From a phage: a stretch of DNA of 64,000 nucleotides. Location of the stretch: assembly GCA_019326865.1 (NCBI GenBank), contig GCA_019326865.1_4101.1; one strand, written 5' to 3'. The notes beneath the pieces are model-generated. The model worked only from the letters and a program-made list of their open reading frames with translations. It was not told the origin of the DNA and ran no database searches. Shown one piece after another: positions 1 to 64,000 of this stretch (the first letter of the stretch is position 1; the number at the start of each line of letters is the position of its first letter). The translations under genes were made by a program, and so were the position numbers.

Positions 1-27
1 TTTTGTAATTTAAACAAAGGTGATTTA

Positions 28-303
28 ATGCACAGTGCGAATGAGTATATTCATTTTATGGATGGTAAATTCACATTCATTGATTACAGTTCATTACAAT
101 ATCCACATCAAGATATGCCGGACTATACAATAATGAATGAGGCTGAACTATTTCAAGCTTCATTAGTATTTGACAAGAAGTACATCTGTACATTTGAAGA
201 AGTAATTACTATACAAAATGAAATGAAGGAGTATGCATCTTTGAATAAACCCAATGAAGGTATTAATCAAGAATACAAATTCAATATAGAGATTCCAAAA
301 TGA
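28..303 (+). CDS. hypothetical small protein, FamA (acidic-aromatic FQ motif family)
   Basis: 91 aa ORF; C-terminal 'NEAELFQASLVFDKKYICTFEE' matches FamA motif. Confidence 0.55.
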   Translation: MHSANEYIHFMDGKFTFIDYSSLQYPHQDMPDYTIMNEAELFQASLVFDKKYICTFEEVITIQNEMKEYASLNKPNEGINQEYKFNIEIPK

Positions 304-659
304 CATATGATTATTCTATGTACTATTATAAGTTACCTAAAGGATGGGACTTGTGCTGTAATCTTATTAAGGGAGACTCGGAACATGAGTTGAATTTATA
401 TATGCACTACAAAGATTCTTGTTTTAAATTTATTCATGTATCACATGATGACTATGACTATGAATCTGAGAGTCTTATAGATTATACAGTACTGGACGAT
501 GGCGAACTATTTCAGGAAGCATTAGTGTTTGATAAGAATAAGTACTCCTGTACATTTGAAGAAATGGTTTCTTTGCAAACTGAAATGAAGAGATTTGAAA
601 AAGAAAACGTATTTAATCCATCCCCATCAAGAACGAATAATTATTATTTCAATATATGA
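300..659 (+). CDS. hypothetical protein, FamA
   Basis: 119 aa; 'LDDGELFQEALVFDKNKYSCTFEE'; ATGA overlap with upstream ORF. Confidence 0.6.
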   Translation: MTYDYSMYYYKLPKGWDLCCNLIKGDSEHELNLYMHYKDSCFKFIHVSHDDYDYESESLIDYTVLDDGELFQEALVFDKNKYSCTFEEMVSLQTEMKRFEKENVFNPSPSRTNNYYFNI

Positions 660-668
660 GATTATAAA

Positions 669-1151
669 ATGACATTACAGAGTTCATTGGAAAAAGCAAA
701 GAAGATTCATGAGTACATGAATATGGCAAAAGAAGGTTCAGTTTACGGTGTTTTCAAAGACACAAGTACTCAATATTATGTGCCGGATAACCTCCTTTAT
801 AATGACTACTCAGATACAGAAACGTGCGTACTGGATACCGACCCTAAAGATTATGAATGTTTCATTGATATGCATTATGAGTACATGGTCTATATTAATG
901 ATGCAGATATTACCATATACAGTACTGACTGCGATTCTGATGACATTATAATTCCTAGTGAAGTTCTGAATGGCCCGTGGGATAGTGAAGAGTATTACTT
1001 CCAACAAAGTACTGTATACAATGAAGAAGTACTTGATGTTATTATAATTATGTGGTACTTTAAAAATATTGGTTCTGATAACTTCTATTTCGATTACAGA
1101 TACGTAAAGAAAGCTATAGATAACGATATTAATAAACCACACGGGGGTTGA
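669..1151 (+). CDS. hypothetical protein, FamA
   Basis: 160 aa; N-term 'MTLQSSLEKAKKIHEY', C-term 'EEYYFQQSTVYNEEVLDVIIIMWYFK'. Confidence 0.7.
   Translation: MTLQSSLEKAKKIHEYMNMAKEGSVYGVFKDTSTQYYVPDNLLYNDYSDTETCVLDTDPKDYECFIDMHYEYMVYINDADITIYSTDCDSDDIIIPSEVLNGPWDSEEYYFQQSTVYNEEVLDVIIIMWYFKNIGSDNFYFDYRYVKKAIDNDINKPHGG
975..1071 (+). repeat. direct repeat copy A (FamA conserved C-terminal coding segment)
   Basis: about 90 percent identical to 2375-2471 by eye, including identical 26-mer 'ccgtgggatagtgaagagtattactt'. Confidence 0.7.
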
Positions 1152-1152
1152 A

Positions 1153-1623
1153 ATGAGTTTAGAAAGAGCATTAGAGATTGCGAAGTTAATTGATTTATGC
1201 AGCAAAGAAATTGTATCAAATTGTCTCAATGGATATCTATTCAAGGAAGGTAAATCATATTGTCGAATGAGATACGATGACAGTAGTGAGTATATTCACA
1301 TGTATGAAGAAGACCTTGATGATTCCGAAATAACACTGAATGGGTGTGATGTTAATCTGGAAGATAATTACATTTACTTCAGTCGTGGTGCTGATATTTT
1401 AATACAAGAAACATCAATTCAACATGTGAATCCAGATGTATATCTTCCATATTCAGTACTGGATAATGACTGGGGAAGTGAAGAGGTTTACTTTCAGCAT
1501 AATACTATCTACGATGAAGATGTGCTTGACAAGCTTGTCATTCTGTGGTACTTTAAGAACACTGATACTCCCAACTTCTATATGGATTTGGATCTACTAC
1601 GAGTTATAAAAGAGGATATATGA
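1153..1623 (+). CDS. hypothetical protein, FamA
   Basis: 156 aa; 'MSLERALEIAKLI' and 'EEVYFQHNTIYDEDVLDKLVILWYFK'. Confidence 0.7.
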   Translation: MSLERALEIAKLIDLCSKEIVSNCLNGYLFKEGKSYCRMRYDDSSEYIHMYEEDLDDSEITLNGCDVNLEDNYIYFSRGADILIQETSIQHVNPDVYLPYSVLDNDWGSEEVYFQHNTIYDEDVLDKLVILWYFKNTDTPNFYMDLDLLRVIKEDI

Positions 1624-2063
1624 GTTTAGCAAGTGCACTTAAACTGGCACACAAAATACATCACTTCCACGATAACATAAAAAGTGGGTTCAATGGTGAT
1701 AAAGTAAGTGCATTGGGTAATGAGTATTATCTATCAGGTATAAAGACATACTCTGATGATATTTTACTTATGGGACATGATAAAGACAATACTATACAGT
1801 ACTCTTCATGTAGTCAATATACTAGTTTTATGGTATATATTCCAGGTACTAAGATTACGTTTGACACATCAAATTCACCTGTTGACTTCGGGGTACTTGA
1901 TGGCCCGTGGGGTACTGAAGAGTATTACTTCCAACAGAGTCTTATTTTCAACCAAGAAATTCTTGATTCCTTGGTTGTTTTGTGGTACTTTAAGGAATTG
2001 AATTTTGAACCATTCTTTCTTGACTGGGGAGCATGTGAGTATTTAAGTACAGGGGATTTGTAA
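1620..2063 (+). CDS. hypothetical protein, FamA
   Basis: 147 aa; 'MSLASALKLAHKIH' and 'EEYYFQQSLIFNQEILDSLVVLWYFK'; ATGA overlap. Confidence 0.7.
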   Translation: MSLASALKLAHKIHHFHDNIKSGFNGDKVSALGNEYYLSGIKTYSDDILLMGHDKDNTIQYSSCSQYTSFMVYIPGTKITFDTSNSPVDFGVLDGPWGTEEYYFQQSLIFNQEILDSLVVLWYFKELNFEPFFLDWGACEYLSTGDL

Positions 2064-2551
2064 TGTCGTTACAAAGTGCATTAAAAGAAGCAAAGAAAAT
2101 CCATGAGTACATGATTATGGTACAAGAAGGTTCAGTCCCAGGTGTGTATAAAACATCTGATACTGAATTTTTTGTAAAAGACCGTGACGATTATGATGAG
2201 TCAGAGATATGTGCAGAAACGTTAGTACTGCACACTGATACTGGTGATAGTGATAACTGTGAATATCATATGTACAATCAATACATTAGTTATTGCCGTA
2301 ATGAAGATATTACCATCTACAACACAGATATTGATGCTGATGACACTATCATTCCGTATTCAGTACTGGAAGGTCCGTGGGATAGTGAAGAGTATTACTT
2401 TCAGAATAGTACTATCTACAATGAAGAAGAACTGGATGTTATTGTGATTATGTGGTACTTTAAAAGTATTGACTCCAGTAGTTTCTATTTTGATTATGAA
2501 TATGTAGAGAATACAGTAGGAGAAGGTAATGTCATTACAAAGTGCTCTTGA
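2063..2551 (+). CDS. hypothetical protein, FamA (close paralog of 669-1151)
   Basis: 162 aa; 'MSLQSALKEAKKIHEY', 'EEYYFQNSTIYNEEELDVIVIMWYFK'; about 90 percent nt identity to 975-1071. Confidence 0.7.
   Translation: MSLQSALKEAKKIHEYMIMVQEGSVPGVYKTSDTEFFVKDRDDYDESEICAETLVLHTDTGDSDNCEYHMYNQYISYCRNEDITIYNTDIDADDTIIPYSVLEGPWDSEEYYFQNSTIYNEEELDVIVIMWYFKSIDSSSFYFDYEYVENTVGEGNVITKCS
2375..2471 (+). repeat. direct repeat copy B
   Basis: paralogous to 975-1071; N-terminal segments 669-750 and 2063-2145 also similar. Confidence 0.7.
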
Positions 2552-2975
2552 AAAAGCAAAAGAACTACATGGATACTTTGAAGATATAAAGGCAGGAAAG
2601 TTCAAAGAAGTATACAAAGCCGAGAACGGTAACTACTACAAAGATGAAATATATAATAATTCCGTTGGTGTAAGGGTTATTCTTGGGTTGAATTCCAATA
2701 GTCCTGTGTCGTTTTCTGAATACAATAGAGATGCAGAATTCATTAGTTATGTTGAAAATGGTAGCATTCGTTTTATTAATAGACAAAAACCATTAATTTT
2801 GAATTATGAAGTTCTGGATGGTCAATGGGATAATGAAGAGTATTACTTCCAAAACAGTACTGTATACGACGATGAAGTACTTGAAGCATTAGTTATTATG
2901 TGGTACTTCAAGAGTATTAACTGTCCTCGATTTTATTTGGATTTCGAAGAACTTGGTAAAGATCCAGAGGTATAG
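2529..2975 (+). CDS. hypothetical protein, FamA
   Basis: 148 aa; 'MSLQSALEKAKELH', 'EEYYFQNSTVYDDEVLEALVIMWYFK'; GGAG RBS. Confidence 0.7.
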   Translation: MSLQSALEKAKELHGYFEDIKAGKFKEVYKAENGNYYKDEIYNNSVGVRVILGLNSNSPVSFSEYNRDAEFISYVENGSIRFINRQKPLILNYEVLDGQWDNEEYYFQNSTVYDDEVLEALVIMWYFKSINCPRFYLDFEELGKDPEV

Positions 2976-2976
2976 A

Positions 2977-3291
2977 ATGAAAAACTTATTCAGTGTTCAG
3001 TACGTTCCAGGTGAAATTAGTTTATTGTATCTCTTTGACCATGATAATTCATTATTACTAGTAGTAAAGAAATGTCAAGCTAGTTCGTTTGTTGAATACA
3101 TTCACGATAATGAATATATACCTGATTTTTTAGAGTGCGATTATTACGATGATCATGAATCATTTATTTTTCAGGAATCGCTAGTATGGGACAAATCGAT
3201 TAACTTCTTTACGTTAATTGAATTACAAAAGCAAGTGAAGTATCATTGGGATTATTTAATTACACAGGATTACATTGAGATAGAAATATAA
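2977..3291 (+). CDS. hypothetical protein, FamA-like
   Basis: ATG after GAGG (track ORF began at TTG 2953); 'HESFIFQESLVWDK'. Confidence 0.55.
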   Translation: MKNLFSVQYVPGEISLLYLFDHDNSLLLVVKKCQASSFVEYIHDNEYIPDFLECDYYDDHESFIFQESLVWDKSINFFTLIELQKQVKYHWDYLITQDYIEIEI

Positions 3292-3599
3292 TGACTAAAA
3301 ATGAATTTGATTCACTTTGTACTGTTTATAATTCATTAACAGAAATACCTAACTTTATTAGTTATATTTCAGCTTTAAATCACATTATGCATAGTTTTGA
3401 ACAATCGTTTGAGGAGAAATATGCTGGAAGAAAAGTTCTATGTCATATGCCAATGTACTTAGGAGATGGTGAGCCTTACACTACAAGTACTACATGTGAA
3501 ATAAAAAAATATAATATATTATTGGGTACTATAGAATTCACAGTATCCAATGGCGGTAGTTATATGTACTTTAGAGATGGAGTGGTTGAATTATTATGA
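3291..3599 (+). CDS. hypothetical protein
   Basis: 102 aa ORF, stop-start overlap with neighbours, no recognised motif. Confidence 0.45.
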   Translation: MTKNEFDSLCTVYNSLTEIPNFISYISALNHIMHSFEQSFEEKYAGRKVLCHMPMYLGDGEPYTTSTTCEIKKYNILLGTIEFTVSNGGSYMYFRDGVVELL

Positions 3600-4045
3600 G
3601 TTACGAAAGTGCAATCAAGAAAGCAAATGATATTCTACGCGTCGTTCAATTCTTCAAAGAAAATCCTGAATACGTAGATGATAAAAACCAAGAGCACGAT
3701 GAGAGATTGAGACGAAAAATTATCTCTTTATTTGACACTAATAAAGATAATTGGAGTCTAATTGAGTTAGCATACGATTATATTTCATTGAACCGAAATG
3801 ATGATGTAGTTAAGATAGAAAGGCATGAATCAGAAGAATCTTTTAAAATTTCAGATATTTTATCCCTGAGTACTGAAGAAGGGTACTTCCAGGGTAGCAC
3901 TCTTTATAATGAAGAAACACTTGACAATCTATGCACATTCAGTGTAATATATCAGAAATCTGTACTAGATATATTTTATCTTGACACTGCTGAACTGCAT
4001 ACCCTAACCAATTTTGTTACTACCGAAGAGGCTACATTCGAGTGA
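3596..4045 (+). CDS. hypothetical protein, FamA
   Basis: 149 aa; 'MSYESAIKKAN', 'EEGYFQGSTLYNEETLD'. Confidence 0.65.
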   Translation: MSYESAIKKANDILRVVQFFKENPEYVDDKNQEHDERLRRKIISLFDTNKDNWSLIELAYDYISLNRNDDVVKIERHESEESFKISDILSLSTEEGYFQGSTLYNEETLDNLCTFSVIYQKSVLDIFYLDTAELHTLTNFVTTEEATFE

Positions 4046-4578
4046 TGAAAGTTAACATTAATGACTTTGATGCATTACAAGATTTATCAAAAAAGATTCG
4101 CACCATCGTACCAGTACTTAAAAAATGCAGTACTGGTTTAATCGATCCTAGTTCTGTTGTCAATGAGAAGTACAATTTTCATCGTGTATTACAGGGGACA
4201 GGTGCATTTCAGAAGTGTGAGGTACGTGAGAAACATGTAATTGATACATCGTTGTTTTCTATTGGTGCACCTGTGTCAAACAATACTATTTTCCTGGATG
4301 CATCTGGAAATATTCAACAATTAACATTTAAGAAAAGGAAAAAGAATAATAACATTGGTGTGTACGCGATGAAGTGGGGACAGCCAGCGTTGATGCGTGA
4401 CATTCACATTCCTAAGTACAATTTCAATGCATTTGAAGAACAGTGTTTTCAACTTTCTTGTACTGACCCTGACTATGCTATCATTCAATTCTATATGGAA
4501 TTGCAGATTGCATTTAATAGTAATTTGTATATTAACTTATTGGCAATGAACATAGATGAAGTATTCAAAAACATTTAA
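4045..4578 (+). CDS. hypothetical protein, FamA-like
   Basis: ATG 4045 (track start 4042 is GTG); 'EEQCFQLSCTDPDY'. Confidence 0.55.
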   Translation: MKVNINDFDALQDLSKKIRTIVPVLKKCSTGLIDPSSVVNEKYNFHRVLQGTGAFQKCEVREKHVIDTSLFSIGAPVSNNTIFLDASGNIQQLTFKKRKKNNNIGVYAMKWGQPALMRDIHIPKYNFNAFEEQCFQLSCTDPDYAIIQFYMELQIAFNSNLYINLLAMNIDEVFKNI

Positions 4579-4774
4579 TCGAATTGAATACATGAGAACT
4601 GTGAGAGCGGTGTGGAATATATGGTACACTACTAAACCAAAAATGGATTACCATGATTTTAAGCTCTTGTTCTTTGTTGGCTCTAACAAACAGGATGTTG
4701 CAATGAAGGGTTATATTCAGCACTTACAGGAACTAATCCAGAAGAGAATATATGAAAATAATAGACCAAAATGA
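4556..4774 (+). CDS. hypothetical small protein
   Basis: 72 aa ORF, weak RBS, start uncertain (alt ATG 4592). Confidence 0.35.
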   Translation: MKYSKTFNRIEYMRTVRAVWNIWYTTKPKMDYHDFKLLFFVGSNKQDVAMKGYIQHLQELIQKRIYENNRPK

Positions 4775-4943
4775 CATTGCTAAACTATTCAATATATATT
4801 CTACTAGAATGATGCAAACAGATTCATATAGTACTAAATTCAAAGAGTTGAAAGTACTGATGTACTTGGGAACACAATATCAGGAACAAGTTATTTTAGA
4901 ATATATTAATTCATTAAAGAAGGATATCCGTGATGTACGATGA
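4752..4943 (+). CDS. hypothetical small protein
   Basis: 63 aa ORF in co-directional gene train. Confidence 0.35.
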   Translation: MKIIDQNDIAKLFNIYSTRMMQTDSYSTKFKELKVLMYLGTQYQEQVILEYINSLKKDIRDVR

Positions 4944-5493
4944 TTTAGATCTTGCGTTTGAACGCATGAAAATTTTAATGCAATGCAATGAAATGCATGA
5001 GACAATCCGTCGCACCAAAGGGATTGAATATACAAGTAAACTATTCTCATACGAAAGTCGTCGAGGGATGGATCATTTTTACTGCACTGATTGTTCAAAG
5101 TTTTCAGTACTGAAATATTATCATCCTACTGTTTCCAATAATAGTTTAATATCCACATATGACGGTGATCTGTTTAGTGTAATGTATGACACATTACATC
5201 CATCAATTTCAATATATAAAGATTGCGATAGTAGTCTATCGTATATAATTGAAGATTACTTATCTCCTAATACTGAAGAGAATATATTTCAAAACAGTGT
5301 ATTGCATGATGAATTAAGTATAAAATGCATCTATATGTTCAATAAGTTAAAAGAATACGTTGATAATAATTACTTAATTGATGAGTTAGCTGTGTTTTCG
5401 GTTTCAGTTTTCAATACAAATGATGTTGATATGAAATACTATAATGAAATTTGTAAAGTACATAACATGTATAAGGAACTCTTATGCTACTAA
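4930..5493 (+). CDS. hypothetical protein, FamA-like
   Basis: 187 aa; 'TEENIFQNSVLHDE'. Confidence 0.55.
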   Translation: MMYDDLDLAFERMKILMQCNEMHETIRRTKGIEYTSKLFSYESRRGMDHFYCTDCSKFSVLKYYHPTVSNNSLISTYDGDLFSVMYDTLHPSISIYKDCDSSLSYIIEDYLSPNTEENIFQNSVLHDELSIKCIYMFNKLKEYVDNNYLIDELAVFSVSVFNTNDVDMKYYNEICKVHNMYKELLCY

Positions 5494-6086
5494 ATGCCAA
5501 TAAATGTTGTAGTGCAGATGTGCATTTGTTTTTTAAGAAATTGGCAAATGATATTATATATATGCAGGAAATGATTTACCACAAACGAACAGATTTAGAA
5601 AAAGCATTAGTACAGTTCTCCTTTATGCTTGATGGTGATATATTTCTACATGGTGATACATTGCGAACAGTACTGGACGGAAATTCAAATAGAAGTTTCA
5701 TTTGTACAAATAATAAATTTTCTTCCACGATGTGCCGTACTTTTTATAATCCTGATTCGGACTTATATCAAGTGTCGTATTCTAAAGGTGCAGTTGAATC
5801 ATCATATTGTGATAGTTCAGCTTTAGGTAAAAGTCGTCCATATATGCAATCATTTGAAATTGAACTCATCAGTACTGATGAAGATGCAATGTTCACAAAT
5901 GATATAACGATGGATCGTGAATCTGCAATGATATATATTACAAATTCTATGCATACATTCTTTCAACGATTAGAATTTGATAATGTATATATATCAAATG
6001 TAAATATTTTCAATGATCTGTGTCAGTACTTGAAAAGTGTTTGTGATTTTGATGAAAGCTATTGTAAGCTTTATACTGAGGTATAA
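5484..6086 (+). CDS. hypothetical protein
   Basis: 200 aa ORF, weak FamA resemblance. Confidence 0.5.
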   Translation: MLLNANKCCSADVHLFFKKLANDIIYMQEMIYHKRTDLEKALVQFSFMLDGDIFLHGDTLRTVLDGNSNRSFICTNNKFSSTMCRTFYNPDSDLYQVSYSKGAVESSYCDSSALGKSRPYMQSFEIELISTDEDAMFTNDITMDRESAMIYITNSMHTFFQRLEFDNVYISNVNIFNDLCQYLKSVCDFDESYCKLYTEV

Positions 6087-6091
6087 AACAA

Positions 6092-6454
6092 ATGAACACA
6101 TTAAGTATTACATACTATACAACTAAAAAATTAGTTACTTGTTTAATATCATTGAAGTCAAAAAATGATGATATGTTTGATATGGCTGCATATGAATTAG
6201 AATTATCAGAAGATGGTTTCAAGATCTATGAAGTATATAGCTATGTTCGTGAAGATGTAATTGACACTACACTAATGCAAGAGGATGAGTTATTCCAAGA
6301 AAGTTTAGTATGGGATAATAAGTACGATTGTAACTTTGATTTCTTATGTTTAATCCAAAAAGAAATGAAAAGAATCTTTGATAATTATCCAATCAAACGT
6401 TTCAGTACTGCACCTGAGCAATATAAAAGGATTATATTCACCTATGAAGATTGA
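6092..6454 (+). CDS. hypothetical protein, FamA
   Basis: 120 aa; 'QEDELFQESLVWDNKYDCNFD'. Confidence 0.6.
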   Translation: MNTLSITYYTTKKLVTCLISLKSKNDDMFDMAAYELELSEDGFKIYEVYSYVREDVIDTTLMQEDELFQESLVWDNKYDCNFDFLCLIQKEMKRIFDNYPIKRFSTAPEQYKRIIFTYED

Positions 6455-6821
6455 ATTTGAAGTTATTACATATAGTATAGGTGATGGTATCCGTTGCTAC
6501 GTACAAGCAAGGCATATTGTTCCTGATGATAAACTGTCACCCAAAAGTTTCCTTATTACACAAGAACTCTTAGATATTAACAGAGAGAACAAGTATACAT
6601 ATTATCTCACTAAGGGTTATTGTGGTTCGCGTGGTTTTAATATTGTAGCTGTTTCTAGAGATGAAATTGATGATTTAACTGAGTACGGTGAAGAAGAGAT
6701 GTTCCAGTACAGTACTGTTTTTAATGATCTGGATGTGTTTCTGTTACGAAAAATACAACACATTATGCAAGAATGTTTGCATCATAAGAGAGGTATTGTA
6801 TGCGACGTGAAATTGAATTAG
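6444..6821 (+). CDS. hypothetical protein, FamA
   Basis: internal ATG 6444 chosen over overlapping 6378; 'GEEEMFQYSTVFNDLD'. Confidence 0.55.
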   Translation: MKIEFEVITYSIGDGIRCYVQARHIVPDDKLSPKSFLITQELLDINRENKYTYYLTKGYCGSRGFNIVAVSRDEIDDLTEYGEEEMFQYSTVFNDLDVFLLRKIQHIMQECLHHKRGIVCDVKLN

Positions 6822-7141
6822 TTAAAGTAATGTACGCTACTCATATTAAACTACTACTTGTGAAATTTGATTATAATAAAAAACATAATGATTTCTATAC
6901 GTTGATTCGTGATGAAAATTCATTCTCCTTGCGATGCAACAATATACAGTGGACGATAAATGATTTTTCTTCACTTGACGAAGGTGAATTATTTCAAGAA
7001 TCATTAGTTCTTAATAGTAATATAAAAATTGATATAGAAGCTATTAAAAAATACCAGATTTTATTAAACAAAATTATGAATTGTTATCCATGTGAAATAG
7101 GCGGTAATATGCAGTTCAAATCAAAAATGTATGAATTATGA
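6800..7141 (+). CDS. hypothetical protein, FamA
   Basis: 113 aa; 'DEGELFQESLVLN'. Confidence 0.55.
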   Translation: MRREIELVKVMYATHIKLLLVKFDYNKKHNDFYTLIRDENSFSLRCNNIQWTINDFSSLDEGELFQESLVLNSNIKIDIEAIKKYQILLNKIMNCYPCEIGGNMQFKSKMYEL

Positions 7142-7148
7142 GGTTTAT

Positions 7149-7685
7149 ATGTTAGATGAAAAAATGAACGCTGGAACTCAATATAATCATCTTAAGTTGG
7201 ATACATTTGAATCAGCTATCAGTACTGCACAAGATATTATCGATATTATTAAGTACATTAAAGAAAATAAGTTAAAATGTGTGAAAACACCCGAACGTAC
7301 AATGTATAAAGATGACTGTATTCACGTATCTGTTGTTAATCCAAAAGATAAGGATGGTAATAGAGATTTCTATAATAACAGTGAGCAGTTCGAATGTGAA
7401 TATGATCCAGAATTCAGAGGCGGTTTCATGTGTTACAGTATGAAGGATACCTCACACATTGAGATACGTTCATCTAAAGGTGGCATACGTACATTAGAGT
7501 TCATTGATATAGTTTTAAATCAGGAATACTACTTTCAACTATCATTATTGTTTCCTGCATACGATTTAGGAGTTCTATTCATGTATAAGTACTTTTATGA
7601 GCACTTGAATGAAGACTTCTATCTGGACTTAGAAGATTACCAATTAGTTTGGGAAGAAATGGTAGAACTTCGCAACCACCCTTGA
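7149..7685 (+). CDS. hypothetical protein, FamA
   Basis: ATG 7149 after GAGG; 'NQEYYFQLSLLF...FYLDLEDY'. Confidence 0.6.
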   Translation: MLDEKMNAGTQYNHLKLDTFESAISTAQDIIDIIKYIKENKLKCVKTPERTMYKDDCIHVSVVNPKDKDGNRDFYNNSEQFECEYDPEFRGGFMCYSMKDTSHIEIRSSKGGIRTLEFIDIVLNQEYYFQLSLLFPAYDLGVLFMYKYFYEHLNEDFYLDLEDYQLVWEEMVELRNHP

Positions 7686-7711
7686 CACCCACCGATTCTT
7701 TGTGATATAAT
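7682..7711 (+). promoter_or_regulatory. sigma70-like promoter (TTGACA-18-TGATATAAT)
   Basis: -35 TTGACA 7682-7687; extended -10 TGATATAAT 7703-7711; 33 nt upstream of CDS 7745. Confidence 0.6.
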
Positions 7712-7744
7712 CCCTTTATATTAATTTTAAAGGGTTATAACACA

Positions 7745-8221
7745 ATGTCAAACGAACTCACATTCACCAATGCACAAAAGATAGCAAAAGACATTATCAG
7801 GGTTTATAAATTCCTTGCGAATGTTACTGAAGATTTTTTAATTGATAAAAATAAAGTTATTAAGCGAAATGGATACCTTTCCTTTATGGATGGGTTGCTC
7901 TATAGTTCAGATGAGTCAGCTTGTAGTATTAGAGTACTTGATACTGTACCAAGTGGTGATTTTATTTCATACCATTTTCCAAGTTCAGATAAGTTCAAAT
8001 ACTACAATAGTATTCTCATAGCAGAAGACTTTGATACGATTGTAATTAACACTGAAGAAGAGTTCTTCCAGTACAGTACTGTGTACCCAGAGAGGATTGT
8101 TTTCAGTTCAGTGATTTACACTACCCTTAAAAATGAACTAAATTCCGATAGTGATCATTTCTACTTGGACCTGAATAATATCGATTGTATTATTGAGTAC
8201 ATGGAGAAAAATGGTTTATGA
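7745..8221 (+). CDS. hypothetical protein, FamA
   Basis: 158 aa; 'EEEFFQYSTVYPE...HFYLDL'; sigma70-like promoter at 7682-7711. Confidence 0.7.
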   Translation: MSNELTFTNAQKIAKDIIRVYKFLANVTEDFLIDKNKVIKRNGYLSFMDGLLYSSDESACSIRVLDTVPSGDFISYHFPSSDKFKYYNSILIAEDFDTIVINTEEEFFQYSTVYPERIVFSSVIYTTLKNELNSDSDHFYLDLNNIDCIIEYMEKNGL

Positions 8222-8721
8222 TTACTACAGAATATGATTACAATAGTGTCCTTGAATTTGCAGAAAATATATATCGTATTGCAAAGGAGTTCAGAAGTCC
8301 TGAGCCGTTTGGTGGTATGTTCGAATACGATGAGTTTAGTTCATCAAAAGGAAGACTTGCATTTACTAATGGTAGAGGTAATCAAATCTACACAGAGTAC
8401 TTTGATGACAATGACTTTCATCACAAAGCCGAATACATTTCATATTGCCCTGGGTCTGATTTGAAGATTCATATTGAAAGAGATATAGAAAATGTATTTG
8501 TTCCATATACTGATTTAGTCTTCATGTCAGAGGAAATGTACTTTCAGGAATCATTGATTCATGATACAAAAGTACTTAATACTATATTATTATATGGTAC
8601 ACTACTTAATCATTACAAATACAATCAAAGATTCTTTTTAGATTTAGTAGTATACCATCAATGTGTGGATTATTTGAATGCAAAATCAGACAACAATTCA
8701 GTACATGACCGATGGTTCTGA
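8218..8721 (+). CDS. hypothetical protein, FamA
   Basis: 167 aa; 'SEEMYFQESLIHD...RFFLDL'; ATGA overlap. Confidence 0.65.
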   Translation: MITTEYDYNSVLEFAENIYRIAKEFRSPEPFGGMFEYDEFSSSKGRLAFTNGRGNQIYTEYFDDNDFHHKAEYISYCPGSDLKIHIERDIENVFVPYTDLVFMSEEMYFQESLIHDTKVLNTILLYGTLLNHYKYNQRFFLDLVVYHQCVDYLNAKSDNNSVHDRWF

Positions 8722-9040
8722 ATACTTTGTTTCAAGATATGTAATAAATCACAACCATTATGTAACCTATATTCCAGAGTACAATCAATTTTATATCCAG
8801 ATTTATCAACATAATGGAAAGAGAAATGATATATATTCAGAAATAAAAATCCCTGATTATAGTTCTTTATCAGAAGAGGAATTGTTTCAGGAGAGCACTA
8901 TCAGTACTGAAGATGTGTACGAAATAATGGAGTACCAGAAGGTACTTAAACATTTTCATGAAACAAATGATATACAAATAGATATTGTTAAACCGTGGTG
9001 TTACAATACATATGAGGTAAATTATGTTAGAAATGATTAA
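8678..9040 (+). CDS. hypothetical protein, FamA
   Basis: 120 aa; 'SEEELFQESTIS'; start uncertain (alt ATG 8705). Confidence 0.5.
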   Translation: MQNQTTIQYMTDGSEYFVSRYVINHNHYVTYIPEYNQFYIQIYQHNGKRNDIYSEIKIPDYSSLSEEELFQESTISTEDVYEIMEYQKVLKHFHETNDIQIDIVKPWCYNTYEVNYVRND

Positions 9041-9437
9041 AATTATGCAACGCTGTCTTATTGACAAATACGGGATATATGGATATCGTTTAAGTGCTCC
9101 TATTGACAAAAATAAAACAACCTATGTAAGTTATAATGCTGTACAAGGGTTTGATATATTCATTAGTACTAATTATCAAATCAAACAAGCTAAAGATGTG
9201 TCTATAATGACCCCTGATGAGTTATTTCAGTACAGCTTAGTTCTTCCTACATGTATCGATTTACAACGTCTAGGAGCGATACAGAAGGTTTTACGCGAAC
9301 ATAAAGTACAACCCAATAAAGTCACGCACATTCCAGAAACAATCTTCAAAACTATAGAAGTAGAAACCCCTGATTATATGTTAAGTGATGATGAATTCTA
9401 CGAGAAGCACTTCCCTGGTAAAGTTTGGAGAGACTAA
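9024..9437 (+). CDS. hypothetical protein, FamA
   Basis: 137 aa; GAGG RBS; 'TPDELFQYSLVLP'. Confidence 0.55.
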   Translation: MLEMIKIMQRCLIDKYGIYGYRLSAPIDKNKTTYVSYNAVQGFDIFISTNYQIKQAKDVSIMTPDELFQYSLVLPTCIDLQRLGAIQKVLREHKVQPNKVTHIPETIFKTIEVETPDYMLSDDEFYEKHFPGKVWRD

Positions 9438-9919
9438 TGAACCGAAAGTACAGAGAAACTATGAAGTTCGCTAAGGAGTGTTTAGAGACATTTGATTTCA
9501 TTTTCGATAACAAAGACTCACTTGGTCATTACTTCGTAATTACAAAAAAAGAAGATGAGAGATACAAGTGTCAAAGATTAGGATACAGTATTGAGTTATC
9601 CTTAATGAGTGATGGTATGATAAACTCCATATATGAATCTGGTAAGACAGATTACATTTCATTTAGATCATGGAGTGATAATATAATGTTCTTGAGTCCT
9701 AATGGAAGTAAATATCCATTCATTAATGATTTATCAGAAGAAAGTTACTTTCAAAACAGTTTAATTTATACAGAAAAAGAACTCAAAATGTTATTCATAA
9801 TGTCGTACTTTAAAAAGTACTGTAAATTTAAATCATTATCTTTTGAGATTTCTGCGATGAAAGTATTCATTAAAAATGTAAAAGAATTAAAGAGGGCTTT
9901 TAATGTACATAGAAAATGA
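9437..9919 (+). CDS. hypothetical protein, FamA
   Basis: ATG 9437 (TAATG overlap); 'SEESYFQNSLIYTEKELKMLFIMSYFK'. Confidence 0.65.
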   Translation: MNRKYRETMKFAKECLETFDFIFDNKDSLGHYFVITKKEDERYKCQRLGYSIELSLMSDGMINSIYESGKTDYISFRSWSDNIMFLSPNGSKYPFINDLSEESYFQNSLIYTEKELKMLFIMSYFKKYCKFKSLSFEISAMKVFIKNVKELKRAFNVHRK

Positions 9920-10445
9920 GAATGTAAAATGCATCACTGACATTTGTATAAAATTAATGAAAATTTTCATTAACCCAAAATACAAGACTCGTTCTTTACG
10001 TCATAATATTGATGAGCATTGTACCATTAATATCCTAGGTAGTATTCTTGATGTAAAATATGATGGTAAACTGTTATTCGGTATAAGAGAAGAGAAAATG
10101 GATGATGCATTCTTTTCTTGTAAAGATAAATTTGAACCTTCTGATTATAAAGTAATTATTCGTGATGATAGCATCTATATTAGTAGTGATTATTCAAATT
10201 ACTTCGATAAAATATACACTGAAAACGTTGATTACCATTATGAAATGCTAGATTTACCAGTAACAGACATTGATATGGAGAGAATCAAATTTTCATTATC
10301 AGATAATGAGTACTTAGGTATACAAACATATTATTCACTACAAGGAAAGATTCCACCTGCTATGTATATAAGGATTGAGATTGGTAATGTATTCAATGAT
10401 AAGGTTATATCAATTGCTGATAAAATATTGAGGGTTGAATTATGA
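9903..10445 (+). CDS. hypothetical protein
   Basis: 180 aa ORF in array, no clear FamA motif. Confidence 0.5.
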   Translation: MYIENENVKCITDICIKLMKIFINPKYKTRSLRHNIDEHCTINILGSILDVKYDGKLLFGIREEKMDDAFFSCKDKFEPSDYKVIIRDDSIYISSDYSNYFDKIYTENVDYHYEMLDLPVTDIDMERIKFSLSDNEYLGIQTYYSLQGKIPPAMYIRIEIGNVFNDKVISIADKILRVEL

Positions 10446-11005
10446 ATGGCCATGATTACCAATTCCATAGACTAGAATTTAGACACTGTGTTGCATATGC
10501 AAAAACATTAATGTGCATCATTGACACTCTTTCATCCGAACAATTTCGTAAGGATAATGATTTATTGCTGAAAAAAGGTCGTATAACATCATCCGATATC
10601 GGTATTGAACTATTTGTTGAAATCAGTGTTGATACCGGAGACAGTACAAGGGCTGGTTGTATAGGTCATATTGGCACACATTGTTTCACATGGAATCCAA
10701 ATACAAGTCAAGTTAGAATTGATTATAGAAATTCACGTTGGGTTGATCTTAGTACTGAATCAGATTTAGAATCAGTTATGTTCCAGCTAAGTTTAATTCA
10801 CGATCCTAATGAACTTCTTTATATTATTACTTTCAGTTATCTGTTACAAAACTACGATAGTCCATCAGGGTTTTTCATAGAATCAGATATAGATGAAATT
10901 ATGGAAGAGATTCCTAGTTTAAAGAATATTCTGGAAGAAAAAGATTTCTATAAGGACTTCAGAGATTTATACGACATGCACTTGGAGTTATTTAAGAATG
11001 GATAA
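10442..11005 (+). CDS. hypothetical protein, FamA
   Basis: 187 aa; 'LESVMFQLSLIHDPNELLYIITFSY'. Confidence 0.6.
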   Translation: MNGHDYQFHRLEFRHCVAYAKTLMCIIDTLSSEQFRKDNDLLLKKGRITSSDIGIELFVEISVDTGDSTRAGCIGHIGTHCFTWNPNTSQVRIDYRNSRWVDLSTESDLESVMFQLSLIHDPNELLYIITFSYLLQNYDSPSGFFIESDIDEIMEEIPSLKNILEEKDFYKDFRDLYDMHLELFKNG

Positions 11006-11516
11006 AGATGATATTCTAATTAGACTAGTTCAGAGTTTGATAAAGTTCGCAAATAATGATATCAATACATACAAAGTAGGTGATATTGAATTCAAATCAT
11101 TTGGTATGTACGGTGATGACGAAACATATTATGCTTCAATGAAATTTCAAGAATTTCACGAGATGTTAATATCGTTATCATACGAAGATGTTGACCCAAG
11201 ATGGAGTTCCAGTATTTCACTATCGAGAATGGTAATTCGTAGTAAGCATCGTTACATTTCGTCAAAGAATACTCCTAACTTGATTAATATTGTGTTGAAT
11301 GAAAATACAAACCCCCTATCTAAATATGATATCGTACCTTTAACCGATGAAGCAATTTTTCAATTGAGTACCATTTGTGATGAAGATGTGATATCATGTA
11401 TGAAAATTTATGAGAAAGTTGGGGGTGATATTCCCATGAACTATTACCTAACTATAGATGAAACGTATCTCCAAGATGATGTTCTGGCGTACATTGACAG
11501 TGTTTTACCAAAATAA
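10998..11516 (+). CDS. hypothetical protein, FamA
   Basis: 172 aa; 'TDEAIFQLSTICDEDV'; followed by terminator. Confidence 0.6.
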   Translation: MDKDDILIRLVQSLIKFANNDINTYKVGDIEFKSFGMYGDDETYYASMKFQEFHEMLISLSYEDVDPRWSSSISLSRMVIRSKHRYISSKNTPNLINIVLNENTNPLSKYDIVPLTDEAIFQLSTICDEDVISCMKIYEKVGGDIPMNYYLTIDETYLQDDVLAYIDSVLPK

Positions 11517-11540
11517 AGACCCGTTATGGGTCTTTTTGTG
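11516..11540 (+). terminator. rho-independent terminator
   Basis: GACCC-GTTAT-GGGTC hairpin then TTTTTGTGTTT. Confidence 0.7.
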
Positions 11541-11548
11541 TTTATGGC

Positions 11549-11577
11549 TTTACAAGAGCATTCAGGTGTGTTATACT
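11549..11577 (+). promoter_or_regulatory. T4-early-like promoter (TTTACA-17-TGTTATACT)
   Basis: between terminator 11516-11540 and CDS 11593. Confidence 0.45.
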
Positions 11578-11592
11578 TGATTTCAAATAGAG

Positions 11593-12168
11593 TTGGAGGA
11601 ATCTATGAGTACTGAATTAATTAAAGAAGTTACCTTACTTCTGAAGCATTGTTTTAAGTTCATTCCTGATACTGGTTCACGCCAGTACATTAAAGTTAAT
11701 GAGAAATATAACATCAATATCCTTGTATCTGAAACTGCGAGCAGCTATGCTAACATTGAGTTGGATTCTGAAGAAAAATATACAGTATTACAAATCATAG
11801 CAGATGTACAACGTAAACAAGATTATCGTTCTTCATTTGACAACGATTATCTGTGTGTTTGCTCAAACTTCAGTGAGAATAAAATTGTGTATAAGAATTT
11901 ATACACACATGAAGTGATTGATACATATAATTATAAAATTTCATCTGATGAATACAATGTGCTAATGTTCAACGCAAACCTTTTGTATGATGCCAGTACT
12001 GTACGCTGTTTAGAGTTAGCATATAAAATTCCAAAGATCATGGAAAGAAAAGATTTGATTCACTTTAAAACTATTTTAAAATACAGTACAAAAGAATTAG
12101 AAGATTTAGTACAGGCTCTTAAGAATTTCATTAATGAACATGTACCTGTTAAATTAGAGGACTTATAA
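11593..12168 (+). CDS. hypothetical protein
   Basis: 191 aa; GGAGG RBS; promoter-like element upstream. Confidence 0.55.
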   Translation: MEESMSTELIKEVTLLLKHCFKFIPDTGSRQYIKVNEKYNINILVSETASSYANIELDSEEKYTVLQIIADVQRKQDYRSSFDNDYLCVCSNFSENKIVYKNLYTHEVIDTYNYKISSDEYNVLMFNANLLYDASTVRCLELAYKIPKIMERKDLIHFKTILKYSTKELEDLVQALKNFINEHVPVKLEDL

Positions 12169-12752
12169 TGCAAGTTGAACACATTCAAATTATGAAATTG
12201 ATGCATGACATTGCGGAACTATCTGATAAGTACGATATTACTGTTCATGAGCCTATTGGAAATTATCGACTTAAAATTGAAAACAAATCACCACATCGTT
12301 TTGGTTCTGTAACTCTTGAATATTATAAAGTTTACGGTTATGAAACGGCAAAAAAAGGTTTCTGGGATACTATGGCAATGTATATCCGTACATCAAGACG
12401 TAGAGAACAAATCGGTTCAATCACGCCACATATGATATTTGTCAATGCTGTACACAGTGATATTAATCGAATTGTTGAATCTAATTTTGGTGACGTTGAG
12501 AACGATACATATTTAGAAATTCCACCAGAACTAGATCAATGTGAAGACATTCGTGAAGCATACATTTTCCAGAGATCATTACTTGACAACTTCAATGAGT
12601 TTGAGTACTTGATGCTTTGCTATGAAACTGCAAAAGCTATTAAGACTGGTGAATTGGTAATGTATAATAATTTCATTAACTGCAAATCCGATACACTTAA
12701 AGAGTTACACACTGCCATAAAAAACATCAAGGATACATATGAACGCTTATAG
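12168..12752 (+). CDS. hypothetical protein, FamA-like
   Basis: 194 aa; 'REAYIFQRSLLDN'. Confidence 0.55.
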   Translation: MQVEHIQIMKLMHDIAELSDKYDITVHEPIGNYRLKIENKSPHRFGSVTLEYYKVYGYETAKKGFWDTMAMYIRTSRRREQIGSITPHMIFVNAVHSDINRIVESNFGDVENDTYLEIPPELDQCEDIREAYIFQRSLLDNFNEFEYLMLCYETAKAIKTGELVMYNNFINCKSDTLKELHTAIKNIKDTYERL

Positions 12753-13317
12753 TTACATGACAGAACGTCATCAGATATTATATGATATCAGTACTAAAAT
12801 GTTATCAATTGTTAGTAGTGCGAAAGAAATTGAAAAACAATACCTCATCCGTGATGTAGCAATTTCATCTAAATGTTGGTCCAATGAATATTACGATCAT
12901 GGTATTCTTACTATTTCTGGGGCTAGAAATATTTGTATTGTAAAAAATAAGAAAAAATGCAATGAAGAGTGTGAGATTAGAACCGATATACAAATTAAGG
13001 ATGATGGAAGTTTTTCACACCACCCATTCCATATTAGTACTGTTGGTGTTTTATATAATATTAAAGTACTATTCGGTGATGAAGAGTATGTGTTAAAAGC
13101 TATCAATCCAGAATCAAGTACAGTTGAAGAAGAACTGTTCCAGATGAGCACGGTTATACCTGAAGAGGTTCTTAGTACTGTTATTTTTTGTAGTTTAATT
13201 TATCATGAATACAAAAAGAACCAGTTCGATTTCCACATGTTAGGAACGTACATCTTCAATAATTTGAGCGTAGATCGTTTAAAAGCATTAAATTCAGCGA
13301 TGGATAAGGTTCTATAA
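12739..13317 (+). CDS. hypothetical protein, FamA
   Basis: 192 aa; 'VEEELFQMSTVIPEEVL'. Confidence 0.6.
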   Translation: MNAYSYMTERHQILYDISTKMLSIVSSAKEIEKQYLIRDVAISSKCWSNEYYDHGILTISGARNICIVKNKKKCNEECEIRTDIQIKDDGSFSHHPFHISTVGVLYNIKVLFGDEEYVLKAINPESSTVEEELFQMSTVIPEEVLSTVIFCSLIYHEYKKNQFDFHMLGTYIFNNLSVDRLKALNSAMDKVL

Positions 13318-13745
13318 TGACAAGAGATGATTGTTTGTACATATGGGATGTAGTTGAAAATACACTTTCAAATCCAGAAAATTATAAAACACAAAAAAGA
13401 CAGCGACACAAAACATGGATAGATTTGTTCGTTGAGGACATACATGCAGTGACTATTTGGGATTCACCGAGGGCATCAGCATCTACTCTATTGGACAATG
13501 AATGCATTGATTGCATTAATTCCACTTTTCATCTACACGGTTCTACAATTTTTGGTACATTTCTGGATATTGAAAATAAAGATGATATTGATTCACTTGC
13601 GTTACAATATCAAGTACTGTATAATACTAAATTAATTTACGATTTAGTACTAGCTTCTTATGTGTATAAATTAATGATGAAATATAATCACATTTCAGTA
13701 TCAGTTTATACCAAGGATATTCTTTCATTAAGAGACAAAACATGA
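13317..13745 (+). CDS. hypothetical protein
   Basis: 142 aa ORF, ATGA-type junctions. Confidence 0.5.
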   Translation: MTRDDCLYIWDVVENTLSNPENYKTQKRQRHKTWIDLFVEDIHAVTIWDSPRASASTLLDNECIDCINSTFHLHGSTIFGTFLDIENKDDIDSLALQYQVLYNTKLIYDLVLASYVYKLMMKYNHISVSVYTKDILSLRDKT

Positions 13746-14251
13746 GTTTATTAAATGCACGAGAATTAGTTGAGATGTATGAGATCTTATCTTCATATAA
13801 AAATTCCCCAAAAGATGTAATTCTCAACAAAAAGTTCCATGTCAATGTTGATCATATGAAAAATATAGATATGATTTCTTTAGTGGAAAGTAGTAAATCG
13901 GGTCTTGAGCGTGATATCATGCGTTTGATTTATATTACCAAACCATCATATACTAATGATAGTTCAATTAGTAATGAGACATTTTTGTACACTCCTTATA
14001 CTGATTGTACTTTAGTTTCAGTGTCTAATCAGAAACAAGATACTATCCAATTCATCAATACCAGTACTGATAACATTGAAGAAAATGAATTCCAAAACAA
14101 TACATTAAGTTCATGTAGTAGTGTTATAACCTTTATGTCATATCTGTGGTCAATAAAATCAAATGCAATTGTATATAGTTCTAATTACACACAAGATAGT
14201 ATTGTTGAATCATATAAAGCTCTGAAGGAATACTATGAAAATAACAAATGA
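13742..14251 (+). CDS. hypothetical protein, FamA-like
   Basis: 169 aa; 'MSLLNARELVEMYE', 'IEENEFQNNTLSS'. Confidence 0.55.
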   Translation: MSLLNARELVEMYEILSSYKNSPKDVILNKKFHVNVDHMKNIDMISLVESSKSGLERDIMRLIYITKPSYTNDSSISNETFLYTPYTDCTLVSVSNQKQDTIQFINTSTDNIEENEFQNNTLSSCSSVITFMSYLWSIKSNAIVYSSNYTQDSIVESYKALKEYYENNK

Positions 14252-14816
14252 TTTTTTTAAATGTTTAGTACACCCTATGCTGAGTGTTATGAAAAAATTA
14301 CAGAATCTACCGGAAGACAACGATTACAAGTTTAATCGTTTTGATTCAGATGTATTTTGTATTGAAATTGAAATGAATAATAATCGTAATTTGCATTTAA
14401 AATTCAAAGAATCGTCAAGTCCGTATTACAACTTTGATATGAATTTTAAAATAGATACTGACATTGAAGAAAACGTAATATCAAATCATACTAGCAAAAA
14501 TGGTTTTAAGCATAGAACTACTATGTACAATAATAAAAATAGTATTATATCTAAATGGTTTCACCAATTCACCAAAATTGGTGAAATTGAATATAGTGAT
14601 TTTGGTGAAGAGCAATACTTTCAGTTGAGTACAATTCATGAACTTCCACCATATGATTATGTTAAAACATGGTTTGATATTCATAATATAATTGATGATG
14701 CAATCAAACTTCCATTTGGGGTATCAATATCATATACTGCTCCTAAAACATTTGTTTTTACGGAAGATATGATTATGAAAAAGATATGGGCAATTATCCC
14801 ACTTATGATGGATTAA
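14235..14816 (+). CDS. hypothetical protein, FamA
   Basis: 193 aa; 'GEEQYFQLSTIHELPPYDY'; terminator downstream. Confidence 0.6.
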   Translation: MKITNDFFKCLVHPMLSVMKKLQNLPEDNDYKFNRFDSDVFCIEIEMNNNRNLHLKFKESSSPYYNFDMNFKIDTDIEENVISNHTSKNGFKHRTTMYNNKNSIISKWFHQFTKIGEIEYSDFGEEQYFQLSTIHELPPYDYVKTWFDIHNIIDDAIKLPFGVSISYTAPKTFVFTEDMIMKKIWAIIPLMMD

Positions 14817-14820
14817 ATTT

Positions 14821-14848
14821 ATACCAGGGGTTGACTCTGGTATTTTTG
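14821..14848 (+). terminator. rho-independent terminator
   Basis: ATACCAG...CTGGTAT stem, 9-nt loop, TTTT. Confidence 0.55.
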
Positions 14849-14877
14849 TATGATACATTATCCTAAAGGAGAATTTT

Positions 14878-15429
14878 ATGAACTACAATCATGATCTTTT
14901 TACATTATGTGCATCAAAATGTGTTGATGGTTGGGCAGATAAAATCAATACCATAATTCATCGATATCTCGTCTTTAGTTCCCGTGCACGAAGTGAGGGG
15001 GCTATGGATTTCAAATATACACTATCTATTGATGGTGTAACTATCCATGCAGACGAAGAACGTCTGAGCATTAATTTGTATGATTCCTGTGTATTTGCTA
15101 TTCACCAAAAGATGGGGAAAGGATGGGGTTGTAATAACATTAACTCCAAAGCTATCTTTTGGGTTGGTCACCATCAGACAGTACTTGATCCTTCAATTAA
15201 ATCTAATCTTTTATCCGATAATATGGTTTATGATTTATTGTACTCCGAAGAACAACATTTTCAATTAAGTACATTGCATGATCTGGCACAGTACGAGGAT
15301 TGTTACAAAACATTAGAACTATGCCATTCCCTTGAACTCAAAGATAAATTGATACAAGTTTACCCTTCATTCTTTCATGAAGAAGTACAATGCACACTAG
15401 AACATATTTTATATGGGTACGACAAATGA
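14878..15429 (+). CDS. hypothetical protein, FamA
   Basis: 183 aa; AGGAG RBS; 'SEEQHFQLSTLHDLAQYED'. Confidence 0.6.
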   Translation: MNYNHDLFTLCASKCVDGWADKINTIIHRYLVFSSRARSEGAMDFKYTLSIDGVTIHADEERLSINLYDSCVFAIHQKMGKGWGCNNINSKAIFWVGHHQTVLDPSIKSNLLSDNMVYDLLYSEEQHFQLSTLHDLAQYEDCYKTLELCHSLELKDKLIQVYPSFFHEEVQCTLEHILYGYDK

Positions 15430-16028
15430 GAAAAAGTTATCAAAAAACTATTGACCTAATTAGAGAAGTTATTAAAGTGGCTCCTGGTGCGATAGCATTC
15501 AAGAAGTCCCTATATAAAAAGTATGGCTCCATGTCAAATATGTGTTGTCAAAAGAAACGTAGTAAATTCACTACGCAGTACTGGCATGATTCTATTATTC
15601 TTAGTAATGAACATCATCGTATTTTAACAATCGAATCAGTAGATAATCAATATGGTGAAGGAATGATTTGTGTACCTGATTATGATGAAATTAACTTCAA
15701 CTGCGGTGATTTTGAAACAACATTATTACTTCACGAGGGTTATCCAGAAGGTGATGTATTAGCTGAGTACAATCCAAAAACTAAAATTCTCAAAAGAGGA
15801 ATCCAGTTCACTATTAATAACAAAGATGATGTTGAAGCAGCACTAATGCAACTGAGTACAAGTGAACCTATTACTATTAGTGTAGAAGAGTTATGGGGAA
15901 TTATTTCAGTACTTAATGAGTGCTACAAAGTAAAATCATTACGTAATCACACCCTTATATTGCATACTAATATAGCACATATAAAATGTAAGCACATTCA
16001 AGAAATGGCGGTTCCAGATGGACTTTAA
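15426..16028 (+). CDS. hypothetical protein
   Basis: ATGA overlap start at 15426; weak motif 'AALMQLSTSEP'. Confidence 0.5.
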   Translation: MRKSYQKTIDLIREVIKVAPGAIAFKKSLYKKYGSMSNMCCQKKRSKFTTQYWHDSIILSNEHHRILTIESVDNQYGEGMICVPDYDEINFNCGDFETTLLLHEGYPEGDVLAEYNPKTKILKRGIQFTINNKDDVEAALMQLSTSEPITISVEELWGIISVLNECYKVKSLRNHTLILHTNIAHIKCKHIQEMAVPDGL

Positions 16029-16611
16029 AGAAATTGAAAGTAAATTAAAGTACTTCAAAGATATCAAACTTCTTTGGGAAAAGTATAAAATTGATTACAA
16101 ATTCAGTGATGATGAGACAATAAAATCCATTGATATTAATATCAAAATCAAGTTCAAGAATAATAATTATGGTGAAGTAAGCTTAAATCATACTGGTGTA
16201 TCACTCAGGGACTATGATGGTTCAACACTCGCATATTTCGACTTCATTCCAGAACCAGGTGAAACACTACTTAGTGAGATAAATTCCTATGATATGGAAA
16301 TATTCGGCGGGAATCCGTTACTGTTCCGACTGTCCGAAGAGTGGAGTGAAGAATACTACACTTACAAAGATGGTGTAGTACTTGACATTCATGGAGAAGT
16401 TGTGAATGACTTGGAAGAACGTTTGTTCCAAGAATTGTGTGTTTCAAATACTTCATATGCATACAATCATATCCTTGACATGTTTGATTTATATAGTAAA
16501 ATAGATGCTGAAATGAATGCACATGGTATTCATTACCTTACAATTAACGACTATGCACAACTCGAAACCGCTGTGACAGCATTGTCTAAAGTACTGAAAA
16601 TAGGAACGTAA
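16018..16611 (+). CDS. hypothetical protein, FamA-like
   Basis: 197 aa; 'EERLFQELCVSN'. Confidence 0.5.
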   Translation: MDFKEIESKLKYFKDIKLLWEKYKIDYKFSDDETIKSIDINIKIKFKNNNYGEVSLNHTGVSLRDYDGSTLAYFDFIPEPGETLLSEINSYDMEIFGGNPLLFRLSEEWSEEYYTYKDGVVLDIHGEVVNDLEERLFQELCVSNTSYAYNHILDMFDLYSKIDAEMNAHGIHYLTINDYAQLETAVTALSKVLKIGT

Positions 16612-16612
16612 T

Positions 16613-17026
16613 ATGAAACTGTACCATGCGAGTACTGTAAAAATTGATAACTTTTATATCCCGTATGGTGGTCTACATATGGGAGGCAAACACAGTGCTT
16701 TGGAAGCTGCATTACGCAAGCTGAGAAGCCCACTGAACGTCGTAGACGCATGTACAGTATACTTGCATACCTTAGAAGTTGATGTTGATAACGTGCTTCT
16801 GTGTGAAGATTTAGGCAGTGATGATGAGTGGCGTTCACTTATTGAGAATTGCACTGTTCAAGGATATGATGCTGTTCAGTACAAAAATGATTACGAGCCA
16901 GACAATGTTCCTAGTTATATGATTTGGGATGCATCTAAAGTTCGTATAGTTGAAGTTGATGCTATGCATATGGATGATGCTGAAATGATTATCGAAGATT
17001 TTCTTGATGAATATGAAGGTGTATAA
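16613..17026 (+). CDS. hypothetical protein (locally GC-richer)
   Basis: 137 aa ORF; composition visibly GC-richer than neighbours. Confidence 0.5.
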   Translation: MKLYHASTVKIDNFYIPYGGLHMGGKHSALEAALRKLRSPLNVVDACTVYLHTLEVDVDNVLLCEDLGSDDEWRSLIENCTVQGYDAVQYKNDYEPDNVPSYMIWDASKVRIVEVDAMHMDDAEMIIEDFLDEYEGV

Positions 17027-17562
17027 TGTCTGACCCGATGGTAGCACTGGCACGTACTAAATTACTATTAAAGATTGGTGAGATATTCACAGATCTTCTG
17101 TGCAATAAAATTGATATTACCGATCTAGATATTAAGCAACCGTGGGAAGTGACTATGTTCTCGGCGTTCCACCGATTGTCATATAAAGGTGAAAGTGTTC
17201 TTGATTTTAACCCCAAAGCAAAATTCATAGATTATGCCGCGTTGTACCGAGCGTTGCACAAAAATAGTTATTCAGGTTGTATAACCAATAACTTTGAACG
17301 AATTCAAGTTCAAACAGCATCACATGAGTTCAATGATTTACTCTATCCAGAATTTAATCTAACTGAAGAATTACTATTTCAGTACTCGTTAATTCTTACA
17401 AATCTCGAAACGCTAGAGTACTACAAAGAGTTAGTAGATATTTTTATGAATACACGACTTTCAAAAGATATTGTGATATTCTGGTATACAGAGCATATTA
17501 CAGAGGAATTGCTTAATGAATTTCTTCTAAATATGACAGCTATAAAGGAGAAGTTATGTTAG
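17026..17562 (+). CDS. hypothetical protein, FamA
   Basis: 178 aa; 'TEELLFQYSLILTN'. Confidence 0.55.
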   Translation: MSDPMVALARTKLLLKIGEIFTDLLCNKIDITDLDIKQPWEVTMFSAFHRLSYKGESVLDFNPKAKFIDYAALYRALHKNSYSGCITNNFERIQVQTASHEFNDLLYPEFNLTEELLFQYSLILTNLETLEYYKELVDIFMNTRLSKDIVIFWYTEHITEELLNEFLLNMTAIKEKLC

Positions 17563-18029
17563 ATATTTTAGGAAACATCGATACTGCAAATTATTTTATC
17601 CAAGACGCACTATTTAATACACTACAAAAAGGTTTAGAAGTTCGTTACAACGTATATCAAGGTGATGGATATTTTGTTGATATTCTAGAAACACGTAAAA
17701 ATACATTTAATGTTAACATTACGACGTTTGGAAGACAGAACATTGCACGAATTTTAGTAAGTAAAGATGAAATAGTACTGAGATACAGTGCTAAGTTTAT
17801 GTTGACGTACAAGAAAAAAACAGACATGTTCAGTACTAATTTATTTGATGAACCATTTGACCTTGTAGATATTGAAGCTACTTTCTTTACTCAAAGTACT
17901 ATGGTAAAATACACTGATGTTCAATTTTCATCAGACGTTATGTCTGAAACATTACAAATGATCAAGGTATTATTTTATGCATTTGAGCAATTCAGAGAAG
18001 AAAGAAACAAGGTTAACAACCACAGATGA
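17556..18029 (+). CDS. hypothetical protein
   Basis: 157 aa; degenerate motif 'ATFFTQSTMV'. Confidence 0.5.
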   Translation: MLDILGNIDTANYFIQDALFNTLQKGLEVRYNVYQGDGYFVDILETRKNTFNVNITTFGRQNIARILVSKDEIVLRYSAKFMLTYKKKTDMFSTNLFDEPFDLVDIEATFFTQSTMVKYTDVQFSSDVMSETLQMIKVLFYAFEQFREERNKVNNHR

Positions 18030-18390
18030 ACTAATAGAGGCGATCACTAAGGAGTCAAAATACCACAAAGGGATTCGTCTATATTTTATAGATCTTGGTT
18101 CAATGGACGGCATATACATTTATGGTTCACAATCTTTATCTTATGATGTAATGCCAAAAAAATATGTAAAAATCTTTTTAGGGTCAAATAAGAAAACTTT
18201 CTTGACAATTAATGATAAAAACGTTATTATGAATTCTTTGGGTCATGATAAAGTGAAAATTGATCTAAACACGCTGGATGATATTGATTTTTTTCAATAC
18301 GAATGTTTAGGTGTTGACTTACATGGAATCAGTAGTGATATGATAAAATCATTAATCAAATATTTCGAAGGCGTTCATAAATGTATCTAA
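17977..18390 (+). CDS. hypothetical protein
   Basis: 137 aa; 'DIDFFQYECLG'; 53 nt overlap, start uncertain. Confidence 0.45.
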   Translation: MHLSNSEKKETRLTTTDELIEAITKESKYHKGIRLYFIDLGSMDGIYIYGSQSLSYDVMPKKYVKIFLGSNKKTFLTINDKNVIMNSLGHDKVKIDLNTLDDIDFFQYECLGVDLHGISSDMIKSLIKYFEGVHKCI

Positions 18391-18887
18391 CTAAATCGAT
18401 GAAAAATTCATTTGATAAAATCAAGAGTTGTCTTGATGGAGAGAATATTACAAGTGTTACACAATCTGCTGACCAAATTCAATGCAGTTCAAGTGATTGT
18501 ACTGTTATTTTGGGTTTACATAGTCTGCGTTTGTCAATAGTAAATAATATTGACAACACTGCTATTGTAATCACACCGTGCAATATTCAAAATGAGAATG
18601 GTGTATATCTTCATCACATGGGAACCGCATTTTATATTTTCAATACAAACAATACACTCGAAACAATCGTTAAGGAATATAATACACTTAACATTGATCC
18701 TGGTGAGTTATTTCAGATGAGTACGTTGTATTCATGTGATTTTACTGATACCTCACGTATTTTACCATTTTTCTTGGAAATTTTAAAGAAAATGGATAAT
18801 TTAAATCGTCAATACAATAAAAAAATGGTTCCAGAAGCTATATTAAATATTACTGATGCTATGGAAAAATATAAAGCAGTGCCTTAA
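18381..18887 (+). CDS. hypothetical protein, FamA
   Basis: 168 aa; 'DPGELFQMSTLYS'. Confidence 0.55.
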   Translation: MYLTKSMKNSFDKIKSCLDGENITSVTQSADQIQCSSSDCTVILGLHSLRLSIVNNIDNTAIVITPCNIQNENGVYLHHMGTAFYIFNTNNTLETIVKEYNTLNIDPGELFQMSTLYSCDFTDTSRILPFFLEILKKMDNLNRQYNKKMVPEAILNITDAMEKYKAVP

Positions 18888-18930
18888 TAAAAAACGCACA
18901 TGGAGTGCATATGAAGATCAAGGATAGATC

Positions 18931-19404
18931 ATGGAGATTAAAACTGTTGAAAATGGGAAAATTGATGACATTTTAGACTTGGACGCATTCAAAGTTCATG
19001 ATATAATGTTTAATGTGAAGGACATTATTCAATGTCTGTTTTTATGCAGCAAGACTATGCATGATTTTTTTCACAACCCGAATACTAATGTTTTTATACT
19101 TACAATCAGTACTGAAAACTCGTTTATCATGGGTATGCCCATGAGTACAAATGAACAGTATATTGATTGTGTTATTCGCAATAATGATTGTATTACCCCA
19201 CAATCTGAAGTTCGCAAAAAGAAAAACACTTACACAATCAAAGATGATAAAATCATGATGTGTTGCAGTAAAGGATTTATATTGGACAATTTCATCGTCA
19301 AAGATAGTTATCATGACTTTAAAATTTCCGAAAATCAATCCAATGTAGTTCTTTATGCTAGTGATATCGAAAGTTTAACAGTCAAAGATCCTAGTTTGGA
19401 GTAA
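18931..19404 (+). CDS. hypothetical protein
   Basis: 157 aa ORF. Confidence 0.5.
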   Translation: MEIKTVENGKIDDILDLDAFKVHDIMFNVKDIIQCLFLCSKTMHDFFHNPNTNVFILTISTENSFIMGMPMSTNEQYIDCVIRNNDCITPQSEVRKKKNTYTIKDDKIMMCCSKGFILDNFIVKDSYHDFKISENQSNVVLYASDIESLTVKDPSLE

Positions 19405-19406
19405 GT

Positions 19407-19538
19407 ATGGCTAAGAAAGTAAACAATTTCGTACAGAAACACATGAATGAGTTTAACAAGCCTCAGACACATGTGGATCGTAAAAAAGAAATGAAAAATG
19501 GTAAAGTAAAACACAAGTCGAGATTTATTCTCGACTAA
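19407..19538 (+). CDS. small basic protein (43 aa)
   Basis: GGAG RBS 6 nt upstream of ATG; Lys/Arg-rich; terminator overlaps 3' end; not in ORF track (<60 aa). Confidence 0.4.
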   Translation: MAKKVNNFVQKHMNEFNKPQTHVDRKKEMKNGKVKHKSRFILD

Positions 19539-19545
19539 TTTTTTG
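19517..19545 (+). terminator. rho-independent terminator
   Basis: GTCGAGA-TTTAT-TCTCGAC then TAATTTTTT. Confidence 0.6.
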
Positions 19546-19561
19546 TCTAAATTTTTGAGGA

Positions 19562-20416
19562 TTGTATATGTTGGACATTTCAGATTTTCTTAATTTTAAA
19601 AAGTATTCAGTACTTGAACATATCAACGAATTTCTGAATTCCCCAACACCATTTGGTATCAGTACATCAGATTCATACGATGGATATAGAATCTTCCCAT
19701 GCAATGACTTTCAAATTTCTGTCAAAAAAGGTTTTACAAAAGAAGTTGCAATTCGTGATGTAGTAATGTATAGCGATTCTTCTATTTCTTACTGTCATGA
19801 TGTGAACAATTTTGAATCTCTTTCAACACCTAATTGTTCATACTACAAATCCCATGACACGATGATGTATAAAGAACAACATATCAATGGTGTTTCGTTC
19901 TACAAAACTAGCAGTGATAAATCATATACATCTAGAGATGATTTTGGAAAATACACATGTACTATGCACACGGATAATGAAAAAACAAATTACACTCATT
20001 CATTCGAGTCCAAATTCCAAGAGAGTGAAGTTTCAAATATCACTATACAAGAACAGGTTTCAGAAGGCATTGTATATCGTAGTACTGCATTCTTTCGCAT
20101 GAAAGATGTTGCCACAGGCAGACCAATGATGTACAATATTGACATATACATGAAAGGTGATATATCAGAAGTAGTGATTAGTACTGGTTATCGTGAAAAA
20201 TATACAGTTACAATGGAATCACCAGATGCATCGTTAGTTCACCTCTTTAACAATTTATATACATTCCAATTCGAACTTAGTTTAGACTACAATGAATATC
20301 AAATATTCGATATATTAAAAAGTAATATTATTAATAAGTTAGAATATTACTACAAGTTAGGTGGTAAGATGTGCATAGTTAATACTATGTTACATAACAT
20401 AAAAGAAACATTATAA
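19562..20416 (+). CDS. hypothetical protein
   Basis: 284 aa; GAGG RBS. Confidence 0.6.
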   Translation: MYMLDISDFLNFKKYSVLEHINEFLNSPTPFGISTSDSYDGYRIFPCNDFQISVKKGFTKEVAIRDVVMYSDSSISYCHDVNNFESLSTPNCSYYKSHDTMMYKEQHINGVSFYKTSSDKSYTSRDDFGKYTCTMHTDNEKTNYTHSFESKFQESEVSNITIQEQVSEGIVYRSTAFFRMKDVATGRPMMYNIDIYMKGDISEVVISTGYREKYTVTMESPDASLVHLFNNLYTFQFELSLDYNEYQIFDILKSNIINKLEYYYKLGGKMCIVNTMLHNIKETL

Positions 20417-20432
20417 ATCTGGAGGATTTGGT

Positions 20433-20726
20433 ATGGATACTAAATTCAAAATTATTTTTAAAACTAAGCCGTATATTCCACATACAGCAGAACGTTTTAT
20501 ACCACATGATGCAGAGGAAATTATTCATCAAGATGGTACAAAGTTATATCTAGTGCCATGTTCATATGAACGTGCAGTAGAAATGTTACTCATGAATTCT
20601 AAATTATGTACAAACAAGTACATTAGTTACTTATATAATGAACATATTTTAGATTTTAATGATGAAAATATGTTTATTCTGGCAATTGAAGATTTTAATA
20701 ATTGGTACAACATTATTAAAATCTGA
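20433..20726 (+). CDS. hypothetical protein
   Basis: 97 aa; GGAGG RBS. Confidence 0.5.
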   Translation: MDTKFKIIFKTKPYIPHTAERFIPHDAEEIIHQDGTKLYLVPCSYERAVEMLLMNSKLCTNKYISYLYNEHILDFNDENMFILAIEDFNNWYNIIKI

Positions 20727-20733
20727 TAAAATA

Positions 20734-20770
20734 TTGTGAACATATTAAATCTTTATGATATAATGTTCAC
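20734..20770 (+). promoter_or_regulatory. promoter with extended -10 TGATATAAT inside an inverted repeat
   Basis: TTGTGA 20734-20739; TATAAT 20759-20764; arms GTGAACAT 20736-20743 and ATGTTCAC 20763-20770. Confidence 0.45.
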
Positions 20771-20796
20771 ATATTTTTTTGATAATGGAGATATAG

Positions 20797-21183
20797 ATGA
20801 ATACAAGTTCAATCCTAAAAGCAATTGGTGGTGTTTTACTTATTGAAGTGAAAGGTGAACCAAAACTGTGCTGTTTGGAAGATATGAAGAATACAAAACA
20901 CTTCAGTACTGGTCAGATTTTTAATGCCATTCGTGTTCTAAATGATAAATCAATCGCTGATTATGGTAAAGTTTGGCCTGTATATCAAAACGCAGATGGT
21001 GATATCAGTTCTGACTGGAAAACCATTGAAGCAGTCCGACAAAGTTGTGATAGCGACTGGGACTTCATTGTAGAAGTATGTGACCAACTTCAAGAAGATG
21101 TACCAGAAATTGTGGAACGAAAGGAAGTTCTGGCAAATCTAGAAAAGTTCCGTCATGGAACACTACCATATGATACAATCTAA
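20797..21183 (+). CDS. hypothetical protein
   Basis: 128 aa; GGAG RBS; promoter with inverted repeat upstream. Confidence 0.55.
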   Translation: MNTSSILKAIGGVLLIEVKGEPKLCCLEDMKNTKHFSTGQIFNAIRVLNDKSIADYGKVWPVYQNADGDISSDWKTIEAVRQSCDSDWDFIVEVCDQLQEDVPEIVERKEVLANLEKFRHGTLPYDTI

Positions 21184-21233
21184 TCTACTTATTAAAAAAT
21201 AGCTAGTTAACATTATATAAAAAGGAATTTAAA

Positions 21234-21539
21234 ATGGAAGATAATGGAATGAAATTTGATATGTTTGAGGGTGTACCTGAGTTTGATTTTAACAAACTAG
21301 AAAATGGTGAAGAGTCAGAACTCGTTAGTGTTACACTTAAAGCAGATTCTAAGAAGAAATATTCATCAGCAGTACGTTCACGTTCACAAGAAGAATACGA
21401 AACATTTATTGAAAGTATTCATTATGAAACATTCCATCATGCAGATGGAACTCCATATGAAGTACGTGTAACAGTACTGAAGCCTGAAGTAAATCCAATG
21501 GAAAATCTACGTCCTGTTTACTGCTGGGCAAGTCACTAA
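21234..21539 (+). CDS. hypothetical protein
   Basis: 101 aa; AGGAA RBS; terminator downstream. Confidence 0.55.
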   Translation: MEDNGMKFDMFEGVPEFDFNKLENGEESELVSVTLKADSKKKYSSAVRSRSQEEYETFIESIHYETFHHADGTPYEVRVTVLKPEVNPMENLRPVYCWASH

Positions 21540-21547
21540 TAAACCAA

Positions 21548-21580
21548 AGGACGGGATTTGTTATTTCGTCCTTTTTTTTG
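21548..21580 (+). terminator. rho-independent terminator
   Basis: GGACG...CGTCC stem followed by eight T. Confidence 0.65.
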
Positions 21581-21591
21581 TCTGGAGATGT

Positions 21592-22446
21592 ATGAAACTT
21601 TATCTAATCGTTGACTACAATAAGGATTATGCTGGTAACTTCACCGAAGATTCGGATGGATATTGCACATCGACTAATGTCAATGTACGTAGCAGTAGTG
21701 CTCATGAACATGAATCTTGTAAAAATCTAAAAGATTTTATCACATACCGAGCATTTGAAAAGAACTTCTGCCGCAGTAGATATTCTAAGTTTGAGTACCC
21801 ATTAATTGATGTTCCTGATGAATTGATGTTCCAGCTAATGTTAACTGGAGTTCAAGATTATGATTATATTGCTTATAATCACATAACAAAGAAGATTTAC
21901 ATTGGAACATCAGTACACGATACTTCCATGTATGCATCATGCCCAGATGATCGAATGAAGCATAGAAATTCATACTATAGTGGATCAGTTGGTTCAAATA
22001 ATTCATCAAATAAAAATTCATTCTTTGAGTACGTGTATGATTACCATCACGAGAAAAAAGAACGTGAAGATTACTGTATAGAGATTGATAGTACTAATGG
22101 ATATGAAGACGTAAAAGAAGCTCTTATGCCATACATTATAGAAAAATACTACAAAGATTTTCAGTACTGTAGTAATTTTCTAATCAGAAATTCTATTCAA
22201 ATCGGTCGTCAATCCACTGCATACGCTATGTACTACAGTGATTCTCCAGTTGTAGCAGGAAATGAAAGGGGTGATATCCTACCAATTCCACGTGAAGATA
22301 TGACATTCATTTTTACATCTTTTATTGAGGATGATGAATTGTACGTTAAAAATAAGCATCGTTTCATGCCAAGTAAAATTGAGATTATTAGAAGCATCAG
22401 TGTTGATATATTAACCAATTTTACTGAAAAAACTGAATATAACTGA
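21592..22446 (+). CDS. hypothetical protein
   Basis: 284 aa; contains 'DVPDELMFQLML'; strong terminator downstream. Confidence 0.6.
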   Translation: MKLYLIVDYNKDYAGNFTEDSDGYCTSTNVNVRSSSAHEHESCKNLKDFITYRAFEKNFCRSRYSKFEYPLIDVPDELMFQLMLTGVQDYDYIAYNHITKKIYIGTSVHDTSMYASCPDDRMKHRNSYYSGSVGSNNSSNKNSFFEYVYDYHHEKKEREDYCIEIDSTNGYEDVKEALMPYIIEKYYKDFQYCSNFLIRNSIQIGRQSTAYAMYYSDSPVVAGNERGDILPIPREDMTFIFTSFIEDDELYVKNKHRFMPSKIEIIRSISVDILTNFTEKTEYN

Positions 22447-22463
22447 GACAAAATAGAAGTTAA

Positions 22464-22472
22464 TGATATAAT
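22464..22472 (+). promoter_or_regulatory. extended -10-like TGATATAAT element
   Basis: exact motif 5 nt upstream of terminator hairpin; functional status unclear. Confidence 0.25.
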
Positions 22473-22476
22473 GTGA

Positions 22477-22506
22477 GGTGACAGTATATACTGTCACCTT
22501 TTTTTA
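22477..22506 (+). terminator. rho-independent terminator (22-nt perfect palindrome)
   Basis: GGTGACAGTATATACTGTCACC then TTTTTTT. Confidence 0.8.
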
Positions 22507-23123
22507 ATCCTGAAAGGTTCCTATAAGGAAATGATTAAAAGCCTAATCCACTCGAAAATGTAGAGGGTAGATGAGTAGTCCTTTCAGTACGAACAGCAGA
22601 TGAAACCCGTTAGATGATGGCATAGTTTGAACCACTCACGGCAATGCGGCTGTATAAAGAACTCCAATAGGATAAAGAGAGTTCCTAGATAGACATATAA
22701 GGATCGCACCTTACCAATTATCTAAGGGAGATTTCATAAGAAATATGCGGTCGGAATTATACAATATAGTTGCGTCCAAATTTTGTGAAATCAAATACAA
22801 GTACTGGTCATATGGTATTTGTATTATGTGTCGGGATGTTTAAGACCGACGACCGTTGCTACAAGAACCGCGATAGAGAGAAACAGAGCAACCCGCTTTC
22901 GTCTCGTAAGAGAATTCGTGATATGAACTATGTGAAGGCCACCAGCGTCAAACTTTTTTGTTCTTTCCCCTGCGGGGGGATGAAATATGCTCAAGCAAAC
23001 CTCGTCAATATTAATTAAAAGACTTTATAATACTTGTAGAATTGTACATGCACCGCATGGAGAATTCTACTGATGTTGATGTAATCAACATCACGTATAT
23101 TCATTGATGTTTCCATAGGAATA
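22507..23123 (+). other. GC-enriched non-coding island (candidate structured RNA or foreign remnant)
   Basis: no convincing ORF; sampled 60-nt lines 42-48 percent GC vs about 27-33 percent in flanking genes; bounded by terminator and palindrome. Confidence 0.4.
23071..23093. repeat. perfect inverted repeat TGATGTTGAT-gta-ATCAACATCA
   Basis: 10-bp arms, 3-nt spacer, 30 nt upstream of CDS 23124; no T-run. Confidence 0.6.
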
Positions 23124-23669
23124 ATGATGGCATTTATTAAAAAAGAAAAAACTATTACTTATAAAACTTTGAATTTTGATGATTGTATTAATCAATCACA
23201 GGACGAAAATATTTTTACTGGATATGTGGTTATTAAAGAAAAAGGATGCATTTCTTATATAAAGGAATTGCAAAATGGCATTGAAGTCACTTCAGTTAAA
23301 TTACTTCCTACACAAAAACCAACAATATCAAAAGCCCAGTACGGTAATTATTTCGAGGAAAGATACAGTAATAATTTAATAAGTGTTAAAGCTCATATTG
23401 TAAAAGGAGAACTAGAAGGAGAATATAGAAAATTCAACCCACAAGGAAAATGTGTTTGGGTTAAATACTACAATTCAGGTGTTGATATAACATCTGAAAT
23501 TATAGAGTTCTTAGGGTTGTCATGTACACCTGAAACTCTTCATGACTACAAATTTAATACTGAAGAAGAGTTTAATCTGATGATGCGTTATGGATCACAT
23601 TTTAAATTTTTATATGAATATAACGTTGACAGTAGTATTTTTGATAAAATAGTACATAACTGTCTATAA
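23124..23669 (+). CDS. hypothetical protein
   Basis: 181 aa; AGGAA RBS; palindrome just upstream. Confidence 0.55.
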   Translation: MMAFIKKEKTITYKTLNFDDCINQSQDENIFTGYVVIKEKGCISYIKELQNGIEVTSVKLLPTQKPTISKAQYGNYFEERYSNNLISVKAHIVKGELEGEYRKFNPQGKCVWVKYYNSGVDITSEIIEFLGLSCTPETLHDYKFNTEEEFNLMMRYGSHFKFLYEYNVDSSIFDKIVHNCL

Positions 23670-23685
23670 CAAAAGGATTTATATA

Positions 23686-24207
23686 ATGTCGAAGAAGGAT
23701 ACTTCGAATAAGCACTCAGTTCATTTCAGTACTGGAAAAGATAACTGGACAACCCCAAAAGATTTTTTTGAAGATTTAGATGAGTTATGGGGATTTACAC
23801 TTGATGCTGCTTGTGTAGATGAGACTGCATTGTGTGATAATTTTTTCACTCCAGAAGATGATTCACTGTCACAGGATTGGGGAAATAATATAGTTTGGTT
23901 GAATCCACCATATAGTGACTTAAAAACATGGTTATCTAAAGCTGTAGATGCATATAATAACGGAGCAACTGTAGTTATTCTTGTACCCTCAAGAACCGAT
24001 ACAATTGCTTTTCAGGATTATGCTGCTAAAATATGTGATTGTATTTGTTTTATTAAGGGAAGATTGCGATTTGGTATACCAGAAGAACCCGATAAGAAAA
24101 CTGATTCAGCACCATTTCCTTCGTGTCTGATAGTTCTGGATAAGTACTTAACCACTGCTAAAATCAATTGTCTTAAATCTCTCGGATTGGTGATGAAGAA
24201 TTTATGA
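23686..24207 (+). CDS. DNA methyltransferase, phage Dam-like (N6-adenine type by NPPY motif)
   Basis: 173 aa; catalytic 'WLNPPYSD' (D/N-P-P-Y/F) motif; size typical of small phage MTases. Confidence 0.7.
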   Translation: MSKKDTSNKHSVHFSTGKDNWTTPKDFFEDLDELWGFTLDAACVDETALCDNFFTPEDDSLSQDWGNNIVWLNPPYSDLKTWLSKAVDAYNNGATVVILVPSRTDTIAFQDYAAKICDCICFIKGRLRFGIPEEPDKKTDSAPFPSCLIVLDKYLTTAKINCLKSLGLVMKNL

Positions 24208-24737
24208 AAGAAACATGTATATTATCATTTATGAGATGTAACCCAGTCCACAATGGACATGGTTTAGTTTTTGAAAAGGCCAAAACATTACAAGAACAGT
24301 ACAATGCTGATTTAAAAATTTATCTAAGCACTAGTACTGACAATATAAAAAACCCACTACCACCTGAACTAAAAATGTATTATACAGAGGGATTCTATCC
24401 TTCAGTGCAAGAGAACATCTACACAGAGGACAATCTATTTGATATAATGAGAGAACTGGATGGAAAGTACTTAGATGTTCTCTTCATATGTGGTTCTGAC
24501 CGTATTGATTCTTTTCAGAAAACCCTTGACACTTACAATGGGAAGTTGTATAATTTTTGTAATATAAAAGTAATTCAAGCAGGTATTGACCGCCAATCAA
24601 GTCGATATAGCTCAACACAAATGCGTAAGTTTGCCAAAAATGAAGATTTTGATAGTTTTCGTGAGTTTTTGCCTGGAAATGACGAGAACTTAAAAATTCA
24701 ATTATTTGAAGATGTTATAAAATACATGAGGAAATAA
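24204..24737 (+). CDS. HIGH-motif nucleotidyltransferase (NMNAT/PPAT-like)
   Basis: 'SFMRCNPVHNGH' (HxGH) and 'SSTQMR' (ISSTxxR-like) motifs; ATGA overlap with MTase. Confidence 0.65.
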   Translation: MKETCILSFMRCNPVHNGHGLVFEKAKTLQEQYNADLKIYLSTSTDNIKNPLPPELKMYYTEGFYPSVQENIYTEDNLFDIMRELDGKYLDVLFICGSDRIDSFQKTLDTYNGKLYNFCNIKVIQAGIDRQSSRYSSTQMRKFAKNEDFDSFREFLPGNDENLKIQLFEDVIKYMRK

Positions 24738-24739
24738 TT

Positions 24740-25033
24740 ATGTCAGTACTGTTCAAAACTAATCCAGTACTTTGGGAACAAAATGAACAATCAGGATTTC
24801 GTTCCATCCATGTTGAATACAAAGGTAATACAGTAGTTGCAATTATTGCTAACAAAACTCTAGGAAAATGGACCGCACAGGTTGTTCCTATGGGCTATTC
24901 TTATACATCTGATGAGGTTCAATTTTTAGCTGAACTTTATCGTCAAGTTCCTTTTATTATTAATGTGTTAGAAGGCAATGATACATTATCACATGAAGAT
25001 GTGATTGATTTTCTTGGAAACTTACATGTGTGA
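24740..25033 (+). CDS. hypothetical protein
   Basis: 97 aa ORF. Confidence 0.5.
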   Translation: MSVLFKTNPVLWEQNEQSGFRSIHVEYKGNTVVAIIANKTLGKWTAQVVPMGYSYTSDEVQFLAELYRQVPFIINVLEGNDTLSHEDVIDFLGNLHV

Positions 25034-25313
25034 TGAAATAAATCTTACAGGATATTTTTTACAAGAATCTATGATCAAATTTAGTGAACATTTCCCAGTA
25101 CTGGATGGTATCGAAATGTGGCATGTCAAACCACTGTTTCACACTTTCAGTAAAGAGCACAAAATGTTATTGACTGAAGCGAGTAAATCAAATAACATAT
25201 GTGAAATCAAAATTGGTGTAAATGTCTATAAAGGGATGGTTATCTTTTTTGACAATAACAGCAACTACTTTTATATTGTTAAGGAGCAATACGTTGACAA
25301 ATACAAATACTAA
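25005..25313 (+). CDS. hypothetical protein
   Basis: 102 aa; alt in-frame ATG at 25026. Confidence 0.45.
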   Translation: MIFLETYMCDEINLTGYFLQESMIKFSEHFPVLDGIEMWHVKPLFHTFSKEHKMLLTEASKSNNICEIKIGVNVYKGMVIFFDNNSNYFYIVKEQYVDKYKY

Positions 25314-25902
25314 TACATACTTCCGTTATCTTCGTTTAGGTCTTTCCCTTCGACCAATCCGTGGAAAGTGTGATTCACTCGCAGACCTTGACTATGCATA
25401 TGCATTACATCATGAGGGTGTACAGTATGTATTGGGTGATTATGGTGAATTTGAAGAAACAAATGACAGTACTGGAATTAATGCTGGTGTAGAAAATCTC
25501 AACAACATTGCAAACAGTTCGCGTCATGATATTGTGTTACAGATTCAAAACTTTATTGAGCAACACACTGGTAAACGTGTTTGGTGTTATGTCGGAACTG
25601 ATGCACAAATGTCTATTTCATTCGGTAATGATGACGGATATGTCGCACAGCTAATTATGGATTTTGAATCTGAAGAGAAGTTTTTAGAATTTAAAGATAA
25701 AATCATCAAATCACTCGTTGATATGGGTATCCCAGAAGATAAAATGCCAGAAGTTCAAAACATTGATGAATTTGTTTTGATTCCATCTGATGAGAAATAC
25801 GATGCTATGTTTTCTGCTCTTAATATTCCAGGAGTCATTGTGGAGTACTTTGATGATGGTGATGATAGCATCTATATCGATTTAGATGACGATGATGAAT
25901 AA
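25294..25902 (+). CDS. hypothetical acidic protein
   Basis: TTG start 7 nt after AAGGAG (25281-25286); Asp-rich C-terminus 'DLDDDDE'; terminator downstream. Confidence 0.45.
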   Translation: MTNTNTNTYFRYLRLGLSLRPIRGKCDSLADLDYAYALHHEGVQYVLGDYGEFEETNDSTGINAGVENLNNIANSSRHDIVLQIQNFIEQHTGKRVWCYVGTDAQMSISFGNDDGYVAQLIMDFESEEKFLEFKDKIIKSLVDMGIPEDKMPEVQNIDEFVLIPSDEKYDAMFSALNIPGVIVEYFDDGDDSIYIDLDDDDE

Positions 25903-25906
25903 TATA

Positions 25907-25935
25907 TAGCCCGACATAAGTTCGGGCTATTTTTG
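25907..25935 (+). terminator. rho-independent terminator
   Basis: TAGCCCGA-CATAAGT-TCGGGCTA then TTTTT. Confidence 0.75.
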
Positions 25936-25946
25936 TAAGGGGAAAT

Positions 25947-26222
25947 ATGAATTATAAATTTCTACAATATACATACACAATATTATTTGATTTACATCAC
26001 AATGGACGATATATCAACACAATACGAGAAAACACATTTACTCATATGTTATGGATTGATTACTTAGAAACGATTCGTGCATATTTTGTTAATACTGAGA
26101 TAATCATTCGTGGTAAAAAACAGAAGATTCAACATGTTAATAGTTATGGTGGTAAATTAACTCTAACATTTACCGATAATAATACTAATGAAATGTGTTG
26201 TATCGAGTTGGTGAACATATGA
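25947..26222 (+). CDS. hypothetical small protein, FamB
   Basis: 91 aa; 'KFLQYTYTILFDL' N-term and 'GGKLTLTFTDNN' C-term. Confidence 0.55.
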   Translation: MNYKFLQYTYTILFDLHHNGRYINTIRENTFTHMLWIDYLETIRAYFVNTEIIIRGKKQKIQHVNSYGGKLTLTFTDNNTNEMCCIELVNI

Positions 26223-26485
26223 ATTATAAAGATTTCCAATTAACATATAAGATTATTCGCAATCTAGCACACAGCAATAATAGCCCTAGTCTAGAAGACA
26301 CATGCACAGAAATGATCCATACGATTCGTGCAAAGATTGAAGAAAATTTCAGTACTGTTATTATTAATGATGACCATGCAGAATTTTCTGATATAATCAT
26401 TAGACGTGATGGTAAAGTTGAGGTTCAGTACTACACTGATTTTGGATTTACAAGTGTACCGTTGGAGATATTCCCTTGGGATTAA
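26195..26485 (+). CDS. hypothetical small protein, FamB
   Basis: 96 aa; 'DFQLTYKIIRNL', 'DGKVEVQYYTD'. Confidence 0.55.
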   Translation: MLYRVGEHMNYKDFQLTYKIIRNLAHSNNSPSLEDTCTEMIHTIRAKIEENFSTVIINDDHAEFSDIIIRRDGKVEVQYYTDFGFTSVPLEIFPWD

Positions 26486-26787
26486 ATTTAAATGATATAC
26501 AATTCACTTATAAGGTACTATATGATTTGTATGATGCATACCTTGTTAGTAACAAAATAGGTTCACATAACCCAACCAAAGAACAATCATTTATTGATTT
26601 ATATATTGAGTACTTAGATTCTATTGAAAACTATCTCAAAAAGAATTACAGTACTTTTATCGATGGAAATGATACATTCGATTTCTATGGTGTGCAATCA
26701 TATGATGGTATAATCCATGTTCAATTTCAGGAAAGAACCGATAGGGAATTTATCGAAATTAAAGTTGTGAAGTTGGTGAATTTATAA
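26476..26787 (+). CDS. hypothetical small protein, FamB
   Basis: TTG start after GGAG; 'DIQFTYKVLYDL'. Confidence 0.5.
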   Translation: MGLNLNDIQFTYKVLYDLYDAYLVSNKIGSHNPTKEQSFIDLYIEYLDSIENYLKKNYSTFIDGNDTFDFYGVQSYDGIIHVQFQERTDREFIEIKVVKLVNL

Positions 26788-26797
26788 GAGGTTACAT

Positions 26798-27109
26798 ATG
26801 TTATTAAATGATATACAATTTACATACAAATTTTTGTATATCCAATTCGCAACGGTTGATGCTGGTGAATATATCTACAGTGAAGTTTATCGTTCGATAT
26901 GGATAAAGTTTTTAGATGAATTACATGAATATTACCATGATTTGCGTATAGTTCGTAATAATAAAATATACAAATTCCGCGATATTGTTAGTCATAGCGG
27001 TAAGCTACGATTGGAATTAAGTACTGATAGTGATGTTGATTGGATTGGTGTAAATTTACTGGAGTTGGAGAATGAAAAGCAACTTAAAGGAAATACAAGT
27101 ATTTTATAA
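26798..27109 (+). CDS. hypothetical small protein, FamB
   Basis: 103 aa; 'DIQFTYKFLY', 'SGKLRLELSTDSD'. Confidence 0.55.
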   Translation: MLLNDIQFTYKFLYIQFATVDAGEYIYSEVYRSIWIKFLDELHEYYHDLRIVRNNKIYKFRDIVSHSGKLRLELSTDSDVDWIGVNLLELENEKQLKGNTSIL

Positions 27110-27356
27110 ATTCTTATACTTGTCATATGTTAAAGATGAGTACTATGAAAGTGTGTATTATTTTTTATGGCAACATTACCGTACTATAGTAAGAGATTTA
27201 TATCTAGGAAAATCTATCATATACAATGGTGAAAAATGTACATGTACGGATGTAGTTAGTTTTAATGGTTCTTTAACACTGTGTTTCAGATGCGATAATA
27301 ATAGTGGGTCATTTTCATTAAACGTATATCAGTTAGAAGGAATAAATTTTGAATAA
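27072..27356 (+). CDS. hypothetical small protein, FamB
   Basis: 94 aa; GGAG RBS; 'EIQVFYKFLYL', 'NGSLTLCFRCDNN'. Confidence 0.5.
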   Translation: MKSNLKEIQVFYKFLYLSYVKDEYYESVYYFLWQHYRTIVRDLYLGKSIIYNGEKCTCTDVVSFNGSLTLCFRCDNNSGSFSLNVYQLEGINFE

Positions 27357-27549
27357 GTGTCCATATTGTAACAGTACTCAATTAGCTCGTTTCCGTTTAG
27401 ATTCAGACTGGGCAACTGGTGCTGGGGATTTCTTCCCTATTAATGATGATGCGGAATACACCGAAGAACAACACAAAGATTTTGATAAATCATGGCGACC
27501 GGACATTGAGTGCATTTATTGCCTTAATTGTGAGCGTGTCCATGACTAA
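27349..27549 (+). CDS. small zinc-ribbon protein
   Basis: 66 aa; 'CPYCNS...CIYCLNC' paired CxxC. Confidence 0.5.
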   Translation: MNKCPYCNSTQLARFRLDSDWATGAGDFFPINDDAEYTEEQHKDFDKSWRPDIECIYCLNCERVHD

Positions 27550-27805
27550 AGCTGAACTAATAGTTCATACATATAAAATGATATCAAGTACTGAGTTATC
27601 ATATAGTGAAGATAATCCGGTACTGGATTATTTTGTGGAATTATTGAAAGACCATTATATTGGTAAATCACTGAATCTTAATAATATTAATTTCACTGTA
27701 AAGGATGTAGCACCAGGTAAAAACGTACTAATAGTATGTGTTACTTCATCTGATAACCCAGTATACCCAATATCAATAACTTTTGAGATATTAGGGGATG
27801 TATGA
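27542..27805 (+). CDS. hypothetical small protein, FamB/C-like
   Basis: ATG 27542 overlapping upstream stop; 'HYIGKSLNLNN'. Confidence 0.5.
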   Translation: MTKAELIVHTYKMISSTELSYSEDNPVLDYFVELLKDHYIGKSLNLNNINFTVKDVAPGKNVLIVCVTSSDNPVYPISITFEILGDV

Positions 27806-28092
27806 ATATCATTTTAATACAAAAAACATATACTCTACTAATGAAAGAATATGCTAATACTTATGATGAAAGGTGTAGTGCAATTCATAATATGTATGAA
27901 TTTATTACTCAAGAGTACAGGGATTATATATATGCTGCGTTAGTGGGTAGATATTTCAGTACTAGAAAATACCCAAAACTTCAAATAGTTGATGTTTCTT
28001 TTTATTTCAATGGTCATATTACTATTCATAGTTTAGACCAAGATTCAACAACGTACTTAAACTTTTCATTTGATGAGGTAACATTTTTATGA
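27802..28092 (+). CDS. hypothetical small protein, FamB
   Basis: 96 aa; 'IQKTYTLLMKEY', 'NGHITIHSLDQD'. Confidence 0.5.
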   Translation: MNIILIQKTYTLLMKEYANTYDERCSAIHNMYEFITQEYRDYIYAALVGRYFSTRKYPKLQIVDVSFYFNGHITIHSLDQDSTTYLNFSFDEVTFL

Positions 28093-28271
28093 GAACAGTA
28101 TTTTTTATCTGGAGTCTTTTTTCATTGGCAGTACTGACAGTTTCAGGTGCTTATTCATTTTTAACAATGAACACATGGTATGTTAATTTACTATTCCCAA
28201 TTGTTGGTGTTGGTTTAGGATTTAGTTTACATAGTGTATGTAAGGATTACAATGACAAATACAACAAATGA
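28089..28271 (+). CDS. small membrane protein
   Basis: 60 aa, two hydrophobic helices. Confidence 0.4.
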   Translation: MRTVFFIWSLFSLAVLTVSGAYSFLTMNTWYVNLLFPIVGVGLGFSLHSVCKDYNDKYNK

Positions 28272-28536
28272 AGTTCTTATTGCTGAAACAATGAAGATGA
28301 TTTACTTTATTACTACGGCACAGGATTTGTCTTATCCAGTGAAATCGTTACTTAGGTCAATGTATCTTGATATTGTAAAAGAATATTATAAATCTAAACA
28401 CAGAAGCATTATTAGTGTTTATCGTGATTATGAAAGGATTCGTATTTTATTCTGGAACAAGAATCGAGTACGTTCTGAATGTGATCTAGTAGATTTTAAA
28501 TTAGAGAATCTTTATTCTTACAAAGCGGGACAATAG
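28234..28536 (+). CDS. hypothetical small protein, FamB-like
   Basis: 100 aa; alt start ATG 28252. Confidence 0.45.
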   Translation: MYVRITMTNTTNEVLIAETMKMIYFITTAQDLSYPVKSLLRSMYLDIVKEYYKSKHRSIISVYRDYERIRILFWNKNRVRSECDLVDFKLENLYSYKAGQ

Positions 28537-28554
28537 TTTAAATCATGATATAAT
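28527..28554 (+). promoter_or_regulatory. promoter-like element (GGGACA-16-TGATATAAT)
   Basis: upstream of CDS 28595. Confidence 0.4.
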
Positions 28555-28594
28555 AATGGATAAGGAACAATAACTAACACAAGGAGTGTGTAAA

Positions 28595-29323
28595 GTGCTT
28601 GACCGTATCCGTTTCGCTACAGAGATGGCGAATGAATTAAACATGGCAAATTTCCAAATGTTAACATCAGTAATGGCTGAACATGCATGTGCTTATTCTG
28701 TAAGCGGGGTGCAGTGTGGTCAGGAAAATATGTTAGCAGATGTTTATAGTGAAGTTCAAAGTAAACAATATAGTGTAAAGACTTACAAGGACAAGTTTGT
28801 CAGTCTTTACATGAATGAAGATATTAAAGAAGATCGTAAATTCACTGATTTTATTATTGAACGTCGAGTATCGGGTGTATCTAATCCTAATGCATCAAGT
28901 GATGAAGTATTTGTGGAAGTACTTCAAGATATATATGAAAATGAATTGAAAAGTAAGAATCATTACAATGTACGTGAAACTAGCACAGTGCTCTTGGGAT
29001 ATGATGAAGACGAACAATATTATTATTTCCGTATGACTGAAGTTCCATTTGAATATAAATCACCAAACACCACATCAGTTAAAGAATTTACTGAAAAAAG
29101 TAAAAATTACATGAAACATGAAGGTAATCGCTGTAGTGTGAATGGTTATGATGAAAATGGTGTTCATGTTTACGAGTGGATTCATCCTAACTGTCAGACA
29201 TACACCCGTTGCTTGAAAAAACGTTATAATTTAGAAGAGCATGACTCATTCTATTTTAAGGTAAAGAAACAAGATTACCGTCGCCCTGATGATTCTGAAT
29301 TAATGGGGATGGTCTATTTCTAA
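28595..29323 (+). CDS. hypothetical protein
   Basis: GTG start 8 nt after AAGGAG; 243 aa; promoter-like element upstream. Confidence 0.6.
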   Translation: MLDRIRFATEMANELNMANFQMLTSVMAEHACAYSVSGVQCGQENMLADVYSEVQSKQYSVKTYKDKFVSLYMNEDIKEDRKFTDFIIERRVSGVSNPNASSDEVFVEVLQDIYENELKSKNHYNVRETSTVLLGYDEDEQYYYFRMTEVPFEYKSPNTTSVKEFTEKSKNYMKHEGNRCSVNGYDENGVHVYEWIHPNCQTYTRCLKKRYNLEEHDSFYFKVKKQDYRRPDDSELMGMVYF

Positions 29324-29333
29324 AGGAATCGTC

Positions 29334-29618
29334 ATGGATTTATACTCACATGCTTGGACATTCGAACAGTATATTTCATTATATAATGAAATTTACAATA
29401 CTGATATGTCATACTGCAATTATTTTCGCAATATGATCGATGAATATTCAAAGGAATTTAATAGTTTATACCTTTATGTTAATAAAGAAGTTACACATAA
29501 GACTATGAATAAAACAGGTACAATTGATGAAATTTCATTTGATTCCTATGGTGTGTATTTCTATATTACATTTTCTGATGATACTTTAGGTATACACACT
29601 TATAGTGAGTTAAAATAA
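29334..29618 (+). CDS. hypothetical small protein, FamB-like
   Basis: 94 aa; 'SYGVYFYITFSDD'; terminator downstream. Confidence 0.5.
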   Translation: MDLYSHAWTFEQYISLYNEIYNTDMSYCNYFRNMIDEYSKEFNSLYLYVNKEVTHKTMNKTGTIDEISFDSYGVYFYITFSDDTLGIHTYSELK

Positions 29619-29625
29619 AAATATA

Positions 29626-29650
29626 GGCCAGCGTTTGCTGGTCTTTTTTC
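29626..29650 (+). terminator. rho-independent terminator
   Basis: CCAGC-GTTT-GCTGG then TCTTTTTT. Confidence 0.65.
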
Positions 29651-29662
29651 GCAGGTACAAAG

Positions 29663-29965
29663 ATGATCAGTATAGATTTAATTGATAGTACTATAAAAAT
29701 GTTGGCTGATTTAGTGAGACAATCCAATGAAACTTTATACCAATCAATGTATAAAATGTTTGACCGATACATCAAGGATTGTAACATATCATTATATGGA
29801 CTTGCTGTTGATATAGACGATTACTATGGTATTAATACTTCATATGAAACAGGAATTTTAATTGGTATTAATATAAAGATGGGATATTATCCTTATTACT
29901 GTATAGGATTACCAGATAATACGTTGGTAGAATATCCAGCCAGTACTATTAAATTAAGAGGATAA
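29663..29965 (+). CDS. hypothetical protein
   Basis: 100 aa ORF. Confidence 0.5.
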   Translation: MISIDLIDSTIKMLADLVRQSNETLYQSMYKMFDRYIKDCNISLYGLAVDIDDYYGINTSYETGILIGINIKMGYYPYYCIGLPDNTLVEYPASTIKLRG

Positions 29966-29972
29966 AACTAAA

Positions 29973-30551
29973 ATGAATGTATTAGAATTAAGTACGAAGC
30001 TGATTAGTATGCGTAACGAGTGGTACGATTGGTTTTATAATGGTACTGATATGGATTTTTCAAAATATCCATTTATGGAATCAGGATGTGATTCAAGATA
30101 CCGCTGGTTGAGCAAAAGTGGTTCTGGTTTATTCATTCGTGTTGATGATAGTGGTCGAGGAATTATAAAAGATTTCATTCAAGTTGAAGAACTCGTCTAT
30201 GATAATTGGGGTGATAACGATCCATACCTTGGAAATATGATTTATGTAAGTGAAAATGATTGCATATTCGTTATCCAGCGTCATGGTGATTCTATGTTTT
30301 ATGTAGCGGACAACAATACACCTGACGGTGCAGCAGCCGATGGACTTATGCCTAAGATTGATATATTGGAATTTGGATTACCTGAGCATTTTCAGATTAG
30401 TACTTTATACGATATCCCACCACTTGAGTTCTTTGAAGAATTTAAATTATACTACAATGAACTTCAAAAATTGAGTACTGAACATCGAATTGAAATAACA
30501 GTCAAGTACATAGATGGGACAAAATTAACCGATACGGGGATAGAATTTTGA
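29973..30551 (+). CDS. hypothetical protein, FamA-like
   Basis: 192 aa; 'GLPEHFQISTLYDIPPLEFFEEF'. Confidence 0.55.
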   Translation: MNVLELSTKLISMRNEWYDWFYNGTDMDFSKYPFMESGCDSRYRWLSKSGSGLFIRVDDSGRGIIKDFIQVEELVYDNWGDNDPYLGNMIYVSENDCIFVIQRHGDSMFYVADNNTPDGAAADGLMPKIDILEFGLPEHFQISTLYDIPPLEFFEEFKLYYNELQKLSTEHRIEITVKYIDGTKLTDTGIEF

Positions 30552-31237
30552 TTAAAGATTTAGATAGAATTTTATATGTACTAAGGGGTGTAATTACATT
30601 ACATCCACACATCAATCGAATTGAAAGTACATTTCAGTTGGAGTCAAGAGAAACTCAATATTCACATATATCAAATGTAGTTGGCTCACTTAGTACTGAA
30701 GACTCGCCTTACGATATTTGTGTATGTGAAGTACAACCAAGTTCGGATCTTGGATTTGCTATTTTTGATAAAAATCAAAATCTCATTAGTATGTTTCAGT
30801 GCAATAATCCTTTTTGGAAAACATGCCTGTATCCAGAGTGGGCTATGCTTGATCCAACCAAGAGCACCATTAAAGTTTATGACTCTAAAAATGATGAAGT
30901 CGTTATTGATTTGGATGAGTCAATGTCCGAGGAAGAACACTTTCAGCTAATGATGATGCGTGCTATGCCTGAATACAATGCAATGATTAACACTGTGCAA
31001 TACATTAAGGATACCATGCCATCATTGCGTACACATGAGTTTTGTCATCCGGTATTGTATGAACATTTAGATTTAGATTTCAGTACTATTAAATTTAAAG
31101 ATAGTGTCATTGAGTATATCCAAGAGGTTACTAAATTCGATTTCATTAGTACAATGAATAATAACCCTGAAACAAATTTCAGACGACAATACAATGAATC
31201 TTTGTCTAATGGACGTGATACAAGTTGGTGGAAATAA
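30548..31237 (+). CDS. hypothetical protein, FamA-like
   Basis: 229 aa; 'SEEEHFQLMMMRAMPEY'; ATGA overlap. Confidence 0.55.
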   Translation: MIKDLDRILYVLRGVITLHPHINRIESTFQLESRETQYSHISNVVGSLSTEDSPYDICVCEVQPSSDLGFAIFDKNQNLISMFQCNNPFWKTCLYPEWAMLDPTKSTIKVYDSKNDEVVIDLDESMSEEEHFQLMMMRAMPEYNAMINTVQYIKDTMPSLRTHEFCHPVLYEHLDLDFSTIKFKDSVIEYIQEVTKFDFISTMNNNPETNFRRQYNESLSNGRDTSWWK

Positions 31238-31238
31238 T

Positions 31239-31502
31239 ATGAATATTCAAGATAGATTACAATTACTATACACTATTGAACAGGCTGCTTTTGAACTTGT
31301 TAATAAAATCTCCGAAGAACTTCCCAAAGGAACTATAGTTCGTGTACGTGAGAGGGATTATGAATCTGGAGAAATTGAAGAACTAGTACTGACCGTGAAT
31401 AAAGTAACATACTATGAATCTGAGTTGGCTATCCAATGTAGATCGGAAGATGGTAAAATATACTATTATGACACTGGTGTAGATATAGAGGTAATAAAAT
31501 GA
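31239..31502 (+). CDS. hypothetical small protein, FamC
   Basis: ATG 31239 (TAATATG junction); 'LPKGTIVRVRERD'. Confidence 0.5.
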   Translation: MNIQDRLQLLYTIEQAAFELVNKISEELPKGTIVRVRERDYESGEIEELVLTVNKVTYYESELAIQCRSEDGKIYYYDTGVDIEVIK

Positions 31503-32641
31503 CCCTTTTGCAAATATATGAAGATTTAATGCACTTGTGCAATACAAACGATGCGTTCTTTTATGTGGATCATAAAAGTCCTGCTGGTGGAACGTATCGT
31601 GTATTCAGTTATCGTCTAGCATCATATACTGATTTCATGCAACCCAATGCATTAGAAACCCGTGGATCTATGTGGGAAATTGATGAAGAAGGTAATATGA
31701 TTCGTTGTGCTGCTCGTACTATGAAAAAGTTCTTTAATGCTTACGAGAATCCTGCTACAATGTTCCCTGCTAACACCACATGCGATGACATTGCAGTAGT
31801 GATGCCTAAATTGGATGGTTCAGTGATCAGTACTTACCGTGACAATGATGGTGAGATTCGTTGTAAATCACATACTGCATTGTATTCTGACCATGCGATT
31901 AACAGTACTCGACTTATTAACGAGAACCAGAATCTATATCAGTACATCGATGAAGCTGAACGTTTAGGTTACACAGTTAATATGGAGTATACAAGCCCAG
32001 AGTACCGAATTGTATTACCGTATCAGGTAGAACAATTGTTTGTGCTGAACGTTCGTCATCGTGTAAGTGGTGAGTTGCTATGTGGTAAAGCATTACGTGA
32101 TAAGTTTCCATGTCTTTCACAGTACAGCACTAATATGACAGGAAAAGATATTCATCACACTTTTCCTGTGCGAAATTCATTCCGTGAAAGCGTTGATGAA
32201 GTTCATAAAATGCTTGACATTGAGGGTTTTGTTTGCATTTTAAAAGATGGGACAATGTGTAAAATAAAGACTGACTGGTACAGTTCATTACATCTTACAA
32301 AAGATAGTATTATTATTGATTCTCATTTATATGAAGCTGTATTAAATGGTTCAAGTGATGATTTAAAACAATTGTTCAGTTCTGACGAATATGCTATGCA
32401 AAAGATATTAAGAATGGAACAGTTGGTTTTTTCGTGCTATAATGCATTACAAGATGAAGTAGAAAGCTTCGTCAATGAACACAAGCACTTAGAGCGAAAG
32501 GAATTCGCATTGAAGGTTCAGACGTGCTTATCTAGTGAACTGAATCGTCAGGGCTTGGCATTTGCAATGTATAATAATAAGAAAGTTGATTACAAAGATA
32601 CACTTATCAAATACATGAAAATTATACTAAAAGATTTTTAG
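31499..32641 (+). CDS. rnlA: RNA ligase 1 (T4 RnlA-like)
   Basis: 380 aa; KxDG motif 'MPKLDGSVIS'; N-term 'FYVDHKSPAGGTYRVFSYRLASYTDF' parallels T4 Rnl1. Confidence 0.9.
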   Translation: MTLLQIYEDLMHLCNTNDAFFYVDHKSPAGGTYRVFSYRLASYTDFMQPNALETRGSMWEIDEEGNMIRCAARTMKKFFNAYENPATMFPANTTCDDIAVVMPKLDGSVISTYRDNDGEIRCKSHTALYSDHAINSTRLINENQNLYQYIDEAERLGYTVNMEYTSPEYRIVLPYQVEQLFVLNVRHRVSGELLCGKALRDKFPCLSQYSTNMTGKDIHHTFPVRNSFRESVDEVHKMLDIEGFVCILKDGTMCKIKTDWYSSLHLTKDSIIIDSHLYEAVLNGSSDDLKQLFSSDEYAMQKILRMEQLVFSCYNALQDEVESFVNEHKHLERKEFALKVQTCLSSELNRQGLAFAMYNNKKVDYKDTLIKYMKIILKDF

Positions 32642-32671
32642 TACTAACTAGCCTAAGCACAAGGAGAAGTG

Positions 32672-32926
32672 ATGGCTAAACCTAAGTATAAAAATGACGG
32701 TTCCCTTTCTCCAACTGAGTTCAGGAAAATACAACAAGAAATCGATGAATTACAGCACAAACGCTCAATGAAAGGTGTGAAGATAAGTAAGAAGAGAATC
32801 GAGAATACTTTCGGATGTAGTAGTACTGAATATAAGAAGAAAAGGAAACCGAAGGGTGTTAAGCCGAGAATACATGATGTAACTCGCTATACATCAAAAC
32901 GTGAAAATAAATTTGATCCACTATAA
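32672..32926 (+). CDS. small basic protein
   Basis: ATG 32672 after AAGGAG; Lys/Arg-rich 84 aa. Confidence 0.5.
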   Translation: MAKPKYKNDGSLSPTEFRKIQQEIDELQHKRSMKGVKISKKRIENTFGCSSTEYKKKRKPKGVKPRIHDVTRYTSKRENKFDPL

Positions 32927-32935
32927 GGAGTTCAT

Positions 32936-33166
32936 ATGAAAGTTGAAGTTCAGCATAGTATTGTTCAAGATATGTCTGTAGTTAAATTTCTTTCATTAAA
33001 AGATTACTTTAGATGTATCAAGTTCCTAGAAGAATCTCATTTAAAATGGACTCCATTAAAGTACAGTTCATCCAAAGACACTGCTAGTATTCGTTGTGAT
33101 GAAGCTGTACTCGTAAAAATCTCTAAAAGATTTGGGATAGGTAAAGTGAATGAGCACAGTAAATGA
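32936..33166 (+). CDS. hypothetical small protein
   Basis: 76 aa; AGGAG RBS. Confidence 0.45.
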   Translation: MKVEVQHSIVQDMSVVKFLSLKDYFRCIKFLEESHLKWTPLKYSSSKDTASIRCDEAVLVKISKRFGIGKVNEHSK

Positions 33167-33404
33167 ACTAAAATACTACAACAAAATTGCGGATACGTTT
33201 ATTACTCATTTATATGAAGAATTCAGTAGTATCCGCAAGGAATATACAGGTAAATGTATTTTATATAGTTCTTATCTTAGTGGAAGAATTGAACGTGCTT
33301 ACATTACTAAAGTGAAGTTTTCTGATGATTATCAATTACTATTTGAATTGGATGATTGTTTAGTCATTGAAGCTGATTTAATAGTAGATGTGCTGAACAA
33401 TTGA
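33150..33404 (+). CDS. hypothetical small protein, FamC
   Basis: 84 aa; 'KEYTGKCILYSS'. Confidence 0.45.
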   Translation: MSTVNELKYYNKIADTFITHLYEEFSSIRKEYTGKCILYSSYLSGRIERAYITKVKFSDDYQLLFELDDCLVIEADLIVDVLNN

Positions 33405-33410
33405 GGACAT

Positions 33411-33725
33411 ATGAATAAAGAACTTGCATATAAGGGTATCGAAAAGCTAAAGTTCGTTGAAAAGGAACTAATAGAATCAGTTGAAACAATGGTTGAAGAT
33501 TACGTTTTTGATTTTAAGAAAACATTAATTGGATGTAAAGTCAAATGCTGGGATCATACCATTAGAGAATGGTTCAGTGCTATAATTCTTGATGTTAAAG
33601 TATCTCGAACTGGTATTGGTAACTTAGTAAATGGTGAATGCTTTGTATACACTGAATACAATAACGGTACAAGACACCTTTCAAAAGGATGGCACAATCT
33701 CGAAGATGTAGAATTCATTGAGTAA
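33411..33725 (+). CDS. hypothetical small protein, FamC
   Basis: 104 aa; 'KKTLIGCKVKCWDH'. Confidence 0.5.
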   Translation: MNKELAYKGIEKLKFVEKELIESVETMVEDYVFDFKKTLIGCKVKCWDHTIREWFSAIILDVKVSRTGIGNLVNGECFVYTEYNNGTRHLSKGWHNLEDVEFIE

Positions 33726-33737
33726 CAAGGAGTAATA

Positions 33738-34670
33738 ATGCCAACTATCACCTTAACAATTGGGTTGCCTGGGTGTGGTAAAACTACATGGGCAGTGCAA
33801 GAGATTAAAAACGCCAAATCTAAGACTATCAACATCAACCGTGATGATATTCGTGAATCTATGGCGGGGTCACATGATGCTTACAAATTCAACGATGCTA
33901 ATGAGCAGTACGTAACTACTTTACAGTTCAGTGCAGCAAATTTAGCAGCAGAGAATGGTTGGAACATCATCATATCCGATACGAACCTTAAACAACATTT
34001 CCGTGATCTCTGGAAAGTATGGGCTAAAGATAATGATTATGATTACAAAGAAAAGAACTTCTATGATGATTTTGTACCTAATGAAGACCGTGGTGCAGAT
34101 GTTCATGAATTCTTTAAGATTAAAGAGTTCGTAAAACTTTGTAAGAAATATAACCGCCAGCGTGAGCGTTCAGTACAAGATAATATCATTGACACTATGG
34201 CAGATACTTACTATTATAGTAAAGCAATGCACATTGGTTACTATGGTAATTCAAGAGAAGCCGCTGTTATCGTTGATATTGACGGAACTCTTGCTCATAA
34301 ATGGGGTCGTAATCCTTACGATGAAAGTACTGTACTACAAGATACACCAGATGAAGAAGTTATTTTGTCTATTATCGCTGAAGCAGTTTTCCATAAACGT
34401 AAGATTATTGTAATGAGTGGGCGTACTGAAGGGTGTCGTGCAGACACAGAACAGTGGCTTAAGAATTGGGGTGTTCCTTACGATGCATTGTTTATGCGAG
34501 GCATCGATGATAAACGACCCGATGATGTGGTAAAATATGAGTTGTATATGAATAACGTCGTGCATCATTACGATGTTAAAAAAGTATACGATGACAGATC
34601 ACAAGTCGTATTCATGTGGCGTAAACTACTTGGATTAAAAGTGATGCAAGTTGCAGAAGGAAATTTCTGA
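33738..34670 (+). CDS. pseT: polynucleotide 5'-kinase/3'-phosphatase (T4 Pnk/PseT-like)
   Basis: 310 aa; Walker A 'GLPGCGKTT'; HAD motif 'VIVDIDGTLA'; terminator downstream. Confidence 0.9.
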   Translation: MPTITLTIGLPGCGKTTWAVQEIKNAKSKTININRDDIRESMAGSHDAYKFNDANEQYVTTLQFSAANLAAENGWNIIISDTNLKQHFRDLWKVWAKDNDYDYKEKNFYDDFVPNEDRGADVHEFFKIKEFVKLCKKYNRQRERSVQDNIIDTMADTYYYSKAMHIGYYGNSREAAVIVDIDGTLAHKWGRNPYDESTVLQDTPDEEVILSIIAEAVFHKRKIIVMSGRTEGCRADTEQWLKNWGVPYDALFMRGIDDKRPDDVVKYELYMNNVVHHYDVKKVYDDRSQVVFMWRKLLGLKVMQVAEGNF

Positions 34671-34677
34671 CACAAAA

Positions 34678-34705
34678 GGGATCAATGTATGATCCCTTTT
34701 TCTTT
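34678..34705 (+). terminator. rho-independent terminator
   Basis: GGGATC-AATGTAT-GATCCC then TTTTTCTTTT; follows pseT. Confidence 0.7.
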
Positions 34706-34719
34706 TAAGGTATATTATA

Positions 34720-34895
34720 ATGAATGTAAAAACACAGATGTTATTACAAAAAGAATACTTAGAAAATATAGAAATGTTCTATAGATTGTCTTTATACGAA
34801 AATAAACATAAAAAATATAACTTTTCTAAACAACTAACCACAAGTACTAATGATTATCTATTTTCATCAATGTTTTATGTGAGAGGTTTATTATA
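34720..34895 (+). CDS. possible small protein (58 aa)
   Basis: ORF below track cutoff; TAATG junction with next gene; weak RBS. Confidence 0.25.
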
Positions 34896-35153
34896 ATGGA
34901 TAAATTTCACACAGATATAACACAGATAGGTAATCTTATCAATAGTCTAATTACTGATTTAGAAGAAAAGTACTTAGGTCGAAATGTATACGTTGAAATG
35001 TATGAAACATATGGTGTTATTGATATGATTTATTACAGTGCATTGAAGTGTGAAATACGTTTAACAGTATGTTTGTTTGAAAAAGATACATTCAACAGAA
35101 GTACTGCAATTCGTCAGGTTGGTGTAGATGACATTGAATTATATGAGGAATAA
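34896..35153 (+). CDS. hypothetical small protein, FamC
   Basis: 85 aa; 'EEKYLGRNVYVEMYE'. Confidence 0.5.
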   Translation: MDKFHTDITQIGNLINSLITDLEEKYLGRNVYVEMYETYGVIDMIYYSALKCEIRLTVCLFEKDTFNRSTAIRQVGVDDIELYEE

Positions 35154-35407
35154 TGATGTTTGAACAGGACGTAGAGCTATTCAAAAGACATATTGAATAT
35201 TTGACTGTTTTAGAGAATGATTTAACCACAAAATACAAAGGAATTAGAGTCCAGTGTTGGTATGATGACTGGGATTATAAAAGGGAACTTACTATTGACC
35301 GAATTTATTTCAGTGATGGTGTACTGAATGTACATGGTGTAAATGATTTTGGTCATTCATATACATATTCTAATAATGCTAAATTTAAAAGGATCTGCAA
35401 TGAATGA
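35153..35407 (+). CDS. hypothetical small protein, FamC
   Basis: 84 aa; 'TTKYKGIRVQCWYD'. Confidence 0.5.
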   Translation: MMFEQDVELFKRHIEYLTVLENDLTTKYKGIRVQCWYDDWDYKRELTIDRIYFSDGVLNVHGVNDFGHSYTYSNNAKFKRICNE

Positions 35408-35702
35408 ATATTATCATAATTTATTCGATTACATAAAACTAATAGATGATCTTTCTTTTGAATTTCTCAGTACTGAAAAAGTTGATGAACCTCTCTATTA
35501 TGATTGTATTAGTTCACTGTGTTTAGATGAAAAAGAGATATTAGCAAATAACTTACCATCCACGGTCTGTGTAATCAATGGTTCCAAGGCTGTGGTGTCT
35601 GAGGTTAATTTTCATAAATCACTTAATACAATTGTTTACAAGTTCGATAACACTTGGTTTAATCACGTAACTAGTAATATTAAATCTGTGAGATTTTTAT
35701 GA
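35400..35702 (+). CDS. hypothetical protein
   Basis: ATG 35400 after AAGGA; 100 aa. Confidence 0.45.
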   Translation: MNEYYHNLFDYIKLIDDLSFEFLSTEKVDEPLYYDCISSLCLDEKEILANNLPSTVCVINGSKAVVSEVNFHKSLNTIVYKFDNTWFNHVTSNIKSVRFL

Positions 35703-35995
35703 ATATAAAAAAATTATTTGAACAAGTAAATTTATTGTACTGGTGTTCAGACGGCTCAGATAAGGAATATAGTGAAGTTTATTTAGAACTATTTAGAACT
35801 GAAATACATCTAATTCGAAGATACCTAATTGATAACAAAACTGAAGTAAAAGTTAGATACCATAATGGTACTTTAAAGAATGGTATAATTATTGGATTGA
35901 TAGTTACACGAATGTCCAGTAATATTAAAGTTGCAGTAAGATTAATGACTGATGATGGTGTCTACACAATAGAAGCTAATGAGATTATATATTAA
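35699..35995 (+). CDS. hypothetical small protein, FamC
   Basis: 98 aa; 'RRYLIDNKTEVKVRYHNGT'; ATGA overlap. Confidence 0.5.
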   Translation: MNIKKLFEQVNLLYWCSDGSDKEYSEVYLELFRTEIHLIRRYLIDNKTEVKVRYHNGTLKNGIIIGLIVTRMSSNIKVAVRLMTDDGVYTIEANEIIY

Positions 35996-36301
35996 ATGGA
36001 TATACAAACATTCAATAAACTAAAGTACTATGATAATGGTTTTGTATTAATAATTAACGAACTTGATAGTATACCATACGAATATCATAATCAAGTAATG
36101 AATATAGTAAAAAATATATGTGAAGAACTAAAAAGTATATTTAAAAATGAATATGTTTATGATTTAGGTAATAATAGAACAAAACTATACATAAAGAAAT
36201 TCTGGGGAACACATTGTGGTTTGATGGTCGATTTGGGTTTAAGTTTAGACAATAATTTCGAATCATGTTCATTATATTTGGACGAAATGAGAATCTCATG
36301 A
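35996..36301 (+). CDS. hypothetical protein
   Basis: 101 aa ORF. Confidence 0.5.
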   Translation: MDIQTFNKLKYYDNGFVLIINELDSIPYEYHNQVMNIVKNICEELKSIFKNEYVYDLGNNRTKLYIKKFWGTHCGLMVDLGLSLDNNFESCSLYLDEMRIS

Positions 36302-36318
36302 GACATAAGGACATTCGG

Positions 36319-36327
36319 TGATATAAT
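36319..36327 (+). promoter_or_regulatory. extended -10 element TGATATAAT
   Basis: 32 nt upstream of CDS 36359; no clear -35. Confidence 0.35.
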
Positions 36328-36358
36328 TTGATTATATCATTAATAAGGAGAGGTTGAA

Positions 36359-36685
36359 GTGAATGGGTCGTTTTTAGAAATACTAGAAAAGACAACTGGG
36401 ATGCTTTCAAGTTCACTAATGCACATTTTCAGTACTAGTAATTTTTACGATTCGCGTGTGTTAGATGTAATTTGTAATAGCTATGTTGAATGTGTGTCTA
36501 ATACAATATGTCCATTTAACGCTTATTCAAATGATGGTGTTGAAAAGTTTATTATATCCAAGATTCAATGTGGTTTTGGTGATTGGATAGTTCTATGTGA
36601 ACGTAGTGGTGTGTCTTTATACATCGAAGAAATTGGAAAATTTATATACAAAGGAGTAGAATATGTTAGTCCCAATTATTATTAG
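36359..36685 (+). CDS. hypothetical protein
   Basis: GTG start after AAGGAGAGG; 108 aa. Confidence 0.5.
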   Translation: MNGSFLEILEKTTGMLSSSLMHIFSTSNFYDSRVLDVICNSYVECVSNTICPFNAYSNDGVEKFIISKIQCGFGDWIVLCERSGVSLYIEEIGKFIYKGVEYVSPNYY

Positions 36686-37310
36686 TAGTGCATATGTCAT
36701 CGGTATTATTATTTCTGGTATGCTTGCATATAACTATAACAGAAGTATTCTAGGTTATGCAGTACTTGGTGCAGTTCTAAGTCCAGTAATTGCAATTGGT
36801 GTTCTTATCATCTTAGGTGAGAAAAACACAAAATATTTTATTACTGAAGAACTTGATAAAATCACTCCAGCACCGGAGACGGTTATTCCAGAAGTTGAAG
36901 AAGAAGTAAAAGAAGTTGAAGTTCAAATGCAAGTTAAAGTACATAATACACTCGAAGAAACTGATCCTAAAGTTGTGGTGAATGTAGTTCCTGTCGTTGA
37001 AGATGTAAAACCAAAAGCCCAAAGATCCAAAAAAACCACTAAAACACAGAAAAATACTAAAACTGCAAAAAAATCACGTAACACTAAAGGTAAGAATAAA
37101 GGGAAATCGACGGATGAACAACAACTAGGTGTTCATAACCATACTGCACAAATTACATCGGCAGCGGCAGCGGGGGCAATCGTAACATCACCAATCTACA
37201 ACAATGATGATTACAGTGATTATAGTCGTCACAGTAGTTCCCCTTCTGATTCTTGTTCTTATGATAGTTCTAGCTCTGATTCAAGTTCATCTTCTGGAAG
37301 TTGTGATTAA
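36663..37310 (+). CDS. membrane protein with low-complexity Lys/Glu and Ser/Asp-rich tail
   Basis: two N-terminal hydrophobic helices; KKTTKTQKNTKTAKK stretch; C-term 'SSSDSSSSSGSCD'. Confidence 0.6.
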   Translation: MLVPIIISSAYVIGIIISGMLAYNYNRSILGYAVLGAVLSPVIAIGVLIILGEKNTKYFITEELDKITPAPETVIPEVEEEVKEVEVQMQVKVHNTLEETDPKVVVNVVPVVEDVKPKAQRSKKTTKTQKNTKTAKKSRNTKGKNKGKSTDEQQLGVHNHTAQITSAAAAGAIVTSPIYNNDDYSDYSRHSSSPSDSCSYDSSSSDSSSSSGSCD

Positions 37311-37639
37311 TGTCAATGAAACCACTAATTCAACATAATATTTTTTATAGTTCATTATTCAAAATACAAGATGATTTTTATCAGACGTTGAGTAATGATC
37401 TTATAGGTAAAACTGTACGATATTCGGACCAATACATCAAACGTATGACAAGTCAGTATATTGACCCTGAATACGAATACGACATTGAACACATTAATCC
37501 CAATACTAGAATGAAAATCATTGAGATATTTAAGAATGGGAGAACTATAGGTGCTGAAATTGAGTACTTGAATTGTGATTGTTATATAGATACAGAGTTG
37601 AGTTTGGATTATCTTGTTTTAGTGGATGATGAGGAATAA
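37310..37639 (+). CDS. hypothetical small protein, FamC
   Basis: 109 aa; 'NDLIGKTVRYSD'. Confidence 0.5.
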   Translation: MSMKPLIQHNIFYSSLFKIQDDFYQTLSNDLIGKTVRYSDQYIKRMTSQYIDPEYEYDIEHINPNTRMKIIEIFKNGRTIGAEIEYLNCDCYIDTELSLDYLVLVDDEE

Positions 37640-37641
37640 TT

Positions 37642-37857
37642 ATGATAACATTTTTCGCAATATATGGATTTGTGGTATTTGTCACATTTATAACCAACTT
37701 TTTAGTACTTAATTGGGGTTGTTTTAAAGATGAAATCATGATTGCCATGAATCTCCAAACAGCCGCACTAATGGCTATTATTTGGCCTGTAACGTTAGTA
37801 TACCTTTTTATTTCACTTACTCAAGATATTATTAACAAATATAAGAGAAAGAACTAA
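37642..37857 (+). CDS. small membrane protein
   Basis: 71 aa, two hydrophobic helices. Confidence 0.45.
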   Translation: MITFFAIYGFVVFVTFITNFLVLNWGCFKDEIMIAMNLQTAALMAIIWPVTLVYLFISLTQDIINKYKRKN

Positions 37858-38114
37858 TGTTCAAAACCGACTTATCACATTTTCGATATCTTAGGTCTTT
37901 GGCTGATGATTTTATAAATGATCTTAAGCCAAAATATATTGGTCAAGAAGTACGATTAATAAACTCCAGAGGGTATGGAAAGTATATTATATCGGATATG
38001 TATATTAGTGCAGGTGAGTGGCGTTTTAAAATTAACACTTATCTTAAAGATGGTTCTTTTGCTGGAACACAAGTTACTAAACATACTAATATTATATGGT
38101 TGGAGCAACAATGA
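37857..38114 (+). CDS. hypothetical small protein, FamC
   Basis: 85 aa; 'KPKYIGQEVRLIN'. Confidence 0.5.
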   Translation: MFKTDLSHFRYLRSLADDFINDLKPKYIGQEVRLINSRGYGKYIISDMYISAGEWRFKINTYLKDGSFAGTQVTKHTNIIWLEQQ

Positions 38115-38854
38115 AACACTTTTTAGAAGTAACCGTGCCTGATGATAAAGATTTATATATTGTAGGTGATTTGCATGGTAATGGTAAACTATGGGATGCT
38201 ACAGTAAAAGAATTTGGTATTACACACAATGATTATGTTTTCAGTGTAGGTGATGTTATCGACCGTGGAGAACAAAATTCAAAGCTCCTATTTGAATTTT
38301 TGTTCGGAGAAAATCGTTACATGATTGCTGGAAATCATGAGATGATGTGTGTTGATTCAGAAACACTTCGAGATTGGTATCATTGTTGGATAAGTAATGG
38401 CGGTGATAAATTCCTTGATGAAGTTGGGGGAACAGGCATTCAATTCTTTCGTCAGTACTTGAAAGATTTACCTATGATTATCCAAATCAACCATAGAGGC
38501 TTGAAGATCGGGTTAGTTCATGCTGGAGTTCCTTTGGAATATACAACATGGGAACGATTTGTTAATGGGACAAAATCACTTAGTGCTGATATAGTTGATA
38601 AGTGCTTGTGGGATAGGAAAACATTCGATTATTGTAGAACAAATAATACCTATTATGCACCTAAGTTAGATGGTGTGCATTGTGTCTTTAGTGGACATAC
38701 TGCCGTTACTGATCCACTCATTTATGGTAATCGCATTTGGATTGATAGTCAGTTCTTGACGGGTGACTTAACTCTCGCTACTCCACAAAGTGGTGGGATG
38801 AGATACTTACGTAAAGAAAAAGATGAGTACTCATTCAGTCGTTTCAAAAGGTAA
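38111..38854 (+). CDS. PPP-family Ser/Thr protein phosphatase-like metallophosphoesterase
   Basis: 'GDLHGN', 'GDVIDRG', 'GNHE' signature; ATG 38111 after GGAG. Confidence 0.8.
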   Translation: MKHFLEVTVPDDKDLYIVGDLHGNGKLWDATVKEFGITHNDYVFSVGDVIDRGEQNSKLLFEFLFGENRYMIAGNHEMMCVDSETLRDWYHCWISNGGDKFLDEVGGTGIQFFRQYLKDLPMIIQINHRGLKIGLVHAGVPLEYTTWERFVNGTKSLSADIVDKCLWDRKTFDYCRTNNTYYAPKLDGVHCVFSGHTAVTDPLIYGNRIWIDSQFLTGDLTLATPQSGGMRYLRKEKDEYSFSRFKR

Positions 38855-38859
38855 TAATT

Positions 38860-39129
38860 ATGCATGATGTAGTTAAAAAATATTTGAATGATAGATATAT
38901 CATGGAAAAATCTATTAATTCTATCCTAAAAGATCATGATAATCAAATACGTGAGATTCTATCAAATAAACTTATTGGTTGTTCAGTTGAGTTCAACTAC
39001 AAAAAGAATGTAGTGAAGATTGGAGTTATTAAACGTGTAGTTGCTGTTTATGTCCAAAATGTATATGTTGAAATTGAATATGATGGTAAATTATCACAAT
39101 TAAGTACTGAAGATTTAACATTTTTATAA
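38860..39129 (+). CDS. hypothetical small protein, FamC
   Basis: 89 aa; 'NKLIGCSVEFNYKK'. Confidence 0.5.
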   Translation: MHDVVKKYLNDRYIMEKSINSILKDHDNQIREILSNKLIGCSVEFNYKKNVVKIGVIKRVVAVYVQNVYVEIEYDGKLSQLSTEDLTFL

Positions 39130-39139
39130 GGAAATAGAA

Positions 39140-39367
39140 ATGAAAGTAATTCAAGTTATGGTAGAAAAATACCAAACTGAAGATGGTCGTATTTTTGATT
39201 CAGCTAAACAAGCTGAACATCATGAACGTATTATTTCGGGTACACGTAAAGTGTGTCCTACATGTAATGGAACACAACAAGTGCCGTCAGAAGATTACCG
39301 CAGCTTTTATGCTTGTCCATACTGTGATGGGAAAGGCTATGTAGAAAAACAAGAGGTATGGAAATGA
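39140..39367 (+). CDS. small zinc-finger protein (DnaJ-type CxxCxGxG repeats)
   Basis: 'CPTCNGTQ' and 'CPYCDGKG'. Confidence 0.5.
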   Translation: MKVIQVMVEKYQTEDGRIFDSAKQAEHHERIISGTRKVCPTCNGTQQVPSEDYRSFYACPYCDGKGYVEKQEVWK

Positions 39368-39777
39368 AATTGTATTGCTTAACTAATATGTACTGTCAAG
39401 GTGTCCAAGCTGGTATTCAAGCATTTCATGCTGGTGTTAAACTAATCAAAGAATATGAAGGTACTGCTTTCAGTACTATGATTGATGAATGGTATAATGA
39501 GCACGAAACTATTGTAGTACTAAATGCGGGTGGACATGATAAATTAAATTCTTATTATAAAGACCTTAACAAACAGGGAACAGTTCCGTTTGCCAAATTC
39601 AATGAAGCTGGATTGAATGATGCTATTACATGTATCGCAGTACTGTGTACATCTGAAATGATTGAAGACATGGCTGTTATGCGTATGAATCTTCCTGCTG
39701 GTGATCAGCTAATGCAAGTGAAATATGGTGCATTGTTTGACACACTTAAAGCAATCAGTACGATGAGGACAATTTGA
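39358..39777 (+). CDS. hypothetical protein
   Basis: 139 aa ORF. Confidence 0.5.
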   Translation: MEMKLYCLTNMYCQGVQAGIQAFHAGVKLIKEYEGTAFSTMIDEWYNEHETIVVLNAGGHDKLNSYYKDLNKQGTVPFAKFNEAGLNDAITCIAVLCTSEMIEDMAVMRMNLPAGDQLMQVKYGALFDTLKAISTMRTI

Positions 39778-40976
39778 TGGATTTTCCAGAGAAGTTATTT
39801 GTTGCACGTTCCTATGTAAACCACAACCAAGTTGATGGTTTTATCATTGATGCAACCAAATCACACACAAAAGCATTTGAGACAAAGAAAGAAAGAGCAG
39901 AGTATTGGGCAAAGAAGAACAATCTTCCATCGTTGTTTATTGACAACGTTCCAACCACTGGATTTTGTGTAGTTGATAAATTAACAATTCATGCACGAGA
40001 AACATATTTCACAATCCGTCACCCAGAAGGATTTGAATTTATGATTAGTGCAAAAAACATGAATGATTTAATTATCAATAATGATATCATTAAAGGTGTT
40101 TTTGTAGACCCAATGTTTTTTAACAATAACTTAGAATTGATTAATGGTAAAACAAAAACATTTGCTAAGTTAGTTGAAAAACAAAATAAAAAAGAACAAC
40201 AAAAAGAAACTGTGGCAAGTCTTAAAGTTGGTGATGGTTTCACTTATCTTAAAGAAGATTACTATTACTGCGGTAAAGTACATGCAATTTGTATCAAGAA
40301 AACTAAAGAATTTGCATATCCAGATAAAAGTTCAATATATCATTTAGTTTTTAATAGTACTCGTGGAACTTATGCATTGAATCAACGTTTGGATAATTAC
40401 AATCTGGAACCTCGTGCACTCTTGAATAAGAAGACTACGACAGATGAAGAAATTAAACTTGCTAATGAATTTTGGCAAAGCTATAGAACAAACAGACATA
40501 ACCCATTAGGTGAATCTAACATTCCAGTACTGGTACACAATAAATCATTTAAAGCAAAAGACCTAAAAATTAAATACGAAGAAATAAATGTTGATGACCT
40601 TATGAATAATGGACGTTTTAACGAGAACGTACCATTCATGACTAAAGATAATGAACAATCTTATCGCGTATTTTTTGGTGTAAGTAATAATACAACGCGT
40701 AGTTATTATGGACGTAACGGGGATTATACTATTCATTATATTGATAAATTTGAACGCTTTAGTGCATACCCAGTTCAAATTGATGATAATGGAATTATGT
40801 CAATGGATGTTGATATTAATGAGCACACATCATTTAGTACATGGAATGGTTATCGTTCTCCATTCTTTCCACCAAATGAACGCAAAACATCAAGTACTCG
40901 TTACTATCAGGATAAACCATGTCACGTCCAATTATCAATTAGCAATCCACTTTTTATTGGAAAGTATTATCTATAA
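39777..40976 (+). CDS. hypothetical protein
   Basis: 399 aa; ATG 39777 overlapping upstream TGA. Confidence 0.6.
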   Translation: MDFPEKLFVARSYVNHNQVDGFIIDATKSHTKAFETKKERAEYWAKKNNLPSLFIDNVPTTGFCVVDKLTIHARETYFTIRHPEGFEFMISAKNMNDLIINNDIIKGVFVDPMFFNNNLELINGKTKTFAKLVEKQNKKEQQKETVASLKVGDGFTYLKEDYYYCGKVHAICIKKTKEFAYPDKSSIYHLVFNSTRGTYALNQRLDNYNLEPRALLNKKTTTDEEIKLANEFWQSYRTNRHNPLGESNIPVLVHNKSFKAKDLKIKYEEINVDDLMNNGRFNENVPFMTKDNEQSYRVFFGVSNNTTRSYYGRNGDYTIHYIDKFERFSAYPVQIDDNGIMSMDVDINEHTSFSTWNGYRSPFFPPNERKTSSTRYYQDKPCHVQLSISNPLFIGKYYL

Positions 40977-40987
40977 AGGAATATACA

Positions 40988-42406
40988 ATGAGCATTTTAG
41001 CAATTCTTGAAAGCATTAAAAATACTAGCAGTACTCTGGGTAAAAAAGCTATCCTTGAACAAAACAAAGATAACCAAACATTACAAAAAGTACTGAAATA
41101 TACACTAGATCCTTCAATTGTAAGTGGGTATAAAAAGCTACCACAAGCTGATGATGTATACCAACATATGACATTAGATGAAGCAATTGATAAGCTAGAA
41201 TGCATTTACAAACGTGGTGTAACCGGAAATGCTGGACGTGACTTCATTGCTTCAGTACTGGGTTCTGTATCTGAAGATGATCAGGAAGTTCTACGAAGAA
41301 TGCTCACTAAGAACCTTGATTGTGGTATTCAAGAAAAGAACTGCAATGATGTGTTCGGGAAAGGTTTTATCAAAGACGAACCATACATGCGTTGTTCTTT
41401 GATTGACAAAAAGACTGCAAAGAACATTAACTTCAAAGATTATGGTTATGCTATATCAGAAGTGAAAATGGATGGTCAGTACTTGAACCACGTTGTCATT
41501 AATGGTTCATTAACTTCTACATCCCGTAATGGTAAACTATACGACTTCCTGGGTTGTCGTGATGGTGAGATGGCAGGTCTTGCTCACATCATCCAAAGTA
41601 AAGATGAACGTTTTAGTAGTGGTGTAGTCTTTATGGGTGAAGGTGTAGTACTGGACAATGATGGAGAAACCATTCTCCCACGCACTACTGGCAATGGTAT
41701 AATTCAGAAAGCTGGAAAAGATAGTATCAGTCAGAATGAAGCAATGCGTACTGTATTTGTTCTATGGGATGTTGTTCCATATGATGCATTTTGTGAAGGT
41801 GTATGGGATGTAAAACGTAAAGAACGTCGCGAGATCTTAGTAGATGCAATTAACGAACTCAGTAGTGATTTTGTTCGTATGGTTGGATTCCGTAAAGTTC
41901 TAAACATCAAAGAAGCATTTGAGTACAATAGTGAACTAATGAACGAAGGTGAAGAGGGTTCAGTACTGAAATGTGAAGATGGTATCTGGAAATCTCACAC
42001 TTCTCCTAAGCAATTGAAAATGAAACTCAAAATGCAACTGGACTTGCGTATTGTTGGTTTCAATGAAGGTGAAGGTAAGCGTAAAGGTAGCCTTGGTTCT
42101 TTACAACTGGAAAGTGCGTGTGGTACATTGAAAGTTAATGTAGGTACAGGTATCCGTGAAAAAGATGCCGAATGGACATTTAAAACTATCTGGGAAAGAA
42201 TGCAAGAACTTATTGGTAAAGTGGTTACAGTTGAGTGTAATGACATTGTATTCGATAAGCGTACTGGTGAACCATCACTATTTTTACCTGTATTTATTGA
42301 ATTTAGATTTGACAAAAACACTTGCGACGATTATACTCGTATCTTAGAAATTCGTGATAGTGCAGTTGAAGTGTTTTCAAACAGTATTATTGAAGCATTA
42401 GGTTAA
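40988..42406 (+). CDS. lig: ATP-dependent DNA ligase (T4 gp30-like)
   Basis: 472 aa; KxDG adenylation motif 'EVKMDGQY'; N-term 'GKKAILEQNKDNQTLQKV' parallels T4 ligase. Confidence 0.9.
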   Translation: MSILAILESIKNTSSTLGKKAILEQNKDNQTLQKVLKYTLDPSIVSGYKKLPQADDVYQHMTLDEAIDKLECIYKRGVTGNAGRDFIASVLGSVSEDDQEVLRRMLTKNLDCGIQEKNCNDVFGKGFIKDEPYMRCSLIDKKTAKNINFKDYGYAISEVKMDGQYLNHVVINGSLTSTSRNGKLYDFLGCRDGEMAGLAHIIQSKDERFSSGVVFMGEGVVLDNDGETILPRTTGNGIIQKAGKDSISQNEAMRTVFVLWDVVPYDAFCEGVWDVKRKERREILVDAINELSSDFVRMVGFRKVLNIKEAFEYNSELMNEGEEGSVLKCEDGIWKSHTSPKQLKMKLKMQLDLRIVGFNEGEGKRKGSLGSLQLESACGTLKVNVGTGIREKDAEWTFKTIWERMQELIGKVVTVECNDIVFDKRTGEPSLFLPVFIEFRFDKNTCDDYTRILEIRDSAVEVFSNSIIEALG

Positions 42407-42425
42407 CCATTTATTGGAGGTAATT

Positions 42426-43217
42426 ATGAAATTTGTCGTAACATCTGATGTACACGGTAGCACTGATTACCTTCATAGTGGGGATTACAGCGATACAGTA
42501 CTGTTCATTGCTGGAGACTTCGATGAAGTTAAACGCAGTCGTTACCGTACTGGTATCGAATCACTATGTAAGCAGTTCAAAAATGTAGTGCTGGTTCCTG
42601 GCAATCACGAATACTATGGTTCTAATATCCACAAAACGCATAAAGTTCTGTCTGACATGCAAGATGAGATTCCCAATTTCATCTTTTTGCAAAACAAATT
42701 TGTATGGCTGGATGGGGTACTTCTTGTTGGTAGTACTCTGTGGACAGACTTCGATAAAGGTAACTCTTTGACTAAGTTTGATGCTCGTCAGAAGATGAAT
42801 GATTATAAACATATCCGTCATGGAACAACATCCGAGCCTTGGCGTAAGAAGTTGACACCAGATGATACGGAGTTCATGCATTATAAAGATAAACAATTTA
42901 TTAAAAATTCTATTGACACGGCTCGCTTTATGCATGATAATGATTTCAAGGTAATTGTGATTACACATCACGCACCAAGTTATCAAAGTGTTTCACCAAA
43001 ATATAAAAATGATTCCCTGAATGGCTGTTACTGTTCAGATATGGATCAGTACATTGAAGATTTGGGTGCTGATATTTGGATTCATGGTCATGTTCATAGT
43101 AGCTTTGACTACCACATTGGTAAGACACGTATCATTTGTAATCCACGAGGCTATGAATCGTACAGTGGTGCTTGTGAAAATTTTGATTACAATCCTAAAT
43201 TAGTATTTGAAATTTAA
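42426..43217 (+). CDS. calcineurin-like metallophosphoesterase
   Basis: 'SDVHGS', 'GDFDE', 'GNHEYYG' motifs; ATG after GGAGG. Confidence 0.75.
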   Translation: MKFVVTSDVHGSTDYLHSGDYSDTVLFIAGDFDEVKRSRYRTGIESLCKQFKNVVLVPGNHEYYGSNIHKTHKVLSDMQDEIPNFIFLQNKFVWLDGVLLVGSTLWTDFDKGNSLTKFDARQKMNDYKHIRHGTTSEPWRKKLTPDDTEFMHYKDKQFIKNSIDTARFMHDNDFKVIVITHHAPSYQSVSPKYKNDSLNGCYCSDMDQYIEDLGADIWIHGHVHSSFDYHIGKTRIICNPRGYESYSGACENFDYNPKLVFEI

Positions 43218-43229
43218 TAAGAGGATATT

Positions 43230-43613
43230 GTGTCATTAATTTATTTTGAACTACCAGAATATACCAATTATCCAAGCCGAGTTATTTGCTCAATATATAG
43301 TAATGCATATCATCACTTGTTATTGAATAGTAATAAAGCTGTGCATTATTATCGAGATAAAGAACCAATTATATTAAAGAATCGTTATGGATTTAACTCA
43401 ACTGATCCTGAAGTTAAACTCTGTGATTTATCAGGGGAAGTGTTGGTTGTGATGAAATGTGATACTAATCTTTTCCATACATACAAACTTAATCAGTACT
43501 TTATGGAAACACTTTCTATACGTTCACATTCTCCGATGATTAAAGTTGATTTGAATGATGTTGAAGATAAATTGAAATACGATTTTATTAACTCAATTGT
43601 GTATTTGGAGTAA
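43230..43613 (+). CDS. hypothetical protein
   Basis: GTG start after AGAGGA; 127 aa. Confidence 0.5.
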   Translation: MSLIYFELPEYTNYPSRVICSIYSNAYHHLLLNSNKAVHYYRDKEPIILKNRYGFNSTDPEVKLCDLSGEVLVVMKCDTNLFHTYKLNQYFMETLSIRSHSPMIKVDLNDVEDKLKYDFINSIVYLE

Positions 43614-43614
43614 T

Positions 43615-44019
43615 ATGAATATGCGTTCAGTACGAATATTTTCATTTGTTGATAAGAATGAAAAACACTCTTATGTGTTTGAAAGTGTCAATAAGTTAAA
43701 TCCACATACATCAAAAATGCTTGAAACAATGAAAATCTTTAGTTGGCAGATAGAACAGTACTGTCTCCATGATGATTCTGTTTTTATATATGATGATGGA
43801 TGGTATGACGGTGTATTTTATGAGGACATTTTCACATCAGCAGATTACTACTTTCTAGTGAGTAATCCACTTTTCAGTACTAACACGTTGTTTGACATTA
43901 CCATTTCAAACGCGTATGAAACAAGTCATGTTGAGTTACTTAAGTTTGATCCCGTATTATTCAATAAAGAAACAGCTTACTGGATGACTGATTTCTTTTC
44001 AAATATTCCAGTAAAATAG
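43615..44019 (+). CDS. hypothetical protein
   Basis: ATG 43615 after GGAG; 134 aa. Confidence 0.5.
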   Translation: MNMRSVRIFSFVDKNEKHSYVFESVNKLNPHTSKMLETMKIFSWQIEQYCLHDDSVFIYDDGWYDGVFYEDIFTSADYYFLVSNPLFSTNTLFDITISNAYETSHVELLKFDPVLFNKETAYWMTDFFSNIPVK

Positions 44020-44020
44020 T

Positions 44021-44049
44021 TTGGACATTTTAAATCTTAGTGATATAAT
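44021..44049 (+). promoter_or_regulatory. sigma70-like promoter (TTGGAC-17-TATAAT, extended TG)
   Basis: TTGGAC 44021-44026; TGATATAAT 44041-44049; upstream of clpP. Confidence 0.6.
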
Positions 44050-44083
44050 ACTCACAACAACGAAATAATAGAGGAAATTAATA

Positions 44084-44779
44084 ATGGTTGAACAATTCAA
44101 TTTTGGTGGTTATGCTAATGGTGAAGTAAGTAACATTTCTATTCCGTATGTAGTTGAAAAAGTTAATGGTTCAGAGCGTACATATGATCTAGCATCTCGT
44201 ATGATGCAAGACCGTATCATTTTCCTTGATACTGATTTCAATGACCAGATGGCACATATCATCAAACAACAATTGGTGTGGTTAGACTCACAAGGTGATT
44301 CCCCTATTACATTCTATATTAGTTCACCAGGTGGTTCAGTACATGCAGGTTTGGGCATCGCTGATATTGCTAAATCTTGTGTATCACCAATCCGTACTGT
44401 AGTAATGGGTTATGCAGCATCAATGGGGTGTTATACACAATCTGTTATTGGGACTAAAGGTTTCCGTTTGGGTGGTAAACGTTCCTACTTCATGTGTCAC
44501 CAAGTAAGTTCTGGTACGAAAGGTCTAATTACTGACCAGAAAATTTCACTTAAACATTCTGATGAACTGAACACGTTGCTGACGAAAGAAATCGCTGAAG
44601 CTGTTGGCGTTTCTCATGAACAACTACTGAAAGATGCAGACCGTGATTTGTGGTTGAATGCTGAAGAAGCACTCGAATATGGTGAAAAAGGATTTATCGA
44701 TGGTATTATCCTTGGACCACGCAACGAGAAAGGTCAATACCTAGTCAAGCGTCGTGGTGGTGTTGAAGAGTGGGTTTGA
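44084..44779 (+). CDS. clpP: ClpP-family serine protease
   Basis: 'SSPGGSVHAGLGI', Ser in 'GYAASMGC', His in 'MCHQVSSG'; strong promoter at 44021-44049. Confidence 0.85.
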   Translation: MVEQFNFGGYANGEVSNISIPYVVEKVNGSERTYDLASRMMQDRIIFLDTDFNDQMAHIIKQQLVWLDSQGDSPITFYISSPGGSVHAGLGIADIAKSCVSPIRTVVMGYAASMGCYTQSVIGTKGFRLGGKRSYFMCHQVSSGTKGLITDQKISLKHSDELNTLLTKEIAEAVGVSHEQLLKDADRDLWLNAEEALEYGEKGFIDGIILGPRNEKGQYLVKRRGGVEEWV

Positions 44780-44834
44780 TTTAGTGATGATTACACTTTA
44801 TACCCACATTGTGTGGTATTTCTAAGGAGCAAAA

Positions 44835-45131
44835 ATGACAAAAACTTTAGTTCGTAATAATTCAGCACAAGAGGCTGATGTTCTTGAAGATTCAGAATTC
44901 ATCACTGTTGCACTGGAACAAATTAGTACTCAAGCATTGGCACTAAAAGATACTACACAGTCAGAAGACCTACTGGTTGGGATGGCTAATATCCTTGAAC
45001 TAATGCAGGAAGTTCTAGTAAAGAACAATATTACACCAATTGATGCAGTACAATATGCTGCAAATCTACGAGCAGAATTCGGTTCATTCTGTGATAAGAA
45101 ATATATCAGCACTGAAGAGGAAAAAGAATAA
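44835..45131 (+). CDS. hypothetical protein
   Basis: 98 aa; AGGAG RBS. Confidence 0.5.
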   Translation: MTKTLVRNNSAQEADVLEDSEFITVALEQISTQALALKDTTQSEDLLVGMANILELMQEVLVKNNITPIDAVQYAANLRAEFGSFCDKKYISTEEEKE

Positions 45132-45132
45132 T

Positions 45133-45579
45133 ATGTCTAATGCACAATACAAAGAAGGTTCTGCCGCGTTTAAAAACAAAGTAGTTTTTAACAATGAACA
45201 GCTAAAATCACAGCACCCACTATTCCGTCAAGGTTATCGTGCTGCACAAGCTGAAGCAATGAAGAAAAGTAATGTGACATTCCCAACTACATTATATGAT
45301 ATTCCTAAACGTCCACATATTTTTAAAGCAGAATGGACTGATATTATGGCAGCGACAAAGCGACCTCGTTTTGCTAAACTTCATACTGATCAAGGACGTT
45401 GGCTACTAATTGGTATTATGAAAGCAGTAGAAAATCAATCACATAAGATTTCCCGATATAAAGATGTTATTGCTATGGTCGATAAAGCATTTGATCTTGT
45501 TCTGCAATATGGTTATGACGAAGGTGTTCTAACTGTTGCTGATTGTGAGCAATATCAGTACACTCCATATCAAAAATGA
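45133..45579 (+). CDS. hypothetical protein
   Basis: ATG 45133 preferred over overlapping 45040; terminator downstream. Confidence 0.5.
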   Translation: MSNAQYKEGSAAFKNKVVFNNEQLKSQHPLFRQGYRAAQAEAMKKSNVTFPTTLYDIPKRPHIFKAEWTDIMAATKRPRFAKLHTDQGRWLLIGIMKAVENQSHKISRYKDVIAMVDKAFDLVLQYGYDEGVLTVADCEQYQYTPYQK

Positions 45580-45587
45580 TATAAAAA

Positions 45588-45620
45588 ATAGGAATCCCAC
45601 ACAAGGATTCCTATTTTTAT
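45588..45620 (+). terminator. rho-independent terminator
   Basis: ATAGGAATCC-CACACAA-GGATTCCTAT then TTTTT. Confidence 0.8.
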
Positions 45621-45670
45621 TATTGCACGTCAAATTGGATTCATTGATGTTTATAATCTAGAGGGACATA

Positions 45671-46195
45671 ATGAAATATACACACCTAAGTATAGATGAT
45701 ACTAATATCTGGTTAGATAACATAATCAAGACATTAGAATTAATTAAGCTTACATTACAGAAATCAATTGATATTGAAACTAATATTAAACACGAAATAT
45801 TAAATTATTATCACAAAAACAAATATTGTAAGTTTTTCTCTAAATTAATTTATGGATTATATGATAGTGAAGATATTTGTATCGGTTACAGTACTGGTAT
45901 TTGCTTTACAATTAATGGTCTTATGAATGATTTAAATTTCCGTCTTTCAGAAGAACAGCGAAATTTTCGTCTATTTTGTAAGGATATTATGGATGAAGAT
46001 GAAATATCATTTGTTGTTGAATTGAATAGAACATGGTCTACATATGCAGATAAACCATTTGAAATCAATGAAACCGATGTGTTAAACTATTTTCGAGTTA
46101 TGAAAATTCATGATTTGTGTAAAAACGCATTGTTAAGTATTGGAGCTTATAATGAAACATACGACTTGGTTGAAGATAGCAGAAGTAGTTGCTGA
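45671..46195 (+). CDS. hypothetical protein
   Basis: 174 aa; GAGGG RBS. Confidence 0.5.
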   Translation: MKYTHLSIDDTNIWLDNIIKTLELIKLTLQKSIDIETNIKHEILNYYHKNKYCKFFSKLIYGLYDSEDICIGYSTGICFTINGLMNDLNFRLSEEQRNFRLFCKDIMDEDEISFVVELNRTWSTYADKPFEINETDVLNYFRVMKIHDLCKNALLSIGAYNETYDLVEDSRSSC

Positions 46196-46631
46196 AGAAA
46201 GTAAATGTATTTCACAAAAAGTTGGTTGTGTTATTGTTAAAAATAATCGAGTATTGAGTACTGGATATAACGGTACACCATCAAAGCAACCTAACTGTTG
46301 TGATGTTAATAAACATCTCGTAAACAATGGTCAATTTCAAAATTGGATTGATGACGATGCTAAACACTTACATCACGAGTGGAGTAATATTCATGAGATC
46401 CATGCAGAAATGAATGCATTACTATATAGTTCACCACAAGAACGTCAAGGTGCAACACTTTACACCACACTCCAACCGTGCTATACTTGTTCTAAGTTAA
46501 TTGCCGGTAGTGGTATTTCTCGTGTAATTTACGAAAAATCGTATCGTCGTACTCCACCAGAAGCTATTAAAGTACTGGAAGATGCTGGAATTATTGTTAA
46601 TTGCATTTATGATAAGGGTCTTGATAAATGA
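46152..46631 (+). CDS. cd: deoxycytidylate (dCMP) deaminase
   Basis: 'HAEMNAL' and 'PCYTCSKLI' zinc-binding motifs; ATG after GGAG. Confidence 0.85.
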   Translation: MKHTTWLKIAEVVAEESKCISQKVGCVIVKNNRVLSTGYNGTPSKQPNCCDVNKHLVNNGQFQNWIDDDAKHLHHEWSNIHEIHAEMNALLYSSPQERQGATLYTTLQPCYTCSKLIAGSGISRVIYEKSYRRTPPEAIKVLEDAGIIVNCIYDKGLDK

Positions 46632-46885
46632 CAGTAATAATTATTATTGCTTTTCTAATAACAGTGTTTTTTATTTTTATGTTATATATAGTTGCTATGG
46701 ATGAACCTAATAGTTCTTTTAGAAATTATGAAGTTCGTTTTTCTGCACAAAATAATAAGTACTATATTGTAAACTGTGTACATTGTAGTGAGAAAAAGGT
46801 AACTGGTAGGTTTGGGTTTACAATTTATTATAAAGATCGAGTAGAAGCTGATATGGTTTGTCAAAAACTTAACACAGTAGAATAA
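46628..46885 (+). CDS. small membrane protein
   Basis: 85 aa; N-terminal TM 'VIIIIAFLITVFFIFMLYIVAM'; bidirectional terminator follows. Confidence 0.5.
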   Translation: MTVIIIIAFLITVFFIFMLYIVAMDEPNSSFRNYEVRFSAQNNKYYIVNCVHCSEKKVTGRFGFTIYYKDRVEADMVCQKLNTVE

Positions 46886-46912
46886 AAAAAGGAGCCGCAT
46901 GGCTCCTTTTTT
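46884..46912. terminator. bidirectional rho-independent terminator
   Basis: AAAAAAA-GGAGCC-GCAT-GGCTCC-TTTTTT between convergent genes. Confidence 0.75.
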
Positions 46913-47111
46913 ATGTTTTTACGTAAGATGTATAGATCATTATGTAATTTGATTTTGTTAATCATATACATAGTACAAAAACCTTCAACATCTGCTTTTT
47001 CATCTTTCAATTTAATGAAGAAAGTATCATCTCTTAGACTTTCATCTGAATTTTCGATACTATCAATAGAAAAAGGAAGTCTTCCGGTTAATGTAATTAT
47101 TCTTCTCTAAG

Positions 47112-47135
47112 GAAAGTGCATGATAATTATCATGC
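47112..47135. repeat. 24-bp perfect palindrome AGTGCATGATAATTATCATGCACT
   Basis: 17 nt downstream of the stop of minus-strand gene 47152-49824. Confidence 0.6.
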
Positions 47136-47151
47136 ACTATATTATTAAAAA

Positions 47152-49824
47152 TTACGCACTGATTGTTACAGTTGCAGTATCTTTTTTATTACCATCCACA
47201 GTAGTCACTGTAATGATTACAGAACCTTCTTCTAGAGCAGTTACTAATCCATCATCACTAATAGATACTTTAGTAGGTTCATCTGCACTATAAGTTACTG
47301 ATTTGTTAGTTGCTTTAGCTGGAAGAACTTCAGGAACTAGTTGAACTGTTTTAGTTCCTGATAGTGAAAGTTCAGTAGTTTTAGGTGTTAAACTAACACT
47401 GGATACTGGAACTGGAATATTAACGATTACTGATGTTTGACCAGTAACATCACTACCATCAGCGGCAGTAGCGATAATATTTGCAGTACCATTAGTTAGT
47501 GCAGTTACGATACCAGTATTAGCATCTACTTTAGCAATTTCTGGAGCACTGGATGACCAAATTACTTTTTTATTGGTTGCATTACTTGGGGTAATTGCAG
47601 CAGTCATCTGTTTAGTTGCATTCAATGTAGTCAAAGTTTGATCTTTAGGAGTTACATCAATTGCAGTTACTGGCACTGGAATATTAACAGTAATAACACC
47701 TTGACCTGTTTTACCACTTCCATCAGCAGCAGTTGCGATAATGTTTGCAGAACCGTTAGTTAACGCAGTTACAACACCAGTACTAGCATCTACTTTCGCT
47801 ACAGCAGGTTTACTGGAAGACCATGTTACAGATTTATTTGTTGCGTTAGTTGGAAGAACTTCAGCAGCCATTGCTTGAGTTGCGTTAACAGCAGTCAATG
47901 TTTTAGTTGCTGGAGTAACATTAATAGATGCGACTGGAACTGGAATTGCTACAGTTACCGCACATTTTGCAGTTTTTGCTCCATCAGCAGTTGTTACTGT
48001 GATATCAGCAGTGCCATTTGCTACAGCAGTGATTAAACCAGTTGGACTAACAGTTGCCACTCCATCAGCAGAAGTACTATAAGTTACTGCTTTGTTGGTA
48101 GCATTAGGTGGTAGTACAGTTGGTGTTAGTTGTTGAGTATCACCGACTGAAGTTAATTTAGCACTTGTTGGAGATACTGATACACTTGCAACAGGAACTG
48201 GAATATTAACATTTACCACGCAAACTTTAGTAAATCCACCATCAGATGTGGTTGCTGTAATATTTGCAGTACCGTTTGCAACAGCAGTGATTAAACCAGT
48301 TGGACTTACCGTTGCGACACCCTCAGCAGAAGTAGTGTATGAAATATCTTTACGACGAGCGTTATCTGGAATAACAGATGCAGTTAGTTGTTGAGTAGCA
48401 CCTACAGAAGTTAGGGTTGCTGTCAACGGAGTCATATTAATACCAGTTACTGGGATCGTTACATCAATCACTGATTCAGCAGTTTTAGCACCATCATCAG
48501 TGGTAACAGTAATAGTTGTAGTACCGTTATCAACCGAAGTTACTAGACCAGTATTACTAACTTTTGCCACGTCTGGATATGAAGAAACATATGAAACTGC
48601 TTTATTGGATGCAGTTGTAGGAGCAACGGTTGTTTCTAATTGTTTAGTATCACCTAATGTTGAGAATGTATAAGTACTAGGAGTCATAGTGACACCAGAT
48701 ACAGGTGTTTTCACAGTGATAGTAGTAGTATCAGTTTTAGCACCATCTTCGGTTGTTGCTGTAATCACCACTGTACCGTTAGCAACACCAGTTACTAGAC
48801 CAGAAGTAGGGTTAACAGTTGCTATATCAGGTGTTGCTGAAGACCACGTGACGTTTTTATTAGTTGCATCATCAGGAGATATTGTAGCAGTTAATTGTTG
48901 AGTACCGCCAACGTTAATTGTTGCAGTTTTAGGAGAAACAACAACACCACTAACTGGAGTTGTTACAGTAACAGTACATTTTGAAACAAATATGCCATCA
49001 ACAGTAGTTGCAATTACATCAGTACTACCATCTGCAACACCAGTTACCATACCAGTTGGACTTACAGTTGCGACGCGTGGTATACTAGATAACCAATTAA
49101 CACGTTTATCACTTGCATCATCGGGTGATACGGTAGCTGTTAGTTGTTGAGTTTTACCAACACTAAGAGATAGAGTTGAAGGAGAAACAACAACACCACT
49201 AACTGGAGTTGTTACGGTAAATGCACAAACATCCGTGAAACCACCATCATGAGTAGTAACTGTTACATTTGCGTTACCATTAGCACGGGCAATTGCTAAA
49301 CCAGTTTGAGCATCAACTTCAACTATTGTTGGAGCAGAGGAACTATAACTTACTGTTTTATCATTTGCATAATCTGGATCAATTGTAGCTGATAGCTGTT
49401 GTGTACTACCAACTTTAAGTGCTACTACTTTAGGTGAAATAATTACACCATCAACTGGAGTAGTATAATCACGTTTAACCACACGACCATTGTTCAATTT
49501 AATAATACGACCCATATAAAGAGTAGTATATCCTTTACTAATCCCATCATCTACATAAATCATGAATGAATTGTCTTGAACCATATTAATTGCGTCTACT
49601 GGTTTAACGGAATTTGGAATGTCGATACCACGGGTATCATACCAACACATGGAAACTTTGTAATAGATATCACCATTATCATTTATGAGATCATAAACGT
49701 TACTGGAACGTTGACGGTTAATATATAAAGTTTCGGTTAACACCTTACCATCGATTTTAGCGACAGAAACTTTAATACCACCAATACCAAATGGCAATTT
49801 ACCTTCACTAGATATTGCTTTCAT
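47152..49824 (-). CDS. virion surface/decoration protein with nine Big_2 Ig-like repeats (Hoc-like or fibre-associated candidate)
   Basis: 890 aa; nine copies of 'NATNK.V.WSSS.P..A.V...G.VTA...G.A.I.AT..DG' pattern; only minus-strand gene; TATAAATA upstream. Confidence 0.8.
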   Translation of the reverse strand: MKAISSEGKLPFGIGGIKVSVAKIDGKVLTETLYINRQRSSNVYDLINDNGDIYYKVSMCWYDTRGIDIPNSVKPVDAINMVQDNSFMIYVDDGISKGYTTLYMGRIIKLNNGRVVKRDYTTPVDGVIISPKVVALKVGSTQQLSATIDPDYANDKTVSYSSSAPTIVEVDAQTGLAIARANGNANVTVTTHDGGFTDVCAFTVTTPVSGVVVSPSTLSLSVGKTQQLTATVSPDDASDKRVNWLSSIPRVATVSPTGMVTGVADGSTDVIATTVDGIFVSKCTVTVTTPVSGVVVSPKTATINVGGTQQLTATISPDDATNKNVTWSSATPDIATVNPTSGLVTGVANGTVVITATTEDGAKTDTTTITVKTPVSGVTMTPSTYTFSTLGDTKQLETTVAPTTASNKAVSYVSSYPDVAKVSNTGLVTSVDNGTTTITVTTDDGAKTAESVIDVTIPVTGINMTPLTATLTSVGATQQLTASVIPDNARRKDISYTTSAEGVATVSPTGLITAVANGTANITATTSDGGFTKVCVVNVNIPVPVASVSVSPTSAKLTSVGDTQQLTPTVLPPNATNKAVTYSTSADGVATVSPTGLITAVANGTADITVTTADGAKTAKCAVTVAIPVPVASINVTPATKTLTAVNATQAMAAEVLPTNATNKSVTWSSSKPAVAKVDASTGVVTALTNGSANIIATAADGSGKTGQGVITVNIPVPVTAIDVTPKDQTLTTLNATKQMTAAITPSNATNKKVIWSSSAPEIAKVDANTGIVTALTNGTANIIATAADGSDVTGQTSVIVNIPVPVSSVSLTPKTTELSLSGTKTVQLVPEVLPAKATNKSVTYSADEPTKVSISDDGLVTALEEGSVIITVTTVDGNKKDTATVTISA
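47155..49452 (-). repeat. intragenic tandem repeats encoding nine Big_2 Ig-like domains
   Basis: about 255 nt coding unit repeated nine times within CDS 47152-49824. Confidence 0.7.
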
Positions 49825-49860
49825 ATACTTTCCTTTATAAATTGTATTGTATTGTTATAT

Positions 49861-49868
49861 TATTTATA
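49861..49868 (-). promoter_or_regulatory. T4-type late promoter motif TATAAATA (minus strand)
   Basis: plus-strand 'tatttata' 37-44 nt upstream of minus-strand start 49824; AAGGAAAG RBS between. Confidence 0.5.
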
Positions 49869-50136
49869 TTATAACAAAATTATTTTAGTATTAAAAAGGA
49901 GTTCTAATGTTCCTTTATATTTTAAAGGAACATACTGTGTAAATCTGGTTTGGTCAGGTAAATCTTTCGGAGAGAAGGAAGTAGTGAATGACATTTTATC
50001 ATTAAAATCATCTCCTTACCTTTAAAATAGAATTGTAAACTGCCTCCTAATATGATACCATAGTTCAAATGGTAAATCAATGAACTTAACAAAAAAAACA
50101 CTTGATACTACAGTCATAATTGTTCAGTTTTTGTGC

Positions 50137-50165
50137 TTGACATAATTAATCAATTATTGTACTAT
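50137..50165 (+). promoter_or_regulatory. candidate promoter (TTGACA-17-TACTAT)
   Basis: in 376 bp divergent intergenic region upstream of CDS 50201. Confidence 0.35.
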
Positions 50166-50200
50166 TAATAATGTTCCTTAACTCAAATCCGAGGTAATTA

Positions 50201-50806
50201 ATGAAACGATTATTGAAAGAGATTATACAAACCGTTGTTATAATTGCTGCATTAAACTTTCCAGCGGCGGCAGAAGTTTCAAAAAAAGCATCTGTTTTTC
50301 TATTAAATGATCATGTTGGGTCAATTGATGGTGAACTAAATGATAAAACTGTACAAGATGTGGAGCAGTTGTGGAAAGAAAAAAAATTTAAAATTTTAAC
50401 AATTACATCACCTGGGGGTGATTTTGATGCTGGTATTAAAATGGGAAATTTTGTTAGAGACAATGGTATAAATTTAATTGTTTCTAGATATTGCAATTCA
50501 GCATGTACTGTGGTATTCTTTAGTGTGTCCCCTGAAAAACGATATATGACAAATCAATCAGTACTGGGATTACATAACATTTCAATCAAAAGTAACGTTA
50601 GAGATAGGGATAATACTTTTGTATCTGTTAGACAATTATCAACATTTACTGAAGAAATGGCAACAAAAGTAGGATTTTTATTTACACTATATTCAGCTAA
50701 TGGAATTCCACCTAGCGTTCTATATAGAGTTAGTCGTGCACGTGGTGAAGATGTTGTTATCTTAACAAAAAAAGACCTAATTCATTACGGTTCGGTAAAT
50801 CCATAA
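50201..50806 (+). CDS. secreted ClpP-fold (S14/S49-like) serine peptidase-like protein
   Basis: N-terminal signal-like 'VVIIAALNFPAAA'; 'ITSPGGDFDAGIKMGNFV' resembles ClpP SPGG core. Confidence 0.55.
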   Translation: MKRLLKEIIQTVVIIAALNFPAAAEVSKKASVFLLNDHVGSIDGELNDKTVQDVEQLWKEKKFKILTITSPGGDFDAGIKMGNFVRDNGINLIVSRYCNSACTVVFFSVSPEKRYMTNQSVLGLHNISIKSNVRDRDNTFVSVRQLSTFTEEMATKVGFLFTLYSANGIPPSVLYRVSRARGEDVVILTKKDLIHYGSVNP

Positions 50807-50874
50807 AAATAATTATAATAACAGGATGATTATGTTGTTCTTCCTTTGTTATTAACTATATCGGAAATATAACT

Positions 50875-51135
50875 ATGACAAACATCCAGAATTTGACGTC
50901 TATTATTTTTTATGCTACAGTGGTGATGTATGCTATTGTACTTATTTTAACAGTTTTTATTTACAAAGATTACAAAAAAGGCTTTATTAATAGTACAACA
51001 ATGAAGTTCAATTCTAAATTTGAAGCAATTATATTTTATGTTTTGACAACATCATATTTGTTGTGTATAATGTTACTAGGGTCATTGATTTATATTTTAT
51101 ATACAACATTATTTGCAATTGGAGCTATTTTATGA
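50875..51135 (+). CDS. small membrane protein
   Basis: 86 aa, multiple hydrophobic helices. Confidence 0.5.
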   Translation: MTNIQNLTSIIFYATVVMYAIVLILTVFIYKDYKKGFINSTTMKFNSKFEAIIFYVLTTSYLLCIMLLGSLIYILYTTLFAIGAIL

Positions 51136-51728
51136 CATGTATTATTGCACACACTGATGGTGTAACTTCATTTATTGCAGGGGACAAGATGGGGAGTGAT
51201 GGTTTTACGAAATCAATCCAAACAGAGCCTAAAGTGTTTGAGAAAGAATTTGTAAAGATTAGTGGTGATGACGGCTTGACTCGTACAAAAGATGTTATGA
51301 CAATTGGATTCACTACATCATTTCGTATGGGTCAACTGCTAACTTATAATTTAAATTTACCAGACCAAAATTCAAATGAGACGTTTCTACAGTATTTAGT
51401 ACTGAAAGTTATTCCTCTTATTCGTCAAATGTTTAAAGACGAATGGGGTGCACGTGATACAACACAAGATGTTGGTGGTGGTCAATTTATTATTTTACAC
51501 AATCATACGATTTATGAAATTCAGGAAGATTTTTCGGTTCTCCAGTCAAAATCAAGAGTTGCATCTGTTGGTAGTGGTACATATCATGCAATTGCAGCTA
51601 TGCAAGCATATATTGATCTTGAGAAAGAAACTAACGTACAACTACATGAACGTATCAAATCCATTTTCAAAATTGTTAGTGATAATGTATCGAGTGTAAG
51701 CGAAGAGTTTGATGTATTAAAATATTAA
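51132..51728 (+). CDS. HslV/proteasome beta-like Ntn-hydrolase peptidase
   Basis: ATGA start; 'MTCIIAHTDGVTSFIAGDKMGSDG' vs HslV 'TTIVSV...VIAGDGQATLG'; 'VGSGTYHAIAAMQAY' vs HslV GSGG motif. Confidence 0.55.
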   Translation: MTCIIAHTDGVTSFIAGDKMGSDGFTKSIQTEPKVFEKEFVKISGDDGLTRTKDVMTIGFTTSFRMGQLLTYNLNLPDQNSNETFLQYLVLKVIPLIRQMFKDEWGARDTTQDVGGGQFIILHNHTIYEIQEDFSVLQSKSRVASVGSGTYHAIAAMQAYIDLEKETNVQLHERIKSIFKIVSDNVSSVSEEFDVLKY

Positions 51729-51743
51729 AATTATAAGAGAGAA

Positions 51744-51938
51744 ATGATGGCATACACAATTTATGAATGGATTTTGAGTTTTATTATAGTATTTTTTATG
51801 GTTGTAATTTACAATAATGCTAAATGCTTATATAGAGATTTAAAATCCAATGGTTATCATGCAAACAATAATTTAATGTATGCCTATCATATTGGAATCA
51901 TTCTATTATTATCAATATATTTAATTGGTTTTATTTAA
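51744..51938 (+). CDS. small membrane protein
   Basis: 64 aa, two hydrophobic helices. Confidence 0.45.
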   Translation: MMAYTIYEWILSFIIVFFMVVIYNNAKCLYRDLKSNGYHANNNLMYAYHIGIILLLSIYLIGFI

Positions 51939-51947
51939 GGATTGCGT

Positions 51948-52700
51948 ATGATATCAGAAAAATTTATAAGTAATGAGGGAAACAAGAGATTACTTATTAT
52001 CTCAGGAGCAGGTCTTTCCGTTGAAAGTGGGATGGAGCCATTTCGATTTGATGATGGCTTATGGGATACATTTAAAATTAATGACGTATGTAATATTGCA
52101 AATTTAGATACAAAATATCATGTTGTTCATTCGTTTTATAACACACTGCGTGTTAAACTGGGTCAATGTGAACCAAATGCAATGCATTATTTTATAAAAT
52201 CCTTAGAGGACCAATATGGTGATTGTTTTCTTCATATGACCTCCAATATGGATGATCTTTATACACGTATTGGTGGCAAAGAACTAAAACTTCATGGTAA
52301 TTTATGTGAAGTGATAGAAAATTATAGTATTAATGGTGATGATTATAACATTGTTAACTGTGGTTATGAGCCATATATACCAAAACATGATGTTTTTGCT
52401 AAACCAAATGTAGTGATGATTGGTGAATATCACCGTTATGTTGATGGTGTTCGTTTGCCAATATATGAAGAAAGAAATAATGTTTTAAAAACACTTAATG
52501 AAAACGATACTGTGATTGTTATTGGAAGTAGTGATACAGTACTTGTGTGGTCCAGATTAGCTGCGGCATTACCCTGTTATAGCGTTAATGTTAACATTCG
52601 TAAAAATGATAATGATTTTCTGTTCAATGAAAAAATTATTCAACCAGCTACCAAAGCAATACCACAATTAGAGACTATAATTAAGGAACGTATGAAATGA
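51948..52700 (+). CDS. Sir2-family (sirtuin-like) NAD-dependent enzyme
   Basis: 'ISGAGLSVESGMEPFR', 'TSNMDDL', catalytic 'LHGNL', 'PNVVMIGEY'; ATG after AAGG. Confidence 0.75.
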   Translation: MISEKFISNEGNKRLLIISGAGLSVESGMEPFRFDDGLWDTFKINDVCNIANLDTKYHVVHSFYNTLRVKLGQCEPNAMHYFIKSLEDQYGDCFLHMTSNMDDLYTRIGGKELKLHGNLCEVIENYSINGDDYNIVNCGYEPYIPKHDVFAKPNVVMIGEYHRYVDGVRLPIYEERNNVLKTLNENDTVIVIGSSDTVLVWSRLAAALPCYSVNVNIRKNDNDFLFNEKIIQPATKAIPQLETIIKERMK

Positions 52701-53248
52701 GTGTTAAAGAAGTTCCCTTTGGTGAATATGGTTCACGTGCCAATTTTGTATTTTGCTATTTCTTTGCAAGAAAATGTAACCCTTACGAAAATTACGAATT
52801 GAATGATATACCAGAAGTAAATTTAGTATTACTTCAATTACGTTGGGATGGCCTTCTAGGGGGATGTGGTGGGACAGTTGAAAGTACTGATATCTCACTA
52901 GAAGATGCGTTACGTCGTGAAATTCAAGAAGAGATGGATTACAATATTTTTGTTTCCCATCTTCGACCACTTAAAACTTTTGAAATTTACCCAGGTGCAA
53001 ACAGTCATAGTTTTAGCTATGAAGTAACCTATGATGAGTTGAAACACATTAGAGATGGATACACTAATGCTAAACATGCGAGTGCTGAAGTGGCTGGTGT
53101 AAATTTATGTCATATTTCTCGTTATTCTAAGGGACAAAATCGAGAAGCGGGATATAATAATCTTATGACTCAGAACTTCATTGGTACAGCAAAACAAGAA
53201 TTGGAGTATCTGGTTCAAAAAGAAAACTTACTAATTAGTTATCTATAG
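52697..53248 (+). CDS. Nudix hydrolase-like protein
   Basis: Nudix-box-like 'GGCGGTVESTDISLEDALRREIQEEMDY'; ATGA overlap with Sir2. Confidence 0.6.
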   Translation: MSVKEVPFGEYGSRANFVFCYFFARKCNPYENYELNDIPEVNLVLLQLRWDGLLGGCGGTVESTDISLEDALRREIQEEMDYNIFVSHLRPLKTFEIYPGANSHSFSYEVTYDELKHIRDGYTNAKHASAEVAGVNLCHISRYSKGQNREAGYNNLMTQNFIGTAKQELEYLVQKENLLISYL

Positions 53249-53257
53249 GAGTTTAAC

Positions 53258-53578
53258 ATGTCTTACTCAATGTTTTTGGATGATATCCGTGATGCAAATC
53301 TATATTATCCAAACCAAGATATGGTGGTATGTCGTGACTTTAAAAGTGCATGTGAATATGTTATTGAAAATGGAATTCCAGCATTTGTATCATTCGACCA
53401 TGACTTGGGTGATGTGAGCGAAGACGAAAAGACTGGATATTCTTTTGCTAAGTTTCTTATTGATTATATGTTTGATAATAATATTAAAGAACCGTTTGAG
53501 TACTTTGTTCACAGTAGTAATCCTGTTGGTAAAATTAATATTGAAACATACTTAAACAATGGGTTTAACGCATTATGA
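53258..53578 (+). CDS. hypothetical protein (possible receiver-like domain)
   Basis: 106 aa; acidic 'FLDDIRD' and 'SFDHDLGD' pattern; assignment tentative. Confidence 0.45.
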   Translation: MSYSMFLDDIRDANLYYPNQDMVVCRDFKSACEYVIENGIPAFVSFDHDLGDVSEDEKTGYSFAKFLIDYMFDNNIKEPFEYFVHSSNPVGKINIETYLNNGFNAL

Positions 53579-53877
53579 TTCAAACACACATCAAAAGTCT
53601 TATTTGTACTGTTCTGTTAGGTGTAGGTGTTCTTTGGTTCGGATATTATCACGAGAACACTAAGCGTACTAACATTCACTACAATACCGCAGAAGTTGTT
53701 AGTTTAGGGCAATGTAGTGAGTCAAAATGTGCATTTACGTACAAAACCAGTAATGGTGAAATACGTAATGGACTATCAAGAGAACCAGTTTCGATTGGTC
53801 AACTTGTTTACCAGGAGTGCTGGGAAGAAAAGGTTCGAGGTTCACGTTGCTATGTTGAATACGAACCAAATATGTAA
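53575..53877 (+). CDS. small membrane-anchored protein
   Basis: 100 aa; N-terminal TM 'LICTVLLGVGVLWFGYY'. Confidence 0.5.
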   Translation: MIQTHIKSLICTVLLGVGVLWFGYYHENTKRTNIHYNTAEVVSLGQCSESKCAFTYKTSNGEIRNGLSREPVSIGQLVYQECWEEKVRGSRCYVEYEPNM

Positions 53878-53937
53878 TAATCCAAGTCAATAACATTAGT
53901 CGAGTACAAGGATGTACTCATAACTCAAGGATGTTTT

Positions 53938-55377
53938 ATGAAAAAATATACAATTGACACAAACGTACTACTATCTGATCCAAATGCGTCTGTTGCTTTT
54001 GATGGTGCTGCAATCATTCTACCATTTACAGTACTGGAAGAATTGGATTCGATTAAGAGTCGCAATGTTGATGTTTCACGTGATGCTCGTGTTGCGATTC
54101 GTAACATTGAAGCAATTATTGCAGAGGCATCACATAATGAGATTAGTTGTACTGGTGTTAATATTGCTGATGTTCATACCAATATGAATCCTGATAGCAA
54201 ATTGTTTGTTATTACAACCGAAGAAGCTGAGGCACTAATTCGTACTAAAGGTTCAGACGAGAAAGTTCAAACCCTTCTTAAAAGTACTGTACCTGATGAT
54301 AAAATTATTCTGGTTGCTTTAGCAACCGAATCAGTACTGGTAACTCGTGATATCAACATGCGTATCAAAGCACTAAGTTATGGTGTCGAGGTACAAGACT
54401 ATCGTCATGATATTGTTATTGGTGATAGTGATTTGATGCACATTGGTCAACATCATTTGGAACTCAATTTTTGGGATGTATATAGCAATTTAGCAAATAC
54501 AAATATTAAAACTGAACAAATTGGTCGTCGATTGTATCATTACATTCCTAAAAGCTTGATTGGTCATTTACTTCCACAAAATCTATGCATTGGTGATTAT
54601 CTATATGATGATGCTGATGTATTATTTGTATATGAAGGCCAATCAGCCATTGAGGAAGATGATGGCACACTAACACCAGAAGATATTTTGGTATTCCAAG
54701 ACATTGGTCAATCTGTAGCTTTGCGTGCTAAAGTATGGGATATTAAAGCAAAGAATATTCAACAAGCACTTGCAATCAACAGTATTCTCGATCCTGATGT
54801 ACACCTAACAGTGCTGCTAGGTTCTGCTGGAACTGGCAAAACATTAATTACGATTGCTACTGCACTAGAGTTAGTACTGGAAAAACGCAAATACGACCGT
54901 ATTATCTTCTCTAAAACACAAGATTCACAGTTTGAAGATATAGGATTCTTGCCAGGTTCTGAGACAGAGAAAGTTATCCCATTCTGTGGACCTGCAATTG
55001 ATGCTCTTGAGTATCTTCATAAAGATGATGTATCACCACAAGGTAGCATCGAAGAGATTCTCAAACGTAACGTGATGCAATTTAAAGCATTGAACTTTAT
55101 TCGTGGTCGTTCTTTTGCCAATACAATTCTAATTGTGGATGAAGCACAGAACTTAACACCAGCCCAGTTAAAAACTGTCTTGACAAGAGCCGGAGAAAAC
55201 TGTAAAGTAATCATACTTGGTAACCTAGCACAGATTGATAACAAGTTTATCAGTCCAGTAAACAGTGGTTTGACATATGTAACTGAAAAATTCAAGGATT
55301 GGAGTGGTTGTCGTATCATTGAATTAGAAGGTGTTGTTCGTTCACCACTTGCTGAATTTGCTGAAGAAAATATGTAA
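53938..55377 (+). CDS. phoH: PhoH-like ATPase with N-terminal PIN domain
   Basis: PIN 'YTIDTNVLLSDP'; Walker A 'GSAGTGKT'; Walker B 'LIVDEAQN'. Confidence 0.85.
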   Translation: MKKYTIDTNVLLSDPNASVAFDGAAIILPFTVLEELDSIKSRNVDVSRDARVAIRNIEAIIAEASHNEISCTGVNIADVHTNMNPDSKLFVITTEEAEALIRTKGSDEKVQTLLKSTVPDDKIILVALATESVLVTRDINMRIKALSYGVEVQDYRHDIVIGDSDLMHIGQHHLELNFWDVYSNLANTNIKTEQIGRRLYHYIPKSLIGHLLPQNLCIGDYLYDDADVLFVYEGQSAIEEDDGTLTPEDILVFQDIGQSVALRAKVWDIKAKNIQQALAINSILDPDVHLTVLLGSAGTGKTLITIATALELVLEKRKYDRIIFSKTQDSQFEDIGFLPGSETEKVIPFCGPAIDALEYLHKDDVSPQGSIEEILKRNVMQFKALNFIRGRSFANTILIVDEAQNLTPAQLKTVLTRAGENCKVIILGNLAQIDNKFISPVNSGLTYVTEKFKDWSGCRIIELEGVVRSPLAEFAEENM

Positions 55378-55405
55378 TATAATATGGGATGTACTGTCCC
55401 ATACA

Positions 55406-55414
55406 TGATATAAT
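55406..55414 (+). promoter_or_regulatory. extended -10 element TGATATAAT
   Basis: 31 nt upstream of CDS 55446. Confidence 0.35.
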
Positions 55415-55445
55415 GTTGTTATCATAATACAAAAGGAGATATAAA

Positions 55446-55634
55446 ATGGCTAAACAACCCAAGAAAAAAGAACCAGTAGCTAAAGTTAAAAAAGAAAAAG
55501 TTATTCAATCCAAAGAACAACGTATGTACGAACAACGTAAGAGTGAAACTCTATCTGGGCTACAAGCTCTACGCAAACAAGGTATTCTAACTCGTGCACA
55601 ATATCGTGAACTAGTATCTATGAAAGGTTTTTGA
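55446..55634 (+). CDS. small basic protein
   Basis: 62 aa Lys-rich; AAGGAG RBS; TGATATAAT element upstream. Confidence 0.5.
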   Translation: MAKQPKKKEPVAKVKKEKVIQSKEQRMYEQRKSETLSGLQALRKQGILTRAQYRELVSMKGF

Positions 55635-55737
55635 TTCATTTGAAGCAATATTATGGAGTTCTTAATAAATACTTTTATAAGAATAATAATACTTTTTATT
55701 AAATTAAAAAGAACTCCATGTGTTATTTCAGTTTTTT

Positions 55738-55765
55738 ATCCCTGTCAATTGGCAGGGATTTTTTC
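55738..55765 (+). terminator. rho-independent terminator
   Basis: ATCCCTG-TCAATTGG-CAGGGAT then TTTTT. Confidence 0.7.
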
Positions 55766-55860
55766 TATCTCTATCTTGACAAAAGGTTTAAAACATGAGA
55801 ACATACATTAAAGGTAGAATGACATTCCATTAGGTTATTTTTAACTTAAAGGAGATATAT

Positions 55861-56418
55861 ATGTTTTTTGACCAAACATTTACGTTGTATCACGATTCTG
55901 GTAAAGTTGAGATTATTGATAATCTGCTACTGTACATTTCTGAGCATGAAGGGATAGACCGTTTTCATAGTAAGATGAAATTCGATTTAGCTGAATTCAA
56001 CAAAAAGAATCGTGAAACTTTTTGGAAGAACCGATTCTATTATGAAATGTTCCCAGAAAGGTTTGTTGGTTATTATCTTTGTACTGAGAAAGGTTTATTA
56101 GTATCTCCAGATTTACTTATGGGTGAATACATGGTTCTCTATAATGAGTACTGGAAAAATAAACGTAACGCTCGTGACATTGAATGGAGACACAAGCGTT
56201 CGTACATGTACAAACACAACCACTCCCGATACAAACGTCCTAAGACTCAACAAGAGCGTCGTATGGCGTGTGCGGTATTGAAGGATGAGGGGGAACCTGA
56301 TATACGTGGTAAGCGTAAAATGCGTTCAATACCTTCATACTGGGATGATATCAGAACAAGACACAGTACTGGCTGGAAATACAGTACTAAGCGTAAAAAA
56401 CAATACAAAGGGAGCTAA
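55861..56418 (+). CDS. hypothetical protein with basic C-terminus
   Basis: 185 aa; AGGAG RBS; terminator overlaps stop. Confidence 0.55.
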   Translation: MFFDQTFTLYHDSGKVEIIDNLLLYISEHEGIDRFHSKMKFDLAEFNKKNRETFWKNRFYYEMFPERFVGYYLCTEKGLLVSPDLLMGEYMVLYNEYWKNKRNARDIEWRHKRSYMYKHNHSRYKRPKTQQERRMACAVLKDEGEPDIRGKRKMRSIPSYWDDIRTRHSTGWKYSTKRKKQYKGS

Positions 56419-56433
56419 TGCTCCCTATTTTAT
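56410..56433 (+). terminator. rho-independent terminator
   Basis: GGGAGC-TAAT-GCTCCC then TATTTTA; overlaps stop of 55861-56418. Confidence 0.6.
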
Positions 56434-56445
56434 AGGTTAAACTTT

Positions 56446-56775
56446 ATGAGCAAAATTAATGTTGATGTAGTTATTGGTTATATTGAAATTGAACCGTGTA
56501 GTATTGATACAATGATTGACACTCTTAGTAAGTATCGTTTAGAGTACAGGGGACATATTAGTATTTCGCCCGACGGTGGTTACGGTGGATTCCATGGATA
56601 CAATGTAATTTGGACCAGAGAAGAAACTGACGAAGAATATAATACACGAATTGAAGCTGAATCTAAAAGACGTGAAGAAATTGATCGTCAAGAAATGAAA
56701 CAATTAATGAACAAGAAATCATTAAGTTCCGAAGAGAAAGAAAAACTTCTAACATACATCAAGGATTACATGTAA
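56446..56775 (+). CDS. hypothetical protein
   Basis: 109 aa ORF. Confidence 0.5.
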   Translation: MSKINVDVVIGYIEIEPCSIDTMIDTLSKYRLEYRGHISISPDGGYGGFHGYNVIWTREETDEEYNTRIEAESKRREEIDRQEMKQLMNKKSLSSEEKEKLLTYIKDYM

Positions 56776-57614
56776 TGAAAAATGTAACTCAAGAAAAGAT
56801 TCTGTACCTTGCAAAGTACAATGGTGGTTTCAATATCATTAGCCGTGAGTATCGTGGTAATTTGGCTAAGTTGATTGACAGCTTGTTAGAATTCGATTTC
56901 ATTAAATGGGAAACTAATGAACTTTGGTATGAATATGCTGGTCAGAAATGGGAAAGTGATTATGATAATGCAACACATACCTATACTATCACCAAAGCAG
57001 GTGAAGTTCGTCTATTGATTTATCGTCTAGCATATGCTTATAAGAATCATAAAGATACTGATAAGCACCAACGTAGGATTGATGAATTACAGCAAGCACT
57101 TCAACAATATGATTTAGATATTAATAATTTCAAAGATTGTTGTTCTAAGAATGAACTTAAAGCAATTAATGATTTCAATAGTAAGACCACAAATGTTGAA
57201 TTAACTGATTCTGTTGACTTAGAACTTTCACCATACAATACCAATCCTACTTGGGGAAGAACTCTTACTAATATCAATGATATTGATTTCAGCCAACCAG
57301 CACTGAATAATATGTTCCAAATGAGTTCAATGCTGGGTGCTAAAGGTTTTGATGCGTCAAGAACTGATGATTATGTTCTTCGTAAAATAAATGAAGAACT
57401 TGGTGAAATGACACTTGAAATGAACATCCGTGATGGGTTATCATATAAAGAAGCAGGTAAAGATGGTGTCAAAGGTGAAGCTGTAGATCTTTGCATTTGT
57501 GCACTTGACATGTTCGCTTTGCAATGCGATAATATGAGTCCAGAAGAGATGGAACGTGAGTTCCTTACTTACATGAATGTTAAACTAGCCAAATGGCGTA
57601 AATCAATTCAATAG
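56775..57614 (+). CDS. protein with MazG-like NTP pyrophosphohydrolase domain
   Basis: C-terminal 'INEELGEMTLEM...KGEAVDLCICALDMFA' (EExxE...ExxD pattern). Confidence 0.55.
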   Translation: MKNVTQEKILYLAKYNGGFNIISREYRGNLAKLIDSLLEFDFIKWETNELWYEYAGQKWESDYDNATHTYTITKAGEVRLLIYRLAYAYKNHKDTDKHQRRIDELQQALQQYDLDINNFKDCCSKNELKAINDFNSKTTNVELTDSVDLELSPYNTNPTWGRTLTNINDIDFSQPALNNMFQMSSMLGAKGFDASRTDDYVLRKINEELGEMTLEMNIRDGLSYKEAGKDGVKGEAVDLCICALDMFALQCDNMSPEEMEREFLTYMNVKLAKWRKSIQ

Positions 57615-57622
57615 GTTTTTTA

Positions 57623-58594
57623 ATGAAAACTAAAATTATTTCTGAACAAAAAATCGGCAATACTACAGTACTGAATCTTGAAGTTCAAGATCTTAGTAAT
57701 GTTCGTTCTCTTACTGTTTGTACTCAGAGAGATGATTTGACTGATTTTTATAACTCCGAATACATGTCAGAAGAACATTGGGATATGGGATGGTTAGACG
57801 GTAGTAGTTATATCAGTTCTCGTTATAGTTTTGGTTCTCATGAAAATATTGAACAAGTAAAAAATGAGTATATTAAACTCAGTGATACTATTGAAATGAA
57901 AGAAGAAGATTGTGTAGAACTTTTCATTTTTGAATTCGATGCAGGAAATGGTAATTCATTACTAGTAAGTAATATTGAAGAACATTTAATGTATCATGAT
58001 ATTGAAGATGTAGATTTTAAAAGTATTAAAAATGTTGTTCATATGGTTGGTGGTAGTATTACTGATGATTCAGATATCGGTCATAATATTTCACTGTGCT
58101 TAATTTCTCATCCAAAAACTCGTGGTTTTAAAGTTCCACAAGATGAAACTTACGTGTTTGAAACTGCTGATGAAGGAATTTATCCTTGGAATGATTATGT
58201 AGAATACTATGGTCATTTCTGTTCTGATATAAAAGAACTGAAAAAAGGCGAACGATATTTTGATATGTTCCGTGCTGCACAGCGTTTAGTACTGAATAAT
58301 ACTGAACTATTTCCTGAACGCGGTGAAGAAAATATGATTGATATTATCTTCAAGAACTATGATTATGTGCAGAACATTCCTGATAATGTACATTTGGAAT
58401 ATGTTCACGGTTCTTCAAACAAATTCTATAATATTGAATTGAATGCTCCAGTGTGTGAAGTAATCATTGAGTACGGTGCTATTGGTAAAACCAGTACTAC
58501 CGATGGTGAAGAATTCGAAACTATTGAAGAAGCACGTAAGTTCTTCGAGAAGAAAGTAATTTCCAAAATTAAAAGTGGTTATATCCCAAAATGA
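57623..58594 (+). CDS. protein with C-terminal WGR-like domain
   Basis: 'SSNKFYNIELNAPVCEVIIEYGAIGKTSTTDGEEFETIEEARKFFEKKVISKIKSGY' fits WGR pattern. Confidence 0.5.
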   Translation: MKTKIISEQKIGNTTVLNLEVQDLSNVRSLTVCTQRDDLTDFYNSEYMSEEHWDMGWLDGSSYISSRYSFGSHENIEQVKNEYIKLSDTIEMKEEDCVELFIFEFDAGNGNSLLVSNIEEHLMYHDIEDVDFKSIKNVVHMVGGSITDDSDIGHNISLCLISHPKTRGFKVPQDETYVFETADEGIYPWNDYVEYYGHFCSDIKELKKGERYFDMFRAAQRLVLNNTELFPERGEENMIDIIFKNYDYVQNIPDNVHLEYVHGSSNKFYNIELNAPVCEVIIEYGAIGKTSTTDGEEFETIEEARKFFEKKVISKIKSGYIPK

Positions 58595-58604
58595 GAAAAA
58601 TATC

Positions 58605-58838
58605 ATGAAAAATATATTCATTACATTAACAATATTTGTATCCATTATTCTCTGTGGTTGTGCTCCTAAAGTTGATGAGATGGATGCTGAAATCATCCGT
58701 CAAGGTTTAACAAAACTAAATCACCAAGGAACACTATACGCATGTCATACTATGCGTCATGGGCAAGATCTTAATCTCATGTGCAGGAAGATTGTGAACC
58801 GCAAACGTCTTAATACTATTCCGAAGGATGCACAATGA
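58605..58838 (+). CDS. putative small lipoprotein
   Basis: signal plus lipobox-like 'FVSIILCGCAPK'; start chosen at ATG 58605. Confidence 0.45.
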   Translation: MKNIFITLTIFVSIILCGCAPKVDEMDAEIIRQGLTKLNHQGTLYACHTMRHGQDLNLMCRKIVNRKRLNTIPKDAQ

Positions 58839-59005
58839 AAGAAGTAATTGGCTACAAATGTAAAAATTGTGGCAAAGATATGGGTAAGCATTCAGTACAA
58901 GGTATGGCTTGTCCAAATCCAGGACGTGGTAATTTTAGAGGGTTCAGCACTGAAAAGTCTTACGAACCGGATCATACCAAACCTGTAATGGGTTATAAAT
59001 TATGA
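58835..59005 (+). CDS. possible small zinc-ribbon protein (56 aa)
   Basis: ATGA-coupled at both ends; 'CKNCGK...CPNPG'; below ORF-track cutoff. Confidence 0.35.
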   Translation: MKEVIGYKCKNCGKDMGKHSVQGMACPNPGRGNFRGFSTEKSYEPDHTKPVMGYKL

Positions 59006-59361
59006 GTGATTATGTAGCATTTCTTCATCGCTTTGGAGAAGCTAAAGAAAAACATATTATCCGTATGCCATTATATGGTGAAAAAGACTGGTACAAAAGT
59101 ACTATAAGTGTAGGTGCATTTCGTGACCGTGAAGCTGGATTCTTTCTGAGTAAGCAACATGAACGAGAGGTACTTTGCTCACTGTGGCGTTTGGATGAAT
59201 GGGATAGTGAGAACGTAAGAACTGCTGAATCAATGCTGGCTATTGTTGGTATTGCGAACTATCAGCACCCATATGACCTATTACCTACATTTGAACATGC
59301 TTCTTTGTTTGACTTTTACAAAGCAGTAGGGTATGATTATACAAAGAAACGTTACATTTAA
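59002..59361 (+). CDS. hypothetical protein
   Basis: 119 aa; terminator downstream. Confidence 0.5.
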   Translation: MSDYVAFLHRFGEAKEKHIIRMPLYGEKDWYKSTISVGAFRDREAGFFLSKQHEREVLCSLWRLDEWDSENVRTAESMLAIVGIANYQHPYDLLPTFEHASLFDFYKAVGYDYTKKRYI

Positions 59362-59364
59362 TAT

Positions 59365-59393
59365 CAGTACTGTCATAGTGGCAGTACTTTTTA
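59365..59393 (+). terminator. rho-independent terminator built on AGTACT motif
   Basis: AGTACTG-TCATAGTGG-CAGTACT then TTTT. Confidence 0.6.
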
Positions 59394-59406
59394 ATTGGAG
59401 ATTACT

Positions 59407-60021
59407 ATGACTACATCGGAAAAGTACTGGTGGATTTTGGGTCATCCTAAATTCATAAACAAAGATATGGTTCCAGCTAGGATTGATATAGAACCTCATG
59501 ATGTGTGTCCAATGACAAATCGAATTGAAGATTTCAAAGCATTGAATACAAAGACTCAATTTTGGGTAGAATTTCTTTCACCAATGTATATTGAGCAAGA
59601 CGACGAATGGGTACAAGCACATGATTATGAGTTAGATTGCGGTGGTGATACTTATGATGAGGCAATTGACGCACTATACAAAAATGTGCTAAACACTTAT
59701 GGTGATTACACCCAACAAGAAGCAGACGATACGTTTAATAAGATCCATGCAGCCATTTCTACATCATCAATTTACAATCCAGCAAAAACAGTTTGGGAAG
59801 AACGTCACGGGTGGAGTTCATCTGTAATTGATGCAGAAGCCAAAGAAACAATTCTCGAAGACATAAAAAATATAAAAAGTACAATAGAAGCCTTGCGTGA
59901 ATTTATAAAGTCTTGTACAATAGAACAACAGAAAGAGGCAAAGATGCATTTGGAAAGTGAAGAATGTAAACTTTGGGTTCTAGAGAAATCTATTGAAAAG
60001 GGTATAGACTTAGACTTATGA
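59407..60021 (+). CDS. hypothetical protein
   Basis: ATG 59407 after GGAG; 204 aa. Confidence 0.5.
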   Translation: MTTSEKYWWILGHPKFINKDMVPARIDIEPHDVCPMTNRIEDFKALNTKTQFWVEFLSPMYIEQDDEWVQAHDYELDCGGDTYDEAIDALYKNVLNTYGDYTQQEADDTFNKIHAAISTSSIYNPAKTVWEERHGWSSSVIDAEAKETILEDIKNIKSTIEALREFIKSCTIEQQKEAKMHLESEECKLWVLEKSIEKGIDLDL

Positions 60022-60386
60022 ATAGTAAATTGGAGAAATTAATCGAAGAATTACGCCAGATGCCGCCGATTGAACAAGTAGGTAATTATAAACGGTATCG
60101 TATTATTGCTCGTGCACTTGATAAAAAAGGTCGAGTTCTGGCAACTCGCACCAATTCTTATACACAGACACATCCAGTACAGAAGGGTTTCGCCATCCGT
60201 GCTGGAAGACCACAAGGTGAGTTTCTTCATGCTGAAATTTCATGTTTATTAGCTGCACGTGCTGATGTTCATACTTTGTTGATTGCACGGATAAGTAAAG
60301 ATGGAATTCCTGTTCCAGCCAAGCCTTGTGAGATTTGTACGTTGGCAATAGCAGAATATGGTGTGAAAGAGATTATCCACACATGA
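60018..60386 (+). CDS. cytidine/deoxycytidylate deaminase-fold protein (small, second deaminase)
   Basis: 'LHAEISCL' and 'PCEICTLAI' zinc-binding motifs about 30 aa apart; 122 aa. Confidence 0.65.
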   Translation: MNSKLEKLIEELRQMPPIEQVGNYKRYRIIARALDKKGRVLATRTNSYTQTHPVQKGFAIRAGRPQGEFLHAEISCLLAARADVHTLLIARISKDGIPVPAKPCEICTLAIAEYGVKEIIHT

Positions 60387-60607
60387 AGAAAATCGAACGC
60401 CACAAAAACCATACAGTTGTGGCTGAAGATGATATATTTTATTATTATATTTTCAGACCCACACACTGTTTACAAATAACGACATTTGAGAATGATAATT
60501 TCAAAGATGTCAACTTCCATATAACAGATTTAGCTAAATATTCCAGTACTGAACACTTTAGTAATCTAGTATTTGTGTACTGTATTCCAAACTCAAATAA
60601 TAAGTAG
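60383..60607 (+). CDS. hypothetical small protein
   Basis: ATGA-coupled start at 60383; 74 aa. Confidence 0.4.
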   Translation: MKKIERHKNHTVVAEDDIFYYYIFRPTHCLQITTFENDNFKDVNFHITDLAKYSSTEHFSNLVFVYCIPNSNNK

Positions 60608-60616
60608 GAGATTAAA

Positions 60617-60976
60617 ATGGCTAAAACAATTTCTTTAAAAAATGAAAAGGTAGGACAACGAAAAGATGGCTTCTATGGCTTTTCTTGGACTACATTATTT
60701 TTTGGACCTTTCCCTGCATTGTTCCGTGGTGACTTTATTACGTTTATCGGTGCATTTGTAATTTACTTCATCCTAAACGCAGTGTCTTTTTGGATTGTAG
60801 GTTCTATTGCCATGATCGTATGGGCATTTCTTTATAATAAGTACTACACAGTGAATCTCATCAAGAATGGGTATAAATTCAATGGCACACATGAAGAAAA
60901 TGCTGAAGCTGCAATGGCTTTGCAAATTGATTTGAATAAAAACAACACAGTTGATAAAAATAAAGATCCTGAGTAA
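60617..60976 (+). CDS. membrane protein
   Basis: 119 aa; GGAG RBS; hydrophobic helices. Confidence 0.5.
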   Translation: MAKTISLKNEKVGQRKDGFYGFSWTTLFFGPFPALFRGDFITFIGAFVIYFILNAVSFWIVGSIAMIVWAFLYNKYYTVNLIKNGYKFNGTHEENAEAAMALQIDLNKNNTVDKNKDPE

Positions 60977-61195
60977 ATGGAAAAATACGATATAATTTAC
61001 GATTATTATGGTAAGGCTTATATGAAGTGTGGGCGTTATGTTGAACTCTCTAATAGAGATTCAATAGATCCTCACACTATTATAACAATTCACAACTCTT
61101 ACTATAAAAAAGTTACAATAGCTAATTTTGCAACATACGTAAATAATCCTTTATTTCCTTACATTATTCAGTACTACTGTCGAGTTATAAAATAA
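60977..61195 (+). CDS. hypothetical small protein
   Basis: 72 aa ORF. Confidence 0.45.
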   Translation: MEKYDIIYDYYGKAYMKCGRYVELSNRDSIDPHTIITIHNSYYKKVTIANFATYVNNPLFPYIIQYYCRVIK

Positions 61196-61206
61196 GGTAA
61201 AAAGAC

Positions 61207-61617
61207 ATGTTAGCCGATGATTTTATGTCTCTAAGTACCAAAATATTTGATATATTAGGAGATGAAATCGATTTTCATCTAAATGATGCAACTATACCGT
61301 TAGAAGATGGTGGTTATTTTTTCGCAATTGGTTATAAGTACAATGTTGATTTTTCAATTCCGATTCCTGATGGAAGTGATTACACATCATCAACATATTT
61401 TGAATTTCAGTTCAGAGGACACAAAGAGCGTTTACTAACATATAGACGTAAAGGTAATTTCAGTAGACCAGAGATTATATTAATGGATATTGAAAAACGC
61501 ATAGAAATTGCAAAGAATAATCCATTCTTCAGTTCTTATGCGTTAAATCAACTTATTGAACTATTTGATGGCTATCCAGACAGAATACGAGGGTCGTTAC
61601 GTATAAATGCAGAATGA
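61207..61617 (+). CDS. hypothetical protein
   Basis: 136 aa ORF. Confidence 0.5.
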   Translation: MLADDFMSLSTKIFDILGDEIDFHLNDATIPLEDGGYFFAIGYKYNVDFSIPIPDGSDYTSSTYFEFQFRGHKERLLTYRRKGNFSRPEIILMDIEKRIEIAKNNPFFSSYALNQLIELFDGYPDRIRGSLRINAE

Positions 61618-61792
61618 AATCTTTAAAAAAGAATATGATGGTGAAAGCCTTTATGATATTCAGAGAGATGTTCATGAAGCCTTTGATTCAAAATTTAACC
61701 CATTAGCTGAACAAATCCCACAAGATGAATTTGGTTTTCAGGAAGGCACTTTCACAGTGACTATTACATGGAGTCCAGATGAGACTAGCTAA
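61607..61792 (+). CDS. hypothetical small protein
   Basis: 61 aa ORF. Confidence 0.4.
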   Translation: MQNEIFKKEYDGESLYDIQRDVHEAFDSKFNPLAEQIPQDEFGFQEGTFTVTITWSPDETS

Positions 61793-61896
61793 ACTTGTCA
61801 TAGGGTGTAGTGCAATTGCTGCATATATGATTTTTTCACCTCCAACCAATGTATTACTGCTAATTTGGGCGGTTGTTATATTAGCAGTACTTTAAA

Positions 61897-61918
61897 AGCA
61901 CCTTAGTGGTGCTTTTTA
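61897..61918 (+). terminator. rho-independent terminator
   Basis: AGCACC-TTAGT-GGTGCT then TTTT. Confidence 0.6.
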
Positions 61919-61951
61919 TATTTGTGCAAATAAAAACCAATGTGACTTTTC

Positions 61952-61994
61952 CTTGATATATATCAAGAGAAATAGCCTGTTCTGACGCTATAAT
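61952..61994 (+). promoter_or_regulatory. 16-bp palindrome CTTGATATATATCAAG plus TATAAT upstream of nrdD
   Basis: perfect palindrome 61952-61967; TATAAT 61989-61994. Confidence 0.35.
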
Positions 61995-62055
61995 ATTGTC
62001 TGGTGATATTAAATATCTTCACCCCCAGATGATTTCAAAATACAAGGAATGTACA

Positions 62056-63861
62056 ATGCAGCTAGATAAATTATATAATGACGTAACGAATTTCCTAAAT
62101 CAGAGTAATACAGATCTCACAAATGAAAATGCGAACAAAGATGCGAAGTGCGTCAATACACACAGGGATTTACTTGCAGGTATCCTATCTAAACATTATT
62201 CACAAGATGTTATCCCAAATGAACTAATGCAGTGGCATAATGATGGTTATGGACATATTCATGATTTAGACTACTATATCAGTCCATTAACCAACTGTTG
62301 CTTAGTCAACTACCCAGATATGCTAAAAAATGGATTTACTATTGGCTGTGCTAAAATTGAAGAACCAAAAAGTTTTAGTGTTGCATGTACAGTACTAACA
62401 CAGATTGTACAAGCTGTAGCTAGTTCACAATACGGAGGTCAATCGTTGGCTCACATTGATGTCGGGTTGGAACCTTACGTTAAAAAGTCATGGTATAAAC
62501 TATTAGAAAAACAAAAGAAATATAATCTAAGTGATGAATACATTGAAGAAGAATTACGAAAAGAAGTATACGATGGATGTCAAACATTACTTTATCAAAC
62601 TAATTCAATGATTAGTACTAATGGTCAAGCTGCATTTATTTCTCTTAGTTTAGGTTTGAATACTTCCAAATTTGGTAAATTAATCACCGAACAGTACTTA
62701 AAAGTTCATGAGAATGGTTTAGGTAAAGATAAGATTACTCCAGTGTTTCCTAAAGTTATTTTCTTTTTACAAGATGGTATAAACATGAATACCAATGATT
62801 GTAATTATGACCTTAAACAGTTAGCTATGCGTTGTGCATCAAAGCGAATCTACCCAGACTTTGTTTCAGTTCCATTAAATCACAAAGTGACGGGAAGTAG
62901 TAGTACTGCGGTAACACCAATGGGTTGTCGTTCATTCTTAGGAAAATGGGAAGATTCAAATGGAAATGAACAATATAACGGTCGCTTCAATTTAGGTGTA
63001 GTTTCTATCAATTTACCACTAATTGCTCTTGAAAGTGCTACAGATGGAGAGTTTTTTGATAAGATAGATGAGCATATGAATATTGCATATCGTGCTCAGA
63101 TGAACCGCGTAGAGCGTTTAAAAGGTACAAAAGCGAAACAGAATCCAATTTTGTTTATGGAAGGTGCATTAGCACGTTTAGATGCAGAAGAAACTATTGA
63201 CAAGCTATTTTACAATGGTTATGCTAGTATTAGTATTGGTTATGTTGGACTTGTTGAATGTTCGGAAATCCTCACTGGTTCTATCAGTAAGGAGTTTTGT
63301 ATGTCAGTACTGAATTATATGAAAGTAAAATGCGATGAGTTTAAAAAAGAAAGTAATATTGCTTTTAGTTTATATGGAACTCCAGCAGAGTCACTTTGTT
63401 ATAAATTTGCACGTTGCATTGAAGCAAAGTATCCGTCTGTTCTAAAACGTAATTATATTACAAATTCATTCCATCAACCAGTATGGGTTGAAAGTTCTGC
63501 TTTTGAAAAGTGGGATTATGAGGAAAACTTTGCTTATCTAAGCAATGGTGGTAATATTAGCTATGTCGAAACACCAAACTTAACAAACAACATTCAAGCA
63601 CTTGAAACATTAATCAATTATGCCTATAAAAAAATTCCATATTTTGGAATAAACCAGCCTATAGATCATTGTCATAAATGTAATTTTGAAGGTGAATTCA
63701 GCGTCGATAAAAACGGTTTCCACTGTCCAGTTTGTAATAATAGAGATGAAAAATCTATGTCAGTTATTCGAAGAGTTAGCGGATATCTTAGTGCACCAAA
63801 TAGTCGCCCATTCAATAAAGGAAAGCAAGATGAAGTGATTCAGAGAATTCGCCATTTATAA
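62056..63861 (+). CDS. nrdD: anaerobic ribonucleoside-triphosphate reductase
   Basis: ATG 62056 after AAGGA; 'DLTNENANKD...RDLLAGILSKH' parallels T4 NrdD; glycyl-radical 'RRVSGYL'; C-terminal 'CHKC...CPVC'; uninterrupted. Confidence 0.9.
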   Translation: MQLDKLYNDVTNFLNQSNTDLTNENANKDAKCVNTHRDLLAGILSKHYSQDVIPNELMQWHNDGYGHIHDLDYYISPLTNCCLVNYPDMLKNGFTIGCAKIEEPKSFSVACTVLTQIVQAVASSQYGGQSLAHIDVGLEPYVKKSWYKLLEKQKKYNLSDEYIEEELRKEVYDGCQTLLYQTNSMISTNGQAAFISLSLGLNTSKFGKLITEQYLKVHENGLGKDKITPVFPKVIFFLQDGINMNTNDCNYDLKQLAMRCASKRIYPDFVSVPLNHKVTGSSSTAVTPMGCRSFLGKWEDSNGNEQYNGRFNLGVVSINLPLIALESATDGEFFDKIDEHMNIAYRAQMNRVERLKGTKAKQNPILFMEGALARLDAEETIDKLFYNGYASISIGYVGLVECSEILTGSISKEFCMSVLNYMKVKCDEFKKESNIAFSLYGTPAESLCYKFARCIEAKYPSVLKRNYITNSFHQPVWVESSAFEKWDYEENFAYLSNGGNISYVETPNLTNNIQALETLINYAYKKIPYFGINQPIDHCHKCNFEGEFSVDKNGFHCPVCNNRDEKSMSVIRRVSGYLSAPNSRPFNKGKQDEVIQRIRHL

Positions 63862-64000
63862 TATAGTATAACATGATTACCTCGATTTAACATAAATATT
63901 TAAAATTAAATCGAGTAAACTAATTATGAAATGAAAAATGAACAAAGAATCTAATTTTTTGTTCATTTGTTTATGAAATATCGTTTGATGATAGAATATT

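Follow-up and report, generated by a model that had tools for sequence, protein, structure and literature searches.

Background

The closest described counterpart of the locus analysed here is the sirtuin, 2H, Nudix, cREC and PIN gene neighbourhood of jumbo phages reported by Iyer et al. 2022 (PMC9503650, section 3.7.3), where NAD+-dependent RNA repair was proposed as the function of the sirtuin neighbourhood of RaK2-like jumbo phages. The cREC (cyclic-phosphate-processing receiver-like) domain had been defined by Iyer et al. 2021 (PMC7824862), and its cyclic-phosphate phosphoesterase activity is a prediction. In the literature on phage sirtuins or cREC we found only these two computational papers, and no experimental work. 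The Sir2-Nudix-cREC combination, which the first-pass annotation of this DNA had taken to be undescribed as a phage system, is therefore a real, already known predicted system that emerged from comparative genomics in 2021-2022.

The 64,000-nucleotide stretch of phage DNA that was analysed (the window) holds the contiguous, same-strand sirtuin, Nudix, cREC and PIN genes of the published type 1 arrangement (51948-55377). The prototype of this type, Serratia phage BF, belongs to the same supergroup and has the same four genes in the same order, with 44-68% identity to those of the window. Unlike in BF, where Nudix and cREC are fused, the two are encoded here by separate, translationally coupled genes, and the window lacks both the Acb1-family 2H gene and the NAMPT/NMNAT-Nudix pair, a gene for an HslV-like peptidase occupying that slot. 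BF_0110 (Acb1/2H) gave no match in the window by tblastn (best E 1.5), and neither NAMPT nor NMNAT-Nudix was matched there (E > 5).

The proposed biochemical model for these genes is the Tpt1/KptA-2H-Macro pathway, by which RNA 2'-phosphates are removed and Appr>p is turned over. According to the proposed analogy, both would share a NAD+-dependent ADP-ribosyl transfer releasing nicotinamide and ADP-ribose-1'',2''-cyclic phosphate (ADPr>p), the opening of the cyclic phosphate and then its further breakdown. The proteins are not homologous: a sirtuin (Rossmann) stands in place of an ART, cREC (receiver fold) in place of 2H, and a Nudix pyrophosphatase in place of the Macro phosphatase. NUDT16 and X29, which act in U8 snoRNA decapping, in deNADding and deFADding, and as pyrophosphatases of ADP-ribose and protein-ADPr, share with the phage Nudix protein the PF22327 family, the metal ligands, Arg50 and the purine-pocket motif, whereas the phage enzyme has about 30% identity to them, is confined to RaK2-like jumbo phages and lies beside a sirtuin. 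[quoted passage not shown] NARP2, the phage NAMPT and NMNAT pair that counters NAD+-depleting defences by experiment (bioRxiv 10.1101/2024.02.11.579819), has the NAD+ theme in common and adjoins the trio in relatives, but it stands for synthesis and not for consumption or degradation. Finally, ThsA, DSR1/2 and SIR2-HerA also belong to the Sir2 superfamily and consume NAD+, whereas the phage sirtuin is a stand-alone protein with no sensor domains.

Organisation of the locus

The window comes from a 121Q/PBECO4/UE-S1-type jumbo coliphage (Asteriusvirus), with 97.8% identity to UE-S1. The Sir2 and Nudix genes are already annotated in phages of this type, and the UE-S1 genome paper contains no discussion of the Sir2, Nudix or cREC genes.

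All three ORFs lie on the + strand, at 51948-52700 (Sir2), 52697-53248 (Nudix) and 53258-53578 (cREC). The Sir2 ORF runs from an ATG at 51948 to a TGA at 52698-52700; this ATG, and not the TTG at 51942, is likely to be the start because it is preceded by AAGGA at 51937-51941. The Nudix ORF (ATG 52697 to TAG 53248) overlaps the Sir2 ORF by the ATGA at 52697-52700, and the cREC ORF (ATG 53258 to TGA 53578) has an AGGAG 6 nt upstream of its ATG. These coordinates and the ATGA overlap agree with the first-pass annotation, which had placed cREC 10 nt after Nudix; the actual spacing is 9 nt. Another ATGA overlap (53575-53578), absent from that annotation, joins the cREC stop to the start of a gene for a 100-aa membrane-anchored protein with four Cys (53575..53877, +; phrog_14661, 5e-42). 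The Sir2, Nudix and cREC genes are translationally coupled and belong to a single block of same-strand genes closed by a terminator.

Downstream, the block contains a PIN-PhoH (PhoH2-type) predicted RNA helicase/RNase (53938..55377, +; PIN_4 1.3e-20 and PhoH 6.5e-46), listed in the published neighbourhood as "PIN endoRNase"; the function of PhoH2 as an RNA helicase/RNase has been described (PMC5499597, PMC7824862). The last gene encodes a 62-aa basic protein (55446..55634, +; phrog_24119, 1.9e-36) that was also found in BF and RaK2 by tblastn. It is followed by an intrinsic-terminator-like hairpin with a 9-bp stem and a T-run (55738..55759, +), where the transcription unit probably ends.

Upstream of the trio, a perfect sigma-70 consensus (TTGACA-17-TATAAT, 12/12 match) was found at 51043..51071 (+), within the 3'-terminal part of an 86-aa ORF. 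The promoter scan as a whole gave no excess (34 sites against 37.7 in shuffles), and only the perfect 12/12 site is worthy of note, since three such matches occurred in 64 kb against 0.39 expected. This site is a candidate internal or early promoter that could feed the HslV-like, Sir2 and downstream genes. The HslV-like Ntn peptidase (MTCIIAHTDG...; 51132..51728, +; phrog_1040, 1.5e-22, and the 121Q annotation) has no counterpart at the BF or RaK2 loci; by this comparison it is lineage-specific, filling the slot of the relatives' NAD+ salvage genes and lying outside the conserved block, and it is probably co-transcribed. Directly upstream of Sir2, a 64-aa hydrophobic ORF, putatively coding (51744..51938, +), is unannotated in 121Q and had no PHROG match. 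The window also encodes Rnl1 (31499-32641), Pnkp (33738-34670) and a PTH2-like hydrolase; Rnl1 and Pnkp are 18-20 kb upstream of the trio, outside the operon. No tRNA genes or Rfam families were found within the window.

The encoded proteins

The first gene encodes a Zn-less, class-III-like sirtuin of 250 aa, predicted to be a NAD+-consuming ADP-ribosyl transferase or deacylase. It matched PF02146 SIR2 (E 4.2e-20, 72.9 bits against a curated Pfam cut-off of 24), phrog_2162 (Sir2; E 6.5e-78) and E. coli CobB (E 1e-22, ~28% identity), and the best Foldseek matches of its AF2 model (pLDDT 92.3) were CobB (TM 0.78/0.86). The Sir2 fold, a claim that the first-pass annotation had staked on profile searches, was thus upheld by them and by the model; it is a sirtuin fold, and not that of an ART-type KptA domain. 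The motifs singled out earlier (GAGLSVESGMEPFR, TSNMDDL, LHGNL and VVMIGEY) are present and align with those of CobB. GAGxS, FR, TSNMDDL, HG and VVxxGE are all kept, GAGLSVESGMEPFR being the GAGxS...FR NAD+-binding loop, and the expected catalytic residues are in place, namely H116 in LKLHGNL and the N and D of the TQNID motif, here TSNMDDL, with Q replaced by S. Residues G20, G22, S27, N100, D102, D103, H116 and G117 were invariant in 29 homologues.

The sirtuin of the window has GAGxS, FR, N/D, the catalytic His and VVxFGE in common with CobB and SIRT5, but differs from them in the Zn-binding Cys tetrad, which has no counterpart in it, no Cys4 module being found. Members of the phage clade have 1-6 Cys in total (one in BF_0112), none of them conserved at the Zn positions; a conserved (I/V)GY(E/N) segment replaces the lost tetrad, and the Q of TQNID is changed to S, A or T. 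In the RaK2-like subgroup, in addition, nine residues are inserted after GE and the arginine of Y-x-x-R is shifted (YNTLR), the class-III Y-x-x-R motif being kept in T5-like and rV5-like sirtuins (FYNKRR, FYNARR). RaK2 itself combines an intact Nudix and cREC with a sirtuin whose cofactor loop is damaged (GNG, no FR). Sequence comparison and structure prediction both place the clade closest to CobB and SIRT5 and not to defence NADases: no defence SIR2 NADase was among the best 50 structural matches of the model, the sirtuin had no match to the PADLOC SIR2 models, and NCBIfam returned only CobB-type matches below threshold, with no equivalog.

These features bear on the possibility that the sirtuin is a lysine deacylase that, like CobB, removes acyl groups from host or phage proteins, the O-acyl-ADP-ribose produced being destroyed by Nudix together with cREC. 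The Nudix enzymes Ysa1 of yeast and NUDT5 hydrolyse O-acetyl-ADP-ribose. The best sequence and structure matches (CobB, Sir2Af and SIRT5), the complete set of NAD-binding and catalytic residues, the Y-x-x-R motif of the T5-like and rV5-like members and the annotation used in public records all agree with this activity, but the tetrad present in characterised deacylase sirtuins is missing in the entire phage clade and the arginine is displaced in the RaK2-like subgroup. Moreover, deacylation would explain neither the presence of cREC, nor the repeated occurrence of RNA ligase, HAD_SAK and MazG genes nearby, nor the Nudix::cREC fusion, and we regard it as improbable.

The second gene encodes a Nudt16-like Nudix hydrolase of 183 aa, which matched PF22327 Nudt16-like (E 1e-18, 68.3 bits against a curated cut-off of 27), PF00293 NUDIX (1e-6), phrog_9999 (nudix; E 5e-90) and human NUDT16 and Xenopus X29 (E about 3e-12). 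Its Nudix box, RREIQEE, aligns with NRELREE of NUDT16 (REx2EE), and E75, E79, E131, R49 and FIGTA correspond to E76, E80, E136, R50 and FIGSA of NUDT16. All three metal-binding Glu are therefore kept, as the earlier assignment to Nudix had anticipated; the N-terminal region, including the equivalent of NUDT16 His24, falls outside the alignment. This Nudix was restricted to 71 RaK2-like records and adjoins Sir2 in the sampled records with usable annotation.

The third protein, of 106 aa, is a cREC and a predicted metal-independent phosphoesterase. It matched PF20274 cREC_REC above the Pfam curated cut-off (E 1.5e-22), was modelled with a receiver fold and is acidic (18 D/E against 7 K/R), in keeping with its earlier description as a small acidic receiver-like protein. 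At the receiver active-site positions D8, D9, D47, D49 and H48 are invariant and H85 is nearly invariant. No histidine kinase partner of cREC was found among the annotated or Pfam-scanned neighbours or the top clusters of the 54-locus census given below. As the Sir2 fold, the Nudix and the receiver-like protein were all found, NAD/ADP-ribose-processing module was a fair label for the trio.

Gene neighbourhoods in related and unrelated phages

The order Sir2, Nudix, cREC, membrane protein and PIN-PhoH is kept across genera with 41-77% protein identity; the membrane protein has 41-45% identity to its BF and RaK2 counterparts, which are in the same position, and PIN-PhoH 68-77% to its orthologues. 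Six loci of BF-type phages encode a Nudt16-like::cREC fusion as one polypeptide of 301-302 aa. Three auxiliary genes with no joint function, brought together by chance in an early region that is collinear among RaK2-like genomes, would also yield a conserved order. The synteny does run well past the trio, with the membrane-protein gene, PIN-PhoH and the ORFs of 62 aa and 185 aa keeping their order as well, and could largely reflect genome-wide collinearity among RaK2-like phages; furthermore, in phi92 and KVP40-like phages the sirtuin occurs alone among hypothetical genes. However, chance would not explain the BF-type fusion, the ATGA and short-spacer translational couplings or the recurrence of Sir2-cREC adjacency in the unrelated rV5-like lineage, and a NAD+ consumer next to an ADP-ribose pyrophosphatase makes coherent biochemical logic, so that independent genes seem very improbable.

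The immediate neighbours of the trio in relatives are genes of NAD+ salvage. BF has the order NMNAT-Nudix, NAMPT, Acb1-family 2H phosphodiesterase, Sir2 and Nudix::cREC, and in RaK2 NMNAT-Nudix and NAMPT are directly upstream of Sir2; the NARP2 pair also adjoins the trio, by the position of NAMPT, in all the other RaK2-like genera sampled. No 121Q-type record was among the NAMPT matches down to about 35% identity, suggesting that NARP2 is apparently absent from this lineage.

This setting would fit a function in counter-defence or NAD+ homeostasis, in which Nudix and cREC degrade host ADP-ribose-derived signals or toxic products (cADPR variants, ADPr-1''-phosphate, ADPr>p) and the sirtuin produces or modulates them, or else serves to recycle NAD+ and nicotinamide alongside the relatives' NAD+ salvage pathway. 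The idea is close to that put forward in the first-pass annotation. The salvage genes beside Sir2 in BF and RaK2, with 2H too in BF, the demonstrated activity of NARP2 and the perfect sigma-70 promoter, consistent with early expression, all favour it, as does the state of RaK2, where an intact Nudix and cREC beside a degenerate sirtuin loop suggest that substrates from other enzymes could be used. Iyer et al. also argue that Nudix, Macro and comparable domains of phages serve mostly to counteract ADP-ribose derivatives in soluble form. The window nevertheless keeps the trio while lacking NAMPT, NMNAT-Nudix and 2H, the 121Q-type records yielded no orthologous NAMPT down to about 35% identity, and a NAD+-consuming sirtuin is odd beside a NAD+-restoring pathway. 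A PADLOC scan of four proteins, moreover, gave no meaningful match to defence systems, and the RNA ligase-cREC-Sir2 operons of rV5-like phages would be left unexplained. Taken together, this function is possible, though rather unlikely.

In order to view cREC more widely, neighbours within 4 kb were recorded for 54 non-redundant viral cREC loci, with single-sequence phmmer probes, which are insensitive, supplemented by de novo clustering and Pfam. RNA-end-processing genes (RNA ligase, Pnkp-HAD, RlaP or metallophosphoesterase) were found at 20 of the 54 loci and some NAD/ADP-ribose gene, which also counts towards counter-defence, at 10 (NAMPT at 5); 27 of the 54 loci had no recognised partner even after clustering and Pfam. 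In slur12, of the unrelated rV5-like group, Sir2 and cREC are adjacent and lie beside an Rnl1-type RNA ligase and a MazG-like enzyme, and in T5-like phages a HAD "Swiss Army Knife" phosphatase of RNA repair is encoded two genes away from Sir2. The sirtuin clade is carried by ~1,000 of 50,697 sequenced phage records and more than 550 viral stretches in IMG/VR encode a cREC, indicating that this biology is widespread.

Proposed function

The trio very probably couples a NAD+-consuming enzyme to the clean-up of ADP-ribose derivatives. Of the specific mechanisms, we hold the published one, acting on RNA 2'-phosphates, to be the most likely, with a probability of roughly 0.4. The sirtuin would move ADP-ribosyl from NAD+ to an RNA 2'-phosphate in the manner of Tpt1/KptA, releasing nicotinamide, and its catalytic His together with the ribose 2''-OH would then release ADP-ribose-1'',2''-cyclic phosphate. 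cREC would open the cyclic phosphate, and Nudix, whose NUDT16-type pocket may tolerate substituents on the distal ribose, would cut the pyrophosphate to give AMP and phosphoribose. PIN-PhoH downstream and Rnl1 and Pnkp upstream could perform other RNA-handling steps. On a bolder and tentative reading, the Zn-less sirtuin would transfer ADP-ribose to phosphates of RNA or of nucleotides, as a functional counterpart of Tpt1/KptA outside the ART fold, and cREC would be the first receiver-fold enzyme for cyclic phosphates. With Nudix, the two would make up a new NAD+-dependent pathway for healing RNA or disposing of ADPr>p, which phages would use against host immunity that cleaves RNA or is based on NAD.

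RNA repair is favoured by the intact active sites, the conserved gene order and the Nudix::cREC fusion, which suggests that Nudix and cREC handle one small molecule in successive steps. The slur12 and T5-like neighbourhoods, the RNA-processing neighbours at 20 of the 54 cREC loci, the presence of Rnl1, Pnkp and the PTH2-like hydrolase in the window, and the exposed ribose of NUDT16 with its acceptance of conjugated ADP-ribose count in the same direction. SIRT5 bicyclic-intermediate structures were among the fold matches of the sirtuin model, and the 1',2'-cyclic intermediate of sirtuins may parallel step 2 of Tpt1. Against RNA repair, we found no report in the literature of a sirtuin that ADP-ribosylates a phosphate, and the closest relatives, CobB and SIRT5, are lysine deacylases. 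To our knowledge, the T4-type Pnkp and Rnl1 pathway makes no 2'-phosphate junction, and we know of no PIN nuclease that leaves cyclic phosphates. The distance of Rnl1 and Pnkp from the operon, the presence of NAD+ salvage genes and, in BF, the Acb1-family 2H, rather than ligases, next to the RaK2-like loci, and the damaged sirtuin loop of RaK2 beside intact Nudix and cREC also count against it.

If true, sirtuins would gain a new reaction class, ADP-ribosyl transfer to phosphate, a receiver-fold domain would have its first catalytic role, and the contest between phages and their hosts over NAD+ and intact RNA would acquire a new layer. Both the gene combination and the hypothesis are in the literature already; what is new here is the clade-wide loss of the Zn Cys, the BF-type fusion, the adjacency of NARP2 in relatives and the 54-locus cREC census. 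The window contributes not a discovery but a clean minimal module of three separate genes, free of NAD+ salvage or 2H neighbours, in an E. coli phage that can be cultured, so that it offers a convenient starting point for experiments.

Another gene of the window, the ORF at 24204-24737, had been called NMNAT-like and tied to the same NAD theme. The NMNAT identity was unsupported, with no Pfam match and no PDB sequence match: the ORF belongs to phrog_3041, the cyanophage-type "cytidyltransferase", the genuine phage NMNAT-Nudix being phrog_395, and its BLASTP matches to the NMNAT domains of BF and RaK2 (E 0.04-0.17) cover the HxGH region alone. It lies 27 kb from the trio, and BF-type phages carry both the phrog_3041 and the NMNAT-Nudix genes, far apart; it is an unlinked, paralogous predicted nucleotidyltransferase.

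Organisation of the sirtuin, Nudix and cREC genes

ORF finding and inspection of the sequence located three plus-strand genes exactly where the first-pass annotation had placed them, encoding a Sir2 protein (51948-52700), a Nudix protein (52697-53248) and a small acidic protein of 106 aa (53258-53578). The Sir2 ATG was preceded 6 nt upstream by AAGGA and is the likely start; the ORF finder also gave a TTG (51942), which lacks the spacing that a ribosome-binding site needs. As had been reported, the Nudix ATG overlapped the Sir2 TGA (ATGA, 52697-52700). The third gene indeed followed closely, after a spacer of 9 nt rather than 10, which contained AGGAG, and its stop overlapped the start codon of the next gene (plus strand, from 53575; ATGA, 53575-53578), which encodes a membrane protein of 100 aa. 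The genes are thus translationally coupled. Pfam matches exceeded the curated thresholds for all three proteins (SIR2, 4.2e-20; Nudt16-like, 1e-18, and NUDIX, 1e-6; cREC_REC, 1.5e-22) and PHROGs assignments were consistent with them. The observation was real and its domain-level reading correct, although the third protein, rightly called receiver-like, belonged to the cyclic-phosphate processing receiver domain (cREC, PF20274), a family distinct from ordinary receivers.

The 3-kb region of the module shared 97.8% identity with Escherichia phage UE-S1 and about 90% with 121Q, PBECO4 and phAPEC6, recorded as ~350-kb jumbo myophages of the genus Asteriusvirus. The genome was essentially in GenBank already, where the first two genes had names ("Sir2-like" and "nudix hydrolase") and the third was "hypothetical". 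The combination, which the first-pass annotation had not known as a described phage system, also appears among the three sirtuin-centred phage neighbourhoods of Iyer et al. 2022 (PMC9503650, section 3.7.3), all of which were recovered in our sampling. Those authors proposed a KptA/Tpt1-like sirtuin, with cREC, 2H and Nudix proteins readying the RNA end or breaking down ADPr>p. The module had already been published, as a prediction from computation; a literature search found no later experimental paper on phage sirtuins or cREC. The remaining interest is experimental, in the activity of a widespread Zn-less phage sirtuin and of any cREC, for which the module in this E. coli phage is a minimal and tractable example.

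Sirtuin

Among solved structures, E. coli CobB was nearest by sequence (E 1e-22); archaeal Sir2 and SIRT5 came next. An AlphaFold model (29 homologues; pLDDT 92.3) superposed best on CobB (TM 0.78/0.86), confirming the Sir2 fold. The top 50 Foldseek matches were all deacylase-type sirtuins, with no defence NADase among them, and a scan of four proteins, the sirtuin among them, against the PADLOC defence-system models gave no meaningful match. When this sirtuin and those of Serratia phage BF, Klebsiella phage RaK2, T5-like, phi92, KVP40-like and rV5-like phages were aligned with CobB, the GAGxS...FR loop, (T/S)xN(M/V)DDL, the catalytic His (H116) and xVVxxGE were kept, and the four Zn-binding cysteines of CobB had no counterpart in any phage-clade sequence (the BF sirtuin has one Cys in total), their place being taken by a conserved (I/V)GY(E/N)xxxP segment. 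Because these motifs are kept and the Zn cysteines replaced, the protein should bind and cleave NAD+, with a remodelled acceptor-binding small domain. That its closest relatives are true deacylases argues against the RNA-directed proposal of Iyer et al.; a conventional deacylase with clearance of O-acyl-ADPR by the partner proteins was judged improbable.

The RaK2 sirtuin (gp033, L003:4707-5444 in locus coordinates; also L014:8704-9444) carried GNG for GAG and missed the FR and GLW of the cofactor-binding loop, which was intact at seven other RaK2-like loci. It may be catalytically impaired beside intact Nudix and cREC proteins.

Nudix protein

An alignment of about 140 residues was obtained to both NUDT16 of human and X29 of Xenopus (E ~3e-12). 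Taking residue roles from PMC6459841, the metal ligands Glu76, Glu80 and Glu136 of NUDT16 corresponded to E75, E79 and E131, Arg50 to R49, and the purine-pocket FIGSA to FIGTA, so that the Nudix assignment and its catalytic residues, like the sirtuin His, were borne out. NUDT16 hydrolyses ADP-ribose, whether free or linked to protein, and strips NAD, FAD and CoA caps off RNA, and the distal ribose stays exposed (PMC6459841, PMC7337524). Among phages this subfamily was found in only 71 records, every one a RaK2-like jumbo phage, and it adjoined the sirtuin in the sampled records with usable annotation.

cREC protein and its genomic contexts

We retrieved 169 cREC homologues and found no solved structure for any cREC. 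In a 50-sequence alignment D8, D9, R11, F46-D47-H48-D49-L50, S86, N88 and G91 were invariant, and H85 and P89 nearly so. Iyer et al. 2021 (PMC7824862) defined the family as a predicted phosphoesterase never accompanied by a histidine kinase; Iyer et al. 2022 called it experimentally uncharacterised.

Of at least 555 viral matches in IMG/VR, 80 loci were kept and reduced to 54 non-redundant groups, in which partners within ±4 kb were recorded. RNA-end-processing partners were present in 20/54 and NAD/ADPr partners in 10/54, both in 3/54, and 27/54 had no recognised partner within that distance. Counted singly, the partners included PF09414 RNA ligase (6/54), Pnkp-type HAD (4-5/54), Rnl1 (3/54), RlaP (3/54), NAMPT (5/54), weak Macro-like matches (4/54), NMNAT-Nudix (2/54) and Sir2 with Nudt16-like Nudix (3/54, RaK2-like groups only). 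Two contexts, RNA repair and NAD/ADPr, thus recurred around cREC. Unlike the Nudix partnership seen here, the commonest partner was a calcineurin-like metallophosphoesterase (9/54), at locus L071 and eight others (set L030, L031, L041, L044, L048, L050, L073, L074, L086); in L071 (10001-11015) it came directly after cREC, its start overlapping the cREC stop.

Comparison with related phages

The order Sir2, Nudix, cREC, membrane protein, PIN-PhoH, 62-aa ORF and 185-aa ORF was syntenic in BF and RaK2 (41-77% protein identity). In BF-type phages Nudix and cREC formed a single polypeptide of 301-302 aa, and this fusion is strong evidence that the two act together; mere synteny seemed a still less probable account of the module than deacylation. 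NARP2, the NAD+ reconstitution pair of NMNAT-Nudix and NAMPT, lay directly upstream of the sirtuin in BF and RaK2. This NAMPT was at least 54% identical in every other RaK2-like genus sampled, and no 121Q-type record appeared among its matches until identity dropped to ~35%. Likewise, tblastn with the BF genes found no NAMPT, NMNAT-Nudix or 2H gene in the 64-kb window, where that slot (50201-51728) was taken by genes for a ClpP/NfeD-like protease and for an HslV-like Ntn peptidase whose N-terminus reads MTCIIAHTDG, the two being separated by small hydrophobic ORFs. Between NAMPT and sirtuin in BF, the 2H protein BF_0110 (L002:3940-4383) matched Pfam Acb1, an anti-CBASS phosphodiesterase (3.6e-15), and a LigT-type PHROG; the region looks like an anti-defence island.

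Outside the jumbo group, an Rnl1-type RNA ligase gene in rV5-like slur12 was followed in turn by cREC, Sir2 and a MazG-like gene, and Sir2 of T5-like SP15 lay two genes away from an RNA-repair phosphatase of the HAD "Swiss Army Knife" type. Sirtuin neighbours in phi92 and the KVP40-like phage were uninformative.

Proposed function

We infer the sirtuin acceptor and the cREC and Nudix substrates as follows. The sirtuin would transfer ADP-ribose from NAD+ onto an RNA 2'-phosphate, which would depart as ADPr>p; cREC and Nudix would either prepare the RNA end or degrade ADPr>p. This published model was ranked first, at a probability of roughly 40%, because it alone accounts for the independent Sir2-cREC-RNA ligase operons. 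The Nudix-cREC fusion fits successive action of two enzymes on a single small molecule, a pocket of NUDT16 type is suited to ADPr whose distal ribose is substituted, and the ribose 2'-OH already forms a 1',2'-cyclic intermediate in sirtuin chemistry. Against it, the Pnkp/Rnl1 pathway of the phage yields no 2'-phosphates. Two further points also count against it and favour a soluble-metabolite or counter-defence role, essentially what the first-pass annotation had suggested: the immediate neighbours in this phage group are NAD+ salvage and Acb1-like genes, not ligases, and the damaged RaK2 sirtuin loop stands beside intact Nudix and cREC. This second-ranked role was considered rather unlikely.

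Transcriptional organisation and flanking genes

All genes of the stretch that opens with the ClpP-like protease (50201) and closes with the 62-aa ORF (55446-55634) were on the plus strand, and neighbours were closely spaced or overlapped. A perfect TTGACA-17-TATAAT (51043-51071, plus strand) fell inside the 3'-end of an 86-aa ORF that overlaps the ATG of the HslV-like gene (ATGA, 51132-51135), and for this reason is best seen as a putative internal promoter. Upstream of the ClpP-like protease was a weaker site that resembled a promoter at 10/12 positions (50137-50165), and the first convincing terminator lay at 55738-55759. Perfect TTGACA-N16-18-TATAAT sites numbered three in the 64 kb, against 0.39 expected from shuffles (at least three in 2/100); the other two plus-strand sites were at 7682-7711 and 24526-24554, the latter within the cytidylyltransferase-like ORF at 24204-24737.

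Downstream of cREC, the membrane protein was followed by a PIN_4 plus PhoH protein (Pfam), an architecture of PhoH2-type RNA helicase/RNases (PMC5499597, PMC7824862). About 12-20 kb upstream of the module lay a T4-type RNA repair kit of an Rnl1-like RNA ligase (31499-32641), a Pnkp protein with kinase and HAD phosphatase parts (33738-34670) and a peptidyl-tRNA hydrolase resembling PTH2 (39358-39777). No tRNA genes or Rfam families were found in the window.

The ORF at 24204-24737, which had been tied to the NAD theme as NMNAT-like, has an HxGH motif and matched PHROG "cytidyltransferase" families (phrog_3041, 5e-56; phrog_395, 4e-24, which genuine NMNAT-Nudix proteins match at 1e-82). It had no Pfam match and no PDB match by sequence, and it resembled the NMNAT domains of BF and RaK2 only marginally. 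Its phrog_3041-type family is mostly cyanomyophage (559 phage records, 375 from Synechococcus phages), and BF-type phages carry a homologue in addition to NARP2 and far from it. The ORF, which adjoins a Dam methylase gene, lies 27 kb away from the module; nothing connects it to the trio, and the link was rejected.

Three genes past the terminator (56775-58594) came a protein of 279 aa that is MazG-like at its C-terminus (phrog_1247, 5e-16) and one of 323 aa with a C-terminal WGR domain (PF05406, 1.9e-10), a domain best known from PARPs; the N-terminal 255 residues of the latter protein had no match. These may share the NAD/nucleotide theme, since a MazG-like gene directly follows the sirtuin in rV5-like phages. 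Beside the module, on the minus strand, an 890-aa protein (47152-49824) consists of about ten Ig-like (BIG2-type) repeats, whereas 121Q has at this place only an Ig-domain structural protein of 125 aa; the repeats seem to have expanded specifically in this lineage. Finally, some 40 ORFs of 100-200 aa follow one another without a break on one strand (300-19400), and the start of many overlaps the stop of the one before; they may represent an expanded family of paralogues such as is typical of jumbo phages.

Follow-up and report, generated by a model that had tools for sequence, protein, structure and literature searches.

Two short hairpins flank the phoH gene of an Asteriusvirus-like jumbo coliphage. 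The locus raises the question of whether they are matching parts of one regulatory signal or separate elements, and of what each of them does. The DNA that we analyzed is a 64-kb stretch, referred to here as the window, with ~92-95% identity to the phages UE-S1, 121Q, and phAPEC6. An initial annotation had proposed that the gene encodes a PhoH ATPase with an N-terminal PIN domain, and that two hairpins sharing the 9-mer GGATGTACT mark regulatory or processing sites on either side of it.

The proposed domain content is borne out. The gene lies at positions 53938-55377 on the + strand and encodes 479 amino acids. Residues 4-156 (~nt 53947-54405, + strand) match the complete Pfam PIN_4 profile (positions 1-132/132, E 1.3e-20), and residues 269-473 (~nt 54742-55356, + strand) match Pfam PhoH, which corresponds to the P-loop ATPase (E 6.5e-46). 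The protein also matches PHROG 2765 over its full length (1e-160) and the PhoH structure PDB 3b85 (6.7e-24). The Walker A (G295-T302, GSAGTGKT) and Walker B (D401-E402, VDEAQN) motifs are invariant in 12 relatives. The same is true of D7, E34/E35, D120/D121, D138, and N140, which, judging by their motif context, are presumably the PIN catalytic residues; the active-site check suggested in the initial annotation, run on these 12 relatives, found the acidic PIN residues intact. By its sequence, the phage protein is of the PhoH2 type, with a predicted N-terminal PIN endoribonuclease domain joined to a PhoH RNA-helicase-like ATPase. This architecture is conserved throughout the Rak2-like jumbo phages. 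The fusion is already annotated in CBB, it forms its own full-length family in PHROG 2765, and its presence in jumbo phages has been reported (PMC7824862, Iyer et al. 2021). PhoH2 proteins are reported to act as sequence-specific RNA helicase/RNases, with a suggested role in post-transcriptional regulation in jumbo phages (PMC7824862). The upstream open reading frame (53575-53877), a predicted membrane protein in PHROG 14661 for which a Pfam search gave no match, ends 60 nt before phoH.

Both hairpin sequences quoted in the initial annotation are present and fold, but neither lies where it was placed. The upstream sequence GAGTACAAGGATGTACTC occupies 53902-53919 rather than 53913-53930, and the downstream sequence GGGATGTACTGTCCC occupies 55386-55400 rather than 55388-55402. 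The idea that they form a matched pair of GGATGTACT sites, with signals for processing or regulation common to the two ends of the phoH transcript, draws on the presence of the 9-mer at these two sites only within the window (exactly two copies, at 53910 and 55387). However, the expectation from shuffling the window is 0.39 copies and at least two copies were reached in 6 of 100 shuffles, so that the count alone is not significant. The 9-mer also occupies different parts of the two hairpins, comprising the loop and 3' arm of the upstream one (hairpin 1) and the 5' arm and loop of the downstream one (hairpin 2), and the two are therefore unmatched as structures. Furthermore, the downstream copy is found in this genome only and is missing from every relative examined; hairpin 2 reads GGGACGTACT in UE-S1, GGGACATTAT in G17, and GGGACATAAT in phAPEC6. 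A random frequency across the genome had been named in the initial annotation as an outcome that would speak against pairing. In the complete phAPEC6 genome (352.6 kb), the 9-mer has four copies at unrelated places, one of them at phoH, compared to the ~2.3 that we estimate from base composition, a frequency near chance. The shared 9-mer is a coincidence of one genome. The two hairpins have separate origins and probably separate roles, and the paired-signal proposal is almost certainly wrong. What survives of the regulatory-site claim is that each hairpin is conserved and sited as expected, one in the 5' leader and the other just past the stop codon. Because the PIN-PhoH fusion has already been described and the hairpin match is coincidental, the original finding is ordinary.

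Hairpin 2, TATGGGAT-GTACT-GTCCCATA (55383-55403, + strand), begins 6 nt past the phoH stop codon. It is predicted to form 8 base pairs, including one G-U, around a 5-nt loop (-9.6 kcal/mol, z -2.09; 6 of 200 shuffles were as stable). Its stem is conserved within Asteriusvirus and its loop is variable. The stem contains three G-C pairs and one G-U pair and is followed by CATGATATAA rather than a T-tract. Hairpin 2 thus lacks the G+C-rich stem with an adjoining U-tract that characterizes a Rho-independent terminator, and a terminator scan did not call it. In CBB, GAP32, Yen9-04, BF, the Munch-like clade, and RaK2, a GC hairpin with a T-run is found directly past the phoH stop codon. Hairpin 2 looks like the positional homologue of these phoH terminators with the T-tract lost, a "relic terminator" in a sense that refers to its position and the general similarity of the stems. 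Since the T-tract is lost and an extended -10 promoter adjoins it, hairpin 2 would be at most a weak terminator or a 3' stabilizer.

The adjoining promoter element, TGATATAAT (TGnTATAAT; 55406-55414, + strand), lies 3 nt past hairpin 2 and is predicted to serve the gene at 55446-55634. Copies of this element are overrepresented in the window (11 compared to 3.8 expected; none of 100 shuffles reached 11). All but one of the 11 are on the + (coding) strand, and at least seven are in intergenic spacers. A4 and RaK2 have a perfect TTGACA-17-TATAAT at the homologous position. The gene downstream (+ strand) is a small basic open reading frame of 62 amino acids that belongs to PHROG 24119 and is annotated in relatives. 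The first canonical terminator is 335 nt beyond hairpin 2, where the terminator scan found ATCCCTGTC-AATT-GGCAGGGAT followed by TTTTTT (55738-55759, + strand). This terminator is annotated in UE-S1 and G17 and is probably the real 3' boundary of the phoH unit.

Hairpin 1, GAGTACA-AGGA-TGTACTC (53902-53919, + strand), is a stem-loop in the phoH leader that starts 25 nt past the upstream stop codon. Its predicted fold has 7 base pairs and a 4-nt loop (-8.5 kcal/mol, z -4.15), and none of 200 shuffles was as stable. The sequence is identical in seven of eight Asteriusvirus representatives (the window, UE-S1, G17, phAPEC6, ph0011, WPEC5, and JNE01). In phage A4 it is GAGCAC..GTGCTC, a double compensatory change, and Munch-like phages have the phoH hairpins GAGAC-AAGGAAA-GTCTC, GGGGC-AAGGAAA-GCCCC, and GAGACA-AGGAA-TGTCTC.

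Four related genera have a sister hairpin outside the window, in the leader that precedes the gene for the gp55-like late sigma factor (roughly 155960-156020 on the minus strand in phAPEC6). Its sequence is GGTACAAGGATTGTACC in phAPEC6, GGTACAAGGAATGTACC in vB_Ec-M-J, GGGACACGGATCGTCTC in SE_PL, and AAAACAAGGATCGTTTT in CBB and pEa47. It is located downstream of the -10 element of the sigma promoter, which in the leaders of Asteriusvirus, CBB, and pEa47 is of the extended type (TGnTATAAT). In phAPEC6, the pattern GTAC-AAGGAT(T)-GTAC occurs in two copies only, one at phoH and one at the sigma gene.

Across 11 hairpins from these two loci and four genera, chosen by eye at orthologous positions in a way that favors structure, the inner five pairs are paired in every case, and five of six pairs have changed on both sides. 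The covariation score of this set is 0.709, compared to 0.321 in shuffles, none of 500 of which reached it, and all slid registers score at most 0.22. In the loop C-A-(A/C)-G-G-A, the positions C, A, G, G, and A are invariant, and the nucleotide after GGA is U or A, never G, in 11 of 11. A stem that varies but stays paired, around a loop that is fixed, implies recognition of the loop by a trans-acting factor. In the RaK2-like and CBB-like clades, the phoH hairpin has no GGA loop, and neither do the sigma leaders of K64-1, a Vibrio phage, and a Pseudomonas phage.

Searches for a wider family gave little. An Rfam scan of the whole window found no family at threshold, and the interval 53800-55500 contained only sub-threshold chance matches. 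In IMG/VR, the exact hairpin GAGYACAAGGATGTRCTC was found once in 121Q and in 11 matches elsewhere. In a control scan that allowed any tetraloop, AGGA/TCCT was the top loop class (10 of 90, with other loops reaching up to 7) and the stem was not enriched; the excess of this loop is suggestive only. Three other candidates were set aside. A multi-copy family of AGGA-loop hairpins in the window (10 on the + strand compared to 5.8 expected) proved mostly weak or coding. A long-range helix, AUCCGAGU/ACUC..GGAU, that would sequester the Shine-Dalgarno sequence is weaker in the window itself, which has AAGT, and neither ph0011 nor A4 conserves it. A possible third hairpin in phAPEC6, GTACTAAAGGATTTTTAGTAC, is not a member because its homologue in the window (32624-32644) has AAAGAT and lacks GGA.

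The loop sequence points to a candidate reader. Hairpin 1 contains GUACAAGGAUGU, which agrees with the CsrA SELEX consensus RUACARGGAUGU at 12 of 12 positions. In this predicted site 1 (GTACAAGGATGT; 53904-53915, + strand), the loop of the 7-bp hairpin presents GGA. Exact matches (RTACARGGATGT) occur once in the window, compared to 0.06 expected, and once in the 352.6-kb phAPEC6 genome, in the phoH leader, compared to 0.22 expected; these rarity figures are partly post hoc because the match was recognized after hairpin 1 had already been singled out. When up to two mismatches are allowed, the window shows no enrichment of the consensus (29 compared to 23.4 expected). A predicted site 2 (ACTCAAGGATGT; 53923-53934, + strand) matches at 10 of 12 positions and overlaps AAGGA (53927-53931), which is the Shine-Dalgarno sequence of phoH and lies 6 nt from the ATG. 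Every clade but the RaK2-like one keeps AAGGATGTTT(T)ATG unchanged. The two GGA motifs are 20 nt apart in the window and, by our own count, 23 nt apart in Munch-like leaders, and the 20-nt spacing falls inside the 10-63 nt range over which a CsrA dimer bridges (PMC10746276). The SELEX consensus, its hairpin-loop context, and the two-site layout of glgC and cel are established (PMC4347634, PMC2896534). ACA, which is 100% conserved in CsrA SELEX, is replaced by GCA in the phoH hairpins of the Munch-like L013, L014, and L125.

A tblastn search of the window and of phAPEC6 revealed no CsrA homologue (best E 1.3), and the ligand would therefore be the host protein. Enterobacteria are known to carry csrA, and the hosts of the related phages are E. 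coli, Salmonella, Pectobacterium, and Erwinia. Given that the GGA loop is absent in several clades, any link to CsrA would be limited to certain clades.

Our best reading, which we hold tentatively, is that phoH translation is controlled by host CsrA through hairpin 1. A host CsrA dimer tethered at hairpin 1 would bridge to the Shine-Dalgarno site 20 nt downstream and block 30S binding at phoH. Translation of PIN-PhoH would in this way be tied to the Csr state of the host, as at glgC and ColE7 cel, and the sister hairpin would place the late sigma-factor gene under the same control. We infer CsrA binding, the mechanism of repression, and the identity of the transcripts that carry the hairpins from the sequence only. 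A literature search found no CsrA link to Rak2-like phages, no Asteriusvirus transcriptomes, and no binding, transcript-end, or expression data for this phage group.

Other readings of hairpin 1 account for part of the same evidence. One that we consider unlikely is that the loop mimics a Shine-Dalgarno sequence. Here AAGGA would pair with the 16S rRNA 3' end, and the loop would serve as a standby site or enhancer, or as a decoy, for 30S subunits, which would afterwards slide to the true Shine-Dalgarno sequence 20 nt downstream; CsrA would be uninvolved. The loop sequence AAGGA(U/A) does complement the anti-Shine-Dalgarno sequence and duplicates the CAAGGATGT of phoH itself, and hairpins with a genuine Shine-Dalgarno sequence in the loop are common in this genome. 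However, the invariant C and A 5' of (A/C)GGA and the U or A after GGA fit the CsrA consensus better, if weakly, and the ACGGAU of SE_PL is a poorer Shine-Dalgarno match that still keeps A(N)GGA. A loop of 4-7 nt on a stable stem would also be a poor partner for extended pairing with rRNA. The absence of GGAG from the 11 loops discriminates only weakly between ribosome and CsrA because G follows GGA in only 37% of phage Shine-Dalgarno sequences, and the contrast between GGAG and GGAU/A was dropped as a discriminator. Alternatively, hairpin 1 and its sister may be operators for an RNA-binding protein of the phage, together forming a small phage regulon. Candidate readers would be PIN-PhoH itself, through autoregulation or cleavage, a RegA-like repressor, or another factor. 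The phoH and sigma stems resemble each other more within a clade than between clades (GTAC/GTAC in Asteriusvirus, GAGAC or GGGAC with GTCTC in Munch-like phages, and AAAAC/GTTTT in CBB-like phages), which hints at a clade-specific reader that has co-evolved with them. A role for PhoH2 would be in keeping with its reported activity as a sequence-specific RNA helicase/RNase and with the post-transcriptional role suggested for it in jumbo phages (PMC7824862). Against this, our analysis identified no candidate protein, the invariant part of the hairpin is the loop rather than the stem, and the perfect match to an independently derived host consensus (0.06 expected per window) would have to be a coincidence. 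We regard an operator for a phage protein, whether read by one of these candidates or another, as improbable.

The function of hairpin 1 could also be purely structural, with the loop irrelevant and a 5'-proximal stem either protecting the phoH message from 5'-end-dependent decay or serving, within a polycistronic transcript, as a processing signal for RNase E or RNase III. RaK2-like relatives and L127 keep the hairpin with unrelated loops (GAGAAC-AAAATT-GTTCTC and GAGGTT-CTA-AACCTC). In RaK2-like and Munch-like phages, the hairpin begins 4-7 nt past the motif CTAAATAC, which resembles predicted late promoters of CBB, and could therefore be 5'-terminal; more generally, (C/T)TAAATAC precedes the phoH hairpin in RaK2-, Munch-, and CBB-like relatives. 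The sequence AACAUU just upstream of hairpin 1 resembles an RNase E site, given the preference of the enzyme for RN/WUU. Such a role would leave unexplained both the exact CsrA consensus and the CA(A/C)GGA loop that is invariant in 11 hairpins at two loci in four genera, and in Asteriusvirus neither a late (ATAAATA) nor a sigma-70 promoter was recognized directly upstream of hairpin 1. A late promoter at this position was considered and rejected: those of phAPEC6 are (T)ATAAATA, and the phoH spacer has only TCAATAAC, or CACTAAC in WPEC5. We therefore find a structural role for hairpin 1 decidedly unlikely. The same lack of a recognizable promoter at phoH weighs against an operator at the level of DNA, in which the inverted repeat would bind a dimeric repressor just downstream of a promoter. 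The palindrome in the sigma leader, at ~+3 to +20 from the -10 element, does occupy a classical operator position. However, the half-sites of the hairpins vary freely between clades yet stay complementary, and the center is invariant, the opposite of what is seen in operators, and this explanation has very little probability.

Of more use than the original observation is a conserved, covarying RNA stem-loop common to two jumbo-phage genes, one of them the gene for the late sigma factor, which turns on expression of the virion genes. The phoH hairpin contains the best-known high-affinity CsrA site in exact form, in what is predicted to be the classical two-site layout for repression. If host CsrA binds, this would clearly exemplify coupling between the developmental switch of a lytic phage and a global post-transcriptional regulator of the host, and it would provide a regulatory context for the enigmatic PhoH proteins of phages. 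The broader proposal, that enterobacterial Rak2-like jumbo phages have wired host CsrA into their own program through perfect CsrA sites displayed on hairpins in the leaders of the sigma factor and PIN-PhoH genes, is more doubtful. If it were true, the phage would read the Csr state of the host, that is, its carbon and growth status and the levels of CsrB and CsrC, and could use this information to gate RNA processing as well as late transcription. Such a strategy would be convergent and widespread among phages, as the recurrence of the near-identical hairpin GAGCACAAGGATGTGCTC ahead of Shine-Dalgarno sequences in several unrelated phage contigs would suggest.

Parts of this locus resemble known systems. 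As in PhoH2 of Mycobacterium tuberculosis, the PIN domain precedes PhoH, and the acidic PIN residues and Walker A and B motifs are intact. Mycobacterial PhoH2 is reported to have a small antitoxin-like open reading frame (phoAT) immediately upstream or overlapping, whereas the phage gene is without one; phoAT belongs to the mycobacterial toxin-antitoxin reading and not to the PhoH2 domain family as such. The translational operators of T4 gp43, RegA, and gp32 are small hairpins or sequence elements beside the Shine-Dalgarno sequence that provide post-transcriptional control. Hairpin 1 is likewise a small hairpin near a Shine-Dalgarno sequence in a T4-related myovirus, with a predicted regulatory use. 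The T4 operators differ in that they are read by phage proteins and have other sequences, and the AU-rich consensus of the RegA type is not seen at phoH. Hairpin 2 is in the same position as the terminator of the terminator-then-promoter arrangement at phoH in Mimasvirus, Eneladusvirus, and the Munch-like and RaK2-like phages, and it precedes a TGATATAAT promoter, which is also the order in the Munch-like clade. Unlike those terminators, hairpin 2 is without a T-tract and has only three G-C pairs and one G-U pair.

The closest parallels to the phoH leader are the CsrA-repressed leaders of E. coli glgC and ColE7 cel, in that the predicted second site overlaps the Shine-Dalgarno sequence at a spacing that a dimer could bridge. 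The CsrA hairpin of ColE7 cel separates two genes that belong to one polycistronic unit, carried by an extrachromosomal element (PMC2896534), and the intergenic placement of the phoH hairpin is much like it. The predicted phoH hairpin site matches the SELEX consensus at 12 of 12 positions, compared to 9 and 7 of 12 for the cel sites. Unlike glgC and cel, the target here would be a gene of a lytic jumbo phage, with a sister site on the leader of the phage late sigma-factor gene.

The stem-loop in the phoH leader (hairpin 1, 53902-53919) is likely a functional RNA element with loop-specific recognition. Seven Asteriusvirus representatives share its 18-mer unchanged, and A4 (GAGCAC-AAGGAT-GTGCTC) has a T-to-C change on one arm compensated by A-to-G on the opposite arm. 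At the same position, Munch-like phages carry GAGAC-AAGGAAA-GTCTC, GGGGC-AAGGAAA-GCCCC, GGGGCA-AGGAA-TGCCC, GAGACA-AGGAA-TGTCTC, or GGGGC-AAGGATA-GCCCC, and RaK2-like phages and two metagenomic relatives retain a hairpin with different loops. Among 11 distinct hairpins, seven from phoH leaders and four from late sigma-factor leaders, no sequence breaks any of the inner five pairs, five of six pairs have changes on both sides, and loop positions C, A, G, G, and A are invariant. The covariation score was 0.709 compared to 0.321 in shuffles (0/500 reached 0.709), and every slid register scored 0.22 or less. Variation in the stem combined with constancy in the loop is characteristic of an RNA hairpin recognised through its loop, and it counts against a DNA operator. 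The suggestion that hairpins at phoH are regulatory sites stands for the upstream one, a conserved RNA stem-loop with a covarying stem, but not for a paired signal at both gene ends. Hairpin 1 also contains a three-codon mini-ORF (ATG TAC TCA TAA, 53912-53923; ATG TGC TCA TAA in A4), translation of which is unlikely because AAGG directly abuts its ATG.

While deriving the phAPEC6 late-promoter consensus, ATAAATA, we found a near-copy of this element 5' of the phAPEC6 gp55-like late sigma-factor gene (MK817115.1, approximately 155960-156020, minus strand; locus L191, also loci L199, L200, L201, and L203). The sigma leader reads TGCTATAAT-AACATTGAT-GGTACAAGGATTGTACC, compared to TCAATAACATTAGTC-GAGTACAAGGATGTACTC in the phoH leader, and the sister hairpin, GGTACAAGGATTGTACC, starts 9 nt after the -10 element, here the extended -10 TGCTATAAT. 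In whole phAPEC6, GTAC-AAGGAT(T)-GTAC occurs at two sites only, the phoH and sigma leaders. Sigma-leader hairpins of other clades are of the same type and sit equally far from the -10 element (GGTACAAGGAATGTACC in vB_Ec-M-J, GGGACACGGATCGTCTC in SE_PL, and AAAACAAGGATCGTTTT in CBB and pEa47), which is a TGnTATAAT extended -10 in Asteriusvirus, CBB, and pEa47. Asteriusvirus, the Munch-like clade, Mimasvirus, and Eneladusvirus all conserve the sister hairpin; none was found in the leaders compared from K64-1, a Vibrio phage, and a PA5oct-like phage. At the sigma-gene Shine-Dalgarno, three clades, phAPEC6 among them, have ACAUGGAG. Within one clade, the phoH and sigma hairpin stems resemble each other. 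This likeness could reflect a clade-specific phage factor or, alternatively, simply common descent or gene conversion.

Hairpin 1 shares the 9-mer GGATGTACT with the stem-loop just 3' of the phoH stop codon (hairpin 2, 55383-55403), and the initial annotation took the two for a matching pair. Both quoted strings are present as small stable stem-loops, although at shifted coordinates (the 15-mer quoted for hairpin 2 lies at 55386-55400); the pairing itself did not hold up. The 9-mer occurs in the window at these two hairpins only, and 6 of 100 dinucleotide shuffles likewise yield two copies. Its register differs, covering the loop and 3' arm in hairpin 1 and the 5' arm and loop in hairpin 2. 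Aligned Asteriusvirus post-stop spacers conserve the stem TATGGGAY/GTCCCATA and leave the loop free: the stretch homologous to the downstream 9-mer is GGGACGTACT in UE-S1, GGGACATTAT in G17, GGGACATAAT in phAPEC6, GGGACAATAT in ph0011, and GGGACATTCG in WPEC5, and the window's genome alone among those aligned carries the 9-mer at this point. Complete phAPEC6 (352,598 bp, joined from eight pieces) holds four copies, one at phoH, compared to approximately 2.3 expected by our own base-composition estimate, which is about random. Because the downstream loop varies in relatives and the genome-wide frequency is random, the shared 9-mer is very likely a coincidence without meaning.

We lean toward reading hairpin 2 as a decayed terminator, the positional homologue of the phoH terminator minus its U-tract. 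In every one of the other genera, a textbook intrinsic terminator lies no more than approximately 10 nt 3' of the phoH stop codon (GGGGATAC-TTAG-GTATCCCC-TTTTT in CBB, GGGGCA-GTACT-TGCCCC-ATTTCTTTT in Munch, and TTTCGGTACTGA..TCAGTACCGAAA in RaK2), followed in the Munch-like clade by GTGATATAAT. Asteriusvirus has hairpin 2 (GGGAC/GTCCC core) and then directly CA-TGATATAAT, without a T-tract, and our terminator scan did not score hairpin 2 as a terminator. The extended -10 motif TGATATAAT is over-represented in the window (11 copies compared to 3.8 expected; 0/100 shuffles reach 11), with 10 of the 11 copies on the + strand and at least 7 in intergenic spacers, and A4 and RaK2 have a perfect TTGACA-17-TATAAT at the position homologous to the promoter after hairpin 2. 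The positional match, the missing T-tract, and the abutting promoter therefore underlie our reading, in which hairpin 2 is packed tightly against the promoter of the next small gene (55446-55634). The first canonical terminator 3' of phoH lies at 55738-55759, and the UE-S1 and G17 annotations likewise list it as a terminator.

Elsewhere in the window, a 365-nt gene-free spacer (22447-22811), for which Rfam gave no match, carries a TGATATAAT promoter at 22464-22472 and, within approximately 8 nt of it, a perfect terminator, GGTGACAGTATATACTGTCACC plus T7; possible readings are a very short RNA, an attenuator, or some form of insulation. At 20727-20796, a 9-bp stem (TGTGAACAT/ATGTTCACA) with TGATATAAT in its loop precedes T7, and at 36319-36339, the -10 element falls within a perfect inverted repeat, TGATATAAT-ttg-ATTATATCA. 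These palindrome-embedded promoters suggest fusions of terminator and promoter, or of promoter and operator.

The product of phoH (53938-55377) is a protein of known kind. As initially annotated, it is a PIN-PhoH fusion; in its 479 aa, PIN_4 is complete (residues 4-156, E 1.3e-20) and PhoH spans residues 269-473 (E 6.5e-46). It aligns over its whole length with PHROG 2765 (1e-160), its ATPase core matches the solved PhoH structure 3b85, and CBB_123 carries annotations for the two Pfam domains. An alignment of 12 relatives, with identity down to 70%, showed as invariant D7 (IDTN), E34/E35 (VLEELD), D120/D121 (PDDKII), D138 and N140 (TRDIN), Walker A (GSAGTGKT), and D401 and E402 of Walker B (VDEAQN in the window). 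Given these invariant PIN residues, the outcome of the active-site check that the initial annotation proposed is that the PIN site looks active, judging from sequence. This domain combination has been described before in jumbo phages, where its role was termed "enigmatic" and post-transcriptional regulation was one suggestion (Iyer et al. 2021, PMC7824862). Over 53000-56500, identity is 94.6% to Escherichia phage UE-S1 and approximately 92% to 121Q, PBECO4, phAPEC6, G17, and further Asteriusvirus members, jumbo myoviruses with genomes of approximately 350 kb; more remote phoH matches are in RaK2 and K64-1; Munch, 7t3, and SE_PL; CBB and GAP32; and Yen9-04, BF, and pEa47.

Almost all window genes are on the + strand. 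Those just 5' of phoH (51948-53877) encode SIR2, a Nudt16-like (RNA-decapping-type) NUDIX protein, the cyclic-phosphate-processing receiver domain protein cREC_REC, and a small membrane protein, and with PIN-PhoH they form an RNA/NAD-centred cluster kept in relatives. No phoH promoter is recognisable in Asteriusvirus, and transcription of phoH probably begins farther 5', perhaps at a sigma-70 promoter with 12/12 perfect consensus (TTGACA-17-TATAAT) at 51043-51071, inside or adjoining ORF 50875-51135, a candidate start for a transcript through SIR2, NUDIX, and cREC into phoH. RaK2-, Munch-, and CBB-like relatives (loci L008-L010, L013-L025, and L116-L129) have a larger second hairpin 5' of hairpin 1, absent from the Asteriusvirus leaders compared. 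Its arms covary (CAGTATT/AAATACTG, TTGTATTT/AAATACAA, and ATCGTA/TACGAT), and its 3' arm bears (C/T)TAAATAC, the motif predicted to mark late promoters in CBB (Table S7, PMC5259590).

Motif matching makes CsrA the best, though tentative, candidate for the reader of the hairpin 1 loop. Hairpin 1 contains GUACAAGGAUGU, which agrees at 12/12 positions with RUACARGGAUGU, the Escherichia coli CsrA consensus from SELEX (PMC4347634, PMC2896534); this agreement was spotted only after the hairpin had been singled out. The window has a single exact copy of the consensus, compared to 0.06 expected, and so does whole phAPEC6, in the phoH leader, compared to 0.22 expected; at up to two mismatches the consensus is not enriched in the window (29 compared to 23.4 expected). 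A second predicted site, ACUCAAGGAUGU (10/12), lies 20 nt downstream and overlaps the phoH Shine-Dalgarno, where AAGGATGTTT(T)ATG is invariant across clades, RaK2 excepted. A spacing of 10-63 nt between sites is within reach of one CsrA dimer (PMC10746276). Neither the window nor phAPEC6 encodes a CsrA homologue, and therefore the ligand would be a host protein; our literature searches found nothing linking CsrA to the Rak2-like phage group and no Asteriusvirus transcriptome. An AAGGA loop resembles a Shine-Dalgarno as well, and whichever base follows GGA does little to separate the two readings. GCA replaces ACA in three Munch-like phoH hairpins (L013, L014, and L125), and those of RaK2-like and CBB-like phages have no GGA.

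A similar 18-mer, GAGCACAAGGATGTGCTC (11/12 to the CsrA consensus), is intergenic in five unrelated IMG/VR contig families (loci L026/L034, L027/L037, L028/L030, L029/L033, and L032/L036). It lies 19-24 nt 5' of a GGA-containing Shine-Dalgarno in two families and is the core of a terminator in one. In a control scan for any tetraloop, AGGA was the commonest loop (10/90, other loops reaching up to 7), and the stem of GAGCACAAGGATGTGCTC was not over-represented. The AGGA enrichment is modest, and the recurrence is suggestive only.

If CsrA does read the loop, hairpin 1 would be a newly recognised case, carried by a phage, of the classical two-site CsrA leader, and one shared with the late sigma-factor gene. 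A hairpin site combined with a Shine-Dalgarno site is the documented CsrA mechanism at glgC, and the same layout is predicted for the phoH leader. Both sites are also documented for ColE7 cel, where the hairpin lies between two genes of one transcript, as predicted for phoH.

Follow-up and report, generated by a model that had tools for sequence, protein, structure and literature searches.

Analysis of a 64,000-nt stretch of phage DNA (the window) indicated that the two adjacent genes at 56775-57614 and 57623-58594 are probably (roughly 70%) separate side-by-side genes and not a two-component system, the first coding for a MazG-type enzyme and the second for an accessory protein with a WGR domain. 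The preliminary description of this DNA had placed both ORFs correctly, the motifs it quoted are present, and both genes are conserved. Its domain calls held as well, whereas its T4 context and its linkage to NAD or nucleotide-signal biology were not supported by the genome identity and by the distribution of the genes. The features of the region are as follows:

56409-56426, plus strand: terminator-like GC hairpin at the upstream edge of a six-gene block (7-bp stem with 5 GC pairs, T-run)
56446-56775, plus strand: 109-aa ORF, phrog_25568 (function unknown), with its stop overlapping the start of the MazG-like gene
56775-57614, plus strand: MazG-like protein, 279 aa, built from an N-terminal alpha/beta and helical region and a C-terminal all-alpha module of predicted NTP-pyrophosphohydrolase type, joined by a disordered linker
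56775-57191, plus strand: N-terminal region of the MazG-like protein, aa 1-139 (in the AF2 model, small alpha/beta domain at aa 1-72 and helices at 74-139)
57303-57611, plus strand: MazG/YpjD-type four-helix NTP-PPase module, aa 177-279 (E207-E208-x-x-E211...E215, E235-x-x-D238)
57010-58648 (approximate): variable cassette, ~1.6 kb, replaced in phage 121Q by ~0.6 kb of unrelated sequence (DNA alignment)
57623-58594, plus strand: WGR-domain protein, 323 aa, accessory gene in the Asteriusvirus group
57623-58372, plus strand: orphan N-terminal domain of the WGR protein, aa 1-250 (seven-strand alpha/beta part and helical part at aa 175-250)
58388-58591, plus strand: WGR domain, aa 256-323, 2ra8/MolR-like subtype, with Y284-G285-A replacing W-G-R
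59366-59388, plus strand: terminator-like hairpin closing the six-gene block on its downstream side (10-bp stem, then TTTTT)

The region was 98.3% identical to Escherichia phage UE-S1 (genus Asteriusvirus) and 87-95% identical to PBECO4, slurp01, phAPEC6, 121Q and other ~350-kb Asteriusvirus jumbo phages. Judged by this identity, the source genome is that of an Asteriusvirus jumbo coliphage and not of a T4-type phage, so that the T4 relative assumed earlier as the context was not borne out. The GC content across the window ranged from 0.30 to 0.37, that of the phage being ~33%.

Terminator-like sites were enriched in the region (11 observed vs. 2.5±1.6 expected), and a scan for sigma-70 promoters gave 36 sites relative to 32±5 expected, with no excess over chance. 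The segment from about 56427 to 59388 is best explained as one compact transcription block, bounded by hairpins and holding both genes. The stop codon of the 109-aa ORF and the start codon of the MazG-like gene share the sequence TAATG, which suggests translational coupling of the two. In relatives (loci L004-L010) a 115-116-aa gene was located directly 5' of the MazG-like gene and was likened to the 109-aa ORF by position alone. The 389-aa CDS annotated in UE-S1, which joins the 109-aa and 279-aa genes, was ruled out as a true fusion and represents a 1-nt frameshift artefact. The next hairpin-bounded block downstream contains a dCMP deaminase gene (60018-60386), and NrdD is encoded at 61996-63861.

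Homologues of the 279-aa protein formed 64 full-length clusters, with identity reaching down to 37-38%. Its AlphaFold model (pLDDT 84) comprised an alpha/beta part at aa 1-72, which may be winged-helix-like, helices extending to aa 139, a disordered linker at aa 140-163 and four C-terminal helices. The N-terminal region (aa 1-139) had no match in Pfam or the PDB, and relatives P0081-P0092 combined the same C-terminal module with a different N-terminus. In PHROGs, the full-length protein corresponded to phrog_15672, a family of unknown function, and aa 192-278 matched phrog_1247, "MazG-like pyrophosphatase", with E=5e-16. Pfam and NCBIfam scans of the protein gave no significant match, including to any MazG or PRA-PH model; the best Pfam score within the family was PRA-PH at E=0.13 in one member.

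The C-terminal ~100 aa were extremely conserved in the family alignment (RTEDYVLRKxNEELGEMTLEMNI...GKDGVKGEAVDLAICAMDMFALQ), and tblastn detected the module in 118 phage records. Among these were Rak2-like jumbo phages and phages of the Aeromonas CC2-like type, and the module also formed standalone proteins of ~100 aa, which carry the annotation MazG-like pyrophosphatase in KVP40, VH7D, Tenacibaculum phages PTm1 and pT24, Pseudomonas phage NoPa and Sinorhizobium phage phiN3. Thirteen residues were invariant among 10 diverse phage proteins: R196, E208, E211, D230, G231, G234, E235, A236, D238, D245, K270, K273 and W274. Both metal-binding acidic motifs of the fold, EExxE and ExxD, were found (E207-E208-L-G-E211...E215 and E235-A-V-D238), and the module forms a compact four-helix bundle within the ~90-110 residues typical of the fold. 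A broadened profile of the module (A5) matched Bacillus subtilis YpjD (2gta, E=1.5e-4) and a nucleotide pyrophosphohydrolase (5ie9, E=1.7e-3) over almost its entire length, with the acidic motifs aligned to EELGEL and E..D of YpjD; a full-length family profile (A2) gave no matches in the PDB. The MazG-type assignment made earlier is sound with respect to fold and motifs, the catalytic chemistry being predicted.

The closest known proteins are those of the YpjD/MazG family (2gta, 5ie9; HisE, RS21-C6/DCTPP1, iMazG) and PHROG 1247, exemplified by KVP40.0035. In comparison with YpjD and the KVP40 protein, the protein studied here carries an extra ~175-aa N-terminal region made of the alpha/beta part, helices and disordered linker, and it is too divergent from the YpjD/MazG families to be recognized by any Pfam model. 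It is likely to hydrolyse (d)NTPs of the nucleotide pool as a Mg2+-dependent pyrophosphohydrolase. The acidic cluster E208/E211/E235/D238 would bind Mg2+ and the module would cleave (d)NTP to (d)NMP and PPi.

The role of such an activity in infection is a more tentative matter. The KVP40 homologue is encoded four genes downstream of thymidylate synthase, and a thymidylate kinase gene is present in the neighborhood in Erwinia phage Hallingskeid. E. coli has a GC content of ~51%, and to our knowledge the only phage MazG that has been assayed is the cyanophage enzyme. That enzyme prefers dGTP and dCTP, and its suggested purpose is to make use of the nucleotides of a GC-rich host (Rihtman et al. 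2019, PMC6850273). The protein described here is likewise a predicted phage-encoded MazG-type pyrophosphohydrolase, and the logic of a GC-rich host would fit a ~33% GC phage growing on E. coli; however, the cyanophage enzyme is an assayed member of the canonical MazG family, whereas the present one is a divergent YpjD-like module known from its sequence. The low GC content, the nearby dCMP deaminase gene and the cyanophage preference together make rebalancing of the dCTP/dGTP pool the most economical hypothesis, which, drawn from gene neighborhood and the cyanophage precedent, is given somewhat less than even odds. The enzyme might then sanitise or rebalance the dNTP pool for the ~33% GC genome, for example by converting dCTP and dGTP to dNMPs, and the dNMP released could feed the dCMP deaminase of the downstream block.

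For the second gene, the WGR domain proposed at the C-terminus was confirmed by Pfam WGR (PF05406), which matched aa 256-322 with 41.1 bits against a gathering threshold of 22 (E=1.9e-10). Homologues of the 323-aa protein formed 28 full-length clusters, down to 37-38% identity, with PF05406 detected in 28/28; three distant relatives (P0093-P0095) passed the threshold as well. Of the distant members P0093 and P0095, one adjoins a PurZ-like gene. The C-terminal part shows the WGR fold, an antiparallel sheet followed by a C-terminal helix. The literal Trp-Gly-Arg triad is absent: its first two positions are taken by the invariant Y284 and G285, and in place of the Arg stands Ala or Gly, or Pro in the case of two distant members. 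The RWGRVG segment of PARP3 aligned with EYGAVG of the phage family, the equivalent in 2ra8 being NYGKLG, and this type of motif, lacking the Arg, assigns the phage proteins to the bacterial 2ra8-like subtype.

The nearest representatives of this subtype are Bacteroides fragilis Q64V53 (2ra8) and MolR-like bacterial WGR proteins. In 2ra8, however, the WGR domain is N-terminal and is followed by a different domain, whereas in the phage protein it stands at the C-terminus behind the orphan domain. Standalone phage WGR proteins of ~100 aa, such as that of Agrobacterium phage Atu_ph07, consist of the WGR domain alone, and the DNA ligases of giant viruses and ASFV carry an N-terminal WGR-like domain fused to the ligase; neither type possesses the 250-aa N-terminal domain.

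The WGR fold is best known as the DNA-break sensor of PARPs, and in PARP1 its Trp and Arg contact the DNA end. By analogy with the domains of PARP1-3, the phage WGR module may be a handle that recognizes nucleic acid or a partner and thereby targets or regulates the N-terminal domain inside the infected cell, in a rigid two-domain accessory protein with the N-terminal domain packed against the C-terminal 2ra8-type WGR; targeting to nucleic acid as such is put at about one chance in three. The WGR domain has a net charge between -3 and +5, i.e., it is about neutral and not basic, and the whole protein is acidic (-24 to -33). This acidity is ordinary for the phage (rank 14 of 88 window ORFs, z=-1.0), and a DNA-mimic reading based on a net charge of about -29 was dropped as non-specific.

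The N-terminal 250 aa, left unassigned before, indeed have no assignable family. The AF2 model of the whole protein was confident (pLDDT 91.3, pTM 0.90) and contained a beta-alpha-beta-beta-alpha-beta unit at aa 66-144, and no match to the domain was found in Pfam, the PDB or the viral structures of BFVD. A search of 1.84e9 representative proteins with the domain profile returned nine matches, seven of them genuine: four belonged to the family itself and three were distant relatives of 342-354 aa, each also ending in a WGR domain. The remaining two, the giant proteins P0096 and P0097, were spurious, resulting from summed near-zero matches to FN3-type repeats. Pattern scans of IMG/VR and GTDB with the domain alignment gave no relatives. 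As the relatives are few and every member, the distant ones included, is fused to WGR, the region represents an orphan domain always joined to a WGR domain. G60, G71, N117, G144, D148, D149 and P164 were invariant across all members and Y63, G110 and K170 nearly so; the polar cluster N117/D148/D149/K170 would suit a site that binds a ligand or metal.

That this domain could be the catalytic part of a divergent PARP-like ADP-ribosyltransferase or of a nucleotidyltransferase would accord with the best-known occurrence of WGR, with the WGR domain carried by a phage protein whose annotation is NAD+ ADP-ribosyltransferase (BFVD A0A8D9PE85), and with the invariant Asp-Asp pair and the beta-alpha-beta-beta-alpha-beta unit. 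Such a fold, suggested in the preliminary description as something to look for, was not present in the profile and structure searches, which detected no PARP/ART, PARP_reg or nucleotidyltransferase fold in the WGR protein. PARP1/2/3 couple the WGR break sensor to an HD-ART catalytic module, whereas the phage protein lacks both ART and HD, has the reverse domain order, is devoid of the Arg and has a WGR domain that is not basic. A catalytic domain of this kind is therefore considered highly improbable.

The two genes lie on the same strand, 8 nt apart, in one hairpin-bounded block, and the order MazG-like to WGR was retained in relatives to ~38% identity, sometimes with an ORF of 65 or 165 aa in between. 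In 121Q, replacement of the cassette, which runs from the C-terminal two-thirds of the MazG-like gene through the entire WGR gene into the first codons of the gene that follows, leaves a short gene, so that the MazG half is lacking together with WGR as a single unit. These observations would favor a functional two-gene module, i.e., a nucleotide-signal or NAD-linked sensor-effector pair, perhaps acting with the products of the Sir2 and Nudix genes. The distribution of the genes largely refutes such a module, since all four combinations of presence and absence occur. Both genes are present in the window, UE-S1 and TH47 and both are missing in 121Q. Three metagenomic jumbo-phage loci (L009-L011) had the MazG-like gene and no WGR gene, as seen directly at the locus, and comparison of hit lists showed that RaK2, K64-1, Munch, GAP32, CBB and others have the MazG module but do not figure among the 18 phage records containing a WGR-protein homologue.

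A third, recombinant arrangement was found in PBECO4, phAPEC6 and slurp01, in which an intact WGR gene stands beside a decayed MazG remnant. The order there is a 216-aa gene of the 121Q type without the EExxE helix, the C-terminal MazG remnant, broken by in-frame stops and by a frameshift, and then the intact WGR gene, which is under purifying selection in these three phages (dN/dS of the WGR gene 0.20-0.25 among close relatives). This arrangement ruled out the conclusion, drawn from 121Q, that the two genes are lost together and are hence linked. In addition, for the two distant WGR-family members that were checked (P0093 and P0095), the upstream neighbors were not MazG. An obligate two-gene system was thus not upheld by co-occurrence across genomes: the adjacency of the two genes is synteny, and the four combinations mark the WGR gene as accessory, its variable locus lying next to a widespread MazG-like gene.

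The nucleotide-signal or NAD-linked biology proposed earlier together with Sir2 and Nudix found no support. The Sir2 and Nudix genes are located upstream, separated from the block by two terminator-like hairpins; Nudix is kept in the WGR-less relatives (L009-L011); and no NAD-utilising fold was found in either the MazG-like or the WGR protein. Nothing observed ties Sir2 or Nudix to either protein, and a sensor-effector module formed by the two genes is regarded as very unlikely.

Alternatively, the WGR protein could be a non-enzymatic host-takeover or counter-defence factor using WGR as a protein-interaction surface, for example to tie up a host protein of DNA repair or defence. The variable locus fits this, as homologues were present in 17 Escherichia phage records relative to 41 records matching the region, and so do the apparent restriction of the family to jumbo phages, the acidity of the protein, the missing WGR Arg and the small number of invariant polar residues. 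The protein was also absent from the phAPEC6 virion proteome, in which the nearby PIN-PhoH was present (PMC7247149, Table 1), and a WGR-like domain combined with HEAT/ARM repeats is known from a protein of retron type XIII systems (PMC7736814). However, the acidity is, as stated, unexceptional in this phage, the N117/D148/D149/K170 cluster rather resembles a site for a ligand or metal, and no known anti-defence protein was matched in BFVD or PADLOC. Scans of both proteins and their sub-domains with Pfam, NCBIfam and PADLOC detected nothing apart from WGR; PADLOC returned nothing for the MazG-like protein and a single, not significant match for the WGR protein (WGR_XIII, E=0.038, over the WGR domain). 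A purely non-enzymatic factor is a serious rival, though rated at about one chance in five.

Within the preferred reading of a MazG-type enzyme beside an accessory WGR protein, a bolder proposal may be formulated for the latter. The N-terminal domain could be a previously unseen ligand-binding or catalytic domain centered on N117/D148/D149/K170 and rigidly coupled to the WGR sensor, which would reproduce the PARP-like design of a sensor switching an effector with a new effector, in an accessory host-takeover or counter-defence factor of Rak2/Asterius-type jumbo phages. This is offered as speculation, with a low probability.

The MazG-like gene is one more divergent phage nucleotide-pool enzyme and as such ordinary. 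Two annotation points are corrected by the analysis: the CDS of UE-S1 that a frameshift had fused, and the MazG-like genes labelled "hypothetical" throughout Rak2-like phages. As predicted from the sequence, the combination of orphan domain and WGR is a new architecture, already flagged in databases, where several GenBank records label the 323-aa gene "WGR domain-containing protein"; a literature search found no paper discussing the protein. It is the more useful lead, since a WGR fold is fused here to a confidently folded domain without recognizable relatives; this domain occurs in a small set of jumbo phages only, and genomes that are almost identical differ in having gained or lost it. The phages 121Q without WGR, PBECO4 with WGR and UE-S1 with both genes can serve as natural, isogenic-like comparators, and the contribution of the WGR protein to infection or to evasion of host defence is therefore directly testable.

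In slurp01, an Asteriusvirus relative, a remnant of the MazG C-terminal module (about 2001-2190 of its compared locus, L016), pseudogenised with in-frame stops and a frameshift, was located between a 121Q-type short gene and an intact WGR gene, and an additional 126-aa ORF was found 3' of the WGR gene (L016 3169-3549). The same arrangement of the pseudogenised remnant was present in PBECO4/phAPEC6/UB/BF17-type phages. The position of the remnant between the 121Q-type gene and the intact WGR gene, together with the extra ORF, indicates that recombination between 121Q-type and UE-S1-type genomes took place at this locus. The features of the window considered here were as follows.

51942-52700, Sir2-family gene (PF02146, E=4e-20)
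52697-53248, Nudt16-like Nudix gene
53258-53578, gene of ~106 aa (phrog_1479), 3' of the Nudix gene
53938-55377, PIN_4 and PhoH fusion, 479 aa
55738-55759, 56409-56426, 59366-59388 and 61894-61916, strong terminator-like hairpins
58575-58838, 87-aa ORF with a lipoprotein-like signal (…IILCGC…)

When the window was compared with 121Q, the downstream boundary of recombination (~58648) fell within the signal peptide of the 87-aa ORF, whose orthologues in K64-1 and Muenster are annotated as outer membrane lipoproteins. The 6.8-kb region was organised in short gene blocks delimited by terminator-like hairpins, of which 11 were observed versus 2.5 expected; the palindromic hairpin at 56409-56426 was called on both strands.

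In UE-S1, a single 389-aa GenBank CDS (UES1_434, L001 6647-7816) joins the 109-aa and 279-aa genes. The fusion arises by a 1-nt frameshift near codon 91, with …NKKIIKFRRERK… in place of …NKKSLSSEEKEK…, and the frameshift probably reflects a mistake in sequencing or annotation.

In Rak2-like relatives (L003, L004, L005, L006, L010 and L011), a GroES (Cpn10) gene was located a few kb or less from the MazG-like gene, and in some of them a tyrosyl-tRNA synthetase gene was also within a few kb; neither gene was found in the 50-62 kb part of the window. At L013, a PurZ-like adenylosuccinate synthetase gene (7121-8350, minus strand; phrog_1211, E=4.5e-57) adjoined that of P0095, a distant WGR-family member, and its neighbours had no PHROG matches. 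Because of the PurZ-like gene, this phage may use 2-aminoadenine (Z) DNA.

The PIN_4 and PhoH fusion protein has an orthologue in phAPEC6, gp341c, detected in the virion proteome with 8 peptides and 31% coverage (PMC7247149, Table 1). The presence of gp341c in the virion raises the possibility that phage particles carry this RNase/ATPase-like protein and inject it.

The ~106-aa gene, followed by a small membrane protein gene, has positional counterparts in relatives with a cREC_REC Pfam match; L009-L011, loci with the MazG-like gene and no adjacent WGR gene, retain both the Nudix and the cREC_REC-type genes. The Sir2-family and Nudix genes overlap by 4 nt, which suggests a coupled pair, and the occurrence of such a pair in a phage may have a bearing on NAD+ or ADP-ribose metabolism.
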